A stretch of 63,606 bases of DNA, the filler included, from Stramenopiles sp. TOSAG23-6 (lineage: Eukaryota): the NCBI GenBank assembly GCA_900128565.1. It is 46 parts of 46 records of this genome, joined end to end, with 100 filler letters (N's around TTAATTAATTAA, not from the genome) between each part and the next. Parts side by side here need not be neighbours in the genome. Positions count along the whole stretch, not along the records: positions 23,676 to 24,963 come from LT639311.1; 45 more parts are not named here. One strand, 5' to 3'. Shown here one piece after another: positions 1 through 63,606 of this stretch (the stretch's first letter is position 1; each line of letters starts with the position of its first letter). A model generated the notes under the pieces. That model ran no database searches, was not told the DNA's origin, and saw nothing but the letters and a program-made list of their open reading frames with translations. The translations under genes were made by a program, and so were the position numbers.

Positions 1-12552: not shown

Positions 12553-13844
12553 TCTTTTGATTCATCATTGTTTTCAACTTTAATTTCATCATTATTTTCA
12601 ACTTTGCTTTCATTGTTTAATTCATTTGCTTTACCCTCTTTGTCTATATATTCTTTCTCTATATTCTGATGTTTCTTGCGAATCCGTTCAACTTTATTTC
12701 GCGCAATTTTCCCACGCTGTATCGTCTCAATTTTTACTGCCGCTTTTTCATGATCTTCGGAAAATTCTAAATTAGAAATTTCATCAGATGTTAAACGCAA
12801 ATTCCCATTTTTTTCTCTTCTTCGTGTTGCATGACCACGAAATGCAGCTTGTATTTTGCATGTAGACATGTTTATTTCATCATTCACACGTAAACCATTT
12901 TCAACATCATTCATATTCACTGTTGAAGCAATATCTAATAACATATTTTCTCGAAGCATTTCATTACGTGCTTCTATACTAAACGCTCGTCGAAGTTGTG
13001 CGTTAGCAGTTACATTACTACATGCTAATTTCTGACGTGCAAGTTCAAGCAGGTTCATCATATCAACCCCATTTGCATTGTTAGTTGGTACTAAAATTGG
13101 TCCATGCTGTGAAACAGAATGATTAAATTTTTCCATTAGTGTTTCTGGTACATTATCATCCCCAGATGCAGATATCCACGACATTGAGACATTTAGGCGC
13201 TGTCTTCTCAAACGGGGATGTAGAGATTTCTCAATTTTGTATGCTGCAATAGCAGATGTAGGTAGACTTTTCATGTCTTCCAAGTTATCTGGTGATATTA
13301 AATAAAATCTTTTACTACTTCCAGGATGAGAGCCTATCTTAAATGTTAATTGTGAACCAAAGTTTTTATCTGAGTTTTGTTCTATGAATTCATTTAATTC
13401 TTCACGAATTGAAGCTAAAGTTTGAGAAGCCGCAGCTGCAGCGGATTCTGTTTTAGCTAAATTTTGTTCAGCTGTTTCAATTTGATTTTCCAGAGCTTTC
13501 AATATTTCTTCAGAAAACATACTATTTTCTTCTTGGTTCATTCGAAATCTCTCCTGAACAGAGTCCTGAATAGAATTTTTCTTTCCTTTTGTTTTTTCTG
13601 TTATTGCTGTTAATTCATCCGTGATTTGCTGTAACGATAACGATGACGTAGATCGTCTTGTTGAATGTAAATCTATGTCTTTACGAAGTTTTAATAATAA
13701 GTTATTTGCATTTGTATGTTCATCAGACGAAACTCCAGCAGCAAGTGACGTTTTGTTGAATAATTCTTGTTTTACTTTCAATTCTTTATCAAACGCTACC
13801 GCCTTCTCTAAGGCTTTACAATGTTCGGGTAGACTTGGATCAGG
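12553..13844 (-). CDS. Coiled-coil protein with IQ calmodulin-binding motifs, partial
   Basis: KIQAAFRGHATRR and KIETIQRGKIARN in a contig-spanning ORF. Confidence 0.75.
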
Positions 13845-14669
13845 NNNNNNNNNNNNNNNNNNNNNNNNNNNNNNNNNNNNNNNNNNNNTTAATTAATTAA
13901 NNNNNNNNNNNNNNNNNNNNNNNNNNNNNNNNNNNNNNNNNNNNACGGGAACGGAACGCAGTTTTGTTCCCAAAAAATTCAGCGAAAATTGTGCCCGTGC
14001 AACCCTGAATTGAACACATTGAACTTGAACATAAAATTGTTGCGCGACCTGATGATGCGCGACGCGTGTCAAAAAACCGAACAATTTTGAAAAAACGAAA
14101 TTTTGAGATTAGAACATGTTAAAAGAGTTTTACTAAGCAAAAAAATGTACAGGTGGCTTATGCATCGAAGCAGTGTGTAAAAAACTACCCTTCTAACATG
14201 TTCAGAATGCAAGAATACGTTTTTGGGAATTGTGAAAAAAAAACACGAAACCATGAAAAAAATCGTTAGGCACGAAATTTTGGTACATCAAAAAAATCAA
14301 ATTATATCACTTATTCATTGAATTATGTTTTTATTTTTTTTAAATTTTTAAAAAGAAGAAACATTTTCATATTAACTCTAAAATAGAAACATAACAATTA
14401 TTCCATACCAATCCAATACCAATTGAATCAACTTAAGCTGTAAGTTTAGATTTACATGTTAGTGCATACCAACAAATACGACTGTCATGCAAATGCAAAC
14501 TGCAGCAAAAATATATATTGTAGCGCCTTTATTTAGCTCTACATGTTAGTGCAAAACCAAATGCGGTCGTCATGAAAATGCAAAGTGCAACAAAAATATA
14601 TATTGCTTGATGTTTCTTCTTTCGATTTGTCTTCTTTTCACCATCAGTATCTCCACGACCAGCATCTCC

Positions 14670-15236
14670 TAATAATCTATACGATATGTCAATAGTATTT
14701 GAAATAAATAAATGTGTACATTATCATGTAAAACCAAACATCATTCATCTTTTGAATAAAAACGAAAATACAACCAATAATCTGCACAATATGTCAATAG
14801 TATTTTTAAATAAATATCTATATCCTGTAAAACGAAACATCATTCATCTTTTTAATAAACAAAAATACCAAAAATAATATGTACAATATATCAATAGTAC
14901 TTGAAATAAATATTCATTATCGTGTTAAAGCAAACATCATTCATCTTTTGAATAAAAACAAAAATACGGCAAATAATCTATACAATATGTCATTAGTATT
15001 TGAAATAAATTACCACTTTTATCATGTACAAGCAAACATCATTCATCTTTTGAATAGAAAAGAAAAATACATTCTATAATCTATACAATATGTCAAGAGT
15101 ATTTAAAATAAATAAACATTTTTTCTGTGGAAAAACAAACTTCACTCATCTTTTGAATATAAAAAAACATACTGTAAATAATTTGTGGAATATGTCAATA
15201 GTATTTGAAATAAATAAACATTTTTATCATGTAAAA
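14670..15236 (+). repeat. ~102-bp AT-rich tandem repeat (about 5.5 diverged units)
   Basis: Recurring AATATGTCAATAGTATTTGAAATAAAT…CAAACATCATTCATCTTTTGAATA at 97-105 nt spacing; same family as 55454-56730. Confidence 0.93.
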
Positions 15237-15336
15237 NNNNNNNNNNNNNNNNNNNNNNNNNNNNNNNNNNNNNNNNNNNNTTAATTAATTAANNNNNNNN
15301 NNNNNNNNNNNNNNNNNNNNNNNNNNNNNNNNNNNN

Positions 15337-16509
15337 CATGGGTTTTTACAATACATATGAGTATTTGATTGCCATGTATTGCGAAAAAAACACGAAATCA
15401 CAAAAAAAAATGTTAGGTACAAAATTTCGTACGAAAAAAAAAATAAATTCAAAATTGAAAAAAAATAAAACATACATGTAGGTAAATCACATGATTTTAT
15501 CTCTGTCGAAATTCCAGCAAAGCCAGCAAAATTAATATGAATGCTATAGGATTGTAAAACGTCCGAAATCGTATAGTTTGTATTGGAAGGTGTTGAACCA
15601 CAAGAGCCAGTACAAGTTATATTACAACCTCCAGTTGTAGTAGATAAAAAATTACCACTAGAGACTTGCACTCTTAATTTATAAGTTGTGGTAGTGACAC
15701 CGTCCACAGTGTTTGTATTTGTGATTGTATTTAAAACCTTTCCAATCGCCCCAGTAGGATTTCCTCTGTCAGGATTCCATTCTTTATTGATAGAGCAAGA
15801 TGTTTTAGCCGCATTATATAAACAACCTTCATGCTGAGATATACAATTTTCTAAGGATGGCGTCTTTGAAAATATACCTTTTGTACACGTATCTTCACAT
15901 AATGCGCTTTGTCTTATTATAGCATCCTTAGGAAATTTTGGGGCAGTATTTATCGATACAGTTAGTATTGCAACTGGAGATGTATCACCAACGGCTTCTG
16001 ATGCAAATTTGGTCATTGTATTACCCAGTGTACTCACCTTTAATGGTAAAACTGAGCGAAAATCTGGGGGTAGGAAACGAACTGTTGGTATCATTGCATT
16101 TTGTAAATCCAAAGTAGATGCCTGAGTTTGAGTATTTACTACAGATATTTGATATTGTCCCAAGAGAGATGGCATTTTACACACAATTAAAGTTTGCGTT
16201 GCACTTTGCACAATACACTCAATACCCAGCTCAGATGATCCAACATTCACTTTTAATTTGGACAAAGGTGGGAAAAGATGTCCATGGATTTTGATGTATA
16301 CATCGCCTTTGATTGGTAAAACAAGAGGTACTGGGTAAAGTTTGCCAATATTTAAAAATGTTTGTTCATTAATAACAGTTTGACGCATTGTTGAAGATAT
16401 TGTGTTTTTCGTGTCAAGTGCTGCAGCAAATTCTAAACTTGTTATAAACGGTTTTGACTCTGTGTACGTATCATATATTAAAGACCCAGCTGCTGTTATT
16501 TTTCTGGCT
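15337..16509 (-). CDS. Probable extracellular IPT/TIG-domain protein, partial
   Basis: IKIHGHLF…VNVG…C…TQTLIVCKMP and W.SNTHMYCK patterns. Confidence 0.6.
15374..15475 (-). other. GT-AT intron
   Basis: aca t|GTATGTTTT…GCAATACAT|gg caa gives LPTW-QSNTHMYC; no AG near the 3' end. Confidence 0.8.
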
Positions 16510-16791
16510 ATGTATTTTGGAAAAATATTTTTTTTTTTTTTCGGTAAAAAAAAAAAAAAAAATTCGTTAGGTAAAAAATTTTTATAAAAAACCAAAAAAA
16601 AAAAATTAAAAATTAAAAAAAAAATAANNNNNNNNNNNNNNNNNNNNNNNNNNNNNNNNNNNNNNNNNNNNTTAATTAATTAANNNNNNNNNNNNNNNNN
16701 NNNNNNNNNNNNNNNNNNNNNNNNNNNTTTTTTTTTTTTTTAAAAACAAAAAAAAAAAAAAAAAAATTTGAAATATTTTTCTACAATACAT

Positions 16792-17911
16792 TTTACAATT
16801 GATGCAAAAACGAAATCTCTTTTTTTACGAGCATTTACAGTTTTACACAATATGTATACAGAAATAACGAAACTAGAAAATAAACGATTCGGTTCAGTTT
16901 TTTCAACGTTTCAGATTGATTTTAGGCAAAACATTTGTTTGTGTTTGGAAGCATTAGAATCCATTCCATTTATGAAAAAACAAAAAAATATACAAAATAT
17001 ACAAAATATACATACTACAAACACTCAACCCCTTGTGGGACATTCAAAACATCAAGATAATACAAAATTAAATACAAAATTAAATACAAAATTAAATACA
17101 AAATTAAATACAAAATCAATCGTACATGATGAAACAAAAAGTGACAAACATGTAAAAAATAGTACAACAAAAAATAATGCAGAATTTTCTACAATGATTA
17201 AAAACAATGTAAAAGTAATTCGAAGTTTGTTAGGTACAAAATTATCTACGAAAAAAAATAAATTTGAAAGTTTCCTTGAGATGAAAAAACGCCAATATAA
17301 ACAGAAAAAAAGTTTTTTTTCAATTTTACAAAAAAAAGATAAACATCCTAACCCTAACTCTACCACTACAAAATCTTCAATATTGGTTAACAATGGAAAC
17401 AAAATTGAAAATATTGAAAATATTGAAAAAAAAAGAAAAACTTGAAAAAACAGTGAAAAAACAATATAAAAATGCTACAATTTCTTCATTTCAAGTAAAA
17501 ACATCTCAAACATCTCAAGTTAAATTTGTACAACAACAAACTGTAGAAAAACATCAAAAACAGCATATGTATATAAAAAAACAACAAAAAAACAACAAAA
17601 TTCAAAATGAACAAAAGAAACTGAACTCTTATCAACGTCAACAATCAAAATCTTCAAACATAATGCAAATGACGTATACAAATTTTGTCCAATTTAAAAC
17701 AAAACCATTTTTAAATACAAAACGTATGTATGTTTTAGTTTTTTTTTTTTTTTTTTTTCGTACGAAATTTTGTACCTAACAATTTTTTTTGAATTTTTTT
17801 TTAGATATTTTTCCAAAATACATTTTACAACGTGATTCAGCTTGCCGGGGGATCCAAAAGATTTTTCGTGGATATAGAATAAGACGAGGACAAATCCCAC
17901 CTTTTGAACAT
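16792..17911 (+). CDS. Low-complexity protein with IQ motif, partial (frameshift near 17430)
   Basis: ACRGIQKIFRGYRIRR exon flanked by repeat-family introns. Confidence 0.55.
17728..17823 (+). other. GT-AT intron
   Basis: cgt at|GTATGTTTT…CCAAAATACAT|t tta caa puts the IQ exon in frame. Confidence 0.78.
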
Positions 17912-18215
17912 GCATGTTTTATTTTTTTTTTAAAACAAAAAAATCGAAATTTTTTTTTTTGGTTTCGTACGAAATTTTGTACCTAACGATTTTTTTTTTG
18001 AAATATTTTTCCAAAATNNNNNNNNNNNNNNNNNNNNNNNNNNNNNNNNNNNNNNNNNNNNTTAATTAATTAANNNNNNNNNNNNNNNNNNNNNNNNNNN
18101 NNNNNNNNNNNNNNNNNTATTTCAAAAAAAATCTAAAAAAATTTGTTAGGTACAAAATTTCCTATAAAAAAAATTCGATTTTTTTTTACCGGAAAAAAAA
18201 TAAAATAAAACATAT

Positions 18216-19407
18216 ATATTTGTTCGTATTCAAATTGCAATGGAGAAATTCGAAATTCAGCAAAAACAATATCAATTGGAATCATACCTAATATACATAA
18301 GTTAATGACACGTGTCAAAATATATTGACTATAGACCGTGTTTTCTACAGTTCCATCATTATCAACATTTTTATAGCATTCTGGAACAATTGATAATAAC
18401 AATATATGAAATATTTCAAAAGCCATTTTTTTTTTAATATGTTGAATTCCAAAATTTTGAAGCAAAGAAAATTCATTTGTATCAAAATTAAAATTATTTG
18501 TATCAAAGGTTGTATCAAAATGATTTGTAGAATTTTTACATTTTTCTTCAAAAAGTAAAATGGAATCAAATACATCTAAAATATTGGAACATAACTGCTC
18601 ATAACAATATTGGGTATTTCGTGTCAACATCTTTTTTAATTGCTGAAATGTTTTATACAATATTAAATGTATTGATAAAGTAGTATACACTATAAATGGT
18701 GACTTTTGTACAGATTTTTTTTTTTCACCGTGTACATTTTCTTTTGAAATGAATAGAAAATCACCATGACAAAAAAGAATTTCAGAATGTTCAGTGAATA
18801 CATTGTTTGTATCATTTTTATCATTATACACTTTATTGTGTTTATGTTGTAATAATGATATATACAGAGATGATGTATGTTCTGTACCATATTTTGATAC
18901 TTGAACACATTCTGAAATTTTTTTTTGTGATTCTGAAATTTTTTTTTGTGATTTTGGTAATTTCCAAATTGAAATATTTTTTTCAGTTTCTATAAATAAA
19001 AAAAAATCATTATACGCAGTTGATAATATAGTATCACATACAGAATATCGATGTGTACACTGTATTCTATTGCATACCTGATTCTGGTTGGTAATGGTAG
19101 ATGGAATGAGTACTGCGTAGATTTCGACGTATTTTTGTGTAGACATGAGAAAAAATATTTTTTTATGTTTCGTATTTTTTATGTTTTTCGTGTTTTTCGT
19201 GTTTTTCATATCATAGGATACAATAAATTCAATATCCAAAAGATGATTCGAAAGATGTAATGTTTTACAAAATAGTATATCAGCATAATGCAAGCTATAC
19301 TGTGAAGAATTATCCTGTGTGTTAGAGTTAGGGTTAGGGTTTGTGAGGCTATTTTTATGTGTATTCTGTTGATGATCACTAAATAGTTGAATTTCAATTT
19401 TTCTAGG
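18216..19407 (-). CDS. Hypothetical protein exon
   Basis: Open frame of more than 350 codons ending at a repeat-family donor ATATGTTTT (18215). Confidence 0.55.
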
Positions 19408-19507
19408 NNNNNNNNNNNNNNNNNNNNNNNNNNNNNNNNNNNNNNNNNNNNTTAATTAATTAANNNNNNNNNNNNNNNNNNNNNNNNNNNNNNNNNNNNN
19501 NNNNNNN

Positions 19508-20607
19508 TGTATTGTGTTATTATCCACTCTCTGTCTTGTAGTATGCCGTGCAATGGGCCGAGGAAGTGATAAATTACCTTCAATAGATGGGGCAGATGGC
19601 ATCAAAGGCGCGAATTTATATGTTGGTTGTAAACTAGAAGATGTTTTAATAATATGTTCTCTAGTTGGTGGGGTAGTGTGACTGGATAATGGTGCAAAAG
19701 GCGAATATATTCTTTCTTGTTGTTGGTCTAACATTGGAATTTGATTCTGTGACTCTCGACGTGAATTCGGTATCATATGATTTCGATCTTGTGCAGGTTT
19801 CACATACGAAAATGCATTATCTGATAATTTGCTTTGAATATGCATATTTCTTGCTCTTATAGGAAAAAATTGCGTGTTTCTGACTTCCGGTGGCATATAT
19901 GAGTGCACAGCAACGTGTTCATTATTCACGCTTTGTTGATGTGTATATCCTAACGTATTGGCAACAGGATTAACTGCTCCGTCTCTGTACCTCCGACCTG
20001 AGTTACTGAAATATTCACTATCAGGAATATTTGTACTATGGTATTTGCTTCTGTTCATGCTCACTGGTAAATTAGTATAATTATTTGGATCATGGGATGT
20101 TATCCAATTATGATTATTCCGACCAGGGAGTTGCTGTTGTTTGGACCAGTTTGGTCTAGCAGGATTTAAGCTATTTGAATGAGATATCATTGGATAGCTT
20201 GCACCACTATTCGCATTATACGCAAGATTACCTTGTGGTTGAATCGGGTCACGAGAATGACGAAAAGTGCAGCGGCTACCATATGGACAACTTCCGTTGA
20301 TTAAAAACTTTCGACATAACTTCGTTCTAAACTTAGGATGTTTTTGTTTCGGACGCATCTCTTGCATACCATGTGCAAACTGACACTTATTACCATAAGG
20401 GCAACTACCTTGTTCAACAAATGATCGACACAACTCTGTTTTGAATAGTGTGTTGGCGGCCGGACCTTGTCTGTGAGAAGGAATAATACCACCTGCTGTC
20501 ATGTTTTGCATATGCTGTGCTTGAGGATAAAAATGGGTCTGAGAATGACCATTTGCAGATAACTGAAACGCATTTGTGAAAGCTGGGTCATTCGTTATGA
20601 CTACCAT
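19508..20607 (-). CDS. Tandem CCCH zinc-finger RNA-binding protein (TIS11/ZFP36 family), 3' partial
   Basis: FKTELCRSF…CPYGNKCQFAHG and KFRTKLCRKF…CPYGSRCTFRH. Confidence 0.93.
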
Positions 20608-20998
20608 ATATATTTTATCTATCTAATTACTCGGGCTTTTCAGAGGTTTATAAAGTCCTTCGAATCTATGATCAATGAAAAGAAGATTACACAATGCTTC
20701 GCCGTTGGCCACAACAAGCGGAAGCCATCACTGTTATTTGACATCCAAAAATTTCATAAATTTCATTGGCTTTTTAGAAAAAAAAAAAATTTTTTTTNNN
20801 NNNNNNNNNNNNNNNNNNNNNNNNNNNNNNNNNNNNNNNNNTTAATTAATTAANNNNNNNNNNNNNNNNNNNNNNNNNNNNNNNNNNNNNNNNNNNNCTA
20901 AATGTTGTACCTAAAAAAAAAAACGTTTTTTTTGTTTTTTGGAAGAAAATTTTTCTAAAAAAAATGTTTTGTTTTTGAAAGATGTTTTCACAATACAT

Positions 20999-22129
20999 TT
21001 AATCAAGCAAAAAAGACACAGAAAAGTCAAATAAAGACTAGGTTTTCACTATCTAGTACATATTTGTTCAATCAGCATATTGTATTCGATATAAATGAAG
21101 AAATAAAAAAAACAACAAAATATCAGTTACAAATAGATAACTCACTGGAAAAAAATAAAAAAAAACAGAAAAAAAGATTTAAAAATATGAAGCATTGTAC
21201 AAGAATAAAACAAATGAAAAAAAATCCAGTTTTGGCATTTGAGATATCAAGTAATTGTAGTATAAACACAATAAACACAATAAACGCAGCCAATGATATG
21301 GAAAGCTTTGGTTGTATGTATGTTTTATTTTTTTTTTTTTACAAAAAATCGAATTTGTTTTTATAGGAAAATAAATTGTCCAACTCTACTTGATAATAAA
21401 TCTATTTTATTTCTTGCTATGGTCAATGAAAGCGTACTTTCTAACCCTAATCAAAGTGGGGTATTTCATCCTAATTTAAATAACAATTTAAATGGATTTC
21501 CTAATGTAAATAACAATTTAAATGGGTTACAATCAAACCAGTTCAAGGACAAATATGACTATGAAGCAGTATATAAATCTATTATTTCTGATGTATCTAA
21601 CAAACGCCAGCGGTGTTATGTTTGTAATTATTGCCCTGGAACTTTTGAGATCAAACCATTTAACGTCCCTTTTATTTTACCTATAGAAAGTATTACTCCA
21701 AAAAATCAACAAAACCCTAATCCTAATCATAAACATCATAAACATCATAATCATCATAAACATCATAAACACCCTAACTCCAACACTAATATACATCATA
21801 AACATAAACATCATACACATAAAAATGATGACAAATCTCAAAACAATGAAACATTTAACCCTACACCACAATTATTCTTCTGTATTGGTGAAAGTAATAC
21901 AGAAAGTGTAGATAAACCATACAAGGATATGAAGATACTAGGAGGTGGATTTCTTAATTTATCCCAACAAAATGTTCAACGAATGGACAAAGAAAGTTTG
22001 AATGTTTATAAAAATAATGATAAAAATTGTATCATTGGGACAGTAGAAGTGAGCTGGACACGTGTCAATACGTTAACATCATTACAAAAACGATTACCTA
22101 GACTTAACCCTTTTGTAGAAGATATTTAT
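20999..22129 (+). CDS. Hypothetical multi-exon protein with His/Asn-rich insert
   Basis: Exons bounded by repeat-family ends at 20998, 21318-21366 and 22130. Confidence 0.5.
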
Positions 22130-22341
22130 GTATGTTTTATGTTTTGAATTTCGAATATCGTTTTTTTTTTTTTGGTTTTCGTACGANNNNNNNNNNNNNN
22201 NNNNNNNNNNNNNNNNNNNNNNNNNNNNNNTTAATTAATTAANNNNNNNNNNNNNNNNNNNNNNNNNNNNNNNNNNNNNNNNNNNNTGAAAAAATATTTT
22301 GGAAAAAAATTAAAAAAAATTAAAAAAAATTAAAAACATAC

Positions 22342-23448
22342 ACGTTCTCATTGCAAAATGTAAGCGACTATTTCGCATACGACTGATACAAACATTCATA
22401 ATGCCACGTGTCTTTTTTCGTATTCGAACGTAATCAAGCCATGTACTTTGGAAAATATTTTTTTAGTAAAAAATCTAAAAAAATTGTTAGGTACAAAATT
22501 TTTTTTACAAAAAAAAAAAAAAAAAAAATTCAATTTCAAAATTTAAAAAAAAAAAAAAAACATACATTGATGAAAAGGTTTGCTTTTTTCAATTAATTTC
22601 CAACGCAGAGCAAAACGAGATATTAATAATCGTTGCCGTTTTTGTTCCATAGCAGTTTCGTGCCATGTTGTAAATGCAGTACTTTTTTCAATTAATTTCC
22701 AACGCAAAGTGAAACGAGATAATAATAATCGTTGTCGTTTTTGTTCAATAGCAGTTTCGTGCCATGTTGTAAATGCTGAACTTGCAGTTGTAAATTTTAT
22801 TCGCCAAATTATACTCTTCATTTTTTGTATTTGTTTTCTAAGCTCAAACACGAAATAAGTCCACTTTTGGAATGCAAATGTCAAACGACCAAATGTTGAA
22901 TGTCTGGCTAATTGCAATATAATTCGTTTCAATCGTAATCGTTTTTGATAAAATATCTTCCATTTTTGAAACACCAAATATTGTAAAAAATATTTCAATT
23001 TTTTTTTTTTTTTTTTTTTTTGTTAGGTACAAAATTTACTATGAAAATATTTTTGAATTTTTTTTTTCTGAAAATAAGCAAAATCAAAATCAAAATGTAA
23101 CCTACATTGGTACAAGATGCACAGAACGCAATCCACATGTTAATTCAGCCATATCTCTTCTTTGTTTTGCCATTTTAGTTTGAGCTGTCCAGGCGCGAAA
23201 AATTGTAGATAATAATGATAAAGTGGAATGACTAGCAATTGATCGTACACTGAATTGTAAAAAAAAAAAAAAAAATTAAATTTTTGTTAGGTAAAAAATT
23301 TCGTCCAAAAAAAAAAAAAAAAAATAAATGAATGAATAAAGCCATAATGAAAACATATATACTATGTGCGACTTCCTTACTTAATGTTGCTAAAGATGAT
23401 CTTAAATCATTATTTTCTGCCATTAATTCATTTAATCGTTGTTCATTC
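22342..23448 (-). CDS. Sfi1-like (centrin-binding type) W-repeat protein, partial, multi-exon
   Basis: Repeated AF..W motif (FAFQKW, SAFTTW, PFHQW) at ~33-aa spacing. Confidence 0.7.
22441..22565 (-). other. GT-AT intron
   Basis: caa t|GTATGTTTT…CAAAGTACAT|gg rebuilds the repeat Trp codon (PFHQW). Confidence 0.85.
23250..23358 (-). other. Repeat-family intron, AT-AG variant
   Basis: agt at|ATATGTTTTC…TACAATTCAG|t gta; this donor gives the right phase, the nearby GT 4 nt upstream does not. Confidence 0.6.
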
Positions 23449-23750
23449 ATGTACTGTGAAATAAATGTATATATTTGAAATAAGTGTACAAAAAAATTTC
23501 AAAATTTCAAAAAAAAAAAAAATTTTAAAATTTCAAAAAAAAAAAAAAAAAAAATTTTAAATTTTAAAATTTTTTNNNNNNNNNNNNNNNNNNNNNNNNN
23601 NNNNNNNNNNNNNNNNNNNTTAATTAATTAANNNNNNNNNNNNNNNNNNNNNNNNNNNNNNNNNNNNNNNNNNNNATTTCGAATTTATTTTTTTTTCGTA
23701 CGAAATTTTGTACCTAACAAATTTCGAATTCAATGTTTTTTACAATATAT

Positions 23751-24963
23751 GTTTTACGACCAACAACAACAGATGTTGACGGTAAGCAATCAAAATCACA
23801 AAATAATTTACCAACAAAACAAGAAGTTGTTGTATGGTTGACTCTAACTTCACACCAACAAGCATTATATCATGCAATGCTTGAAAAGACACAAGAAGAA
23901 CAAGATAGGAGAGACGATATCGCTGCAGAAAATGGAGATATTGCCGAAGGAAGATGTATCTTAAAAGAATTATGTGAGCTAGTACAGATATGTAATCATC
24001 CTCTTCTTGTTGCTGAAAAAGAATTTGGTAAGAAAGATTTGTCAAGTTCGAAAGATGTCCATAGACGTGATAATACGAATCGTAAGTATCGCGATTTTGA
24101 CATGTATTATGAAAATGATGAAAGTATTTCATCCAATAGTGATAATGATATAAGAAATATTGAAATGAATAGAAATGTTGAATCGGATGTAGAGTCTGAT
24201 ATTGAAAACAAGAGACTTGAGGATGATGTGAAATCAAAAAATGTACGTAAATTGTTATTATCGGCCTCGAGAAAAACACCTGCAAAGATTGAATTTGTTA
24301 GTGCTTTGTTACGGAATTTACATACTGAAGGGCACAGAGTATTAATATTTAGTAGATCTTGTAGAATGCTTGATCTCATAGAGAATTTCGTACTTAAAAC
24401 TGCCAAATATAAACATTATAGACTTGATGGAAGTATTCAAGATGCATCAGAAAGAGCTCAGTTGATTGAAAAGTTTAATCGAAAAAAGGATATTTTTTGT
24501 TTTTTAATTACTACACAATGTGGAGGTGTAGGTATTAATCTAACAGGTGCCGATCGAGTCATTATGCTTGATCCTGGTTGGAATCCAGCAGCTGATGAGC
24601 AAGCTGTTGATAGAGTATATCGAATTGGTCAAACTCGGCCAGTATTGGTATATAGGTTAGTTACATGTACGTTTTCACATCATAAATTTATTAATTGTTT
24701 TTTTCATAGGAAATTTCGTACCTAATGATTTTTTTCATGATTTCGTTTTTTTTTTCACAATACATGTGGTGGCGCAGAGGAACATATTTATAGACGTCAG
24801 ATTTTTAAAGGATCTTTGAGTCGTTCAGCAATTGAGCAAGATTTTAAAGCAACGAGACATGTATGTTTTACTTTTTTTGAATTTCAATTTTTTTTTCGTA
24901 CAAAATTTTGTACGTAACAAAAAAAACAAAAAAAACATATTTTTCACAATACATTTCAAAGCA
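23751..24963 (+). CDS. SNF2-family helicase, ERCC6L/PICH-like, C-terminal helicase region
   Basis: QICNHPLL, GHRVLIFS, GGVGINLTGADRVIMLDPGWNPAADEQAVDRVYRIGQ, spliced YRLVTCGGAEEHIYRRQIFK. Confidence 0.9.
24667..24765 (+). other. GT-AT intron
   Basis: aca t|GTACGTTTT…CACAATACAT|gt ggt restores the SNF2 YRLxTCGxxEExIYxRQ motif. Confidence 0.9.
24861..24954 (+). other. GT-AT intron
   Basis: aga cat|GTATGTTTT…CACAATACAT|ttc gives RHF (cf. the R-Y/F-F motif of ERCC6-type helicases). Confidence 0.8.
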
Positions 24964-26711
24964 NNNNNNNNNNNNNNNNNNNNNNNNNNNNNNNNNNNNN
25001 NNNNNNNTTAATTAATTAANNNNNNNNNNNNNNNNNNNNNNNNNNNNNNNNNNNNNNNNNNNNCATTGTGCAACCATCACAGGGTCGTCCCATCCAGGGT
25101 CAGCGAGAGCGCCGTGCATTTGTAGATTGGCAGTCTTTGGGCCCTTTCGGAGACGGAATCGTATATCAGACATGGGAGTTGCTAAATTTGTTATGCTATC
25201 TATGTTCGTTTCTTTCTGTGTATGCTGGGATTTAAAGGAATCCGTTTTTTTAGTATGTAACATAGAAAACAACAAAGAACAAAAAAGTGTCAAGATTTTG
25301 AAATGATAATATAGAGACAGAAGAAGAAGAACACCACAAGAAGAAAATAAATTAAAATACAACAACAACACAACAGCAAACAAAATCATCTTCTTTATAT
25401 TAATATTCCCATACTGTGCCTATATTAATATTATATTGAAAGAGAAGGTACGGGTCGTGCTGTTTTTTGCTTTCTATATTTATAACAGTCCAGGCTATTA
25501 TTAGACTAGGGGTAATAATAGAGACTACTACTACTTCGATTTAATATAGGACTAGCACGACATTACACACAGGTGGCCTTTATCTCGACAAAATTTACAC
25601 TAGTAACTACTAACTACTATTATATAACATCAACACAGCATCAAACGCATCATCTCTGCGCGGCGGGCATTCGGCATTCCTTTTTTAGCCGTCGTCGTCT
25701 AAATCTAAATAAAACGGACATGTATGTGATCATGTGTGATTATTTATTCCATTTATATACATAAAGATATAAGTGGAATAAGAGAGACTCTCTCTCGATG
25801 ATATATTCGTATAAAATATTATAATAATAAATTTTTTCGCGAAACACAAAAAACACAAAATTCTCGACGAGGAATAATAATAGTCCTCGCAGTATTAAAA
25901 TGCATGTATAATATATACACTCGTTTACGTATTTTCCACACACTATTTGACGCACCTCCTTTACCTCCTTTTGAACCACTGAAAATTTATTTTAACTGCA
26001 CCTGTATTATGTTCTTTCGGTGTTTTATTTTTTTATGTCCTGTTTAAACGCTTCCTCGTTCGCTTGATAAGAAAACTCATGACAGTAGTCGCACTATCAC
26101 GGGGAACCGAGCAGATAAGTTGTGGCCTGTAACCGGCCGGCATTTTTCCGGGCGGATGCCACTGTCCACTTTGGAGGTCGCATTCATAATGTTTTCGAAC
26201 AGTTTCTGTCGCTTTTCTATAAAGGCTTCCGTCTCGGCCTTTCTTCCACGCCACGGGGACGCGCCGGGGGATCTAATTGTACCCCGGGGCGACGTTCGCA
26301 GCTTTGCAATCGGGCAAGTTGCTCTGGGAGAAGTCTCGGGAGAGTTGACANNNNNNNNNNNNNNNNNNNNNNNNNNNNNNNNNNNNNNNNNNNNTTAATT
26401 AATTAANNNNNNNNNNNNNNNNNNNNNNNNNNNNNNNNNNNNNNNNNNNNTGGGAAGAATTTAAATTGAGAAATTCACCACGTCCACTATTACCTACGTA
26501 GTAATTGTACAAAACGAATGCATTATTTAATTGAAAAATAAAAGATGCATTACAACTCAAGTGTTCAAATTGTTTTATGGTATTTACTAATTACTATTCT
26601 ATTCTCGTTTTCTTGGGCTAAAAAAAAAAGCAAATGGTACGTTGAAATCCGTTAATTTGGTCAATGAAGTCAAGTCAACCTGTCGGTCGTCGATCATTTT
26701 AGAAAGTCAAA

Positions 26712-27530
26712 ATGTCGGCTCTTCTGATTAATTTATACATCTCAACAGCTCGCCCTAATGTTCTTGCTGCATTGCGCAAAGCGTGTTGCGGTTTCCAAGT
26801 TGCAGAACATAGTGACGCTTCATATGACCGTACTTCATTCCATATCGCAATATGTGCAACAGCAAAACCCAAGCCTGCCATTTCATTAGCTCAGAAAGCT
26901 ATATCCCTTCGATGTTGGGATCAAAACACTTCGTCACACCCGCACCCAGCTTTAGGATTAATCGATCATATTGTGGTACTTCCTATTGGAAATGCAACCA
27001 CAGAACAGGCGTCTACTGCCGCCATTTATATTGCGAATTCACTAGCTGGGGTAAATAACCTACCTGTTCTTACATATGGTTGGGCTGATGGACATCGTCG
27101 ACAACGCTTATCTGATTTGAGGCGAGCAACTCCTTACTTTAAAGGTGGTAAATTTCTTGCTGGCGATACTATTGATTCATCGTATGGACCAAATATATTA
27201 AAAGATGAAAATATTGGAGTTGTGTGTATAGGTAGCGTTCCATATCATACAAATATGAACGCTCAGATTTTGACAGATGATTTTTCCAAAGTTCGACGAA
27301 TTGCTAAAAGTGTACGTTCTCTTCAAGGAATTGAATCCTTGGCTTTAAAACATAATAATTTAGTAGAAGTGGCATGTAATATATTGATGCCAAATATAGT
27401 AAATTCGGATGTTTTAGAAATTTCTATAAGAGAATCTGCAAAAAAAGAAAGTGTTGAGGTAGGTAAAGTATATACAATTGGACCAACTCAAGAGGAAGTT
27501 CTTGATTTTGTAAAATCTATAAAAAGTTGA
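26712..27530 (+). CDS. Formiminotransferase N-terminal-domain protein
   Basis: NLYISTAR, D.SYDRTSF, HPALGLIDHI, PVLTYG, L..LRR, VEVACN motifs; complete, intronless. Confidence 0.8.
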   Translation: MSALLINLYISTARPNVLAALRKACCGFQVAEHSDASYDRTSFHIAICATAKPKPAISLAQKAISLRCWDQNTSSHPHPALGLIDHIVVLPIGNATTEQASTAAIYIANSLAGVNNLPVLTYGWADGHRRQRLSDLRRATPYFKGGKFLAGDTIDSSYGPNILKDENIGVVCIGSVPYHTNMNAQILTDDFSKVRRIAKSVRSLQGIESLALKHNNLVEVACNILMPNIVNSDVLEISIRESAKKESVEVGKVYTIGPTQEEVLDFVKSIKS

Positions 27531-27979
27531 TTGAAATTTGAAAATTTGAGGTTTTTTTTGCTTTACTGTTATAAGTATTAAAATGTTTATAAAACAGAAA
27601 TCAATTCATTCTAAATAATAGATGGTATGAAATTCATATTTATTTCTTTCAATTTCAATTGAGAGTATAATATAAAAATAATATTTCATCCATTTGTTTT
27701 TGTTTGTTTTTGTTTGACGTCTTTTTACACTAAAAANNNNNNNNNNNNNNNNNNNNNNNNNNNNNNNNNNNNNNNNNNNNTTAATTAATTAANNNNNNNN
27801 NNNNNNNNNNNNNNNNNNNNNNNNNNNNNNNNNNNNTTTTTTTTTCGTACGAAATTTCGTACCTAACAAATATTTTTAGATTTTTTTTGAATTTTTTTTT
27901 GAAATTTTTTTTTTCGTACGAAATTTTGTACCTAACAAATGTTTTTAGATTTTTTTTGAAATATTTTTACAAAATACTT

Positions 27980-28129
27980 TACAATTAACACGAATTCGAA
28001 AAATAGTTGAAGCAATGGTTTTAAGAAGAGAAAAAAAAAATGTACTTTCTAATATTTTGCCAAAAATTGAATTTTTAAGAATATTACCCATGTTACCGAA
28101 CCAAACGAATGTATATGAAACATGTATGT

Positions 28130-28175
<46 letters not shown>

Positions 28176-28219
28176 CGTAAAAATTTTTTTTTTTTTTTTT
28201 TTTTAAAAAATTTTTTTTT

Positions 28220-28251
<32 letters not shown>

Positions 28252-28289
28252 CTAAAAATTTTTTTTTTTTCATCTAAAAATTTTTTTTT

Positions 28290-28324
<35 letters not shown>

Positions 28325-29024
28325 CTAAAAATTTTTTTTTTTTTCATCATATATTTGTAATTTTTAAAATTTAAAATTTTTTTTTTTGAAATGTTTTTTA
28401 ACCTTTTGAAATGTTTTACATTGTACAAACAATGCATGTCTACTCAAATATTGCTGTGACACACAAACAAAAAAAAATGTATCAAAAACATCTACAAAAA
28501 ATAAAAAAGATGTAACAAAAAATCAAGCTCTACACCCTAACCCTAACCCTAATAACAAACAAACATCAATATTAAAAATGTCACAAAAAAACACAAAACA
28601 TATTTTTACAGTATTAAGAAAAGCCGCACAACATCCATTGTTATTACGTACTTTATATACAAATACTATAATACAAAAACTAGCACAATTTTTTTTGGGT
28701 ATGAAAATTTTTGGTACTCAAGCGACCTATTCAATGTATGTTTTATGTTTTTTCAATTTTTTATCTAAATATATATATTTTTTTCATACGAAATTTTGTA
28801 CCTAAGAAATTCTGATTTTTTTTTTTACTATTTTCCAAAAATATTTTTTTTCATACGAAATTTTTTACCTAAGAAATTCTGAATTTTTTTTTTACTATTT
28901 TCGAAAAATAAATGGTATTGGAAGAGTTATTATCGTATTCAGATTATAAATTACATGAATTATGTAGTGAATATAAAGATGAAAATAAATGGATTGGTGA
29001 TCAATGTTTGCCTATGGATCAAAT
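27980..29024 (+). CDS. SMARCAD1/Fun30-like SNF2 helicase, partial, multi-exon
   Basis: VLRREKKNVL..ILPK, LRKAAQHPLLLR, spliced LEELLSYSDYKLHELC. Confidence 0.8.
28736..28913 (+). other. GT-AT intron with duplicated 3' module
   Basis: tca at|GTATGTTTT…GAAAAATAAAT|g gta ttg gaa keeps the frame into SDYKLHELC. Confidence 0.78.
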
Positions 29025-29069
29025 GTATTTTTATTTTTTTCATTTTTTTTTTTTTTTTTTTTTTACATG

Positions 29070-29121
<52 letters not shown>

Positions 29122-29323
29122 NNNNNNNNNNNNNNNNNNNNNNNNNNNNNNNNNNNNNNNNNNNNTTAATTAATTAANNNNNNNNNNNNNNNNNNNNNNN
29201 NNNNNNNNNNNNNNNNNNNNNAAAAAAAAAAAAAAAATTTAAAACAAAAAAATTTTATAGGAAATTTTGTACCTAACAATTTTTTTTTTATAGTAAATTT
29301 TGAAATATTTTTCAAAAATACAT

Positions 29324-29669
29324 TTATGCTATTGCTTTAAATGCTGTACAAAATGTTATTTCTACTACTACTACTGAGTTGAATTACTTTGGTGATGAAA
29401 ATTTTAAAAATAGTGAAAATTTTAAAAATAGTGAAAACTTTAAAAATAGTGAAAATTTTAAAAATAGTGAAAATTCTAAAAATAGTGAAAATTCTAAAAA
29501 TAGTGAAAATTTTAAAAATAGTGAAACTGATGAAATAGAAAGAATGGAACAACAGTCCATTGAAATTGCTATTCAACAAGTTCAACATTTCATACAACAA
29601 AAACAAATAAGAAAATTAAAACATATTGCAAAATTAGCTGCTCTTGGTGCACTTCAAAATGCAACTTAT
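29324..29669 (+). CDS. Exon of an unknown protein with an 18-bp (NSENFK)n repeat
   Basis: Open frame between repeat-family intron ends; AATAGTGAAAATTTTAAA about 7 times. Confidence 0.55.
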
Positions 29670-29796
29670 GTATGTTTTTTTTTAAATTTTGAAATTCAAA
29701 TTTTTTTACTATGATTTTTTTTTTTGTTTTTTTATAAAAATTTTGTACCTAACAATTTTTTTTAGATTTTTCTTGAAATATTTTTCCAAAATACAT

Positions 29797-30409
29797 GGTA
29801 ATAATGCTCATATATATCATGAAGAATATTTTGTGTTGAGAAAACATCATATGCGCGATGATCCTCAAATACTTGTATTCACTATTCCAATATTTGAGCC
29901 TCTTCCGCCACAATATTTTGTGCGTGCAATTTCAGATAGATGGGTAGGGTGCCAAACGGTCATTCCAATGTCATTCAAACATCTGCTTTTACCTGAACGC
30001 CACCCTCCACACACTGAATTACTCAAATTAAGGCCTTTACCGGTGTCCGCACTAAAAAATCCTCAGTATGAAGCTTTATATAATCAAAAGTTTTTACATT
30101 GGAATCCTGTACAAACTCAATTTTATCATGTGGTTCATGTACGTTCTCATCATTAATTTCGAATTATTTTTGTTTCGTACGGAATTTTATACCTAACAAA
30201 AAATTAATTGAAATATTTTTCACAAAACATCATACCGATGAAAATGTTTTATTGGGCGCTCCAACAGGATCGGGGAAAACTGCAGCTGCTGAATTATCAA
30301 TCATGCGAATGTTTGATGCACACCCTGGACGAAAATGTGTGTATATTGGACCGTTGAAAGCTTTGGTTCGAGAACGTGTTGTAGACTGGAAAAAAAAATT
30401 TGGTCCAAT
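29797..30409 (+). CDS. ASCC3: ASCC3/Slh1 helicase, Sec63 domain and start of second helicase cassette
   Basis: LVFTIPIFEPLPPQYFVRAISDRW, LPERHPPHTELL, NPVQTQ…H|HTDENVLLGAPTGSGKT. Confidence 0.93.
30139..30230 (+). other. GT-AT intron
   Basis: gtt cat|GTACGTT…CACAAAACAT|cat acc gat matches ASCC3 spacing; the intron contains no AG. Confidence 0.92.
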
Positions 30410-30605
30410 GTATGTTTTTCTTTTTTTTTAATTTAAATTTAAATTTGAAATTGATTTTTTTTTTCGTACGAAATTTTGTACCTAACAAATTTTTTTAGAT
30501 TTTTTNNNNNNNNNNNNNNNNNNNNNNNNNNNNNNNNNNNNNNNNNNNNTTAATTAATTAANNNNNNNNNNNNNNNNNNNNNNNNNNNNNNNNNNNNNNN
30601 NNNNN

Positions 30606-31888
30606 ACATACCTTGCCATTCGCATCAACAAAAGTACATGACTTGCGACAACACATACCGTCATTCAAAAAATATGTTGTTAGCGGTTTGCATCCTTCAG
30701 GTACGACTAAAGGAGCCCGGCAATGACAACCACCTTTATATTCATTGCAACGATCAGTGGAGTCAAAGAAATAATCTTTTATTACCTCATAACATACTTC
30801 ACCCTTTTCTTTACAATCGGAATTGCTCTCACAAGCGACTACTTTTTTATGATTTACTGATGGAACCCGGCAATGACAACCGCCTTTATATTCATTGCAA
30901 CGATCGCTGGATTTAAAGAACAAATCTTTTCTTACCTCATAACACAGTTCATCTTTTTCTTTACAATCGGAATTGCTCTCACAAGGGATTACTTTCTTGT
31001 GTAGAGACGGACATTTTTCATCAGGACATTTATCATCTTGAGGTCCTTTGATTTTGTCACATTCTACTTGATTACACGCCATTTTTGTGCAACTAAGAAC
31101 TCCATCGACACAATCACATGTATTACAACTGTTANTACCGGTATCATTGCCTTTCCATCCATCCTTCACTTTTTCTCCACCAGTAAGTTGACATTCTTTT
31201 TTCTCCATTGGTCCACAAACCTTGCCATTCGTATCAACAAAATAACAGGGCTTAGGACAACATTTTCCAAATATGTCAGAGAAAACATCCTCAGGTTCAC
31301 AGCCTTCAGGCGGTGGAGGGCATTTGGCAACCGGACAGTCTTTATCTTCAGGTCCAGTTTGCTTATCACATTTGAATTCTTCTGGTTCAACGCATTTATC
31401 TGACTTGCTTTCATCAAATGTACATTTCATTTCCTCTCCATCTTTATATGCACAAGCTTTACCTCCGGCACTAGGTTTCACCTTCACGACATACTTTTTC
31501 ATACACTGCGCATCACATTCTGTAAATGAACCTTGACAATCTTCCGTTTTGGTTCCACAAGAAGGTCCTTCATGTCCTGTACCAGAACAGTCGCATTTAG
31601 GTGTGCCTAACGAACTTGCGACACAAACTCCCTTGTTAAGACATTGAACACTAGAGCAATCAACGCATAGATCTGACTTGCTTTCATCAAATGTACATTT
31701 CATTTCCTCTCCATCTTTATATGCACAAGCTTTACCTCCGGCACTAGGTTTCACCTTCACGACATACTTTTTCATACACTGCGCATCACATTCTGTAAAT
31801 GAACCTTGACAATCTTCCGTTTTGGTTCCACAAGAAGGTCCTTCATGTCCTGTACCAGAACAGTCGCATTTAGGTGTGCCTAACGAAC
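30606..31888 (-). CDS. Cys-rich extracellular protein (EGF-like, TSP1-like and pacifastin/VWC-like repeats), partial
   Basis: CLNKGVC…CDCSGTGHEGPSC, CNTCDCVDGVLSCTKMAC, duplicated modules. Confidence 0.75.
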
Positions 31889-32070
31889 NNNNNNNNNNNN
31901 NNNNNNNNNNNNNNNNNNNNNNNNNNNNNNNNTTAATTAATTAANNNNNNNNNNNNNNNNNNNNNNNNNNNNNNNNNNNNNNNNNNNNTTTTTTTTTTTT
32001 TTTTTATACGAAATTTTGTACCTAACAAAAAAAAATTTGAAAAAAAAAAAATATTTTTTTCACAGTACAT

Positions 32071-33140
32071 GAAATGTAGAATGGGTCCAAAAAAATTGTC
32101 CAATCACAAATATTCGTGCAAAAATGTTTTCAAAAAAATGGGGAATAGAAAAATTAGAACAAATGATGTATCTTTTTTTTTTTTTTTACAAAAAAATCAA
32201 TTTTTTTTTTTTTGGTTTTTATAGTAAATTTTGTACCTAACAATTTTTTTTTAGATTTTTTTTGAAATATTTTTTCATCATACATGACACGTGCTCAGAA
32301 TGCACGTTTAGTACAAGCTTTTAAGAAATGGGAAGAATTCGCTGAATTTGATCGATGTCAAGAAATGTATGTTTTTTTTCTGTCCAAAAAATTCCTTTTT
32401 TTTTTTTTTTTTTTTTGTTTTTTTTGTATGAAATTTTGTATGAAATTTCGTACCTAATACACCAAAATATACCAAAATATATATAGTACACAAAACATGG
32501 CTGAACGATATTTAAAATGGAAGGGTTCACGAACTGTTATATCAATGATATTAAATAAAGAACATGCCCATATATTATCTGCATTTAATAAATGGAATAA
32601 TACTATTGCACAAATGATTATTAATGAACGGGAAGATGCATGTAAGTTTTATTTTTTTTTTAATTTTTTAATTTTTTTTTTTTGAAAATTTTGTACCTAA
32701 CAATTTTTTTTTTATTTTTTTTTTGTATGAATTTTTTTTTTATAAAAATTTTGTACCTAACAATTTTTTTTTTGGTAAAAATTTTTGAAATATTTTTTCA
32801 AAATACATCCATTATAATACAAAAGGCTATTCGTGGTTTTATTTCAAAATGTAGAATAATTCAACTCAAACAAAATAATGCAATCATTGTTTTACAAAGA
32901 ATAGCAAGAGGACGACAAGGGCGTAAACAATATAAACGTAAAGTGTTTGAAAGAATTCGGTATGATGCAGCTGCACTCATTCAAAACACTTTTAGGAATT
33001 GGGATGCTCGAATGATGGCAAAGGTTGTGATGCAAAAATTAAGAGAAGAGAAAGCAATAGGGCGAATGCAAGCAGTGTATCGTGGTCATCGAGGGCGAGA
33101 AGAATATAGACGTAAGATAGAAGAACGTAATGAAAACAAT
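32071..33140 (+). CDS. IQ-motif / W-repeat protein, partial, four exons
   Basis: AFKKW, AFNKW, IQKAIRG, LQRIARG, MQAVYRG; exons join in frame across three GT-AT introns. Confidence 0.78.
32168..32285 (+). other. GT-AT intron
   Basis: atg at|GTATCTTTT…CATCATACAT|g aca. Confidence 0.72.
32367..32498 (+). other. GT-AT intron
   Basis: gaa at|GTATGTTTT…CACAAAACAT|g gct gaa, phase consistent. Confidence 0.78.
32642..32808 (+). other. GT-AT intron with duplicated branch module
   Basis: gca t|GTAAGTTTT…CAAAATACAT|cc att gives DAS-IIIQKAIRG (IQ motif). Confidence 0.85.
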
Positions 33141-33458
33141 GTATGTTTTATTTTATTTTATTTTTTTTTTTTCGGTAAAAAAAAAAAAAAAAAAAATCGT
33201 TTTTTTTTTTTTTTTTTTTTTTAATAGGGAAAAAAAAAATCGAATTTTTTTTTTTTTTTTTTTTTTATAGTNNNNNNNNNNNNNNNNNNNNNNNNNNNNN
33301 NNNNNNNNNNNNNNNTTAATTAATTAANNNNNNNNNNNNNNNNNNNNNNNNNNNNNNNNNNNNNNNNNNNNATTTTGGAAAAATATTTCAAAAAAAATCG
33401 TTAGGTACGAAATTTCGTACGAAAAATAAATTCTAAATTGAAAAAAAATAAAACATAT

Positions 33459-34389
33459 ATAAATATTGTTCGCAGACTTTATCACCCTTTGTAGCATACT
33501 CAAAGCTTCAGTAGGCTCATTTCTTTTACTTTGAATATTCGTCATCTTTTTTAATTTAGTAATTTTAGTAGTCGGCATATTTGGATATAACACAAAAATT
33601 GCTAGAGGGATGTATTTTGAAAAAAAATTTCACAAAAAAAATCGTTAGGTACAAAATTTCGTACGAAACAAAATCAAAATTGAAAACAAATAAAACAAAC
33701 ATTATAGCACCAAGTTCGCCTCCAAGCCAACTACCGCATACCATTCCAATACCATAAGACAATGATAATCGACCCATTACTTTTGCACGATTTATCGAAT
33801 GTGTCCAATATGTTACGGCGCACTGAGAACATAACATAATTGACATGAACACGCCAAATACTTGTGACATATAGAGCATCGGAATTTGAAATTTTTGAGG
33901 GACTATCGTTGCCATGAAAAGACCATAGTAACATAAGCTCGAACCACAATGTGCAATAATAAGAGCGAAACGGGTGCCCTTGTGATCTAAAATCATTCCA
34001 AATATAAAAGAACTAACAATCTGAGCTACGCCCATTAGAGACTTCATATAACCCAAAGATTGACGGTCAGCACCAAGCTCTTTAGTGAGAAAGGGTCGCA
34101 CAGGTTGACAGAGCCAGTAACAGAAAGCATATACTAGCGATATATGTGTCAAGAGAAGACCTTTGCGGCTCTCATCAGGAGCATTTGGCGGAACCCCAAA
34201 AATGCTTCCAACTCTGAAGTCGAAGAATATAATCAAGGTAACTATAGAGACAATTAGAAGTATCGTATAATCCATGCGATCCAGCATTAATGCTAAAGGC
34301 CCCAATGCTGATTTGGCAGCTGACACTACAACCTCACACGGTTCTATCAGTTTGTCTAAAATAATCCGAATTGTTTCCGAAGTCGACAT
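33459..34389 (-). CDS. MFS transporter (SLC22A18-like), 5' part; GT-AT intron at 33610-33700
   Basis: PFLTKELGAD, FGMILDHKGTR (motif A), RAKVMGRLSLSYGIGMVCGSWLGG. Confidence 0.85.
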
Positions 34390-34754
34390 CTTAGTTATTG
34401 TTTCTTTCTGATGTGTTCCCAACAAAAGCGAAAAAAAAACAATTCTCACATATATTATTTTGGCATTATTTTGACTATCAAATCTAAATCTGAAATCCTC
34501 GTCCGGAAAATATCCGAAATTGAGGAAATTGATTGGAGAGAGAGGGAGAGATCGAAAAATACCAGATCTCAGATCCGTCGGTTATTTATAGCTAATGTTA
34601 GAACACAGTTCCGTAAGACTACACGACGATATATCTTTCATCTTCGATCTTTCTNNNNNNNNNNNNNNNNNNNNNNNNNNNNNNNNNNNNNNNNNNNNTT
34701 AATTAATTAANNNNNNNNNNNNNNNNNNNNNNNNNNNNNNNNNNNNNNNNNNNN

Positions 34755-35460
34755 TATACTTTTCGGCTTGGAATGCTTCCTTTGGCATATTTTTCATGAG
34801 AGAAAATTTAGAGAGAGATTCCGAGAAAATCAAAGCTTTTGAGTCACTTCGCTTGTGGTGCAATTTGTGGACTCTCCGCTCTTTGTCTTCAATACCACGC
34901 AAGCACAATTTGGACAACGCATAAAGTATGAGCATGGTCGTCGTCAGAAATGGAGATATCGAGTAAAGAAATGATGAGCCGAGAATGAATTTGAAACTTA
35001 AAACCATTGTATATGGGATATTCCAGCTTATTGTATCACTTAGCGCTCTCACATCCATTGCTGAACGAATTGATGCTTCACCTCTACTNNNNNNNNNNNN
35101 NNNNNNNNNNNNNNNNNNNNNNNNNNNNNNNNNNNNNNNNNNNNNNNNNNNNNNNGTTTGCTCCGATTCATGATGATGGAAGAAAATATTCAACGTATCG
35201 AACAATTTTGATGCAATACTGAAAATCACAAAGATTACAATGCAGACTGTTTGAATATCTTTCGGTGTTGCATTTTTGCAGTCGGTGATGAGATACTTCA
35301 CAAACATATTGGTTTTCAATGTTTCAATTGCTTTTTGACTTTCTGACGATAGAGTTGAAATAGTTAAAATATGCCCCGCCATCATTTGAGATTGCAAATG
35401 AAACCACGAGCTGATGGCGAGTAACAGCGATATAAGTAGTAGCATAAAAAGACTCTGATT
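34755..35460 (-). CDS. ABC transporter (ABCB/TAP-like) transmembrane-domain fragment, gapped
   Basis: DVRALSDTISWNIP…FLYSISPFLT…SESLSKFSLMK pattern. Confidence 0.6.
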
Positions 35461-36137
35461 ATNNNNNNNNNNNNNNNNNNNNNNNNNNNNNNNNNNNNNN
35501 NNNNNNNNNNNNNNNNNNNNNNNNNNNNNNNNNNNNNNNNNNNNNNNNNNNNNNNNNNNNNNNNNNNNNNNNNNNNNNNNNNNNNNNNNNNNNNNNNNNN
35601 NNNNNNNNACGCGATTATTCACCACATCTATCAAAATCGCTCCTCGACCTTTCTTATTGGTGAACTCGTTTGCATGTCGCCATGATTCTTTTGCAGTACT
35701 CCAAGATTCAAAATGCTGCAACAGATAATCGTCATCTTTAAGTCCGCCTGTGACAATAACATACCAGTTATCCGTGCAATTTGCTGTAATACATTCTTTT
35801 TCAGTGCACTTGCGTTGTATTAGTTCTTTTAACACTATCGCTCCTCGACCTTTCTTATTGGTGAACTCGTTTGCATGTCGCCATGATTCTTTTGCAGTAC
35901 TCCAAGATTCAAAATGCTGCAACAGATAATCGTCATCTTTAAGTCCGCCTGTGACAATAACATACCAGTTATCCGTGCAATTTGCTGTAATACATTCTTT
36001 TTCAGTGCACTTGCGTTGTATTAGTTCTTTTAACACTNNNNNNNNNNNNNNNNNNNNNNNNNNNNNNNNNNNNNNNNNNNNTTAATTAATTAANNNNNNN
36101 NNNNNNNNNNNNNNNNNNNNNNNNNNNNNNNNNNNNN

Positions 36138-36719
36138 GGACCTATAAAGAACAAAGGATTTGTTCGATCAACTATTCGAATGGACCATGAACCTGAAGTA
36201 TGTAAAGATTTTAAAACATTTGGTTGGTGCGGATGGGGTGATACTTGTATATTCCTCCATGACCGCTCAGATTATAAAAGGGGTTGGCAAGTTGAACGTG
36301 ACTGGGATGTTGAACAAAATGAAAAAAGAAAACGATTATTAGGGAAATCTATAGATAAAAGTGGTAAAGGGGATGTAGGTGAAGATGACGGTGGTGGACT
36401 TCCATTTGCATGCTTGATATGTTGTGAACGTTTTACTAATCCTGTGATTACAAATTGTGGACACTATTTCTGCGAAGCTTGCGCAATCAAGAGGCATTTG
36501 ACAGATAAAACATGCAAAGCTTGTGGAAAGGACACAGGTGGTTTCTTTAACAAATGTAGTAAGATGGATGCAAAAATGCGTGAAACATATGATAAAACAA
36601 ATGTGGAAATTAAGAAAAAAACCTCCACTTCTAAACCAAACCGAGGGGGTTGGACAGTGGAAACTAAACCTAAACCTAACACTCCACCAGTGGATGACTC
36701 TATTGTACATGCTGTTTAA
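36138..36719 (+). CDS. CWC24: Splicing factor CWC24/RNF113A, C-terminal half (CCCH finger + RING)
   Basis: GPIR…CKDFK..GWCGWGDTCIFLHDRSDYKRGWQ; LPFACLIC…NPVITNCGHYFCEACA…C.ACGKDTGGFFN. Confidence 0.95.
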   Translation, partial: GPIKNKGFVRSTIRMDHEPEVCKDFKTFGWCGWGDTCIFLHDRSDYKRGWQVERDWDVEQNEKRKRLLGKSIDKSGKGDVGEDDGGGLPFACLICCERFTNPVITNCGHYFCEACAIKRHLTDKTCKACGKDTGGFFNKCSKMDAKMRETYDKTNVEIKKKTSTSKPNRGGWTVETKPKPNTPPVDDSIVHAV

Positions 36720-36852
36720 AGCATAATGTTTTAGATATTGTAATATAAAATCATTATATATATATAAGATGTGTACTCGAATATTTACTTATAAAGAGTA
36801 AAGTTTTTCTAGCTTCTAGTGAAATAGAGATAGCAACAGAAAAGTAAGGCTA

Positions 36853-37302
36853 TCAGAGTTCGTCCACTAAAACATTATTTTGCCAGCGATCAGGGTGTTT
36901 CGTCCCTTCTGCTTCGTTCTTTGCGAATATCTCTTTAATTTCTTCTGCTGTAACTTTTCTGTCATTATATTCGTCCATGTTTTGGCGCCCAAGAAGACGC
37001 ATAGTGCGAATCTTCACCTCAACTGGATCCATCATTGGTAATGCCTTGGCACAAATCTCCTCCCAGTGGCCAATTCCAAAGGCCTCTAAACCCTTAATTA
37101 ATAACTCTATATTTTCTGCATTCCAACATCGTAGGTTTTCCTGTAATTTAGGTTTGAAATATTCAGGGTCAAGTGAACCGTTGGGTTTCAACATCTCCTG
37201 TGGACAGAACTTCTGACGCATATAAATACGGTAAGCTAAATTGTTTGCTGGAAATAAAGGCGCTTCTGTGGTAGGGATTGTATTATCTACATTTTCTGGC
37301 AT
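36853..37302 (-). CDS. Small Myb/SANT-like domain protein
   Basis: WNAENIELLIKGLEAFGIGHWEEI…EVKIRTMRLLGRQ; complete ORF. Confidence 0.8.
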   Translation of the reverse strand: MPENVDNTIPTTEAPLFPANNLAYRIYMRQKFCPQEMLKPNGSLDPEYFKPKLQENLRCWNAENIELLIKGLEAFGIGHWEEICAKALPMMDPVEVKIRTMRLLGRQNMDEYNDRKVTAEEIKEIFAKNEAEGTKHPDRWQNNVLVDEL

Positions 37303-37947
37303 GTTGGCAATCTAATGATACTTTTATAAACCAAAAGATTCTGATAGCTTTATTGGGTGCTTCGAAATTTGCGAATCAAAGAAGAAAGAGAAAGAAAGAG
37401 AGAGAAGAAAAAAGTCTGNNNNNNNNNNNNNNNNNNNNNNNNNNNNNNNNNNNNNNNNNNNNTTAATTAATTAANNNNNNNNNNNNNNNNNNNNNNNNNN
37501 NNNNNNNNNNNNNNNNNNAATTTTGTACCTAACAAATATTTTTAAAAATTTAAAATGTTCACAATAAAGGCATGTCGCAGGTATCTCGTCTTGCTTCAGA
37601 GTTGATGTTAGCTCGTGGAAATTTATTAGCTCCACCTGTTGCATTAGATTTAAAAAAATGTACATTATTTCCTGCACATTTTTATACAATTGAAATGCCA
37701 TGGAAAGATCATTTTTAAAAAAAATAAATTATCTCAGGAATGTTCCAAAATTAAAAAATTAAAAAAATTTCGTGGGTGTACAAAAATTGTCAGAGTTACC
37801 CGGGACCATTATATTTTTGTAACTGTAGGAATTCCATAATTTTTTTTGTTTGACACGTTTGTTCTTTCTTTATTCTGTAGTCTATATACAAATATGTACT
37901 ACATAAAGAATGCTTTCAATTGATTAAATTTTGTATATTTTACAAGA

Positions 37948-38799
37948 ATGGAGCCATTGTCTAATCGCTCCTCTACAACAAAATCATCAGATAATAAAAA
38001 CAAAAATGAGAAAGAAACAAAAGAAACCAAAGAAACAAAAGAAACAAAAGAAACAAAAAAAACAAAAGACAGATGGTGGAATATGCGGCGTGCAAAATAT
38101 CCTAATATTGACCATCGACAAAAGCGAGTTGACATGCTCCCAGGTGGTCGACCATGTCCTCGTTTGACAGGTCATTTACGTGTATGTATTCCTCAAACTC
38201 TTGATATTGAAGTGAGTACAATAGATCCTACAATGAATCGCCGACAACGACGGAAAGAAAGACGTAATAAACGAAAAGCAAAAGGTAAACAACTAAACAT
38301 GAGTGGAATAGACTTGAATAAAAACAGTTTTGTAACAAATTCAACAAAACATCAAAGTATTGATGATAGTATTGACTCTACTATATCCTTATTCTCTAAT
38401 CTTTCGATGAAATGGAGAGATTTTTACGTTCGTATACGAAAATTACCTAATAAAACTGTCGGTATCATTGAATGCTATGTACACAAAAATATGTTTAAAC
38501 CAACATGTACATTTCTCCTCCATCCTACATCAAAAGTGTGTATATTGGATAATAATAAAGATAAAGTTGTTCAACATAATACACTAAAAACACGAAAAAC
38601 ACAAAAAACACAAAAAATACAAAATTCACAAAAAAAAAGTGAAATAATGATGTTTACATGTATTTTATTTTATTTTTTCACAAAAAAATCGATTTTTTTT
38701 TTATAGTAAATTTTGTACCTATAACAAATTTTCAAATTTTTTTTTTGTGAAATATTTTTCCAAAAGACATGGATGTTAACAAGTCCAAAAACAAAAACA
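37948..38799 (+). CDS. Hypothetical protein (possible PH-like domain), 5' part; repeat-family intron 38660-38770
   Basis: WRDFYVRI…IECY…PTCTFLL in a long ORF. Confidence 0.55.
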
Positions 38800-38997
38800 N
38801 NNNNNNNNNNNNNNNNNNNNNNNNNNNNNNNNNNNNNNNNNNNTTAATTAATTAANNNNNNNNNNNNNNNNNNNNNNNNNNNNNNNNNNNNNNNNNNNNT
38901 TTGGAAAAATATTTCAAAAAAAAAATCTAAAAAAAATTGTTAGGTACAAAATTTAGTACGAAAAAAAAATTCAAATTTTCAAAAAAATAAAACATAC

Positions 38998-40180
38998 ATG
39001 CAAGTGCTTCCTCAAAATCTGTAAAATTCATTTTTTTCTGCAAAGATGTTTGAACATCAATCTTATAAGCTTTCTGATTTAAAATCGAAACGAGTTCTTG
39101 TTGACTTGCGACAAGTGCTTCTTTCAAATCTGAGAGTCTAGGAAATATTCTCTCATCAACAATTTTACAGATATCGCTTTTAGGGATAAGATCATTTTTA
39201 TCTACTTTTGTCATTTTATGTTTGACACCAAATAATTGATGATTTATATTTTTCTGGTTTTCTTCATTTGTTGAGTGAGTTGAATCTACTTTAGCATCCA
39301 GAACTAGAGCAATTGCATTTTGGACAGCGTTTAACTCTTCATCGGTTACAAACTTTGATTCGAAATTTCCAGTAAGCTTTTCAATAACCAATCTCAGATC
39401 ATTATGTGTTACCCCATTTCTGCTATCAAGGAGATTGTTTCTCTGTATCGCACTTTCCAAAGCTTTCTGACATTGGCTAAAAGTTTGTGTTACTTCCCTT
39501 CTTATTCGACTAACCTGCCGCGCTTCAACACTTGCGAGAGACACCTTTAAGTCATTAGCAATTGCTGAAAGATCAGAAGTACTTGTTTTTTCGTGCATAG
39601 CCTCTGATATTTCGTCGATTTTTTCCGAAAGTTGCTCTGCAATTGTACTGCTGCGAGAGTTGACAAGTGTTTGCTTCCAAGCATCTTCTGTGTGGTTTTT
39701 AACAGTACGTAATTCGGTTTCTAAAATATCGACTGTGGATTTGTCAGCCTTATTTTCTGTCCGTCGTTTAAGGTTTTCCAGATTTTCCTGTAGTTGGTAA
39801 TATTGTGACTGATTGATGTGTCGTGCTGTCCGAGCTTCAAGTGCTATATTATTGGTTTTCATTTGCTTTATTTCCGCACGGAGCTCTGCAATAGCAGCAG
39901 ATTGCTGGTCGACAGTCGTTGCTAAATTGTTTTGCTGTGTCTGAGTTTGTAGTTGCTGCTGTAGCCCCTGGATAACAATATTTTGATTTCTTACGATATC
40001 AAGCATACAGCGAAAGCTCACACGGACAACATCCTGAATATTGCGCCACTTCGCTGAGTTTTGCACGATGCTCTCAAAACTTTGAAGGCTTGGATTTTCA
40101 GTTGAAGAAACTGTTGAGACCAGGTAGGGTGCTGTTATTGTAGCCTTTTTTACATTTGGAGCGGAAGAGTTTATATCTAT
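38998..40180 (-). CDS. Coiled-coil protein exon
   Basis: Contig-spanning ORF ending at donor GTATGTT (38997). Confidence 0.7.
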
Positions 40181-40372
40181 NNNNNNNNNNNNNNNNNNNN
40201 NNNNNNNNNNNNNNNNNNNNNNNNTTAATTAATTAANNNNNNNNNNNNNNNNNNNNNNNNNNNNNNNNNNNNNNNNNNNNTGGAAAAATATTTCAAAAAA
40301 AAATCGTTAGGTACAAAATTTCGTACGAAAAAAAAAATCAGACAAAAAATTGAAAAAAAAACTAAAACATAC

Positions 40373-41420
40373 ATATAGACTTCGGTGTAGTTTGAAGAGT
40401 ATTATGATTTGAAATGATTATTTGAGGTGAGTTATGAGTTGACGAGGGATTGATTTTTTGAGGCAGTGCGCCCCAACTCCAACTTGTTTCTTCTTCTGCA
40501 ATCGTGGAATTTATTTGGTCTACATTTTTATAATTATTATCGTAAAGAGTATTCAAAGCATTAGTGCTTGGACGTCTAAAAAAAGAGTGTCGTTGTTTCT
40601 TGACGACTTCAACCACAGTATCACTTCTCTCTGATTGAGGATGTTCAGCATCATTTATCTGTTCTATAGGGCTAGTAATACCACTCTGTGAATATCGATC
40701 ACTATCAGGAGAATGTAGTGCGTTCTTTTCCTCTACAATTTGTGGATTTTGTGGACTCGCCTTCGATGCAGAACTGGATAAAATATCCGATACTTCCTCG
40801 TCTGCGTAGCTATTAAACGATCCTAGCGACTTTAAGAAACTTTTTGCCTTCAATAGGACTGGACTTGCTGTATGTTGACTAATAACTGCGATACGTGTGG
40901 CTTCAGCAGTGCCTTCCCTTACGATAGGTATTTCTATTTTGAGGTGGCCATTGTCTGTTAAAGTGTCTTTGTTGAGATCGAACTCAATGGGACTTGGACT
41001 TCTTGACCCTCGAGGACTTCCCAAAGGACTAACAAGAGGACTGACAAGAGGACTCACTAAAGGACTTACTAAAGGACTCACCAAAGGACTTGACAAAGGA
41101 GATGTGTTGTATCCAGGGTCCAACGATGGCACGGACGATTCTCGTACGAAGAACGCTGCACCTTCACTACCTAACTTCATATTAAAAGGCGCAGTTTCCC
41201 CATTTACTTTAATCTTTACTACTTTATCTTTCGAGCTAAATACCTGAAACTTTCCAAATCTTACATGAAATGGGGTACTTTTGATATCATCAGGAGTATC
41301 TCCCTGAATAGCAACCACATCAATTGCACCTGAAAGTGTCGCAGAATTAATATCTACTGAACTAGCAACACTGTTAACAGAAGCTATTGTATAATCCTTG
41401 ACAGTTTTCCAGATCTCCAT
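40373..41420 (-). CDS. PAH1: Lipin/PAH1 phosphatidate phosphatase, first exon
   Basis: Lipin N domain: NSATLSGAIDVVAI, STPFHVRFGK, MKLGSEGAAFFV; SWSWGALP; (SPLV)n repeat. Confidence 0.93.
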
Positions 41421-41908
41421 CTCACTATTCTATTCAGTATAACCACTCAAATAACAGCAAATGAGTTCAATGGATGCGCTAAATCGTCTGCAATCCAAGT
41501 TGCGTAGTTTTTGCTACTACTCGTAGCTAGTACTGTGCAAATATAGACTTACCGGTAGAGTNNNNNNNNNNNNNNNNNNNNNNNNNNNNNNNNNNNNNNN
41601 NNNNNTTAATTAATTAANNNNNNNNNNNNNNNNNNNNNNNNNNNNNNNNNNNNNNNNNNNNCGGGGTACTTCGTATTCCTCGACCGTATTTCAAAGCAAA
41701 CGGGCAATTAAGTGGGATTCCAGGTGGGGAGTCTCGTTTACGTAGTCAATATCACAAATTATCTGTAAGGAACCACCCAGAAAACTGGCCTGCTGGTCCT
41801 GCATTTTTTTGTGATGAATGTGGTGTAGAAATTCATTCTGGTGGTGGTTGGTGGCATAAAGTAGGACGGGATTTATGTTCAAGTTGTCACAACGTTGTTA
41901 CAGAACAA

Positions 41909-42709
41909 TTGTTAGCTAATGGATGTACTTCCATGGGTATCAATCTGGATGTCCTTGGAGATCATAGATATCAATATGAAGCAGCTCTTAATACTATTAA
42001 GCGTAGAAAAAAAGCTGAATTAAAATTTGCACAAATTGGCGTAGCTTATTCAGTCTTAAAAGATATAAATCTACGCTCTATATATTGTCGAAATAGTGCA
42101 GGAATCGACAGTAAAGAAAACAAATATGAAAATGGTTTCAAAATGCTTGTAAAGGCTGAAACATATGCTGCGAATAGTTGTTTTGATATATGCCCATATG
42201 AACAATATGATGCATTTTTTTCTGGGGTATATGCTCACTTAACAGATGATGAAAGTGACGGGACAGATGAAGAAGTAATTGATAAAGATGAATCTCTAGA
42301 AGAGGAAAATATAATGAATATAGTACAAATAGATATGAACAAAGAAAATATAACTAAAGAAGAATTAAAAAAAGAAAAAATGAAATCTTTAGAACAACTT
42401 CCAAAGCCACCGTTGCTATTAGCTGTACAACTAGGAATGCCAATCTCTTCAATATCAACAAAACAAAGGAGTGATATTTTCCAACAGATTTCTACTGAAT
42501 TTTCAATGGTTAATAGTACGAATACTACTAGTAGTAGTTCTGAATCTTTGTCTTCCCCTAAAATATGCGAAGAAAAAAACAAAGTGGAACCAAGTATTAA
42601 ATTTTCAAAGACCAAACCTTCAGCAAAAACGAAATTACAAATATCAAAATGTTTTTCTTCAAATAGTAATCTATTTCCACGTATACCACAACGCCCAATG
42701 GGGTTATAA
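41909..42709 (+). CDS. Hypothetical protein with a partial J-domain-like segment
   Basis: AELKFAQIGVAYSVLKD..LRSIY resembles J-domain helices III-IV; Cys-rich segment upstream. Confidence 0.5.
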   Translation: MLANGCTSMGINLDVLGDHRYQYEAALNTIKRRKKAELKFAQIGVAYSVLKDINLRSIYCRNSAGIDSKENKYENGFKMLVKAETYAANSCFDICPYEQYDAFFSGVYAHLTDDESDGTDEEVIDKDESLEEENIMNIVQIDMNKENITKEELKKEKMKSLEQLPKPPLLLAVQLGMPISSISTKQRSDIFQQISTEFSMVNSTNTTSSSSESLSSPKICEEKNKVEPSIKFSKTKPSAKTKLQISKCFSSNSNLFPRIPQRPMGL

Positions 42710-43523
42710 AAAACGTATAAAAAATGAAATGTAAATTTTTATTTAACTTAATCAACGTAGTGGGTTGCCTCTTCCATCACTATTACCGCGTCCTGGACCG
42801 CCAAAATATTGTCGTTTGATTAGTTGTTGATGTTTTTGTACTGCCTCTGGATCAATATTAGTTTCCGAATATCCACTTATGGCTTTATTTTGAAGACCAC
42901 CACGAGTAGTCTCTACTAACTTTCCATCTTTCATCACAAAAGNNNNNNNNNNNNNNNNNNNNNNNNNNNNNNNNNNNNNNNNNNNNTTAATTAATTAANN
43001 NNNNNNNNNNNNNNNNNNNNNNNNNNNNNNNNNNNNNNNNNNCGCGAGGTAGATTCTAATTTTTACTCATCATCATATCTCAAAATATAGAATTCTTCTT
43101 CTATGGAATGATATCCATTAGTGCTGCTGCCTGTATTATGTAAAACAGTGGTTTGATTTACTTGGTATTTACGTACCGGCATATGTGGTGGTGGGATATA
43201 ATAATAATCTATTAATACCTGTACCTATTAATTAATATACCTGTACTGGTACCTCCTGTATTTTATTAAATACTATACTCTATATACTACTACTACTAAA
43301 AAAAAATTAAAAAAATTGTAATAAAATATAATAATAATAAATTAATCCAATTCTTAACAAACAAGAGTTTATTGAATTGAATTCCTTTCTTATTACGACC
43401 GACCACCATCCATAATCTTCTCTCTTGTTCTGTTTTTATTATTGCACTGCCTAACAAAGTATACGCATATATGCAATTAACGATTTGGGGGGTTTAAAGT
43501 GCGCTCGTCACACAGTTAAAAGT

Positions 43524-44323
43524 ATGATTGGGATTGCCCTGGTTGTGGAAGATGCGAGCCAAGGCGTGCGGTTGGCCTTTCGGTACCCGGCTTCGTTGCG
43601 GTCTTCGGGGCTCATTGCACAATCGAAACGGGGCGGGGCCAGTTTGAAGACGAACGTTCCGGGGGCCACCAAGTCGAAGAAAGACATAGACAACAACCCT
43701 TACGNNNNNNNNNNNNNNNNNNNNNNAGTGCCAGCAACTACAACAGTGCGAATAATAATGGCGATGACTTCAAGACTGGATTCTTTGACCTAGAACCTGA
43801 CTTCTTCGCCCAGCTCTTTCGCCCGAAAAACTCGCTATGCAACAAACCGTTTGAGCTTGAAATTGATCAGGTCACGTTTATTTCTCACCCTGTTTTGTGC
43901 GGCGGCAATAGTCTTAATTTTTTCAATGTCGTTTTTGCAGTGCCTTCCGACACGGACAGAACCTCGGGCGAAGAGGCCGCGGGCACGTCGGCACCGGGGT
44001 CCCTCTCTNNNNNNNNNNNNNNNNNNNNNNNNNNNNNNNNNNNNNTTTAGTCGGGTATCGATTGGCGGCCTCGAGGTTGGCGCATGCTTTGTTCTACGAG
44101 GAATCCCGTTGCAACTACGTGTCGAATGAAGCGTCGAAGATCTTGAACGTCTGGGAGCAGCTTGAGAAGAAACCGCATGATCAAACTGGCACGATTAATG
44201 GTTCCGGGGGGGACGGCCGATTCGGAAAAGAATTCTGACCCGCAGACCCTCATCGACGTGTGCCTATCGCGGAGTCTGCTGGCCTGCGAACTGAAGGACG
44301 TGTACCATAAGCTGAACGAAAAA
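43524..44323 (+). CDS. NPRL3: GATOR1 subunit NPRL3/NPR3, 5' part, gapped
   Basis: IALVV…G.RLAFRYP; frame across gaps reads LFRPKNSLCNKPFELEIDQVTFISHP, FNVVFA, LAHALFYEESRCNYVSNE, SLLACELKDVY. Confidence 0.9.
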
Positions 44324-44508
44324 NNNNNNNNNNNNNNNNNNNNNNNNNNNNNNNNNNNNNNNNNNNNTTAATTAATTAANNNNNNNNNNNNNNNNNNNNN
44401 NNNNNNNNNNNNNNNNNNNNNNNCTTATTACCTTGTAACGTTGATCTCTTTTGTTCACGCCATGAAAGACTCAAAGGTGTATATCACACTAATCTTGATA
44501 TCTATTCT

Positions 44509-45046
44509 GTGAACGAATTAATTGAACAAAATAAGAAACTTCTTCAAATGTATGAAAAAGCAATGGCAAATAATAAACAACTAAATTGTCACAAAAGAAA
44601 AGATAGAAAATATCGTCAAATGCTTCTCCAACAGAGCCGAAAAGTGAAAAATAGAATAGATTTGATTCTAGAAGAACAAAAGAATTCAATAGAACCACAG
44701 GTATTGAAACAAAAAACAATACAGAATGAAAGATTATGTAGATCATGCGGTGTATCGGAGTCTTTACATGAGTAGAGTTGTAGCGAAAAATGCACGAGAA
44801 GCAAATGAAGCTTTAAGGCGCAAGAGGAAAAGAGAAGAATCAGTTGCTAAGAAGAGAATATCATCACAAAGAGCAAACGAATATTTTAGAGCACGAAGAG
44901 ACAAAGAAAATTTTGCAGTCGCAAAACGAAAGCGCAAAGAAAAAAAGAAACTTTCTCGAAAACGTGTTTTATCTGCTAGATTCATTCAAAGATATTGGAG
45001 ACGCCGGAGAAATTCAATACATGTCACTTCAAAGGCTAAACAATGA
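44509..45046 (+). CDS. Basic coiled-coil protein C-terminus with IQ-like motif, frameshifted
   Basis: Two overlapping ORFs; ARFIQRYWRRRR. Confidence 0.4.
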
Positions 45047-45153
45047 AAACAATAAGCATAAATACAGCTTTCAATTTTACAAATAAATAATACTTTTTAG
45101 ATTAATTACTTTTAAAGCACTGAATCAGGTAGTCTATCCTATTTTTTTTTAGA

Positions 45154-45703
45154 TTAAATACTTTTTAATAGTACTGAATCAGGTAATCTATCATATGTTG
45201 GTTTCTTCTTCATTATTAACGATGCCACGACAGCTGTAAGTAGTGTAAATATCATAAATAAAAGCATATACAAGGTATGTATTTCCTTCCCTAAACATCC
45301 TAGGATCATTTTTACTCCAACTGCCATTAATATCACTGATAAAGCATAGTTGAGATAAATAATTGATTTCTCCAAAGCTGCAAGTAAAAAGAACAAAGCT
45401 CGAAGTCCGAGAACAGCAAAACAATTACTAGTAATGACAACAAAAGGATCCATTGTAATTGATAATATGGCTGGAATACTATCAACAGCAAACACAAGAT
45501 CACTAACACCAATTACACATAAAGCTGAAACAATTGGTGTTGCATGCCACTTTAATATTTTTTCTTTGGATGTAAATGAAATATTTTCATTCAAATAACC
45601 ATTTTGACGTCTTTGACTATTATCTGCTAATTCTATTGAGGGACTGCCATCTGAAATATTTCTAACGTCGATATTTTCTAATTCAGCTTTTCGTGTACTT
45701 AAA
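45154..45703 (-). CDS. TerC-family integral membrane protein, 3' part
   Basis: DLVFAVDSIPAILSIT.DPFVVITSNCFAVLGLRALFFLL…GVKM. Confidence 0.92.
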
Positions 45704-47263
45704 NNNNNNNNNNNNNNNNNNNNNNNNNNNNNNNNNNNNNNNNNNNNTTAATTAATTAANNNNNNNNNNNNNNNNNNNNNNNNNNNNNNNNNNNNNNNNN
45801 NNNATTCAAGTTATTCTCGTTTTTCAACAACACCTGAATGGGAGTCTACTTTACGAAGTCATACAATATCAAAGAAATCTTTGGTAAATGAAAAAAGAAG
45901 AATGCGACATGGGCAGAAAAATCAGACATCGGAAAATGTAGATATCAAAAGATGTACACCGATGAACCTATTTACTGACTAATTATCTAATGATGAAGAA
46001 TATAAATAGAATTCATACAATATCAAAGAAATCTTTGGTAAATGAAAAAAGAAGAATGCGACATGGGCAGAAAAATCAGACATCGGAAAATGTAGATATC
46101 AAAAGATGTACACCGATGAACCTATTTACTGACTAATTATCTAATGATGAAGAATATAAATAGAATNNNNNNNNNNNNNNNNNNNNNNNNNNNNNNNNNN
46201 NNNNNNNNNNNNNNNNNNNNNNNNNNNNNNNNNNNNNNNNNNNNNNNNNNNNNNNNNNNNNNNNNNNNNNNNNNNNNNNNNNNNNNNNNNNNNNNNNNNN
46301 NNNNNNNNNNNNNNNNNNNNNNNNNNNNNNNNNNNNNNNNNNNNNNNNNNNNNNNNNNNNNNNNNNNNNNNNNNNNNNNNNNNNNNNNNNNNNNNNNNNN
46401 NNNNNNNNNNNNNNNNNNNNNNNNNNGGTTCCCACTTGGTTCACTAACAATTGTTATTACATATCTCTGAGATGTAATATTTTTATTGAATTTTAGGACA
46501 CATATGATCATTTTTTTTCATTTTACATTTTTTTGTATGAAATTTTGTACGTAAGCCAAAAGTCGTCCAGATGCCGGCTTGAAAATTTAAATCCGCGATG
46601 ATCATCAGAATCATCGGAAAAAAATAACTTGATAGAAAAAATGAGTCAATTGGCCTTTTTTGGATATACATGAAATTAGTTGGGTAGAGGTCATTTTTAA
46701 TTACTATGAGAGCAAAGCCACCACCTCCTCCTCTTACTATATTTTCGAATAGTAGTCCTAATGTATCTTTATTACATATCTCTGAGATGTAATATTTTTA
46801 TTGAATTTTAGGACACATATGATCATTTTTTTTCATTTTACATTTTTTTGTATGAAATTTTGTACGTAAGCCAAAAGTCGTCCAGATGCCGGCTTGAAAA
46901 TTTAAATCCGCGATGATCATCAGAATCATCGGAAAAAAATAACTTGATAGAAAAAATGAGTCAATTGGCCTTTTTTGGATATACATGAAATTAGTTGGGT
47001 AGAGGTCATTTTTAATTACTATGAGAGCAAAGCCACCACCTCCTCCTCTTACTATATTTTCGAATAGTAGTCCTAATGTATCTNNNNNNNNNNNNNNNNN
47101 NNNNNNNNNNNNNNNNNNNNNNNNNNNTTAATTAATTAANNNNNNNNNNNNNNNNNNNNNNNNNNNNNNNNNNNNNNNNNNNNAAAAAAAAACTAAAATT
47201 TGTTAGGTACAAAATTTCGTACGAAAAAAAAAATTCGAAATTGAAAAAAAAACTAAAACATAC

Positions 47264-48369
47264 ATTGTCATTCCAACAGTTACAGCTGCACAAATTCCCA
47301 TTGACGCAATGACCATCGGTGGTAGGACCAACATCATCAGGAAACAAAGCAATAATGTACTTCCAGAAACAAATACAATTTTCCCAGATGTTAACAACAT
47401 AATAGATACGGCATCAGCAGCAGATTTTCCGGAATTAAGTATTGTGAAAAAATATATTTTTCAAAAAAAATCGTTAGGTACAAAATTTCGTACGAAAAAA
47501 AAATAAATTTGAAATTCCTACTAAAAACATACAATCTCCTGTTGAAAACGAGAAAATAAAAACATCGAATAATCGATTGACATGGCGAGAGATACAGCAA
47601 TCATCAAAGATGGTGCGACATTACTTACAGATACTCGGAATGTTATCGGATACATAATCAACACACTCACTGAAGAACAAATGATTAAATTTGCTAATGT
47701 ACATATATTGTGAAAAAATATTTTTTTGTAAAAAAATCGTTAGGTACAAAATTTCGTACGAAAAAAAAATTGAAAATTGAAAAAAAAATAAAACATACAT
47801 AAAACAAGACGAACATTTTGAACAACACAGCCTAAAATGAATAGAGCAAAGGGCATCGTCAAAGATGAGATATTCATAGTAGTTTCTATACCCTGTTTTA
47901 CAGAACTAAGCATCGAAATTACATCACTTATTTTTACAGAGAGAGTTGTGGGAGATTTTATGGCTTCTTCATGAAGAAAATTGCTAATCGATTTTGCAAT
48001 CGGACCATTAGAAGCTACTTTCGCATTATCGCACTGAGCGACTTGAAATTGCATGTATTGTGAAAAAATATTTTTTTAGTCAAAATTTGTTTTTTTGTTA
48101 AGGTGCAATTTTTTTTGAATCTTTGTAAAAAAAAAAAATAAATTAAAAAATTGAAATGAAAACGTACATTATAGTCGATTTCCTTCCGTCTGCTAAAAAT
48201 TTTGATTGTAACGCATTCCAGAAAAGACCAGTTTGAATAGATACATCAAATTCCACTTTGAATTGTTGTTCCTTTCCAAGTTTTAAACCATTGAGAAAAG
48301 GGCTCGTAAATGGAATTGTTTTCGGTGGTAGGGAATTGATATATTGGAGGTCAATTATTGTCATATCAC
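47264..48369 (-). CDS. MMPL/RND-family transporter, partial, four exons
   Basis: Spliced AMSIDYSMFLFSRFQQEI|NSGKSAADAVSIMLLTSGKIVFVSGSTL matches the MmpL DY.LF..SRF.EE…AG..V..SG.T motif. Confidence 0.85.
47437..47532 (-). other. GT-TT intron (TT direct repeat at both junctions)
   Basis: gag att|GTATGTTTT…CACAATACTT|aat tcc gga gives MmpL-like spacing. Confidence 0.8.
47703..47797 (-). other. GT-AT intron
   Basis: tta t|GTATGTTTT…CACAATATAT|gt aca, phase consistent. Confidence 0.82.
48053..48167 (-). other. GT-AT intron
   Basis: ata at|GTACGTTTT…CACAATACAT|g caa ttt, phase consistent. Confidence 0.8.
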
Positions 48370-48562
48370 ATATATTTTGGAAAAATATTTTTTTGTAAAA
48401 AAAAGTCGTTAGGTACAAAATTTCGTACGAAAAATAAATTCGAAATTGAAAAAAAAATAAAANNNNNNNNNNNNNNNNNNNNNNNNNNNNNNNNNNNNNN
48501 NNNNNNTTAATTAATTAANNNNNNNNNNNNNNNNNNNNNNNNNNNNNNNNNNNNNNNNNNNN

Positions 48563-49841
48563 AACAAGCTTTGCAAGGTGTATTGAGTCAACTACCATGC
48601 AATGAATTATCTAATGAAAATAGAGAAGCTCATAGAAAGGCAATGTTAGGTATATTGAGAACTCTTCCTTGCTCGGAAATATCAGAAGCTAATTTTATTC
48701 TACATGTACAAGCCTTGCGAGTTGTATTGAGTCAACTACCTTGCAATGAATTATCTGTTGCAAATAGAGAAGCACATAGAATTGCAACGCTTGGTATATT
48801 GAATTCTCTTCCTTGTTCAGCAAAATCTGAAGCTAACTTAATATTGCATGAACAAGCTTTACGAGGCATATTGAGTCAACTACCTTGTAATGAACTATCT
48901 GTTACAAATAGAGAAGCACATAGAATTGCAATGCTTGGTATACTGAATGCTCTTCCTTGTTCTGAAAAATCTGAAGCAAACTTAATATTACATCAAAAAG
49001 CTTTACGAGGTATATTGAGCCAACTACCTTGTAATGAACTATCTGTTACAAATAGAGAAGCTCATAGAATTGCAATGCTTGGTATATTAAGTTATCTTCC
49101 TTGTTCTGAAATGTCAGAAGCAAACTTAATGATACACCAACGAGCTTTGCGAGATGTATTGAGTCAACTACCATGTAATGAACTATCTCTTGTAAATAGA
49201 GAAACATCCAGAATTGCGCTGCTTGGTGTATTGAGTACTCTTCCTTGTTTGGAAATGTCAGAAACTAACTTTATTTTACACCAACAAGCTATGCGAGGTA
49301 TACTGAGTCAACTTCCTTGCAATGAACTATCTGTGGCAAATAGAGAAGCACATAGATTTGCAATGCTTGGAATATTGAGTAGCCTTCCTTGTTCCGAAAT
49401 GTCAGAAGCTAACTTTATTCTACATCAACAAGCTTTGCAAGGTGTATTGAGCCAGCTACCATGCAATGAATTATCTAATGAAAATAGAGCAGCACATAGA
49501 AAAGAAACGTTAGGTATACTGAGTCAACTACCATGTAATGGGCTATCTATTGCAAATAGGGAAGCACATAAAATTGTTATGCTTGGTATATTATGTAATC
49601 TTCCCTGTTCCGAAAAATGTGAAGCTAACTTTATTTTACATCAACAAGCTTTGCGAGGTGTGTTGAGCCAGCTACCTTGCAATGAACTATCTATTGCAAA
49701 TAGGGAAGCGCATAGAATTACGATGCTTGGTATATTGAGTAATCTTCCTTGCGCTGAAAAATCTGAAGCTAACTTTATTCTACATCAACAAGCTTTGCAA
49801 GGTGTATTGAGTCAACTACCATGCAATGAATTATCTAATGA
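48563..49841 (+). CDS. Tandem 24-aa repeat protein (alternating A/B units, each with LPC and His), partial
   Basis: About 17 units of 72 bp: ILSQLPCNELSVANREAHRIAMLG / ILSxLPCSExSEANFILHQQALRG; synonymous variation with frame kept. Confidence 0.85.
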
Positions 49842-49999
49842 NNNNNNNNNNNNNNNNNNNNNNNNNNNNNNNNNNNNNNNNNNNNTTAATTAATTAANNN
49901 NNNNNNNNNNNNNNNNNNNNNNNNNNNNNNNNNNNNNNNNNTTTCGTACGAAATGTTGTACCTAACGATTTTTTTTTGAAATATTTTTCCAAAATAAAT

Positions 50000-51038
50000 G
50001 TACGAGGTTCTTAACCCTGAAGCTGAAACATTGAAACATCGTCTTGAAAGGGCGTTGCGTGATGTACCCATACTTTTCGTGGGAGTTTGCATAGTGTTTT
50101 TGTCATTGTTATGGAATATTTTTTTTCGTCCAATTTATATGTCTTTCGTTCGATGTTGTCGAAAAAGACATAAATTGCAAAAAAATAAGAGGGATAAAAT
50201 TTTCATGGAAGAAGCAGAAGTTGGTGATGCTTTTAAGACTCTTGCACGTGAAAGTCATGAAGCCGAAGAGAAAAAACTATTCGAAAAGACAGGGGTAAAA
50301 CAATCAGCAATTATGCCTCCCAAACATACTTTATTTTCCATGAAAGCATCAGCTTTACATTGGGAGCATCATTCTAAACATCGGAAAGCTGAACTCAGCG
50401 AGTATCCTTCTGATATTCATTTGCCTAAATATTTTGATGCAATACCAATGAAAATTCTTAATGATAGAATCCACTCTCAACCATGTCGAGTGAAAGATTC
50501 CCTAGTTCCAAAGTACGTAGATGCATATAAAAAAGCATCGGCAATATACGCTAAAAGGCTGGCTAAATTTGAGGAACTTTACAAAATCCAAGAAGAATCT
50601 AAATCTGGTGATACTGGTGAAAAATACGGAACTCATAAGAAACACAAAAAACTCAACCGAATAAATTGTAAAAAGTTCATCGAGTCATTTTATATCGATG
50701 ATGATGAAACAGAAAGAGAAGCTCGGACGGATCGATTTATTAATATTTTCCACCATGGAGCACTCTATGACGCATATTTCTTGTCCTTTCGTGCACTCAA
50801 TCATGTAGGAAGCATAAAAATATACGGAATTCCGTCGTTTTCGCCTCATGAAAATCCTAAAGTTCAACGAGTAATGGCATTAGAAATACAAAGTGGTGTA
50901 GTCTGTGACTTACTCCGAGGGTTTTATCCTTTAGGGACTCCAGTACAAGTAAAGCCTGGTGAAGCAGTTGCTACATGGGAACTAATTTTTGAAATGTGTC
51001 GACAGCGACGAGATATACTATTAGGATTTAATGAGTAA
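50000..51038 (+). CDS. Last exon of a membrane protein
   Basis: Follows acceptor CAAAATAAAT at 49999; one hydrophobic helix; stop at 51038. Confidence 0.65.
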
Positions 51039-51319
51039 CTTTCCGACCCAAGTTGAATCAATTCAATGTCAACGTCGCCATCTAAATTTTGGAATTCAAA
51101 ATTTTCCTGTAACAACGGTGCAAGCAAAAATACTCTCGAAGGTTTCTTACTATCTAATTCACCACTATGATACACTACTGAGTATGTATTTTGGAAAAAT
51201 ATTTCAAAAAAAAAAATGTNNNNNNNNNNNNNNNNNNNNNNNNNNNNNNNNNNNNNNNNNNNNTTAATTAATTAANNNNNNNNNNNNNNNNNNNNNNNNN
51301 NNNNNNNNNNNNNNNNNNN

Positions 51320-52468
51320 TTCAGGTTCAGGTTCAGGTTCAGGTTGAATTTTAACATCTTTGAGACGATTTTCCCCAAAAGGGAGCTCTCCCCCATCAAC
51401 CCGATATACAATATCTCGGTTGCCTCCGCGAAGAAGGCTTTTGTGAACGTTTTTCATTCCCGATATATACTTTTCCGCGATAATCCGAATTGGATCATAC
51501 AAGGAGGTAGACCCATCGGGATTGTCCAACAGTTGAACAAAAGCAAGTAATTGCTCAGCATTCAAAAGTTTAATATTTTCAAAAACTGTGTGAGGAATCG
51601 CATACTGAAAAGTTCTGTATCTGTTACGTCCTTCATCATCTGGAACCTGATCCCTGCTGATAACATAACGATGCCTATAATGAGTAGAACCGTGATTGTT
51701 TCCTTCAACTTGAGCGATCATTTGATCAACTTCCTTTGGGTCAACGTATCCCACAGCTTTAGGCATTTGACTAAATAAATCAAACATTTTTCCTGCTGTT
51801 GTGCTCAATTTGGCTATCTCACTTGCCTTAGTTGGATTATTTATCATGGCGATTAACACAAAATCAGGAATTTCTCGCATAGACTCTGGAACATATTTGA
51901 AATCCATAGATTCAAGAAGTGCGGCTTTTACTATGTCAGCATCATCTTTCAGCCTGTCAGATAAAACTCGAAACATACAAGACTTGATTGGACTAGACAT
52001 GAACTTGACTTTATCATCAAAAATATTCACATCACTGCAATTTTTTTTTAGGGATTCAAGATTTTCTACGAGACTGTCCGGAGCATAACTGCTTTTGGTT
52101 CTTTCTATCATAATAGAAATGACCTCATCGTGACATTGCAGGTTTTCTGGAAGTGTTTTATAGATGGATTTAGTGCAGTACAATGATGCAATAAGAACAT
52201 CTTGATCATCCCGTAAAGCTTCCGGTATATTCTGAAAGCATTCCTCTGGCGTATAGTTGTTCAGAGCATCTCTTTTCAATAACGCAATTACCACCTCTTT
52301 ATCGTTTATCAAATCACCAACGTCTTGCCATATAAACGAAGAATAGTCAACATAACCGTCACGAGTAACTTCTGCAATAACTTCATCTTTATTATGCCAG
52401 TCTATTGCTTTGGTTGTACCACAAAGCAACGCAATTGCGCTTAACATAATTAGAGCTTTAGAGATCAT
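51320..52468 (-). CDS. Signal-peptide protein with DUF4116-like repeats and (PE)n tail, copy 1
   Basis: DKEVVIAL, IPEALRDDQDVLIA, LSDRLKDDADIVKAA; hydrophobic N-terminus. Confidence 0.75.
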
Positions 52469-52531
52469 TTTCAAGTTGATCAATTTTGATATTTACTCAG
52501 TTCCTCTTCAGCAGGTAGAACTTCTACTCAC

Positions 52532-52597
52532 TCTTTCAAGCTTCTTTCAAGCTTCTTTCAAGCTTCTTTCAAGCTTCTTTCAAGCTTCTTTCAAGCT
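52532..52597 (+). repeat. 11-bp tandem repeat (CTTTCAAGCTT)n; identical at 53910-53975
   Basis: About six units running to the contig end. Confidence 0.9.
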
Positions 52598-52697
52598 NNN
52601 NNNNNNNNNNNNNNNNNNNNNNNNNNNNNNNNNNNNNNNNNTTAATTAATTAANNNNNNNNNNNNNNNNNNNNNNNNNNNNNNNNNNNNNNNNNNNN

Positions 52698-53846
52698 TTC
52701 AGGTTCAGGTTCAGGTTCAGGTTGAATTTTAACATCTTTGAGACGATTTTCCCCAAAAGGGAGCTCTCCCCCATCAACCCGATATACAATATCTCGGTTG
52801 CCTCCGCGAAGAAGGCTTTTGTGAACGTTTTTCATTCCCGATATATACTTTTCCGCGATAATCCGAATTGGATCATACAAGGAGGTAGACCCATCGGGAT
52901 TGTCCAACAGTTGAACAAAAGCAAGTAATTGCTCAGCATTCAAAAGTTTAATATTTTCAAAAACTGTGTGAGGAATCGCATACTGAAAAGTTCTGTATCT
53001 GTTACGTCCTTCATCATCTGGAACCTGATCCCTGCTGATAACATAACGATGCCTATAATGAGTAGAACCGTGATTGTTTCCTTCAACTTGAGCGATCATT
53101 TGATCAACTTCCTTTGGGTCAACGTATCCCACAGCTTTAGGCATTTGACTAAATAAATCAAACATTTTTCCTGCTGTTGTGCTCAATTTGGCTATCTCAC
53201 TTGCCTTAGTTGGATTATTTATCATGGCGATTAACACAAAATCAGGAATTTCTCGCATAGACTCTGGAACATATTTGAAATCCATAGATTCAAGAAGTGC
53301 GGCTTTTACTATGTCAGCATCATCTTTCAGCCTGTCAGATAAAACTCGAAACATACAAGACTTGATTGGACTAGACATGAACTTGACTTTATCATCAAAA
53401 ATATTCACATCACTGCAATTTTTTTTTAGGGATTCAAGATTTTCTACGAGACTGTCCGGAGCATAACTGCTTTTGGTTCTTTCTATCATAATAGAAATGA
53501 CCTCATCGTGACATTGCAGGTTTTCTGGAAGTGTTTTATAGATGGATTTAGTGCAGTACAATGATGCAATAAGAACATCTTGATCATCCCGTAAAGCTTC
53601 CGGTATATTCTGAAAGCATTCCTCTGGCGTATAGTTGTTCAGAGCATCTCTTTTCAATAACGCAATTACCACCTCTTTATCGTTTATCAAATCACCAACG
53701 TCTTGCCATATAAACGAAGAATAGTCAACATAACCGTCACGAGTAACTTCTGCAATAACTTCATCTTTATTATGCCAGTCTATTGCTTTGGTTGTACCAC
53801 AAAGCAACGCAATTGCGCTTAACATAATTAGAGCTTTAGAGATCAT
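52698..53846 (-). CDS. Identical copy 2 of the DUF4116-like gene (duplicate contig)
   Basis: Contig 52698-53975 repeats contig 51320-52597. Confidence 0.75.
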
Positions 53847-54075
53847 TTTCAAGTTGATCAATTTTGATATTTACTCAGTTCCTCTTCAGCAGGTAGAACT
53901 TCTACTCACTCTTTCAAGCTTCTTTCAAGCTTCTTTCAAGCTTCTTTCAAGCTTCTTTCAAGCTTCTTTCAAGCTNNNNNNNNNNNNNNNNNNNNNNNNN
54001 NNNNNNNNNNNNNNNNNNNTTAATTAATTAANNNNNNNNNNNNNNNNNNNNNNNNNNNNNNNNNNNNNNNNNNNN

Positions 54076-54520
54076 TAGCATCATTTGCAACAATCATGCA
54101 TTCTTGGCCATCAATCTGTCCAATTCCGGTAACAACTCCACCAGCTGGAACACTATCCTTGCCGTACAACTCATGCCCTGCAAGTGGCGACAACTCCAAG
54201 AAAGGTGAACCATCATCTATTAATGTGTCTATGCGCTCACGAGCCAATAATTTACCACGAGAACGGTGCTTTTCCACAGCTTTAGGACCTCCACCCGCAT
54301 GTACAATTGATAATTTACTTTGTAATTCTGCCGTTAGTTTGCGCATCATTTCAGCATTGGCTTTGAAATCAGCGGAATTGACACTAATGTTACTCTCAAG
54401 AACATTTAGACCATCAGAAAGTGTTGATAGACTTCGTAAGGAGACAGATATTGAATTGAAACCCACTACCTTCGCTACTTTCGGAAATAACCGAGATATG
54501 GTAGAAAAAGACAGCGCCAT
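54076..54520 (-). CDS. MCCC2: Methylcrotonyl-CoA carboxylase beta subunit, 5' part
   Basis: GGGPKAVEKHRSRGKLLARERID.LID.GSPFLELS.LAG, PAGGVVTGIG, CMIVANDA; presequence-like N-terminus. Confidence 0.95.
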
Positions 54521-54816
54521 TACACTCTTACCAAAATTATTCGTCCTTTTGACACAAATAAATATACCGAGAGAGTGATATGACAGGAGAATAATAATAA
54601 ATTCATTGAAATTTGCATGACACGTGGCAATTTTCATGCATGCGTCAAAATTTCACGCGAAGGAAATCTACTATCTAATGATTCTAATCCGCAGCAATCT
54701 GAAATCCTCAATCCTCCTCAAGTTGCCCCATTACCTGCATAATTTGTTTTAGCAAAATAGACTGATGAGACTATATTGGAGTTGTTCTTTTTTATTTAAT
54801 TAGTACTTGCCACGAT

Positions 54817-55353
54817 ATGGACCCGCTTAAACCTAAGAATGTGCCTGAAACAATAGTCAAAACGACTTTTAAAAAGCGTAAAGGTAAAAAGCGAAAGAAT
54901 GTACGAAGGCGTGATAAAGACGCAGACAACGGCCGAGGTGAAAGCAATATCAACTTGAATGTTAAGCCAAAAAAACAGATTCGTCTTAACTCATNNNNNN
55001 NNNNNNNNNNNNNNNNNNNNNNNNNNNNNNNNNNNNNNNNNNNNNNNNNNNNACTGCAGACGTGGGCGGAGCAAGTACAGATGATAAAACTTCGGAATTG
55101 GTAAGTTCATATAAGTCAACACGTTCAGCAAAACCACAGTATTTTGCTGGTCACGCCTTAGACCAAGGAAATTTTGCCAATGCCGCTCAAAAAAACTTTG
55201 AGAAAGCTCAAGCTGCAAAGCAAGAGGCAAAAACTATAAACTTAGATAGTACAGTAGGAGTTGTAAAGGAATTTATTGGAACCGCCGGATATACCAAGCA
55301 TATTCAAAATGCACCTGGCGAGGAAACACGAAATAAAAATACTGGTTCACATG
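54817..55353 (+). CDS. CWC24: Probable CWC24/RNF113A N-terminal half
   Basis: FKKRKGKKRKNVRRR, YKSTRSA, GTAGYTKHI…KNTGSH, which continues as GPIR at 36138. Confidence 0.75.
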
Positions 55354-55453
55354 NNNNNNNNNNNNNNNNNNNNNNNNNNNNNNNNNNNNNNNNNNNNTTA
55401 ATTAATTAANNNNNNNNNNNNNNNNNNNNNNNNNNNNNNNNNNNNNNNNNNNN

Positions 55454-56730
55454 TGTATTTTTGTTTTTATTCAAAAGACGAATGATGTTTGCTTTTACAT
55501 GATAAAAATGTTTATTTATTGTTAATACTATTGTCATATTGTACAGATTATTGACAATATTTTTGTTTTTATTCAAAAGATGAATGATGTTTAGTTTTAC
55601 ATGATAAAAATGTTTATTTATTTCAAATACTATTGAAATATTGTACAGATTATTTAAAGTATTTTTGTTTTTATTCAAACAATGAATGATAGTTACTTTT
55701 ACATGATAATATATTTATTTATTTCAAATACTATTGACATATTGAACAGATTATTGTTTGTATTTTTGTTTTTATTCAAAAGACGAATGATGTTTGCTTT
55801 AGAATGATAAAAATGTGTATTTATTTTAAATACTATTGGCAAATTGTACACATTATTGGCAGTATTTTTGTTTTTATTCAAAAGATGAATCATGTTTGCT
55901 TTAGAATGATAAAAATGTTTATTTTCTTTCAAATACTCTTGACATATTGTACAGATTATTTAAAGTATTTTTGTTTTTATTCAACAAATGAATGATTTTT
56001 TCTTTTATATGATGAAAATGTTGTTTTATTTCAAACACTATTGATATATTGTACACATTATTTGCAGTATTTTTGTTTTTATTCAAAAGGTGAATGATGT
56101 TTGCGTTTACATGATAAAAAGTTATTTATTTTGCAAATGCTATTGACATGTTGTACAGATTATTTCATGTATTTTTGTTCAAATTCAAAAGATGAATAAT
56201 GTTTCTTTTAGAATGATAAGAATGTGTATTTATATCAAATACTCTTGGCATATTGTACACAATATTGTTGGTATTTTTGTTTTTATTCAAAAGATGAATN
56301 ATGTTTGCTTTTACATGATAAAACTATTTATTTATTTTGTAAACTATTGACATATTCTATAGATTATTGGGTGTATTTTTGTTTTTATTCAAAAGATGAA
56401 TGATGTTTTCTTTTACATGATAAAAATGTATATTTATTTTAAATACTATTGACATATTGTACAGATTTTTTGGTGTATTTTTGTTTTTATTCAAACAATG
56501 AGTGATGTTTGCTTTTACATGATAAAAATTTGTATTTATTTCAAATACTATCGGGATATTGTACACATTATTGAAGATATTTTTGATTTTATTCAAACAA
56601 TAAATGATGTTTGCTTTTACATGATAAAAATGTATATTTATTTCAAATACTATTTACATATTATACATATTATTAAAAGTATTTTTGTTTTTATTCAAAA
56701 GATGAATGATGTTTGCTTTTACATGATAAA
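55454..56730 (-). repeat. 102-bp tandem repeat array filling the whole contig (~12.5 units)
   Basis: ACATGATAA recurs at 55497, 55599, 55701…; reverse complement of the 14670-15236 family. Confidence 0.95.
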
Positions 56731-56900
56731 NNNNNNNNNNNNNNNNNNNNNNNNNNNNNNNNNNNNNNNNNNNNTTAATTAATTAANNNNNNNNNNNNNN
56801 NNNNNNNNNNNNNNNNNNNNNNNNNNNNNNTTTTTTCGTACGAAATTTTGTACCTAACAATTTTTTTTTTTTTTTTTTTAAATATTTTTCTTAAATACAT

Positions 56901-58041
56901 ATTTCATGTTGCTGATCATGTTATATATGACTGGTGGAAAGATGAGGGGCGAGCTACACAAAGAGCAAGAGCAATTCAATATTGGCTAAAACGAGCAACT
57001 TTGAATACTATTCTCTTGGAAAAAACAGACATTATTAATCGTACTGCGGAACAAGCAAGATGTTATGGAATTCCATTTATAGATGTGTATATTGTTTTCC
57101 CTCAAAAATTGTGTAAACTTATTTCGTACGAAATTCCGTACCTAACGATTTTTTTTTTTTTTACTAACAAAAAAAAAAAAAAAAATATTTTTTCACAATA
57201 TATTATTTCGTACGAAATTCCGTACCTAACGATTTTTTTTACTAAAAAAAAAAAAAAAAAAAAAAATATTTTTTTTTCACAATATATGATACACAGAGGT
57301 TCTCAAATTCGTGTAGAGGCCGTCATGAGTCGGATTACTAAGCGGGATGACTATATTTGTCCATCACCAACGCGTGAAGATGTTGTACGTTTTATTATTT
57401 TTTTTTTCCGGTAAAAAAAAAATCGAATTTATTTTTTTATAAAAATGTTGTACCTAACAATTTTTTTATAATTTTTTTTGAAATATTTTTCCAAAATACA
57501 TGCTCAACAACCTGCGATGGAAGCATTACCACAAATCTTGGAACCATCATCATCTAAAGGGGAACAATATTTTGTAGATCCTGTAGTTGTCCTTGATTTT
57601 CAGTCACTTTATCCATCTTTAATAATTGCATATAATTTATGTTTTTCAACGTGTTTTGGGCATCTGAATACAAATCGACTTGGTGTTTTGCCAAAGTATA
57701 CAGCTCCAAAGGATGCTCTATTGCAAGCAACAAGACAAGCACAATTGCGAAAAACGTTTATTTCAAGCACTGGTTGTTGCTTCGCGCCAAGGAAGCAACG
57801 CGAAGGAGTTTTGCCACGTATGTTACGTACGTTTTCATTATGAATTTCAAATTTATTTATTTTTTCGTACGAAATTTTGTACCTAACAAATTTCGATTTT
57901 AATTTTTTTTACAATATATGTGAAATTCTTCAAATGCGAATCGTCTTGAAGAAAGCAATGAAGGAATGTAAATTAAGTGGTGATAGTGAAGAAGCATTAG
58001 TCCTAAACGCTAGGCAGCTGGGTCTGAAACTTATTGCTAAT
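56901..58041 (+). CDS. REV3: DNA polymerase zeta catalytic subunit, partial, four exons
   Basis: [71 protein letters not shown]. Confidence 0.96.
57087..57287 (+). other. GT-AT intron with duplicated 3' module
   Basis: gat gt|GTATATTG…CACAATATAT|g ata cac aga ggt gives FIDVIHRGSQ. Confidence 0.85.
57385..57501 (+). other. GT-AT intron, no junction direct repeat
   Basis: gat gtt|GTACGTTTT…CCAAAATACAT|gct caa caa gives DV-AQQPAME; no AG in the intron. Confidence 0.92.
57827..57919 (+). other. GT-AT intron
   Basis: tta c|GTACGTTTT…ACAATATAT|gt gaa att gives PRMLR-EIL; no AG in the intron. Confidence 0.92.
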
Positions 58042-58428
58042 ATATGTTTTATTTTTTTTTTTACAAAAAAATCGAATTTATTTTTTTATAAAAATTTTGT
58101 ACCTAACNNNNNNNNNNNNNNNNNNNNNNNNNNNNNNNNNNNNNNNNNNNNTTAATTAATTAANNNNNNNNNNNNNNNNNNNNNNNNNNNNNNNNNNNNN
58201 NNNNNNNAATCAAACAATGACAGTTTGATGTCAAAAAACTAATTTTGACAGCAAGTTTAAAATTTTCAAAATTCAATTTGACTTTTCGTGGACCGCAAAA
58301 AATCGGAAGAAGACAAAATTTGGATTTCCATTCTCCTTCTTCAATCAAATCTAAATATAAATATATTAAATTGCAATGTACATTTAGTGCCCCGTTTCTA
58401 AATATTTATTTCGTCACGATACCTATAT

Positions 58429-59451
58429 ATGTTTACACTCCATCAGATGGATTTGTTCATCCTCTTTATTCTGCTATTTTTGTTGCAGTTGATGCCACCA
58501 GTCCATTCACAAGGGACGGAAGTTTTATGATGTTTTAAAACAACTCGTCGAGATTGCTCCTAATGAACCTGATGTTCTTTTTCTTACTGGTACTACATTA
58601 CAATCGTTAGGAGAATACAGGGAAGCTGAAAAATACTACATATCATCACTATCGATATCACCAGAAATGCCTGGTGCCATAAGAAACCTTGCACTCCTTT
58701 ATCGCGGTGATTTTTGGAAAGGTTCGAAGCTTCTTGATGCTGAACAATTATATCTTCGTATGATGAATATTCAACCACAGAATGGTCTCGATTATAATGG
58801 ACTAGGTTTAACATACGAACGTCTAAATCGAGTACCAGAGGCATTACACTGCTTTGAGATGGCCCTAAAAATTGATTCAGATCCAAAATTAAATCCATCT
58901 GGTCCGGGCGAACTAACAACTGAGGCACTTTATAATCGAGGTGTTGCGTTGGCGCGTGTAGGTAATGTTAGAGAGGCAGAAAGATCTTATGAAATGGCTT
59001 TAGAGAGAAATCCACAAAATGCCTCTGCCATGATTAACTTGGCGGCTCTTTTTCATGCGAATATGCAATTGGATGAAGCTATTTCTAGATATTTATCCGT
59101 TCTCAATATACACGGCGTAAGCATAAAATTGAAAATCATGGTTTTAACTAATGTTGGCGTAGCGTACACGCTTCAAGGGAAAGGCGATAAAGCAATTGAA
59201 ACTTTTCTTAGAGTTTTGTCAATGAAAAGAGCAAAGAAAAGCTTTCATACGAGTCAAAATCAAATAAATGACAATGAAGGGGAAGCAGAAATATATGCAC
59301 ATTTATTACGTGCTAGAAAAATTATGTGTAATTGGAAAAATTATGATAAAAGATTAAAACATTTATTAAGACTCATTGCCGAAGAAACAAATAATTTGAC
59401 TGCACCATGGCCACTTGGCAAAAGTCCACTACTTCCATTTGATACATTGAC
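58429..59451 (+). CDS. TPR protein of the OGT/GT41 type, 5' part, frameshifts at ~58520 and ~58590
   Basis: Several TPRs, then LLRARKIMCNWKNYDKR…PF..L, as at the start of the OGT catalytic region; donor at 59452. Confidence 0.7.
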
Positions 59452-59975
59452 GTATGTTTTATTTTTTTTTTAACAAAAAAATCNNNNNNNNNNNNNNNNN
59501 NNNNNNNNNNNNNNNNNNNNNNNNNNNTTAATTAATTAANNNNNNNNNNNNNNNNNNNNNNNNNNNNNNNNNNNNNNNNNNNNTGATACGCTGAACAATC
59601 CGAAAAATCAAAAACAATCTCTAGTAGAGATTGAAACATCGTCGCCTATGTGGACGACTCGATGGATGGAGGCGTGGTGGAGACCTTCAGCCTGGTATCG
59701 TAGTTGGTCTCTTTCATCATTCGATGAATTATTTATTAATGTAGAAACGGATAAAGACGTACAAACGGAACTGCGGAATAGAATCATAAAGATATTTTGT
59801 AAGGAATTTTGTACCTAACAAATNNNNNNNNNNNNNNNNNNNNNNNNNNNNNNNNNNNNNNNNNNNNNNNNNNNNNNNNNNNNNNNNNNNNNNNNNNNNN
59901 NNNNNNNNNNNNNNNNNNNNNNNNNNNNNNNNNNNNNNNNNNNNNNNNNNNNNNNNNNNNNNNNNNNNNNNNNNN

Positions 59976-60836
59976 TGATACGCTGAACAATCCGAAAAAT
60001 CAAAAACAATCTCTAGTAGAGATTGAAACATCGTCGCCTATGTGGACGACTCGATGGATGGAGGCGTGGTGGAGACCTTCAGCCTGGTATCGTAGTTGGT
60101 CTCTTTCATCATTCGATGAATTATTTATTAATGTAGAAACGGATAAAGACGTACAAACGGAACTGCGGAATAGAATCATAAAGATATTTTGTAAGGAATT
60201 TTGTACCTAACAAATTGTACCTAAGAAAAAACATTTTGAAATATTTTTCCAAAATACATGTCTTGTCATTGAAAGAATGTTTTCCCAAAAAATAATGGAG
60301 AAAAACATGGAAAATGATGAATTAAAATCGGCAGTTATGAAATGTTTACAATGTCGTGAAGATGTTTATGAAATTCGCCTTTGTTCTGGTGGCACCGGAC
60401 AACTTGCTTTTGTGCCTGATACTACGGGAACCGCATGCTTCGAAAGAACTGGTTATGCTAAAAAAAGACTCCGTAGATCTGGTAATAGCGCCGCATCTTC
60501 CATTCGACATTCACAGNNNNNNNNNNNNNNNNNTAAATGCGAATGGCTTGGAGTGACAAATGATGAGAAAGACGTATTGGATGAGGATATAGACAGTTTA
60601 TTGTACCAAAGAAAACAAAGAAATTCTGTTTCAAAATCCAGTACCTCCCCACAGAAAACTATATATAATAACAAAATTCCTCAACAAATTGATAACGACA
60701 AACGCGGTATTATTGAAACAATGTATGGCATCGGACACATTCGTGGATACAGAGATGATGGCGTTGTAATCCTAGATATCCGAGACAATGAAAATACCGA
60801 AGCTGTGTTGTATATGTCTGAAAATACAAAAAATAT
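59976..60836 (+). CDS. Hypothetical protein, two exons; short GT-AT intron at 60191-60259
   Basis: ttt t|GTAAGG…CAAAATACAT|gt ctt joins in frame to ORF 60277. Confidence 0.55.
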
Positions 60837-61026
60837 GTATGTTTTATTTTTTTTTCAATNNNNNNNNNNNNNNNNNNNNNNNNNNNNNNNNNNNNNNNNN
60901 NNNTTAATTAATTAANNNNNNNNNNNNNNNNNNNNNNNNNNNNNNNNNNNNNNNNNNNNAAAAAAATCTAAAAAATTTTGTGCCTTATGAATTGTACAAT
61001 GTAAAAAATATTTCTTCACAATATAT

Positions 61027-62021
61027 TTAGTTGGAATCCTCGCGGTGTTTTATCTGCATCTACATCACCAGCGCGTTTTTTATTGAATGGTATAGAAAAG
61101 ACTGTGACTGGAGACAATTTATTCGATGCTGCACAAACCTGTCAGATTGTTGGCCCTGCATTGGCATTGGAACAATTACCAAATCGTGATTCAATTCCTT
61201 ATAAAAACATCTATGGATTACATAATGCACATACAGTATATAGAGGGACATTACGATATAATGGATTTTCAAAAAATATGAAAGTTTTGCCTGATTTAGG
61301 TTTTTTATCCAAAGAAAACAAGGTATAGATCGTACTACTATTCTTGACCCGAATGTATCAAAAGAACAAAAAAAACAAAAAAACCTTCATTTTTTAGATG
61401 ACGTAAAGCAAACATTATTTAATCGATTATCAAATCCAACTGGTGGTGGGACTGTATCAACTGCTGATTCAATCATAAATACTTTTGAATATTTAGGATT
61501 ATTTGATGACTCACATCAAATTCCATCAGTACCGGGTGACCTAATTATTGATGCTTTAGGTGCACAATTACAACAAAAATTATCCTATAAAGATGGTGAA
61601 GAGGATATGTGTTTATTGCACCATGAATTTGGTATAACAGATGCAAATGGTCATCAACGAAAAGAAACATCCACATTACATGTATGTTTTCAATTTCAAA
61701 TCTCAATTTCAATTTCAAATTGTTCTGAATGTCTAAAAGTTCAAATTTAAATTTGAATTCAAATTGTTGTAAATATACTAAACGAATTTTAAATTTTTGA
61801 AATATCTTCCTACAATATATGTTATTGGTGAAAAATATCCAAAGGGACCATCGTCTATGGCAAAAACAGTAGGAATAACTGCTGCAGTGACAGCCAGATG
61901 TATCCTTGATGGTACAATAGATAGGAAAGGTGTATTTTTACCCGTTACAAGTGATGTGTACGAACCTGTATTAGCAGAAGTAGGTCGAGAAGGAATCGTC
62001 TTTGTCGAACGGCGTGAATGA
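61027..62021 (+). CDS. Saccharopine dehydrogenase (AASS/LYS9-type) C-terminal region; frameshift near 61300-61325
   Basis: FSWNPRGVL, PNRDSIPY, RGTLRYNGF, EEDMCLLHHEF, SSMAKTVG. Confidence 0.93.
61682..61820 (+). other. GT-AT intron with diverged interior
   Basis: tta cat|GTATGTTTT…TACAATATAT|gtt att ggt gives STLH-VIGE…SSMAKTVG. Confidence 0.85.
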
Positions 62022-62333
62022 TTAAAAAATATATATAGTAAGATAATTACGATAAAAAATGATATTAATATTGGTTTATTTTTTATTTTTTTAAATATAG
62101 TAAGATAATACGATGGAAAGAACCACAATAACGATAGTATCTATACAATTGCGTGTACTAGTGCCAGTAATAGAAGGTGTACAAACTGGTATGTCCATAT
62201 CATCACCGTCAACTTCCCGAATTACATTATCACNNNNNNNNNNNNNNNNNNNNNNNNNNNNNNNNNNNNNNNNNNNNTTAATTAATTAANNNNNNNNNNN
62301 NNNNNNNNNNNNNNNNNNNNNNNNNNNNNNNNN

Positions 62334-63550
62334 ATGAAAATTTTAAGTGAACTTAAAAGCACTAATGATGTTCTCACCGAAGCTTTGGATGATCAAGTAA
62401 ACCGTAATGATAGTATGGATTCTGATTTGGATAGTGCCAGACGCCGCATTACTTCTATTAATGAACAGAAACTTAAGAACGACGAAACTATGCACAAACT
62501 GAAGGAAATTAATTCTCAACAATCATTGGTATTACAAAATAAGGTTGAGAAAGAAATTTGGAAAATGAGCTCATAGTTGCAGATTTAGAAAAAACAAAGG
62601 AACAGGATGTTAAGGATTTACTGAATAAGCAAAATGATTTGGATGAAGCAAAAGAAGCTTTGAATAATTACACATCGCAAAATAAAATTTTGAAGGAAGA
62701 ATTGCTGATGGCAGAGAGAAAGGAATCTGAACACTTTTCTCAGCAAGTTCTAGATCAGAAATATATCAAAGAGCTACAAGAAACTATAGCAAATCAAGAC
62801 AAAAGGCATGTTGACGATGCTTCGCTTGTCCGTAAAAAGATTGAGCAGCTTCACGAAGCATTGGTGGAGAAATCAAACGATGTTGAAAGTTTGACAAAAG
62901 CAACATTTGGTATGAAAACTCTACTCAAACAAATTCAAGCGAGATTGAGTCAAGCCGAAAGCGAGGCAAAACAAGCACAAGTTACATTTGAAGGATTCTT
63001 ACAGGACGAACAAGCTTTAGCTGCCGATATGAGAACTGTATTGGAGGCAAAAAGACGTGATGTATCCTCTTTAGAAAGTGAACTACTTTCACGTGGTGAT
63101 CAAATTCAATCAATGTTGGTATTAGTTGATGAAAAAGACGGCGTTTTTGATTCTATTGCAAAATCAACATTTACATTATCAAAAGAAGCCCATACTGCAG
63201 AAGCAGAAGTACAGGCGATAAACATTCGCCAGGAAGACCATCTTCGAAAACTTACGCAAATTGAAGATGAGACAAAAGAATTGAAATTACATATTAGAGA
63301 ACAGAAAAGTTCAAATGTAATTCTATCCAAAGATCTGGAAAAAGCTCAATCCCAAAATGTTCAGTTAAAGCAGCGTGTTTTTGATAAAACAAGAGCTGAT
63401 GAAGTTTTACAAGCTATAGTGGTCAAATCTAGATACCACATTGATGAGGATTCAAGGCACGATTTGATTGGAGAAACGGAAACAAGGAAAGCAGAAAAGG
63501 CATTCGAAGAAATTCTTCGCAATATGAATAAGAATATGAGTAAAAAGTGA
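62334..63550 (+). CDS. Long coiled-coil protein, 3' part, frameshift near 62560
   Basis: E/K/L/Q heptad-rich ORFs 62334-62576 and 62558-63550. Confidence 0.7.
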
Positions 63551-63606
63551 ATGAAAAAGCCAGGAAAGTTGTTGATGTACAAAAAACTTAACTATCACGC
63601 TATAAA

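What the first reader, a model, noticed from the sequence alone, without database searches (positions are those of the whole stretch)
24660..24767. Introner-like structure: inverted termini plus a 2-nt target-site-like duplication
The element begins GTAT(G)TTTT and ends AAAATAC or CAATAC, a short imperfect terminal inverted repeat, followed by 2 nt. In about 20 of 28 complete copies those 2 nt equal the last 2 nt of the upstream exon (19 AT/AT, 1 TT/TT). Here the repeat extends to TACATGT on both sides. Established: introners are transposon-derived intron families, and a splice site can be co-opted from the target-site duplication. Inference: a MITE-like element targets AT and the duplicated AT becomes the acceptor. 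The termini could also pair in RNA and bring the ends together, as in euglenid nonconventional introns.
Basis: partly seen in the sequence, partly recalled or inferred. Interest (0 to 1): 0.85.

Follow-up and report, generated by a model that had tools for sequence, protein, structure and literature searches.

The report
Repeated intron family ending in AT
This 99-base stretch is a real intron in a helicase gene, one of a very large family of near-identical introns in a marine protist that begin with the usual GT but end in AT instead of AG; the proposed transposon footprint beside them is no more than chance would give.

Summary
The pattern is real. Window 24667-24765 is a 99-nt intron in an SNF2/ERCC6-like helicase gene; removing it restores VYRLVT-C-GGAEEHIY, colinear with 6 of 6 homologues. 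It belongs to a family with 63 model hits at E<0.01, about 55 copies, in 63.6 kb. Thousands of contigs in one seawater DNA run match it. Consensus: exon ..AT | GTATGTTTT – T-rich – TTTCGTACGAAA – TTTTGTACCTAAC – T-rich – CAMAATAC-AT | exon. Three informative DNA polymerase zeta junctions, and a UBA5 copy with AG where the others have AT, show that the last AT is intronic: these are GT-AT introns. Copies in three unrelated genes are about 93-95% alike, so the family is introner-like.

The transposon part is not supported. Exon-end and intron-end dinucleotides agree in 15 of 21 complete copies, against 13.1 expected from the two separate AT preferences. AT is its own reverse complement. Only 1 of 4 non-AT acceptors matches its exon. 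The inverted termini are 4-6 nt, show no covariation, and all copies are sense-oriented. No RNA covered the exons. A public gene model reads through this intron. Verdict: new variant of a known kind.

The parts
24667..24765 (+). The finding's intron, 99 nt, written in the GT..AT register. A 7-nt repeat lets the cut lie anywhere from 24662/24761 to 24669/24768 without changing the mRNA.
   Evidence: Sequence; same-frame ORFs on both sides; colinear with 6 of 6 homologues; model hit 60.6 bits, E 2.2e-18.
24662..24668 (+). Upstream copy of the 7-nt direct repeat TACATGT: exon TACAT plus the intron's GT.
24761..24767 (+). Downstream copy of TACATGT: the intron's TACAT plus the exon's GT.
24667..24675 (+). 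5' splice-site motif GTACGTTTT (family consensus GTATGTTTT).
24716..24726 (+). Branch-site-like core TCGTACCTAAT, 2 mismatches from the family core TTGTACCTAAC.
24746..24765 (+). Run of 10 T followed by the 3' box CACAATAC and the terminal AT.
23751..24666 (+). Upstream exon of the SNF2/ERCC6-like helicase (Helicase_C, SNF2-related domain).
   Evidence: Pfam Helicase_C E 5.1e-25; homologues.
24766..24860 (+). Downstream exon (GT completes the Cys codon, then GGAEEHIYRRQIFKGSLSRSAIEQDFKATRH).
24861..24954 (+). Next family intron in the same gene, GTATGTTTT..CACAATAC-AT, 94 nt.
   Evidence: 57.8 bits; exon continuity RH|FKA against P0235 RYFSS, read.
23676..23750 (+). 3' part of an upstream family intron, cut by the contig start; ends ACAATAT-AT.
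57385..57501 (+). Family intron in DNA polymerase zeta, exon GTT | GTACG..ATAC-AT | GCT. It fixes the register: the exon TT is kept and the AT is removed.
   Evidence: Val kept at the junction, as in 8 of 8 homologues.
57087..57287 (+). Family intron in DNA polymerase zeta with a tandem duplication of the branch/3' module; exon ..GATGT | GTATAT..ATATAT | G.
   Evidence: Val at the junction, as in 3 of 3 homologues; two model hits.
57827..57919 (+). Family intron in DNA polymerase zeta, exon TTAC | GTACG..ATATAT | GT. About 95% identical to the UBA5 intron.
   Evidence: (gives Arg as in 2 of 7 homologues; the alternative register gives Cys, 0 of 7).
4888..4995 (-). Family member in UBA5 with a canonical end: GCT | GTATTT..CAATAT-AG | GTT. 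The AG sits where the other copies have AT.
   Evidence: SEDA|VNGHIQ colinear with 5 of 5 homologues.
5394..5485 (-). UBA5 intron of the same subfamily as 57827-57919; ends ACAATAC-AC. Its upstream exon is lost at the contig end.
47437..47532 (-). The only TT/TT copy: exon ..GATT | GTATGTTTT..CACAATAC-TT | AATT.

Best explanation
The element is a spliceosomal intron of an SNF2/ERCC6-like helicase gene. It belongs to one very large family of sequence-similar introns (introner-like) in an AT-rich marine protist, probably a heterotrophic stramenopile.

Each copy carries its own splicing signals on the sense strand:
- a yeast-like donor GTATGT extended by T;
- an invariant branch-site box TTGTACCTAAC;
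- a T-rich tract;
- 33-44 nt after the branch A, a conserved 3' box TTTTTYCAMAATAY followed by the last two intron bases, usually AT.

Splicing removes GT..AT, so the acceptor is AU rather than AG. AG, TT and AC occur at the same position in a few copies.

Shown: the family, its signals, the exact length removed, and the register at the informative junctions.

Inferred:
- that a spliceosome of U2-type layout does the cutting;
- that the 3' box, not an AG scan or a fixed distance, marks the acceptor;
- that the family spread by copying into new gene positions. The mechanism is open: a DNA element, or reverse splicing of the intron RNA.

The AT at the exon end is best read as part of the donor or insertion-site consensus. 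It is not a demonstrated target-site duplication.
For: - **Intron reality.** Same-frame ORFs flank the element. The helicase junction is colinear with 6 of 6 homologues, and P0268 has the same Cys. The UBA5 junction is colinear with 5 of 5.
- **Register.** In DNA polymerase zeta, Val is kept at 57384|57502 as in 8 of 8 homologues and at 57086|57288 as in 3 of 3. Junction 57826|57920 gives Arg as in 2 of 7; the alternative gives Cys, 0 of 7. The UBA5 copy 4888-4995 ends in AG exactly where the others have AT.
- **Family size.** 63 model hits at E<0.01 and 35 exact copies of the 11-nt core.
- **Assembly breaks.** 22 of 92 contig ends coincide with a hit, as expected if the assembly breaks at a repeat.
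- **Environmental copies.** In seawater DNA run X3, 5064 contig pieces match the three intron stretches of one contig, 1566 of them at 99% or more. Diverse unlike flanks begin exactly at the intron borders (57502, 57827, 58043), while the exons have depth 6.5 or none.
- **Copying rather than mere constraint.** Introns in UBA5, DNA polymerase zeta and the helicase gene share about 93-95% identity, including positions outside the family consensus.
- **Orientation.** All copies lie on the host gene's strand wherever that strand is known.
Against: - There is no RNA evidence. The three metatranscriptome runs laid did not cover the exons of the contig tested, so splicing rests on protein colinearity.
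- The register one base to the left (TG..CA) is excluded by only one junction, 57823p: Arg against Cys at a variable position.
- The 46 contigs of the window are those that break at this repeat, so the window overstates the family's share of all introns.
- Summed contig depth is not a copy number and may include other organisms.
- Six or more copies carry TTTAG about 13 nt after the branch site. I have not shown that this AG is left unused in them.
- Which spliceosome acts is unknown. Rfam found no snRNA gene in the window.
Confidence: 0.75

Rival explanations
1. A MITE-like DNA transposon with GTAT..ATAC inverted ends inserts at AT, duplicates it, and the downstream copy becomes the acceptor.
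For: - Exon ends are AT in 33 of 40 junctions and intron ends are AT in 32 of 39.
- One TT/TT copy exists (47437-47532).
- In the UBA5 copy that ends in AC, the lost upstream exon must end in C, because the invariant Arg codon is split C|GT.
- Exon ends extend to TACAT in 4-5 copies; I estimate about 1 expected.
- Precedents in print: Micromonas introners with a 3-nt duplication that gives the AG, and Fritillaria (review PMC11282704, passages); TA-flanked inverted repeats in Physarum U12-type introns (bioRxiv 10.1101/2020.10.12.336362, passages).
Against: - 15 of 21 matches against 13.1 expected (P about 0.23).
- AT equals its own reverse complement.
- Of 4 complete copies with a non-AT acceptor, 1 matches (TT/TT). 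The other three are AT/TT, CT/AG and AT/AG.
- The young copy 57827-57919 has AC against AT.
- The inverted termini are only 4-6 nt and coincide with the splice motifs.
- No antisense or clearly intergenic copy among the 63 hits.
- No transposase domain in 10 long ORFs.
Confidence: 0.22
2. The family spreads as RNA. The excised intron reverse-splices into other transcripts at sites that look like a ligated junction (..AT|), and is then copied back into the genome.
For: - The copies are exclusively sense-oriented.
- The element's borders are exactly the intron's borders in thousands of environmental copies.
- There is a preference for one exon-end sequence without a variable duplication.
Against: - Nothing tests it directly.
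- Selection against antisense insertions into exons would also leave only sense copies in a compact genome.
- Tandem duplications of the internal module (57087-57287, 32642-32808, 28736-28915) are DNA-level events.
Confidence: 0.15
3. There is no mobility. These are ordinary old introns whose sequences are held alike by unusually long splicing signals and by gene conversion.
For: - The conserved blocks coincide with donor, branch site, T tract and acceptor box.
- Intron-poor or transformed lineages are known to carry extended signals (recalled).
Against: - Subfamily-specific variants outside those blocks are shared by introns in unrelated genes, for example GTACGTTTTCATTATGAATTTC and AACAAATTTCGAATT in UBA5, DNA polymerase zeta and the helicase gene.
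- 1566 environmental pieces are 99% or more alike.
Confidence: 0.08
4. The introns are cut by a minor (U12-type) or U12-like spliceosome that has expanded, as in Physarum. This concerns the machinery, not the origin.
For: - The first base is G or A before TAT (GT 36, AT 4 of 41).
- Donor and branch boxes are rigid and extended.
- The ends are not AG. One AT-AG copy exists (23251m).
- GT-AT is a known rare U12-type boundary: 17% of Physarum's non-canonical U12-type introns (passages).
Against: - Donor positions +5 and +6 are GT, not CC; GTATGT is the yeast-type U2 donor.
- A T-rich tract follows the branch box.
- The branch-to-end distance is 33-44 nt, against about 10-12 in Physarum.
- No snRNA gene was available to test.
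Confidence: 0.12
5. The intron ends are brought together by RNA pairing (AUGUAU with AUACAU), as in euglenid nonconventional introns. Alternatively the element is cut out of the DNA, as in ciliate internal eliminated sequences, which are bounded by a repeated dinucleotide.
For: - 88.9% of cells can pair in a 6-bp terminal helix.
- The termini pair in the minimum-energy fold of 6 of 10 copies.
- One copy of a repeated dinucleotide is retained, the same arithmetic as for TA-bounded eliminated sequences (recalled).
Against: - 0 of 6 pairs show a change on both sides, and all 500 shuffles reach the observed pairing.
- Fold z-scores run from -2.14 to +1.57.
- The GTACGT and GTTTGT variants are uncompensated.
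- The TT/TT copy breaks the pairing.
- Strand-specific donor, branch box and T tract, strict sense orientation, and ORFs without in-frame stops under the standard code all speak for splicing.
Confidence: 0.05

Closest known systems
Introner elements of Micromonas pusilla and Aureococcus (as described in review PMC11282704; passages read)
   Same: Thousands of short, sequence-similar introns in unrelated genes of a marine protist. One splice site is carried by the element. The element has no coding capacity.
   Different: Those have clear terminal inverted repeats and a 3-nt duplication that supplies a normal AG. Here the ends are GT..AT, the inverted termini are 4-6 nt, and the 2-nt repeat cannot be told from consensus.
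Non-canonical introns of the larvacean tunicates Fritillaria borealis and F. pellucida (NAR 2026, PMC13326754; sections 4 and 21 and passages read)
   Same: - 3' AT is the commonest acceptor there (44% and 34%).
- A Y-A-Y triplet almost always forms the intron's last three bases and often precedes the donor. Here CAT, TAT or CAC end 31 of 39 introns, and Y-A-Y precedes the donor in 23 of 40.
- A U-rich tract is kept.
   Different: - F. borealis donors are mostly AG, not GT, and the termini are highly diverse. Here one family has a conserved GTATGT donor.
- The organism here is not a tunicate: the best named UBA5 homologues are oomycetes and a MAST stramenopile.
Expanded U12-type introns of Physarum polycephalum (bioRxiv 10.1101/2020.10.12.336362; passages read)
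   Same: Mass intron gain. R-TAT donors. Short inverted termini flanked by a repeated dinucleotide (TA), proposed there as a transposon footprint. GT-AT is among the non-canonical boundaries.
   Different: The Physarum donor is RTATCTT with a TTTGA branch 10-12 nt from an AG or AC end. Here the donor is RTATGTTTT, the TACCTAAC box lies 33-44 nt from the end, and AT is the rule rather than the exception.
Non-canonical introners of Amoebophrya and euglenid or diplonemid nonconventional introns (review PMC11282704 passages; RNA 2025 PMC12621601 abstract and section 5)
   Same: Repeated intron families with short direct repeats at the borders that make the cut ambiguous. The ends can pair.
   Different: Those lack a conserved GT donor and, in the euglenid type, a pyrimidine tract; their borders vary and are GC-rich in hemistasiid diplonemids. 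Here donor, branch box and T tract are conventional, and only the last base departs from the rule.

Membership tests
Introner (intron family generated by a mobile element) | Many sequence-similar introns in unrelated genes of one genome | tested here: met
   63 model hits at E<0.01 in 63.6 kb. About 93-95% identity between introns of UBA5, DNA polymerase zeta and the helicase gene. 5064 matching contig pieces in DNA run X3.
Introner (intron family generated by a mobile element) | The copies are removed from the mRNA | tested here: inconclusive
   Protein colinearity at 6 junctions says yes. No RNA contig covered the exons tested.
Introner (intron family generated by a mobile element) | Positions are lineage-specific or polymorphic (recent gain) | not testable with these tools
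   No whole genome is held. No eukaryotic gene structures were available. Two metagenome scans found nothing.
MITE / terminal-inverted-repeat DNA transposon | Terminal inverted repeats of about 10 bp or more | tested here: not met
   Only GTAT..ATAC, or ATGTAT..ATACAT with the flanks. The next positions do not pair.
MITE / terminal-inverted-repeat DNA transposon | Target-site duplication that follows the target sequence | tested here: inconclusive
   15 of 21 matches against 13.1 expected. Of 4 complete copies with a non-AT acceptor, 1 matches (hand tally).
MITE / terminal-inverted-repeat DNA transposon | Copies in both orientations, and an autonomous partner encoding a transposase | tested here: not met
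   All copies are sense where the host strand is known. 0 of 10 long ORFs has a transposase domain. This covers the window only; the genome could not be searched.
U2-type GT-AG intron | GT (or GC) donor, branch site, pyrimidine tract | tested here: met
   GT 36 and GC 1 of 41. TTGTACCTAAC is invariant in the 12 seed copies. T runs follow it.
U2-type GT-AG intron | AG at the 3' end | tested here: not met
   AG in 3 of 39 and AT in 32 of 39. The register is fixed.
U12-type (minor) intron | Donor RTATCCTT and branch box TTCCTTRAC near the 3' end; minor snRNAs present | tested here: inconclusive
   The donor is RTATGTTTT, which differs at +5 and +6. The box TACCTAAC lies 33-44 nt from the end. No snRNA gene is in the window. 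The consensus is quoted.
Euglenid-type nonconventional intron | No conserved GT-AG or pyrimidine tract; ends held together by pairing | tested here: not met
   The GT donor and T tract are conserved. The terminal helix has 88.9% of cells paired but 0 of 6 pairs with compensatory change, and all 500 shuffles equal it. Fold z-scores are not significant.
Fritillaria-type non-canonical intron | 3' AT or AC within a Y-A-Y triplet, Y-A-Y before the donor, diverse non-GT donors, tunicate host | tested here: not met
   Y-A-Y at the 3' end in 31 of 39 and before the donor in 23 of 40. But donors are GT in 36 of 41, and the closest named homologues are stramenopiles. It works alike at the acceptor; it is not a member.
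Ciliate internal eliminated sequence (removal at the DNA level) | Excised from somatic DNA between a repeated dinucleotide, whatever the gene's strand | not testable with these tools
   The DNA runs did not cover the exons well enough to show an element-free form. Strand-specific signals and stop-free ORFs under the standard code speak against it.

The most novel reading that the evidence does not exclude
A free-living marine stramenopile lineage has moved its standard acceptor from AG to AU across the genome. One introner family with a normal GT donor, present in thousands to tens of thousands of copies, marks its own 3' end with a conserved box (CAMAATAC-AU) and spreads into ..AU| sites. Standard gene finders have missed the whole intron complement. 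Outside larvacean tunicates this would be the first lineage in which non-AG acceptors are the rule, and the first in which the donor stays canonical.
Probability: 0.4. Interest if true: 0.9.

Novelty: new variant of a known kind. Interest (0 to 1): 0.77.

Why it matters
- **How the spliceosome finds the 3' end.** Why nearly all eukaryotes end introns in AG, and how much freedom the spliceosome has there, is an open question. So far it has been approached mainly in one tunicate lineage. A protist in which a single uniform intron family uses GT..AT with an otherwise textbook donor, branch site and T tract would be a much cleaner system. One conserved 3' box could be mutated, and one base pair between the first and last intron bases (G with U instead of G with G) could be examined. 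snRNAs and U2AF could be compared with those of relatives.
- **Gene models.** Gene models for such genomes are systematically wrong. The public model for this very gene reads through the intron to a stop.
- **Intron gain.** It adds a case of mass intron gain in marine plankton. It also warns that a short repeat at intron borders is not by itself a transposon footprint.

Tried and rejected

- Whole genome: none is held.
- Script machine: lost, so all tallies after that were made by hand from printed alignments.
- Rfam on the whole window: 0 matches, so no snRNA could be compared with the motifs.
- Metagenome contigs: the 25-nt core and a gapped core-plus-3'-box pattern both found 0 loci, so the sample of non-AT copies could not be enlarged.
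- PDB search with the 31-residue downstream exon: no match. I used homologues instead.

**RNA and polymorphism tests**
- The single DNA polymerase zeta contig was then laid. No RNA contig and almost no DNA contig covered its exons.
- So neither splicing nor presence/absence polymorphism could be read.
- The listed joints link parts of different family copies. They are not intron-less alleles.

**Literature**
- A search by motif returned only primers.

**Ideas on the organism that were dropped**
- Diplonemid or euglenozoan: those introns are GC-rich without GT.
- Larvacean tunicate: the acceptor rule is similar, but the best named UBA5 homologues are oomycete and MAST stramenopile.

**Registers and acceptors rejected**
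- An AT..AC register (2 nt to the left) is rejected by the conserved Val at two DNA polymerase zeta junctions.
- A longer 5-nt duplication (TACAT) occurs in only 4-5 of about 40 exon ends. This is suggestive, but it was noticed after the fact.
- Choice of the acceptor by distance from the branch site is rejected, because the distance varies from 33 to 44 nt (hand counts).
Full report
**What the window is**

The 63,606 bases are not one locus. They are 46 contigs of 1,273-1,299 bp, sorted by length and joined by N44-TTAATTAATTAA-N44 linkers. GC content is 18-44%. The finding lies in contig 23676-24963.

Long ORFs read without in-frame stops under the standard code. The best named homologues of the UBA5 gene are oomycetes and a MAST stramenopile. 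A source's label on a 100%-identical predicted CDS contains 'MAST'. DNA runs that hold the sequence are seawater metagenomes, plus small runs of a coded 'organism A'. I take the organism to be a marine heterotrophic stramenopile. This is an inference.

**The element at the coordinates**

The plus strand of the contig encodes an SNF2/ERCC6-like helicase (Helicase_C E 5.1e-25; homologues). ORFs 23718-24725 and 24741-24917 share a frame.

TACATGT occurs at 24662-24668 and at 24761-24767. Removing any 99-nt register between them gives ..PVLVYRLVT-C-GGAEEHIYRRQIFKGSL... This is colinear without a gap with 6 of 6 homologues, and P0268 reads VYRLVTCGTVEE. No register gives GT-AG. The sensible ones are GT..AT (24667-24765) and AT..AC.

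The same contig holds a second copy (24861-24954) and the 3' part of a third (23676-23750).

**The family**

Twelve copies align over their whole length. The layout is:
- exon ..AT | GTATGTTTT;
- a T-rich stretch;
- TTTCGTACGAAA, a perfect palindrome;
- TTTTGTACCTAAC;
- a T-rich stretch;
- GAAATATTTTTYCAMAATAC, then AT | exon.

The 11-nt core has 35 exact copies in the window. A sequence-only covariance model gives 127 hits at E up to 10. Of these, 63 have E<0.01. After merging 6 split hits and dropping 2 antisense shadows, that is about 55 introns.

Twenty-two of the 92 contig ends coincide with a hit. The assembly evidently broke at this repeat, which also means the window is enriched for it.

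Wherever the host gene's strand is known, every copy is in the sense orientation. This holds for the UBA5, helicase, DNA polymerase zeta and MMPL-like genes and several long ORFs. One weak hit (17200-17270, minus strand) lies opposite to two others in its contig, and its host is unclear.

**Which bases are removed**

Most copies cannot tell, because the exon ends in AT and the intron ends in AT. Contig 56831-58107 (DNA polymerase zeta, PF00136 hits) has three informative junctions:

| Junction | Sequence at the borders | GT..AT register gives | Homologues | Alternative |
|---|---|---|---|---|
| 57384\|57502 | ..GAT GTT \| GTACG..ATACAT \| GCT | EDV-AQQPAME | Val in 8 of 8 | Asp in the AT..AC register |
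| 57086\|57288 | ..GATGT \| GTATAT..ATATAT \| G | DVIHRGSQ | Val in 3 of 3 | not scored |
| 57826\|57920 | ..TTAC \| GTACG..ATATAT \| GT GAA | LREIL | Arg in 2 of 7 | Cys, 0 of 7 |

In UBA5 the copy 4888-4995 (minus strand) is GCT | GTATTT..CAATAT-AG | GTT. It gives SEDA-VNGHIQ, as in 5 of 5 homologues. Its AG aligns with the AT of the others.

So the last two bases are the acceptor position, and the family is GT..AT. The register one base to the left (TG..CA) is excluded by the third junction only.

**Tallies**

These were made by hand. The unclear copies listed in the observation check were left out.

| Position | Counts |
|---|---|
| Intron start | GT 36, AT 4, GC 1 of 41 |
| Intron end | AT 32, TT 3, AG 3, AC 1 of 39 |
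| Exon end | AT 33, TT 2, AC 2, GT 2, CT 1 of 40 |

The distance from the branch A to the 3' end is 33-44 nt in seven copies counted. The end is therefore not set by distance alone.

**Is the 2-nt repeat a footprint?**

In 21 complete, well-defined copies the two dinucleotides agree in 15 (14 AT/AT, 1 TT/TT). The margins of those 21 predict 13.1 matches (P about 0.23). The pooled margins predict 68%.

The six mismatches are TT/AT, AC/AT, GT/AT, CT/AG, AT/TT and AT/AG. Among the four complete copies with a non-AT acceptor, one matches.

A further hint: the UBA5 copy that ends in AC must follow an exon ending in C, because the invariant Arg codon is split C|GT. Exon ends also extend to TACAT in 4-5 copies. 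I record these as hints only.

AT is its own reverse complement. The same bases therefore lengthen the 'inverted repeat' to ATGTAT..ATACAT.

That 6-bp helix can form in 88.9% of cells. However, no pair shows a change on both sides, and all 500 shuffles do as well. The termini pair in the minimum-energy fold of 6 of 10 copies, with z-scores from -2.14 to +1.57.

**Is the family mobile?**

The UBA5 intron 5394-5485 and the DNA polymerase zeta intron 57827-57919 differ by 4 substitutions and 1 indel in about 94 columns. The 3' 74 nt of the helicase gene's first intron belong to the same subfamily. They share stretches that are not part of the family consensus. Constraint on splice signals does not explain that; copying does.

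I laid four environmental runs on the DNA polymerase zeta contig. Results:
- The exons had next to no cover. DNA run X3 reached depth 6.5 over 56956-57124 only, and there was no RNA cover.
- The three intron stretches were matched by 769, 911, 16 and 5064 contig pieces (X7, X9, X10, X3). In X3, 1566 pieces were 99% or more alike.
- Summed word depth reached 161,454 in X3.
- Long loose ends of low agreement (0.36-0.44) began exactly at 57502, 57827 and 58043.

The repeat unit is therefore the intron, border to border, in thousands of different contexts. Depth sums are not copy numbers. RNA libraries may contain DNA or unspliced RNA, so this shows neither expression nor splicing.

How the family spreads is open. 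No transposase domain was found in 10 long ORFs. There are no long inverted repeats and no antisense copies. Reverse splicing would explain the strict sense orientation, but so would selection.

**Comparison with what is known**

- *Introners with a duplication that supplies the acceptor.* These are described for Micromonas. Non-canonical transposon-derived introns are described for Fritillaria, Amoebophrya and euglenids (review PMC11282704, passages).
- *Fritillaria.* This is closest at the acceptor. 3' AT is the commonest end in F. pellucida and F. borealis, a Y-A-Y triplet closes the intron and often precedes the donor, and duplicated U2AF subunits recognise such ends (PMC13326754, sections 4 and 21). 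Its donors, however, are mostly AG, and it is a tunicate.
- *Physarum.* It gained thousands of U12-type introns with short inverted termini flanked by TA. GT-AT is one of its rarer boundaries (passages).
- *Introner surveys.* They start from annotated introns and list only AG and AC as expected acceptors (PMC12130899, passages). A GT-AT family would be missed.

I found no description of GT-AT introns as the rule in any protist. This rests on searches, and on passages of one paper on single-cell stramenopile genomes. Supplements were closed.

The public CDS identical to this gene (P0234) starts inside the upstream intron and reads through the finding's intron to a stop (..VYRLVTCTFSHHKFINCFFHRKFRT).

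**Verdict**

The transposon footprint and the RNA-pairing idea are not supported by the tests possible here, and they are not excluded. RNA evidence is the missing piece.

Noticed in passing
whole window; linkers e.g. 24964-25063: The window is 46 separate contigs of about 1.28 kb, sorted by length and joined by N44-TTAATTAATTAA-N44. Neighbouring pieces are therefore not neighbours in the genome.
   Followed up: yes
23718-24725 (P0234): A public predicted CDS, 100% identical, starts inside the upstream intron and reads through the finding's intron to a stop. It also removes an in-frame 45-nt GT..AG piece (24243-24287) that aligns with a conserved helicase stretch and looks spurious.
   Followed up: partly
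4399-4416(-), 6618-6650(-), 7826-7837(-), 9296-9313(+), 17347-17358(+), 19321-19338(-), 28536-28553(+) and others: Short telomere-like blocks (CCTAACCCTAAC) give 14 matches against 0.09 expected. At the sites I checked against an ORF they lie on its sense strand and read in frame as Pro-Asn repeats. The unit CCTAAC is also the core of the intron's branch box.
   Followed up: partly
23258-23352(-) approx., contig 22287-23575: One family member starts ATATGTTTTC and ends ..ACAATTCAG. It is AT-AG both by family alignment and by the only open frames of the two flanking exons. Three more copies start ATATGT (33464m, 18221m, 58038p), but their 3' ends are cut off by contig ends.
   Followed up: partly
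57087-57287, 32642-32808, 28736-28915, 27837-27982: Some copies carry a tandem duplication of the internal module (palindrome, branch box, T tract), so they have two branch boxes.
   Followed up: partly
e.g. 17790-17800, 29760-29770, 22455-22470(-), 32250-32260, 27940-27950, 7500-7515(-): A subfamily has TTTTTAG about 13 nt after the branch box, upstream of the usual ..ATAC-AT end. Whether this AG is ever used as an acceptor is unknown.
   Followed up: no
exon ends at 15476-15480(-), 24662-24666, 38655 region, 61677-61681, 23097-23101(-): Four or five exons end in TACAT, the same five bases that end the intron. I estimate about one would be expected. This was noticed after the fact and not tested further.
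   Followed up: partly
14695-15172 and 55659-56650: Tandem arrays of units of about 100 bp whose units begin GTATTT and end AAATAC on both strands. This is a satellite unrelated to the intron family but with similar short termini (output).
   Followed up: no
51320-52597 and 52698-53975; 46474-46704 and 46789-47019: Pairs of contigs, or stretches within a contig, give identical ORFs or identical strings. These are duplicated pieces of the assembly.
   Followed up: no
1602-2413: An ATP synthase OSCP-like gene changes reading frame within an overlap of two ORFs, with no family intron there. This may be a frameshift error or a different kind of small intron.
   Followed up: no

What the first reader, a model, noticed from the sequence alone, without database searches (positions are those of the whole stretch)
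47437..47532. The 3' dinucleotide is nearly free: a GT-TT intron, with AC and TT variants elsewhere
In the MMPL gene, att|GTATG…CACAATAC-TT|aat gives SRFQQEI-NSGKSAADAV, matching MmpL spacing. The two bases after CAATAY or AAATAC are also TT at 22976-22977 and 27978-27979, and AC at 5394-5395 (UBA5). Inference: the acceptor is placed 2 nt after a conserved motif whatever those two bases are.
Basis: partly seen in the sequence, partly recalled or inferred. Interest (0 to 1): 0.85.

Follow-up and report, generated by a model that had tools for sequence, protein, structure and literature searches.

The report
Repeat-derived introns ending in AT, not AG
The flagged stretch is a real 96-base intron, one of dozens of copies of a mobile-element-like intron family in a marine protist that normally ends in AT instead of AG; this copy ends in TT, so the last two bases are relaxed but not free.

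Summary
The sequence is as described. 47437-47532 (minus strand) interrupts an MMPL/RND gene. Removing exactly 96 nt restores a protein colinear with the Pfam MMPL profile (position 230|231) and with 11 of 12 homologs, then 12 of 12 in a second alignment. No AG lies near its 3' end.

It is one copy of a ~90-200-nt introner-like repeat: 49 strong hits in a window that is really 46 unrelated ~1.3-kb scaffolds. Each copy carries GTATGT, a TACCTAAC box and a T-rich tract, and ends AAYAC plus 2 nt.

The "motif + 2" position holds widely. It gives the best open frame in 17 of 23 copies and exact spacing at 9 of 9 junctions tested. One RNA contig skips the neighbouring 96-nt AT intron.

The two bases are not nearly free. 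Of 40 ends, 33 are AT, 3 TT, 3 AG and 1 AC; every variant is one substitution from AT.

The focal copy has TT on both flanks, so GT-TT, TG-CT and TT-AC give the same mRNA. No RNA contig covered its junction. The AC copy and one TT copy lack their 5' exon and cannot be tested.

Verdict: a real intron in a GT-AT introner family, a new variant of a known kind.

The parts
47437..47532 (-). Focal 96-nt intron of the repeat family, in the MMPL gene. It has TT at its 3' end, and TT also precedes its 5' end.
47527..47532 (-). GTATGT, the family's 5' splice-site hexamer
   Evidence: GTATGT in 13 of 31 copies, GT start in 26 of 31
47473..47480 (-). TACCTAAC box, the putative branch site. The candidate branch A at 47474 lies 37 nt from the 3' end.
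   Evidence: That it acts as the branch site is inferred, not shown.
47439..47446 (-). CACAATAC, the conserved terminal box of the element
47437..47438 (-). Terminal TT, in the alignment columns where 33 of 40 family ends have AT
47533..47702 (-). MMPL exon ending ...QQEI
47264..47436 (-). MMPL exon starting NSGK...
47703..47798 (-). Neighbouring 96-nt family intron ending AT. One RNA contig skips 96 nt here, with a 6-nt placement ambiguity (TATGTA on both sides).
48053..48167 (-). 115-nt family intron ending AT, in the same gene
47184..47263 (-). 5' part of a further family intron, cut by the contig end
48370..48462 (-). 3' part of a further family intron (ends AT), cut by the contig end
22976..23105 (-). 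130-nt family intron ending TT. Its 5' part is not homologous to the family.
   Evidence: the 33-residue repeat period is kept only if 130 nt are removed
27837..27979 (+). Family copy ending TT, with an internal tandem duplication. Its 5' end and 5' exon are missing at the contig start.
5394..5485 (-). Family copy in UBA5 whose motif+2 bases are AC. Its 5' exon lies on another contig.
4888..4995 (-). Family copy in UBA5 with a canonical GT...AG, the AG sitting at the same motif+2 position

Best explanation
47437-47532 is a spliceosomal-type intron derived from a short, highly multiplied, mobile-element-like repeat (an introner).

What the element carries:
- its own 5' site (GTATGT);
- a branch-site-like box (TACCTAAC);
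- a T-rich tract;
- a terminal AAYAC box.

The transcript is cut at the G of GTATGT and 2 nt past the terminal box, which restores the reading frame exactly. In this organism those last two bases are normally AT. It therefore removes GT-AT introns in bulk and passes over internal AGs. The focal copy is a one-base variant (TT) at the same position.

The two bases may be a copy of the insertion-site dinucleotide, since TT flanks this copy on both sides and AT flanks most others. That is inferred and only weakly supported.

Shown: family membership, exact 96-nt removal at the protein level, and the fixed position across the family.
Inferred: that the removal is RNA splicing, that the branch point is in TACCTAAC, and that the cut is GT...TT rather than an equivalent register.
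For: Family: 49 nhmmer hits at E<=1e-5 in 46 unrelated scaffolds. A 19-copy alignment has conserved ends and core.

Focal junction: Pfam MMPL profile 230|231; adjacent residues in 11 of 12 homologs; no gap against 12 of 12 homologs, where the conserved E-x-x-x-G-[RK] spacing fits only a 96-nt removal. No AG lies between the TACCTAAC box and the 3' end.

Position rule: the motif+2 frame is best in 17 of 23 copies. Exact spacing holds at 9 of 9 junctions:
- MMPL, three junctions;
- REV3-like against yeast Rev3, three junctions;
- ASCC3-like, residues 943|944;
- UBA5, residues 144|145;
- a 33-residue repeat protein, for the TT copy at 22976.

RNA: one contig of run X1 skips 96 nt at the neighbouring AT intron. 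It has 50 nt on its shorter side and no mismatch in the 143 nt laid.

Register: in the UBA5 AG copy, the GT...motif+2 register keeps the alanine that matches human UBA5. In REV3 intron 57385 it keeps the valine that matches yeast V947. The register shifted by 2 would give E and D instead.

Orientation: 39 of 49 copies are sense to the flanking open frames, 2 antisense, 8 ambiguous.
Against: - No RNA contig crosses the focal junction. Exon 47264-47436 had no cover in the four runs, and one 151-nt contig of X1 (47525-47675) runs unspliced over the focal 5' site.
- The TT bases rest on one assembly with no second read-out.
- The register evidence is one residue each at two junctions.
- The target-site-duplication idea is weak. 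The locus-specific direct-repeat signal has permutation p = 0.019. By my count, after resetting one 5' site, only 1 of 8 copies whose two flanks are not both AT has matching dinucleotides, and that one is the focal copy.
- Pairing of the intron ends shows no covariation, and the folds are no better than shuffles.
Confidence: 0.65

Rival explanations
1. The register is shifted by 2. The family would be AT-AC-type (|ATGTATG...AATAC|) and the focal copy TT-AC, so the variable bases would be the first two of the intron, not the last two.
For: AT precedes the GT in 26 of 31 copies, and AC ends the terminal box in most. For the focal copy, and for every copy with AT on both flanks, the mRNA is the same in either register.
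Against: - The UBA5 copy would become CT...AT and put E where human UBA5 has A.
- REV3 intron 57385 would put D where yeast has V.
- GTATGT is the conserved hexamer and fits a 5' site only in the GT register.
Confidence: 0.12
2. The focal intron uses the next AT, 3 nt downstream (...ACTTAAT|), so 99 nt are removed. AT would then be obligatory and TT not a splice site.
For: A 99-nt removal is also in frame, and AT is the family's usual end.
Against: - It would delete one residue inside a block where 12 of 12 homologs keep the spacing, with the G four residues after the E, and where the Pfam profile is continuous.
- The TT copy at 22976 has no in-frame AT nearby, and its 33-residue period fits the TT position.
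Confidence: 0.08
3. The TT is a base-call or assembly error, or a rare allele, of an ordinary AT end.
For: The source is a fragmented assembly: ~1.3-kb scaffolds, gap-flank duplications and one apparent frameshift in an OSCP-like gene. No second data set covers 47437-47438.
Against: Two other copies have TT at the same column, and the 5' flank of the focal copy is TT as well. Nothing points to an error at this place.
Confidence: 0.08
4. The elements are removed from DNA, like the dinucleotide-bounded internal eliminated sequences of ciliates, not from RNA.
For: The elements are short and AT-rich, interrupt coding sequence, have imperfect inverted ends and a repeated flanking dinucleotide, and are removed precisely.
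Against: - Sense bias is strong: 39 sense against 2 antisense of 49.
- Each copy has a full set of splicing-like signals.
- The repeat is abundant in contigs of RNA libraries, and one such contig crosses the focal exon-intron border. DNA carried over into those libraries is not excluded.
Confidence: 0.02

Closest known systems
Introners (transposon-derived spliceosomal introns), e.g. the Chrysochromulina type that carries its 5' site and takes its 3' site from the insertion site. PMC9860276: passages read in 'find' mode.
   Same: Many near-identical short introns sit in unrelated genes. The element carries its own 5' site. Removal is exact, with no change in mRNA length. The ends resemble short inverted repeats, and a dinucleotide is repeated at the flanks.
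   Different: The described families use GY...AG. The later survey (PMC12130899: passages read) lists only AG and AC as accepted 3' sites and discarded families with unfamiliar sites that lacked transcript support. Here the standard 3' end is AT, and AGs inside the intron are bypassed.
Non-canonical introns of Fritillaria (larvacean tunicates). PMC13326754: abstract, section 21 and passages read.
   Same: 3' AT and 3' AC ends are common. A YAY triplet forms the last three bases; here it is CAT, TAT or CAC in 27 of 35 ends. A pyrimidine-A-pyrimidine triplet often precedes the 5' site. The discussion passage I read links weak splice sites to introner transposons.
   Different: The main Fritillaria classes start with AG (AG/AC, AG/AT), whereas here the start is GT(A/C).... 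The organism here is not a tunicate by protein affinity. Whether U2AF is duplicated here could not be examined, because no genome is held.
Amoebophrya introner elements. PMC7789003: abstract and passages read.
   Same: A marine protist with repeated introns that lack GT-AG, and direct repeats of a few nt overlapping the exon/intron borders.
   Different: Amoebophrya elements have 8-20-nt inverted repeats that form hairpins and no preferred terminal dinucleotides. Here the end complementarity is 4+3 nt without covariation, and the termini are strongly GT and AT.
U12-type or U2-type AT-AC introns (features recalled, not from a call)
   Same: They have non-AG 3' ends. Four family copies start ATATGT.
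   Different: The 5' hexamer is GTATGT, not RTATCC. The TACCTAAC box lies 32-84 nt from the 3' end, not about 10-20 nt. The AT-AC register is disfavoured at two informative junctions.

Membership tests
Introner / introner-like element | Many sequence-similar introns in unrelated genes of one genome | tested here: met
   49 nhmmer hits at E<=1e-5 across 46 separate scaffolds, in MMPL, UBA5, REV3-like, ASCC3-like and other genes.
Introner / introner-like element | Exact removal that restores the host reading frame | tested here: met
   9 of 9 junctions have exact spacing. One RNA contig skips 96 nt at 47703-47798. The focal junction rests on homology only.
Introner / introner-like element | Terminal inverted repeats | tested here: inconclusive
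   GTAT(G)TTT against AAATAC: 79% of cells pair, against 27-64% when the partner is slid. It is only 7 pairs, with none changed on both sides.
Introner / introner-like element | Target-site duplication that is specific to each locus | tested here: inconclusive
   Summed left direct-repeat length is 53, against a permuted mean of 45.6 (p = 0.019). Position -3 matches in 10 of 23 copies against 6.7 expected. The focal copy is TT/TT, but seven other copies with non-AT flanks do not match (my count, with one 5' site reset).
Introner / introner-like element | Presence/absence of the intron between close relatives, showing recent gain | not testable with these tools
   No genome is held. There were 0 hits to the 22-mer in metagenome contigs. 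The relatives' proteins P0136 and P0137 are uninterrupted, but they may come from mRNA.
U12-type (minor-spliceosome) intron | 5' site RTATCCTT and a TCCTTAAC branch box about 10-20 nt from the 3' end (consensus recalled) | tested here: not met
   First six bases: GTATGT 13, GTACGT 4, ATATGT 4 of 31. The box-to-3'-end distance is 32-84 nt.
Fritillaria-type non-canonical intron | A YAY triplet as the last three intron bases | tested here: met
   CAT 21, TAT 5 and CAC 1 of 35 ends. The focal copy ends CTT, which is not YAY.
Fritillaria-type non-canonical intron | A non-GT (mostly AG) 5' start, in a larvacean genome | tested here: not met
   GT start in 26 of 31 copies. The best named protein relatives are dinoflagellates and oomycetes.
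Amoebophrya introner element | 8-20-nt inverted repeats forming a hairpin that joins the intron ends | tested here: not met
   Complementarity is at most 4+3 nt. The fold z-scores of five copies run from -0.22 to -1.95.
Ciliate-type internal eliminated sequence | Removal from DNA, independent of gene orientation | tested here: not met
   39 sense against 2 antisense of 49 copies. A contig of an RNA library runs across the exon-intron border.

The most novel reading that the evidence does not exclude
This marine protist places the 3' cut by reading the end of the element (the AAYAC box, or something that measures from it) rather than an AG. A genome-wide burst of one introner family would then have produced a dominant class of GT-AT introns, in which AT, TT, AC and AG are all tolerated at the last two positions. 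It would be a further independent lineage with mass non-canonical splicing, after Fritillaria and Amoebophrya, and one in which public gene models built on GT-AG are systematically wrong.
Probability: 0.4. Interest if true: 0.75.

Novelty: new variant of a known kind. Interest (0 to 1): 0.58.

Why it matters
If confirmed with transcripts, this would show a transposon-like intron family that spreads while ending in AT rather than AG, in a lineage far from the tunicates where 3' AT introns are known. Three things follow.

1. It would give a natural series (AT, TT, AC and AG at one fixed position of one element) for asking how a spliceosome picks a 3' site without AG.
2. Introner surveys that accept only AG or AC ends would miss such families (PMC12130899, passage read).
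3. Gene models for this organism are affected. The database model P0138 on this very contig forces a GT-AG intron, loses four residues that homologs keep, starts at an ATG made of the intron's last AT plus an exon G, and then reads into the focal intron.

My searches found no paper describing GT-AT introns in marine stramenopiles or other protists. Supplements were not seen.

Tried and rejected
- **RNA evidence for the focal junction.** One search found 7 seawater runs holding 5-15% of the sampled words. Laying 47184-48462 on X1-X4 gave no contig across 47437-47532 and no cover of exon 47264-47436, so the focal junction stays untested by RNA. Most laid contigs sit on the repeat itself. Several short-sided joints (21-29 nt) between repeat copies were not interpreted.
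- **More copies from elsewhere.** No genome is held. An exact scan of metagenome contigs with the 22-nt core found 0. Earlier findings of this scan held nothing by place, sequence or words.
- **Same-species transcripts among proteins.** The 'near' and 'longer' searches with the read-through query gave homologs of 30-52% identity, plus P0138, which is a model of this contig itself.
- **Pairing of the intron ends as the ruler.** There is no covariation, every shuffle reaches the observed score, and the folds are not better than shuffles. This is neither supported nor excluded.
- **Distance from the TACCTAAC box as the ruler.** Rejected, because the distance varies from 32 to 84 nt.
- **First AG after the box.** Rejected for the family, because internal AGs are present in 10 of 35 copies and are out of frame where checked.
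- **Rfam.** No family matched in the window at gathering scores.
- **Taxon.** The MMPL gene is nearest to dinoflagellate proteins (~50% identity), and UBA5 to unnamed environmental proteins (54%) and then oomycetes and MAST-4. The source name of P0138 reads like a MAST-3 label. I did not pursue provenance, and the lineage is left as 'marine protist, probably stramenopile'.
- **First automatic frame scan.** It picked wrong 3' boxes in several copies and was replaced by the curated scan.

Full report
**What the window is.** The 63,606 bases are not one stretch of genome. Forty-five spacers (44 N, a 12-nt stop-in-all-frames linker, 44 N) join 46 pieces of 1299 to 1273 nt, sorted by falling length, and two neighbouring pieces are identical. 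Copies 'elsewhere' in the window are therefore on unrelated short scaffolds, and many genes and introns are cut at piece ends. GC is about 19-35% per 2-kb bin. No whole genome is held.

**The observation.** On the minus strand, 47532-47437 reads gagatt|GTATGTTTTTAG...TTTCGTACGAAATTTTGTACCTAAC...CACAATAC TT|aattcc. Read through, the frame has three stops in the 96 nt. The flanking exons are both MMPL (PF03176). Exon 1 residues 18-56 match profile positions 192-230, and exon 2 residues 3-57 match 233-287, so its first residue falls at 231. Against 12 full-length homologs of 30-51% identity (the best named one from Polarella glacialis), the last residue of exon 1 and the first of exon 2 map to adjacent residues in 11. 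The twelfth, from Pelomyxa, has four extra residues. A script-spliced model of the whole 1279-nt contig (exons 48369-48168, 48052-47799, 47702-47533, 47436-47264) is open in one frame. It aligns to 12 homologs without a gap at any of its three junctions.

**What it belongs to.** The stretch is a copy of a repeat. A core search found dozens of copies. A 19-copy alignment shows shared parts: YAT|GTAYGTTTT, a variable T-rich spacer, TTTCGTACGAAATTTTGTACCTAAC, a second T-rich stretch, then TTTTYCAMAATAC plus two bases. A profile built from it gives 80 hits at E<=1, of which 49 are at E<=1e-5. The MMPL contig alone holds five copies. By a crude flanking-ORF measure, 39 of the 49 are sense to the host frame, 2 antisense and 8 ambiguous. 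In the RNA libraries laid, hundreds of contigs pile on the repeat parts: 1006 contigs in X1, of which 544 fit two places. Exons have depth 0-6.

**The position rule.**
- *Frames.* The 5' cut was fixed at the G of GTAYG. The acceptor 2 nt after the terminal box then gives the longest two-sided open frame in 17 of 23 copies with both ends visible. Three are untestable (N or short flank) and two are ambiguous. One had a mis-set 5' site, which homology moved to 57087.
- *Exact spacing* holds at 9 of 9 junctions tested: three in MMPL; three in a REV3-like gene against yeast Rev3, where residues 912+2, then 915, then 916-917, then 947|948-949, then 1050|1051|1052 run on without a gap; one in an ASCC3-like helicase at 943|944; one in UBA5 at 144|145 of chain 5l95_A; and one in a protein made of 33-residue repeats, where only removal of 130 nt keeps the period.
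- *RNA.* One 199-nt contig of run X1 skips 96 nt at 47703-47798. It has no mismatch in the 143 nt laid and a 6-nt placement ambiguity, because TATGTA stands at both borders.

**How free are the last two bases?** Thirty-five curated 3' ends give AT 28, TT 3, AG 3 and AC 1. The profile scan adds five more real AT ends (7496, 16791, 48053, 51184, 61026) and one AT at an internal tandem copy, which I do not count. Two further 'TT' in that table are extrapolated ends of internal half-copies. So of 40 ends, 33 are AT. Position -2 is A in 37 and position -1 is T in 36. Each variant is one substitution from AT. The last three bases are CAT or TAT in 26 of 35. 'Nearly free' overstates it: the position is fixed and the dinucleotide is relaxed.

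**AG is not the signal.** In 10 of 35 copies one or two AGs lie between the TACCTAAC box and the inferred end. The nearest ends 11-13 nt after the box, and some lie inside the terminal box itself. Where I compared them with the open frames (the copy at 22441-22565, and 38660-38770, whose frame test is limited by N), they are out of frame. The distance from the candidate branch A to the 3' end varies from 32 to 84 nt, so the cut is not measured from that box. Three copies do have AG exactly at the motif+2 position. One is in UBA5, where GT...AG gives the human-like ...A|V... junction.

**Which register?** AT precedes the 5' site in 26 of 31 copies; one of these was later reset to GT. Most introns can therefore be read equally well as GT...AT, TG...CA or AT...AC. 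The focal copy, with TT on both sides, can be read as GT...TT, TG...CT or TT...AC. Two informative junctions favour the GT register. UBA5 keeps A where human UBA5 has A, whereas the shifted register gives E. REV3 intron 57385 keeps V where yeast has V947, whereas the shifted register gives D. GTATGT also fits a 5' site only in that register. This is modest evidence, one residue each.

**Where might the two bases come from?** A copy of the insertion-site dinucleotide is attractive. The focal copy has TT/TT, a direct and not a complementary repeat, and AT is its own complement. A permutation test gives a weak locus-specific signal: 53 against 45.6 +/- 3.3, p = 0.019, with position -3 matching in 10 of 23 copies against 6.7 expected. 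But the copies at 57385 (TT/AT), 60191 (TT/AT), 57827 (AC/AT), 57087 (GT/AT), 23105 (AT/TT), 4995 (CT/AG) and 23358 (AT/AG) do not match. The alternative is that the element carries its own AT and prefers to land after AT. The TT of the focal copy would then be a point change and its 5' TT a coincidence (3 of 31 flanks are TT). This is unresolved.

**The other variant copies.**
- 22976-23105 (TT) is supported by frame and by the 33-residue period.
- 27978 (TT) has its 5' exon on another scaffold and cannot be tested.
- 5394 (AC) also lacks its 5' exon. In the printed DNA, an AAT| acceptor 4 nt upstream would make the exon start T-R-C-G. HMMER aligned only R-C-G-I-G-K-L to human UBA5; that human has T before the R is recalled. 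The AC case is open.

**Rival for the focal copy.** An AAT| 3 nt downstream would give a 99-nt GT-AT intron in frame. It deletes a residue where 12 of 12 homologs keep the spacing E-x-x-x-G-[RK], so I rate it low.

**Mechanism.**
- *Shown:* a multiplied element with 5'-site-like, branch-like and T-tract features, sense orientation, exact removal at a fixed place, and AT as the normal end.
- *Inferred:* removal by a U2-type spliceosome that accepts YAT (less often YAG, YTT, YAC) at a place fixed by the terminal AAYAC box.

How the box is read is unknown. Pairing of GUAU(G)UUU with AAAUAC would leave a 2-nt tail, and it occurs in some minimum-energy folds. But there is no covariation and the folds are no better than shuffles. 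A changed U2AF, as in Fritillaria (PMC13326754: abstract and section 21 read), is the other lead and cannot be checked without the genome.

**Comparison with what is known.**
- *Introners* that carry a 5' site and take the 3' site from the insertion site are described with AG ends (PMC9860276, passages read).
- *Fritillaria* has frequent 3' AT and AC ends, with YAY triplets at both borders, but mostly AG starts.
- *Amoebophrya* has repeated non-canonical introns with 3-5-nt direct and 8-20-nt inverted repeats and no preferred termini.
- *Ours* is GT-AT with a short inverted end, in a protist whose proteins are nearest to dinoflagellates (MMPL) or to oomycetes and MAST-4 (UBA5), at about 50-54% identity.

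Searches for GT-AT introns in protists or marine stramenopiles found no description; supplements were not seen. I file it as a new variant of a known kind.

**A practical consequence.** The database protein P0138 is a gene model of this contig. It begins at an ATG formed by the last AT of intron 48053-48167 plus an exon G. It replaces the AT intron 47703-47798 with a longer GT...AG one and so loses the residues C-T-L-A that homolog P0136 keeps. It then jumps into the focal intron and translates it.

Noticed in passing
whole window; spacers at 1300-1399, 2697-2796, ... 62234-62333: The window is a chain of 46 short scaffolds (1299 to 1273 nt, sorted by length) joined by N44 + 12-nt linker + N44 spacers. 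Neighbouring pieces are not neighbours in the genome. Pieces 51320-52597 and 52698-53975 are identical.
   Followed up: yes
47184-48462 (protein P0138): A database gene model on this contig is mis-spliced. It starts at an ATG made of an intron's last AT plus an exon G. It forces a GT...AG intron that drops four conserved residues. It then translates part of the focal intron.
   Followed up: yes
58042, 33458, 23358, 18215 (5' ends of four family copies): Four copies begin ATATGT instead of GTATGT. Three have their 3' ends masked by contig ends, and the fourth (23250-23358) ends AG at the motif+2 place. Whether the first and last bases co-vary cannot be judged.
   Followed up: partly
27837-27979, 28736-28913, 57087-57287, 32642-32808: Several copies carry an internal tandem duplication of the core box and 3' half, giving introns of 167-201 nt with two TACCTAAC boxes.
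   Followed up: partly
21316-21370: A truncated copy appears to end at a canonical ...TTTATAG| after about 55 nt, so short GT-AG derivatives of the family may exist.
   Followed up: no
47184-48462, joints (e.g. 47801 to 48052, 47800 to 48369): Contigs of RNA libraries join the 3' end of one repeat copy to the 5' end of another, with only 21-29 nt on the shorter side. Tandem copies elsewhere, assembly chimeras between copies, or circular intron RNA could all give this.
   Followed up: no
1960-2010: An ATP-synthase OSCP-like gene changes frame by one base, with no intron-like sequence around. This looks like an assembly or base-call indel; the OSCP identification is from recall.
   Followed up: partly
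48563-49841; 55402-56721; 29396-29535; 52521-52597: Coding tandem repeats: a 72/144-nt period encoding a leucine-rich ...LSQLPCNELS... unit, a 102-nt period, a 9/18-nt period (...NSENFK...), and an 11-nt TCTTTCAAGCT run at a scaffold end.
   Followed up: no
22566-23249: A protein of unknown family built of exact 33-residue units with conserved F at position 3 and W at position 6. It was used here only as a ruler for the TT intron.
   Followed up: partly
31601-31884, 46518-46885, 59795-60211: Sequence on one side of internal N gaps is repeated on the other side. These are typical gap-flank duplications of a draft scaffold.
   Followed up: no

What the first reader, a model, noticed from the sequence alone, without database searches (positions are those of the whole stretch)
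57860..57890. Conserved palindrome fused to an extended branch-point-like motif
The most conserved part of the family is internal: TTTCGTACGAAA (perfect 12-bp palindrome), then TTTTGTACCTAAC, about 30-50 nt before the 3' end. A second near-palindrome, AAATATTT, lies closer to the acceptor. TACCTAAC resembles both U2 (TACTAAC) and U12 (TCCTTAAC) branch sites. Flanking T/A tracts vary freely, which suggests selection on this core. Inference: a strong branch element or protein-binding site allows AG-independent splicing, or it is a transposase-binding site.
Basis: partly seen in the sequence, partly recalled or inferred. Interest (0 to 1): 0.7.

Follow-up and report, generated by a model that had tools for sequence, protein, structure and literature searches.

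The report
AT-ending introns with matching U1 RNA
The motif is the likely branch site of a transposon-derived intron copied thousands of times in a marine protist; these introns end in AT instead of the usual AG, and the gene for the cell's intron-finding U1 RNA has a changed front end that matches their start.

Summary
The motif is real (57863-57887). It lies in a 93-nt GT...AT intron of a DNA polymerase zeta gene (57827-57919, by homology). The assembly holds 7,547 exact copies of the 13-mer.

GTACCTAAC is the conserved part (45/58); the palindrome is exact in only 28/58 and in 2,179/7,547 genome-wide. Motif-defined ends keep the frame in 88/110 cases versus 36/110 for the next AG. RNA contigs from two studies skip one family intron with no AG option. 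The last two intron bases copy the last two exon bases (57/73, null 39): a 2-bp target-site duplication, so an introner.

No variant U2, U12, U11 or U6atac was found. The only U1 gene begins AAACGUACAUG instead of AUACUUACCUG. That is the complement of CAU|GUACGUUU, including the exon U supplied by the duplication.

Branch point and U1 expression are inferred, not shown.

The parts
57827..57919 (+). 93-nt GT...AT family intron (GTACGTTTT...ACAATATAT) in a REV3 / DNA polymerase zeta gene; the element proper is 57827-57917
   Evidence: Best score among 578 open-frame splice choices against a profile of 120 REV3 homologs, tied only with +1/+2 slides; no AG in the 3' search range. Not tested with RNA.
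57824..57834 (+). 5' splice site TAC|GTACGTTT, complementary to the variant U1 5' arm
   Evidence: 9.5 of 11 pairs with the variant U1, 7.5 with the canonical arm
57863..57874 (+). 12-bp palindrome TTTCGTACGAAA; second-tier conservation; resembles a diverged tandem copy of the next 12 nt
57879..57887 (+). GTACCTAAC, most conserved internal motif; putative branch A at 57886 (inferred)
   Evidence: branch use not mapped
57911..57917 (+). 3' end of the element (ACAATAT; family [A/C]AATA[C/T]), a short imperfect inverted repeat of the 5' end
57918..57919 (+). AT acceptor, read as the right-hand copy of a 2-bp target-site duplication. In this copy the left-hand dinucleotide (57825-57826) is AC, so it does not match.
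   Evidence: family-wide test; this copy
57385..57501 (+). 117-nt GT...AT family intron of the same gene; palindrome replaced by TTTTTATAAAAA
   Evidence: best of 231 choices, tied with 1-nt slides; no AG in range
57087..57287 (+). 201-nt GT...AT family intron with an internal 84-nt duplication (two cores, 57134 and 57218)
   Evidence: score 82.1; a +2 slide scores 83.0 and the one GT-AG option 67.5
56831..56900 (+). 3' part of a family intron ending ...AAATACAT, cut by the contig start
   Evidence: boundary by motif only
58042..58107 (+). 5' part of a family intron starting ATATGTTTT (AT-start variant), cut by the contig end
   Evidence: boundary by motif only
56901..58041 (+). REV3 (DNA polymerase zeta) coding exons 56901-57086, 57288-57384, 57502-57826, 57920-58041

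Best explanation
The motif is the internal core of a ~95-100-nt non-autonomous DNA transposon (introner), GTAYGTTTT...[A/C]AATAY, that inserted thousands of times into genes and duplicated two target bases, usually AT. The major spliceosome removes each copy plus one duplicate, which restores the gene exactly. The element supplies the GT donor and a branch site (GTACCTAAC, CUAAC pairing with normal U2). The right-hand duplicate serves as acceptor, hence AT and sometimes TT, GT or CT. The host U1 has three changes in its 5' arm (U2A, U5G, C9A). They pair with intron +7 U, +4 C/U and the exon -1 U that the duplication supplies. SHOWN: boundaries in 3 introns by homology and 1-2 by RNA, frame restoration, the locus-specific duplication, the U1 gene sequence. 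INFERRED: branch use, U1 expression and function, transposase-driven spread, and how the 3' end is chosen (probably the fixed terminal motif about 38 nt from a strong branch site, cut 2 nt after it). The palindrome is most likely inherited element sequence under weaker constraint.
For: Boundaries: (three REV3 introns). Frame kept in 88/110 with the last two bases unscored, against 36/110 for the first AG and 8-14/110 for 1-2-nt shifts. RNA: a 96-nt skip in runs X2 and X4 (two studies) that slides only among non-AG options; a 9-nt loose end fits a second family junction. Duplication: flanking dinucleotides identical in 112/171 (null 83.0 +/- 3.7) and 57/73 in a strict set (null 39.3 +/- 2.4, highest of 20,000 shuffles 50). 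Of 16 non-AT ends 12 copy the exon; 0 of 25 non-AT left flanks match as reverse complement. 5' and 3' variants are linked (z 6-7.6), and copies in different loci are near-identical. U1: AAACGUACAUG at G000:C1146:349, in a U5-U2-U1-U4 cluster on a contig that also carries a family intron. No canonical U1 arm was found by the pattern. Anchored only on GTAYG plus core, exon -1 is T in 159/184 (G in 5) and +7 is T in 170/184. The variant arm pairs better in 73/73, mean duplex -10.0 against -1.8 kcal/mol (that set was selected on GTAYGTTT).
Against: No matching transposase: only one family was searched (PF13359), and its two distinct loci have other ends. The inverted repeat is short and imperfect (terminal pair 109/171). 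13 of 25 non-AT left flanks do not match the intron end, this copy among them. RNA support is thin: of 5 family introns on the stretch, 1 full joint (depth about 3, sides 38-40 nt, laid at 88% likeness), 1 loose end and 3 unsupported; intron cores were abundant in one RNA run, which may mean retention, DNA or collapsed repeats. A crude gene model with a prior favouring AG placed 68 of 101 family introns at in-frame GT-AG ends, so AG alternatives often exist; at the one RNA-tested intron its call (99 nt) was wrong (RNA: 96 nt). 22/110 introns fail the frame test. U1 scores 54.1 bits, below the Rfam cut-off of 69.5, and both protein-binding loops differ from consensus; its expression is untested. 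U2 pairs worse with GTACCTAAC (-2.8) than with TACTAAC (-5.0), and the invariant extra C is unexplained.
Confidence: 0.72

Rival explanations
1. Spliceosomal GT-AT introns as above, but not spread by a DNA transposase. Copies arose by reverse splicing or another RNA-based route, and the shared motifs, palindrome included, are kept by splicing factors.
For: No autonomous partner found. Copies lie almost only in the sense direction: 62 sense/sense against 3 degenerate antisense/antisense of 222 classed, in a noisy classification. The inverted repeat is weak. A non-family Rab7 intron also needs a GT...AT boundary.
Against: The locus-specific 2-bp duplication is the test that PMC9860276 uses for DNA-type introners (passages). 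Reverse splicing is not expected to copy exon bases into the intron end (inference). Sense bias is also expected from selection in a gene-dense genome.
Confidence: 0.13
2. The palindrome (with the following 12-mer, a near-tandem pair) is a subterminal transposase-binding site, and the CTAAC was co-opted as branch site. This is compatible with the best explanation and differs only in the role of the palindrome.
For: Perfect dyad at a fixed place in a DNA-transposon-like element. The common alternative TTTTTATAAAAA is also a dyad. A short copy of the core lies inside a PIF/Harbinger element.
Against: The commonest variants break the symmetry (G5A, C8G). The Harbinger element has different ends and a TAA duplication, and one core copy per 3 kb is expected by chance.
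Confidence: 0.25
3. The introns are a transformed U12-type class handled by a divergent minor spliceosome, as in Physarum.
For: Long conserved 5' and branch motifs; some AT starts (11/195 AT-AT); loose terminal dinucleotides.
Against: The 5' consensus is GTAYGTTT, not RTATCCTT (U12 consensus recalled). The branch-to-end distance is about 38 nt. No U11, U12 or U6atac found. The major U1 is complementary to the donor.
Confidence: 0.05
4. Spliceosome-independent excision guided by pairing of the two ends, as proposed for euglenid nonconventional introns.
For: The ends are complementary; the first five end pairs form with p>0.5 in 33/73 ensembles.
Against: 40/73 do not pair; this copy's ends are unpaired in the predicted fold. 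GT donor, CTAAC and U1 complementarity are all present.
Confidence: 0.05

Closest known systems
Non-canonical introns of Fritillaria borealis / F. pellucida (PMC13326754: abstract, section 21, discussion part 1; review PMC11282704 parts 1-3 of 5)
   Same: Transposon-derived, major spliceosome, 3' AT frequent (34% and 44%), the intron's last bases echo the bases before the donor (YAY), and canonical introns persist as a minority.
   Different: There the donors are mostly AG, the two U1 versions have identical 5' ends and no dedicated U1 evolved, and adaptation is through U2AF paralogs and m6A. Here GT is kept, the duplication is 2 bp, there is a long invariant branch motif, and the U1 arm itself has changed.
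Introners of the Chrysochromulina / Micromonas IE1 type (PMC9860276 passages; PMC11282704)
   Same: The element carries the 5' splice site and co-opts the 3' site from the target-site duplication; no net change in the mRNA.
   Different: Duplications there are 3-4 bp and, in the Micromonas example, supply AG; here 2 bp supply AT, TT, GT or CT.
Co-evolved U1 arms of Entamoeba (ACAAAC) and Mastigamoeba (ACGUAC) (bioRxiv 10.1101/2022.06.08.495308, passages)
   Same: The U1 5' arm changed to complement the genome's donor consensus. The ACGUAC core is the same as in Mastigamoeba, and an A for +7 pairing occurs in Entamoeba.
   Different: The passages seen report intronic positions only. Here the base facing exon -1 (C9 to A) changed too and matches a transposon target site.
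ISL2EU transposons (PMC4482050, passages)
   Same: 2-bp AT target-site duplication.
   Different: ISL2EU ends begin GG, its target is A|AT|T, and it was found only in animals. Here the ends begin GTA and the target tends to Y|AT|R.

Membership tests
Introner (DNA-transposon-derived intron family) | Many similar introns in unrelated genes | tested here: met
   7,547 exact cores; near-identical pairs in different loci; linked 5'/3' variants
Introner (DNA-transposon-derived intron family) | Locus-specific target-site duplication | tested here: met
   112/171 against 83; 57/73 against 39.3, and 12/16 non-AT ends copy the exon; no excess at -3 (58/171 against 58.2), so 2 bp
Introner (DNA-transposon-derived intron family) | Terminal inverted repeats | tested here: inconclusive
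   GTAT-G-TTT / AAATAY: four pairs at 109, 159, 137 and 98 of 171, then a bulge; short and imperfect
Introner (DNA-transposon-derived intron family) | Precise removal from mRNA | tested here: met
   1 full joint in two studies and 1 loose end, of 5 family introns laid; frame 88/110
Introner (DNA-transposon-derived intron family) | Lineage-specific positions or presence/absence alleles | not testable with these tools
   No related genomes are held; two metagenome scans for related U1 genes were empty
Introner (DNA-transposon-derived intron family) | Autonomous partner with the same ends | tested here: inconclusive
   Only PF13359 searched; its loci have other ends
U2-type (major) intron | GT donor complementary to U1 | tested here: met
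   GT in 170 or so of 195 (154 GT-AT); complementary to the variant U1
U2-type (major) intron | YUNAY branch site pairing with U2 GUAGUA | tested here: inconclusive
   CTAAC present and U2 canonical, duplex only -2.8 kcal/mol; no lariat data
U2-type (major) intron | AG acceptor | tested here: not met
   Strict set: AT 57, TT 9, GT 3, CT 1, AG 1, AA 1, AC 1 of 73
U12-type (minor) intron | RTATCCTT donor and a branch site close to the 3' end (recalled consensus) | tested here: not met
   GTAYGTTTT; median 38 nt
U12-type (minor) intron | U11, U12, U6atac present | tested here: inconclusive
   No match in an incomplete assembly; U4atac not searched
ISL2EU transposon | AT duplication in A|AT|T context | tested here: not met
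   AT preferred, but flanks are C/T and G/A; definition from PMC4482050
ISL2EU transposon | Ends beginning GG | tested here: not met
   Ends begin GTA
Euglenid/diplonemid nonconventional intron | No base pairing with U1 | tested here: not met
   Mean 9.8 of 11 pairs with this genome's U1; definition from PMC12621601 passages
Euglenid/diplonemid nonconventional intron | Stable structure joining the ends | tested here: inconclusive
   33/73; not in this copy
U1 snRNA (RF00003) | Full-length four-helix structure with Sm site | tested here: met
   Model positions 1-166, E 7.5e-12, 54.1 bits (below the 69.5 cut-off), Sm site AAUUUUUUGUAG
U1 snRNA (RF00003) | Expressed and in a snRNP | not testable with these tools

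The most novel reading that the evidence does not exclude
A transposon invasion rewrote the host's splicing code. The only U1 was retuned to pair with the transposon end and with the exon base created by its target duplication, giving up the ancestral exon -1 G pairing. The major spliceosome also dropped the AG check altogether, choosing the 3' end by branch site plus terminal motif, possibly without U2AF35. Even non-family introns can then end in AT.
Probability: 0.4. Interest if true: 0.9.

Novelty: new variant of a known kind. Interest (0 to 1): 0.76.

Why it matters
The AG acceptor and the U1 5' arm are among the most conserved features of splicing. How spliceosomes come to accept transposon-made introns is an open question. 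In Fritillaria U1 did not adapt (PMC13326754), in Amoebophrya it is reported absent (review PMC11282704), and in diplonemids with many noncanonical introns it does not match them (PMC12621601). Here three U1 changes line up with the element's donor and its target-site base. That gives a directly testable case of host-transposon co-adaptation, by U1 swaps on reporters. The thousands of natural AT/TT/GT/CT acceptors also test how the second splicing step reads the 3' end. Gene finders that assume AG will mis-annotate this lineage.

Tried and rejected
Rfam scan of the window: nothing. Variant U2: one exact locus (duplicated contig); the 2-mismatch hit is not U2-like downstream and the 3-mismatch hits are at control level. 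U2AF35: not found by PF00642 (15 hits, the zinc fingers of 10 loci read), PF16131 or three recalled degenerate motifs. The motif hits read were an out-of-frame match in an unrelated gene, an intron on the other strand, or chance: 1 of 16 hits read for, 20 of 38. SF1: PF16275 none; the PF22675 hit is a multi-KH protein of a type common in oomycetes. RBM22/Cwc2 was not seen either, so these absences may only reflect an incomplete assembly and are not used as evidence. The U2AF65-like gene has two RRM1-type domains and F in place of the usual W motif, but three unnamed relatives share the double RRM1 and one shares the motif, so it is not specific. Prp8: 78 substitutions at near-invariant columns, but the KKLTNAQRSGLNQIPNRRF stretch equals human; no link to AG loss could be drawn. 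Hairpin GUACGA/UUGUAC: no compensatory change. PIF/Harbinger and a second DDE_Tnp_4 locus rejected as parents. Ab initio intron census: 101 family against 54 other gaps among 155 of 214 passing filters; many of the 54 are false and the boundaries are prior-driven, so it is used only to say the family is the majority. Two metagenome scans for related U1 genes were empty.

Full report
Setting. The window is a chain of ~1.3-kb contigs, joined by spacers, from a 21.1-Mb, 6,236-contig eukaryotic assembly with some duplicated contigs. In a FastTree Prp8 tree (67 of 72 chosen hits kept, of 120 returned) the protein is sister to an unnamed EukProt sequence (0.999), in a clade of unnamed sequences next to oomycetes and Tribonema, with weak deep support. 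This fits a stramenopile. The label 'MAST-3-type' comes from an earlier scan note and was not tested. RNA holders are seawater metatranscriptomes.

Observation. Both motifs are at the stated place and far above chance. The assembly has 7,547 exact 13-mers, 2,179 of them with the perfect palindrome. To avoid circularity I picked 58 elements by their ends only (reversed-sequence control 0). Exact GTACCTAAC was in 45/58, the exact palindrome in 28/58, TACTAAC in 0/58 and AAATATTT in 43/58. The palindrome's C and G positions were kept in 67-79%, TACCTAA in 95-98%. The branch half is the conserved core; the palindrome is second tier and shows no clear compensatory change.

What the motif sits in. 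The contig 56831-58107 encodes part of REV3. Scoring all open-frame splice choices against a profile of 120 homologs gave 57827-57919 (GT...AT, 93 nt) as best, tied only with slides through repeated bases, with no AG in range. 57385-57501 behaved the same. For 57087-57287 the GT...AT choice scored 82.1, a +2 slide 83.0 and the one GT-AG option 67.5. A catalogue from about 0.9 Mb of fetched DNA (overlapping loci included) gave both ends for 195 of 357 unique hits: median length 98 nt, consensus [C/T]AT|GTAYGTTTT ... TTTTGTACCTAAC ... TTTT(Y)CAMAATAYAT|G, 154 GT-AT (ends were scored, so partly circular). With the last two bases unscored, removal kept the independently called frame in 88 of 110 testable cases (110 of 172 passed filters). 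The first AG after the branch did so in 36, and 1-2-nt shifts in 8-14.

RNA. I laid four runs (assembled contigs) on a 7.3-kb stretch of G000:C100 with five family introns. One intron, in a gene that looks like urocanate hydratase (my reading of the translation), is skipped by 96 nt in runs X2 and X4 of two studies. The 5-nt slide includes GT...AT and no AG end. A second is supported by a contig that stops at the exon end with a 9-nt loose end matching the next exon. Three had no support. A canonical 124-nt GT-AG Rab2 intron was also skipped. Depth is about 3, and the eight other joints link intron copies and are repeat artefacts. The intron of the finding itself was not tested with RNA. Canonical GT-AG introns persist in Rab2-, Rab5- and Rab18-like genes. 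A non-family intron in the Rab7-like gene must end without AG, since an in-frame stop lies just before the VGKT codons with no AG between (paralog names are my reading). A crude gene model found 101 family and 54 other gaps. With a prior favouring AG it put 68 of the 101 at in-frame GT-AG ends, and it was wrong at the RNA-tested intron (99 against 96 nt). In-frame AG alternatives therefore often exist, and only deep RNA data can exclude their use.

Origin. The intron's last two bases copy the exon's last two: 112/171 against 83.0 +/- 3.7 (which includes mis-called ends). In a strict set it is 57/73 against 39.3 +/- 2.4; 12 of 16 non-AT ends (TT, GT, CT, AA) match their own exon, and none of 25 non-AT left flanks matches as reverse complement. 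Position -3 shows no excess, so the duplication is 2 bp. This is the locus-specific test described in PMC9860276 (passages). Against it, 13 of 25 non-AT left flanks do not match, including this copy (AC against AT); 12 of those 13 have AT on the right, which suggests drift of the exon or selection toward AT. Inside the duplication the ends form a short imperfect inverted repeat, and 5' and 3' variants are linked as subfamilies. No parent was found: a full PIF/Harbinger element has GGCCG ends and a TAA duplication, and a second DDE locus has no matching ends. ISL2EU shares an AT duplication but fails two other features.

Machinery. U5, U2, U1 and U4 lie in a 640-bp cluster on G000:C1146, U6 on C3740; both contigs carry family cores. 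U2 keeps GUAGUA, U5 its loop and U6 ACAGAGA. No second U2, U11, U12 or U6atac was found. U1 begins AAACGUACAUGG where the Rfam consensus has AUACUUACCUGG, and the pattern found no canonical arm. The three changes face intron +7, intron +4 and exon -1. Anchoring only on GTAYG and the core, exon -1 is T in 159/184 (G in 5), +7 is T in 170/184 and +8 T in 164/184; +4 is T or C in 185/195. The variant arm is the exact complement of CAU|GUACGUUU and pairs better than the canonical arm in 73/73 (set selected on GTAYGTTT). Caveats: 54.1 bits is under the Rfam cut-off, the two protein-binding loops differ, expression is untested, and without relatives (empty) cause and order are unknown. U2AF35 and SF1 were not found, but neither was RBM22, so no loss is claimed.

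Mechanism. The element inserts at NT (mostly AT) and duplicates it. U1 reads exon YAU plus GUAYGUUU. U2 pairs with CUAAC (4 bp, or 7 with the extra C bulged; inferred). The second step cuts two bases after the terminal [A/C]AATAY, about 38 nt from the branch A, and 70 of 73 strict ends finish in T. One duplicate leaves with the intron, so the mRNA is restored. Why TACCTAAC never relaxes to the better-pairing TACTAAC is unexplained; it may mark a protein site or a DNA-level constraint.

Prior art. Closest are the Fritillaria introns (section 21, discussion part 1, abstract), Chrysochromulina/Micromonas introners and the co-evolved U1 of Entamoeba and Mastigamoeba (passages). PMC12621601, PMC12130899, PMC4482050 and PMC8624252 were seen as passages; PMC11282704 as parts 1-3 of 5; PMC7789003 and PMC7505975 only as listings. 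Searches showed no paper on GT-AT introners in a stramenopile or on a U1 change at the exon -1 position. The library lacks most subscription journals, and no supplements were read; the introner datasets could list this family. Earlier notes of this scan, read after my own tests, already describe the GT-AT family, the duplication and the weak case for the hairpin on other pieces of this genome. None matched a U1 query for this genome, though variant U1 arms were noted in other genomes.

Verdict. A real feature: the branch-site core of a GT-AT introner family. The palindrome alone is modest. The system, with its matching U1, is a new variant of a known kind and of high interest.

Noticed in passing
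L001:9-645 (G000:C1146): U5, U2, U1 and U4 snRNA genes lie head to tail within 640 bp. U1's two protein-binding loops differ from consensus (GGUCAAUAUG, UGAUCAC).
   Followed up: partly
L003:953-1056 (-) (G000:C3740): U6 reads GGAUAAUAUACAGAGA where the consensus has GGAACGAUACAGAGA; AAUAUAC could pair with GUAUGUU in a shifted register.
   Followed up: partly
L093 about 1400-2200 (-) (G000:C370): The Rab7-like intron after the GDSG codons is GTATGTTAC...AAACCAT, a non-AG end without the family core.
   Followed up: partly
G000:C2432 about 500-3610 (L179, L183, L184; also C2433, C2439, C2440): Full-length PIF/Harbinger-type element: DDE_Tnp_4 ORF, a convergent second ORF, 27-bp inverted ends starting GGCCG, TAA duplication. 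A short copy of the intron core lies between the two ORFs.
   Followed up: partly
L073:664-2628 (-) (G000:C433): U2AF65-like protein with two RRM1-type domains and KSNFT in place of the tryptophan motif; the double RRM1 also occurs in three unnamed proteins.
   Followed up: partly
L042:3085-9150 (-) (G000:C84): Prp8 has no intron in this 2,021-codon frame and carries 78 substitutions at near-invariant columns, with clusters near residues 899-910, 995-1041 and 1385-1411 of the ORF.
   Followed up: partly
window 57087-57287, 28794/28861, 32689/32749, 27855/27924: Several introns hold two cores in tandem (internal duplication or assembly artefact).
   Followed up: no
L104 near 1470 (-), L024 near 7317, L025 near 3428: Family members whose start reads GAACGTTTT or GCACGTTTT, so +2 also varies (GA, GC starts).
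   Followed up: partly
window 4888-4996 (-): A family-like intron in a UBA5-like gene ends ...ACAATATAG, one of the few AG-ending members.
   Followed up: no
window about 55454-56730: AT-rich tandem satellite with a unit of roughly 117 bp.
   Followed up: no
window 51276-52597 and 52654-53975; 59584-59823 and 59976-60215: Duplicated contigs or segments; the assembly holds redundant copies.
   Followed up: no
window 46543 and 46858 (+): Two repeated degenerate cores (TTTTTGTATGAAATTTTGTACGTAAG) without family ends, in apparently non-coding repeats.
   Followed up: no
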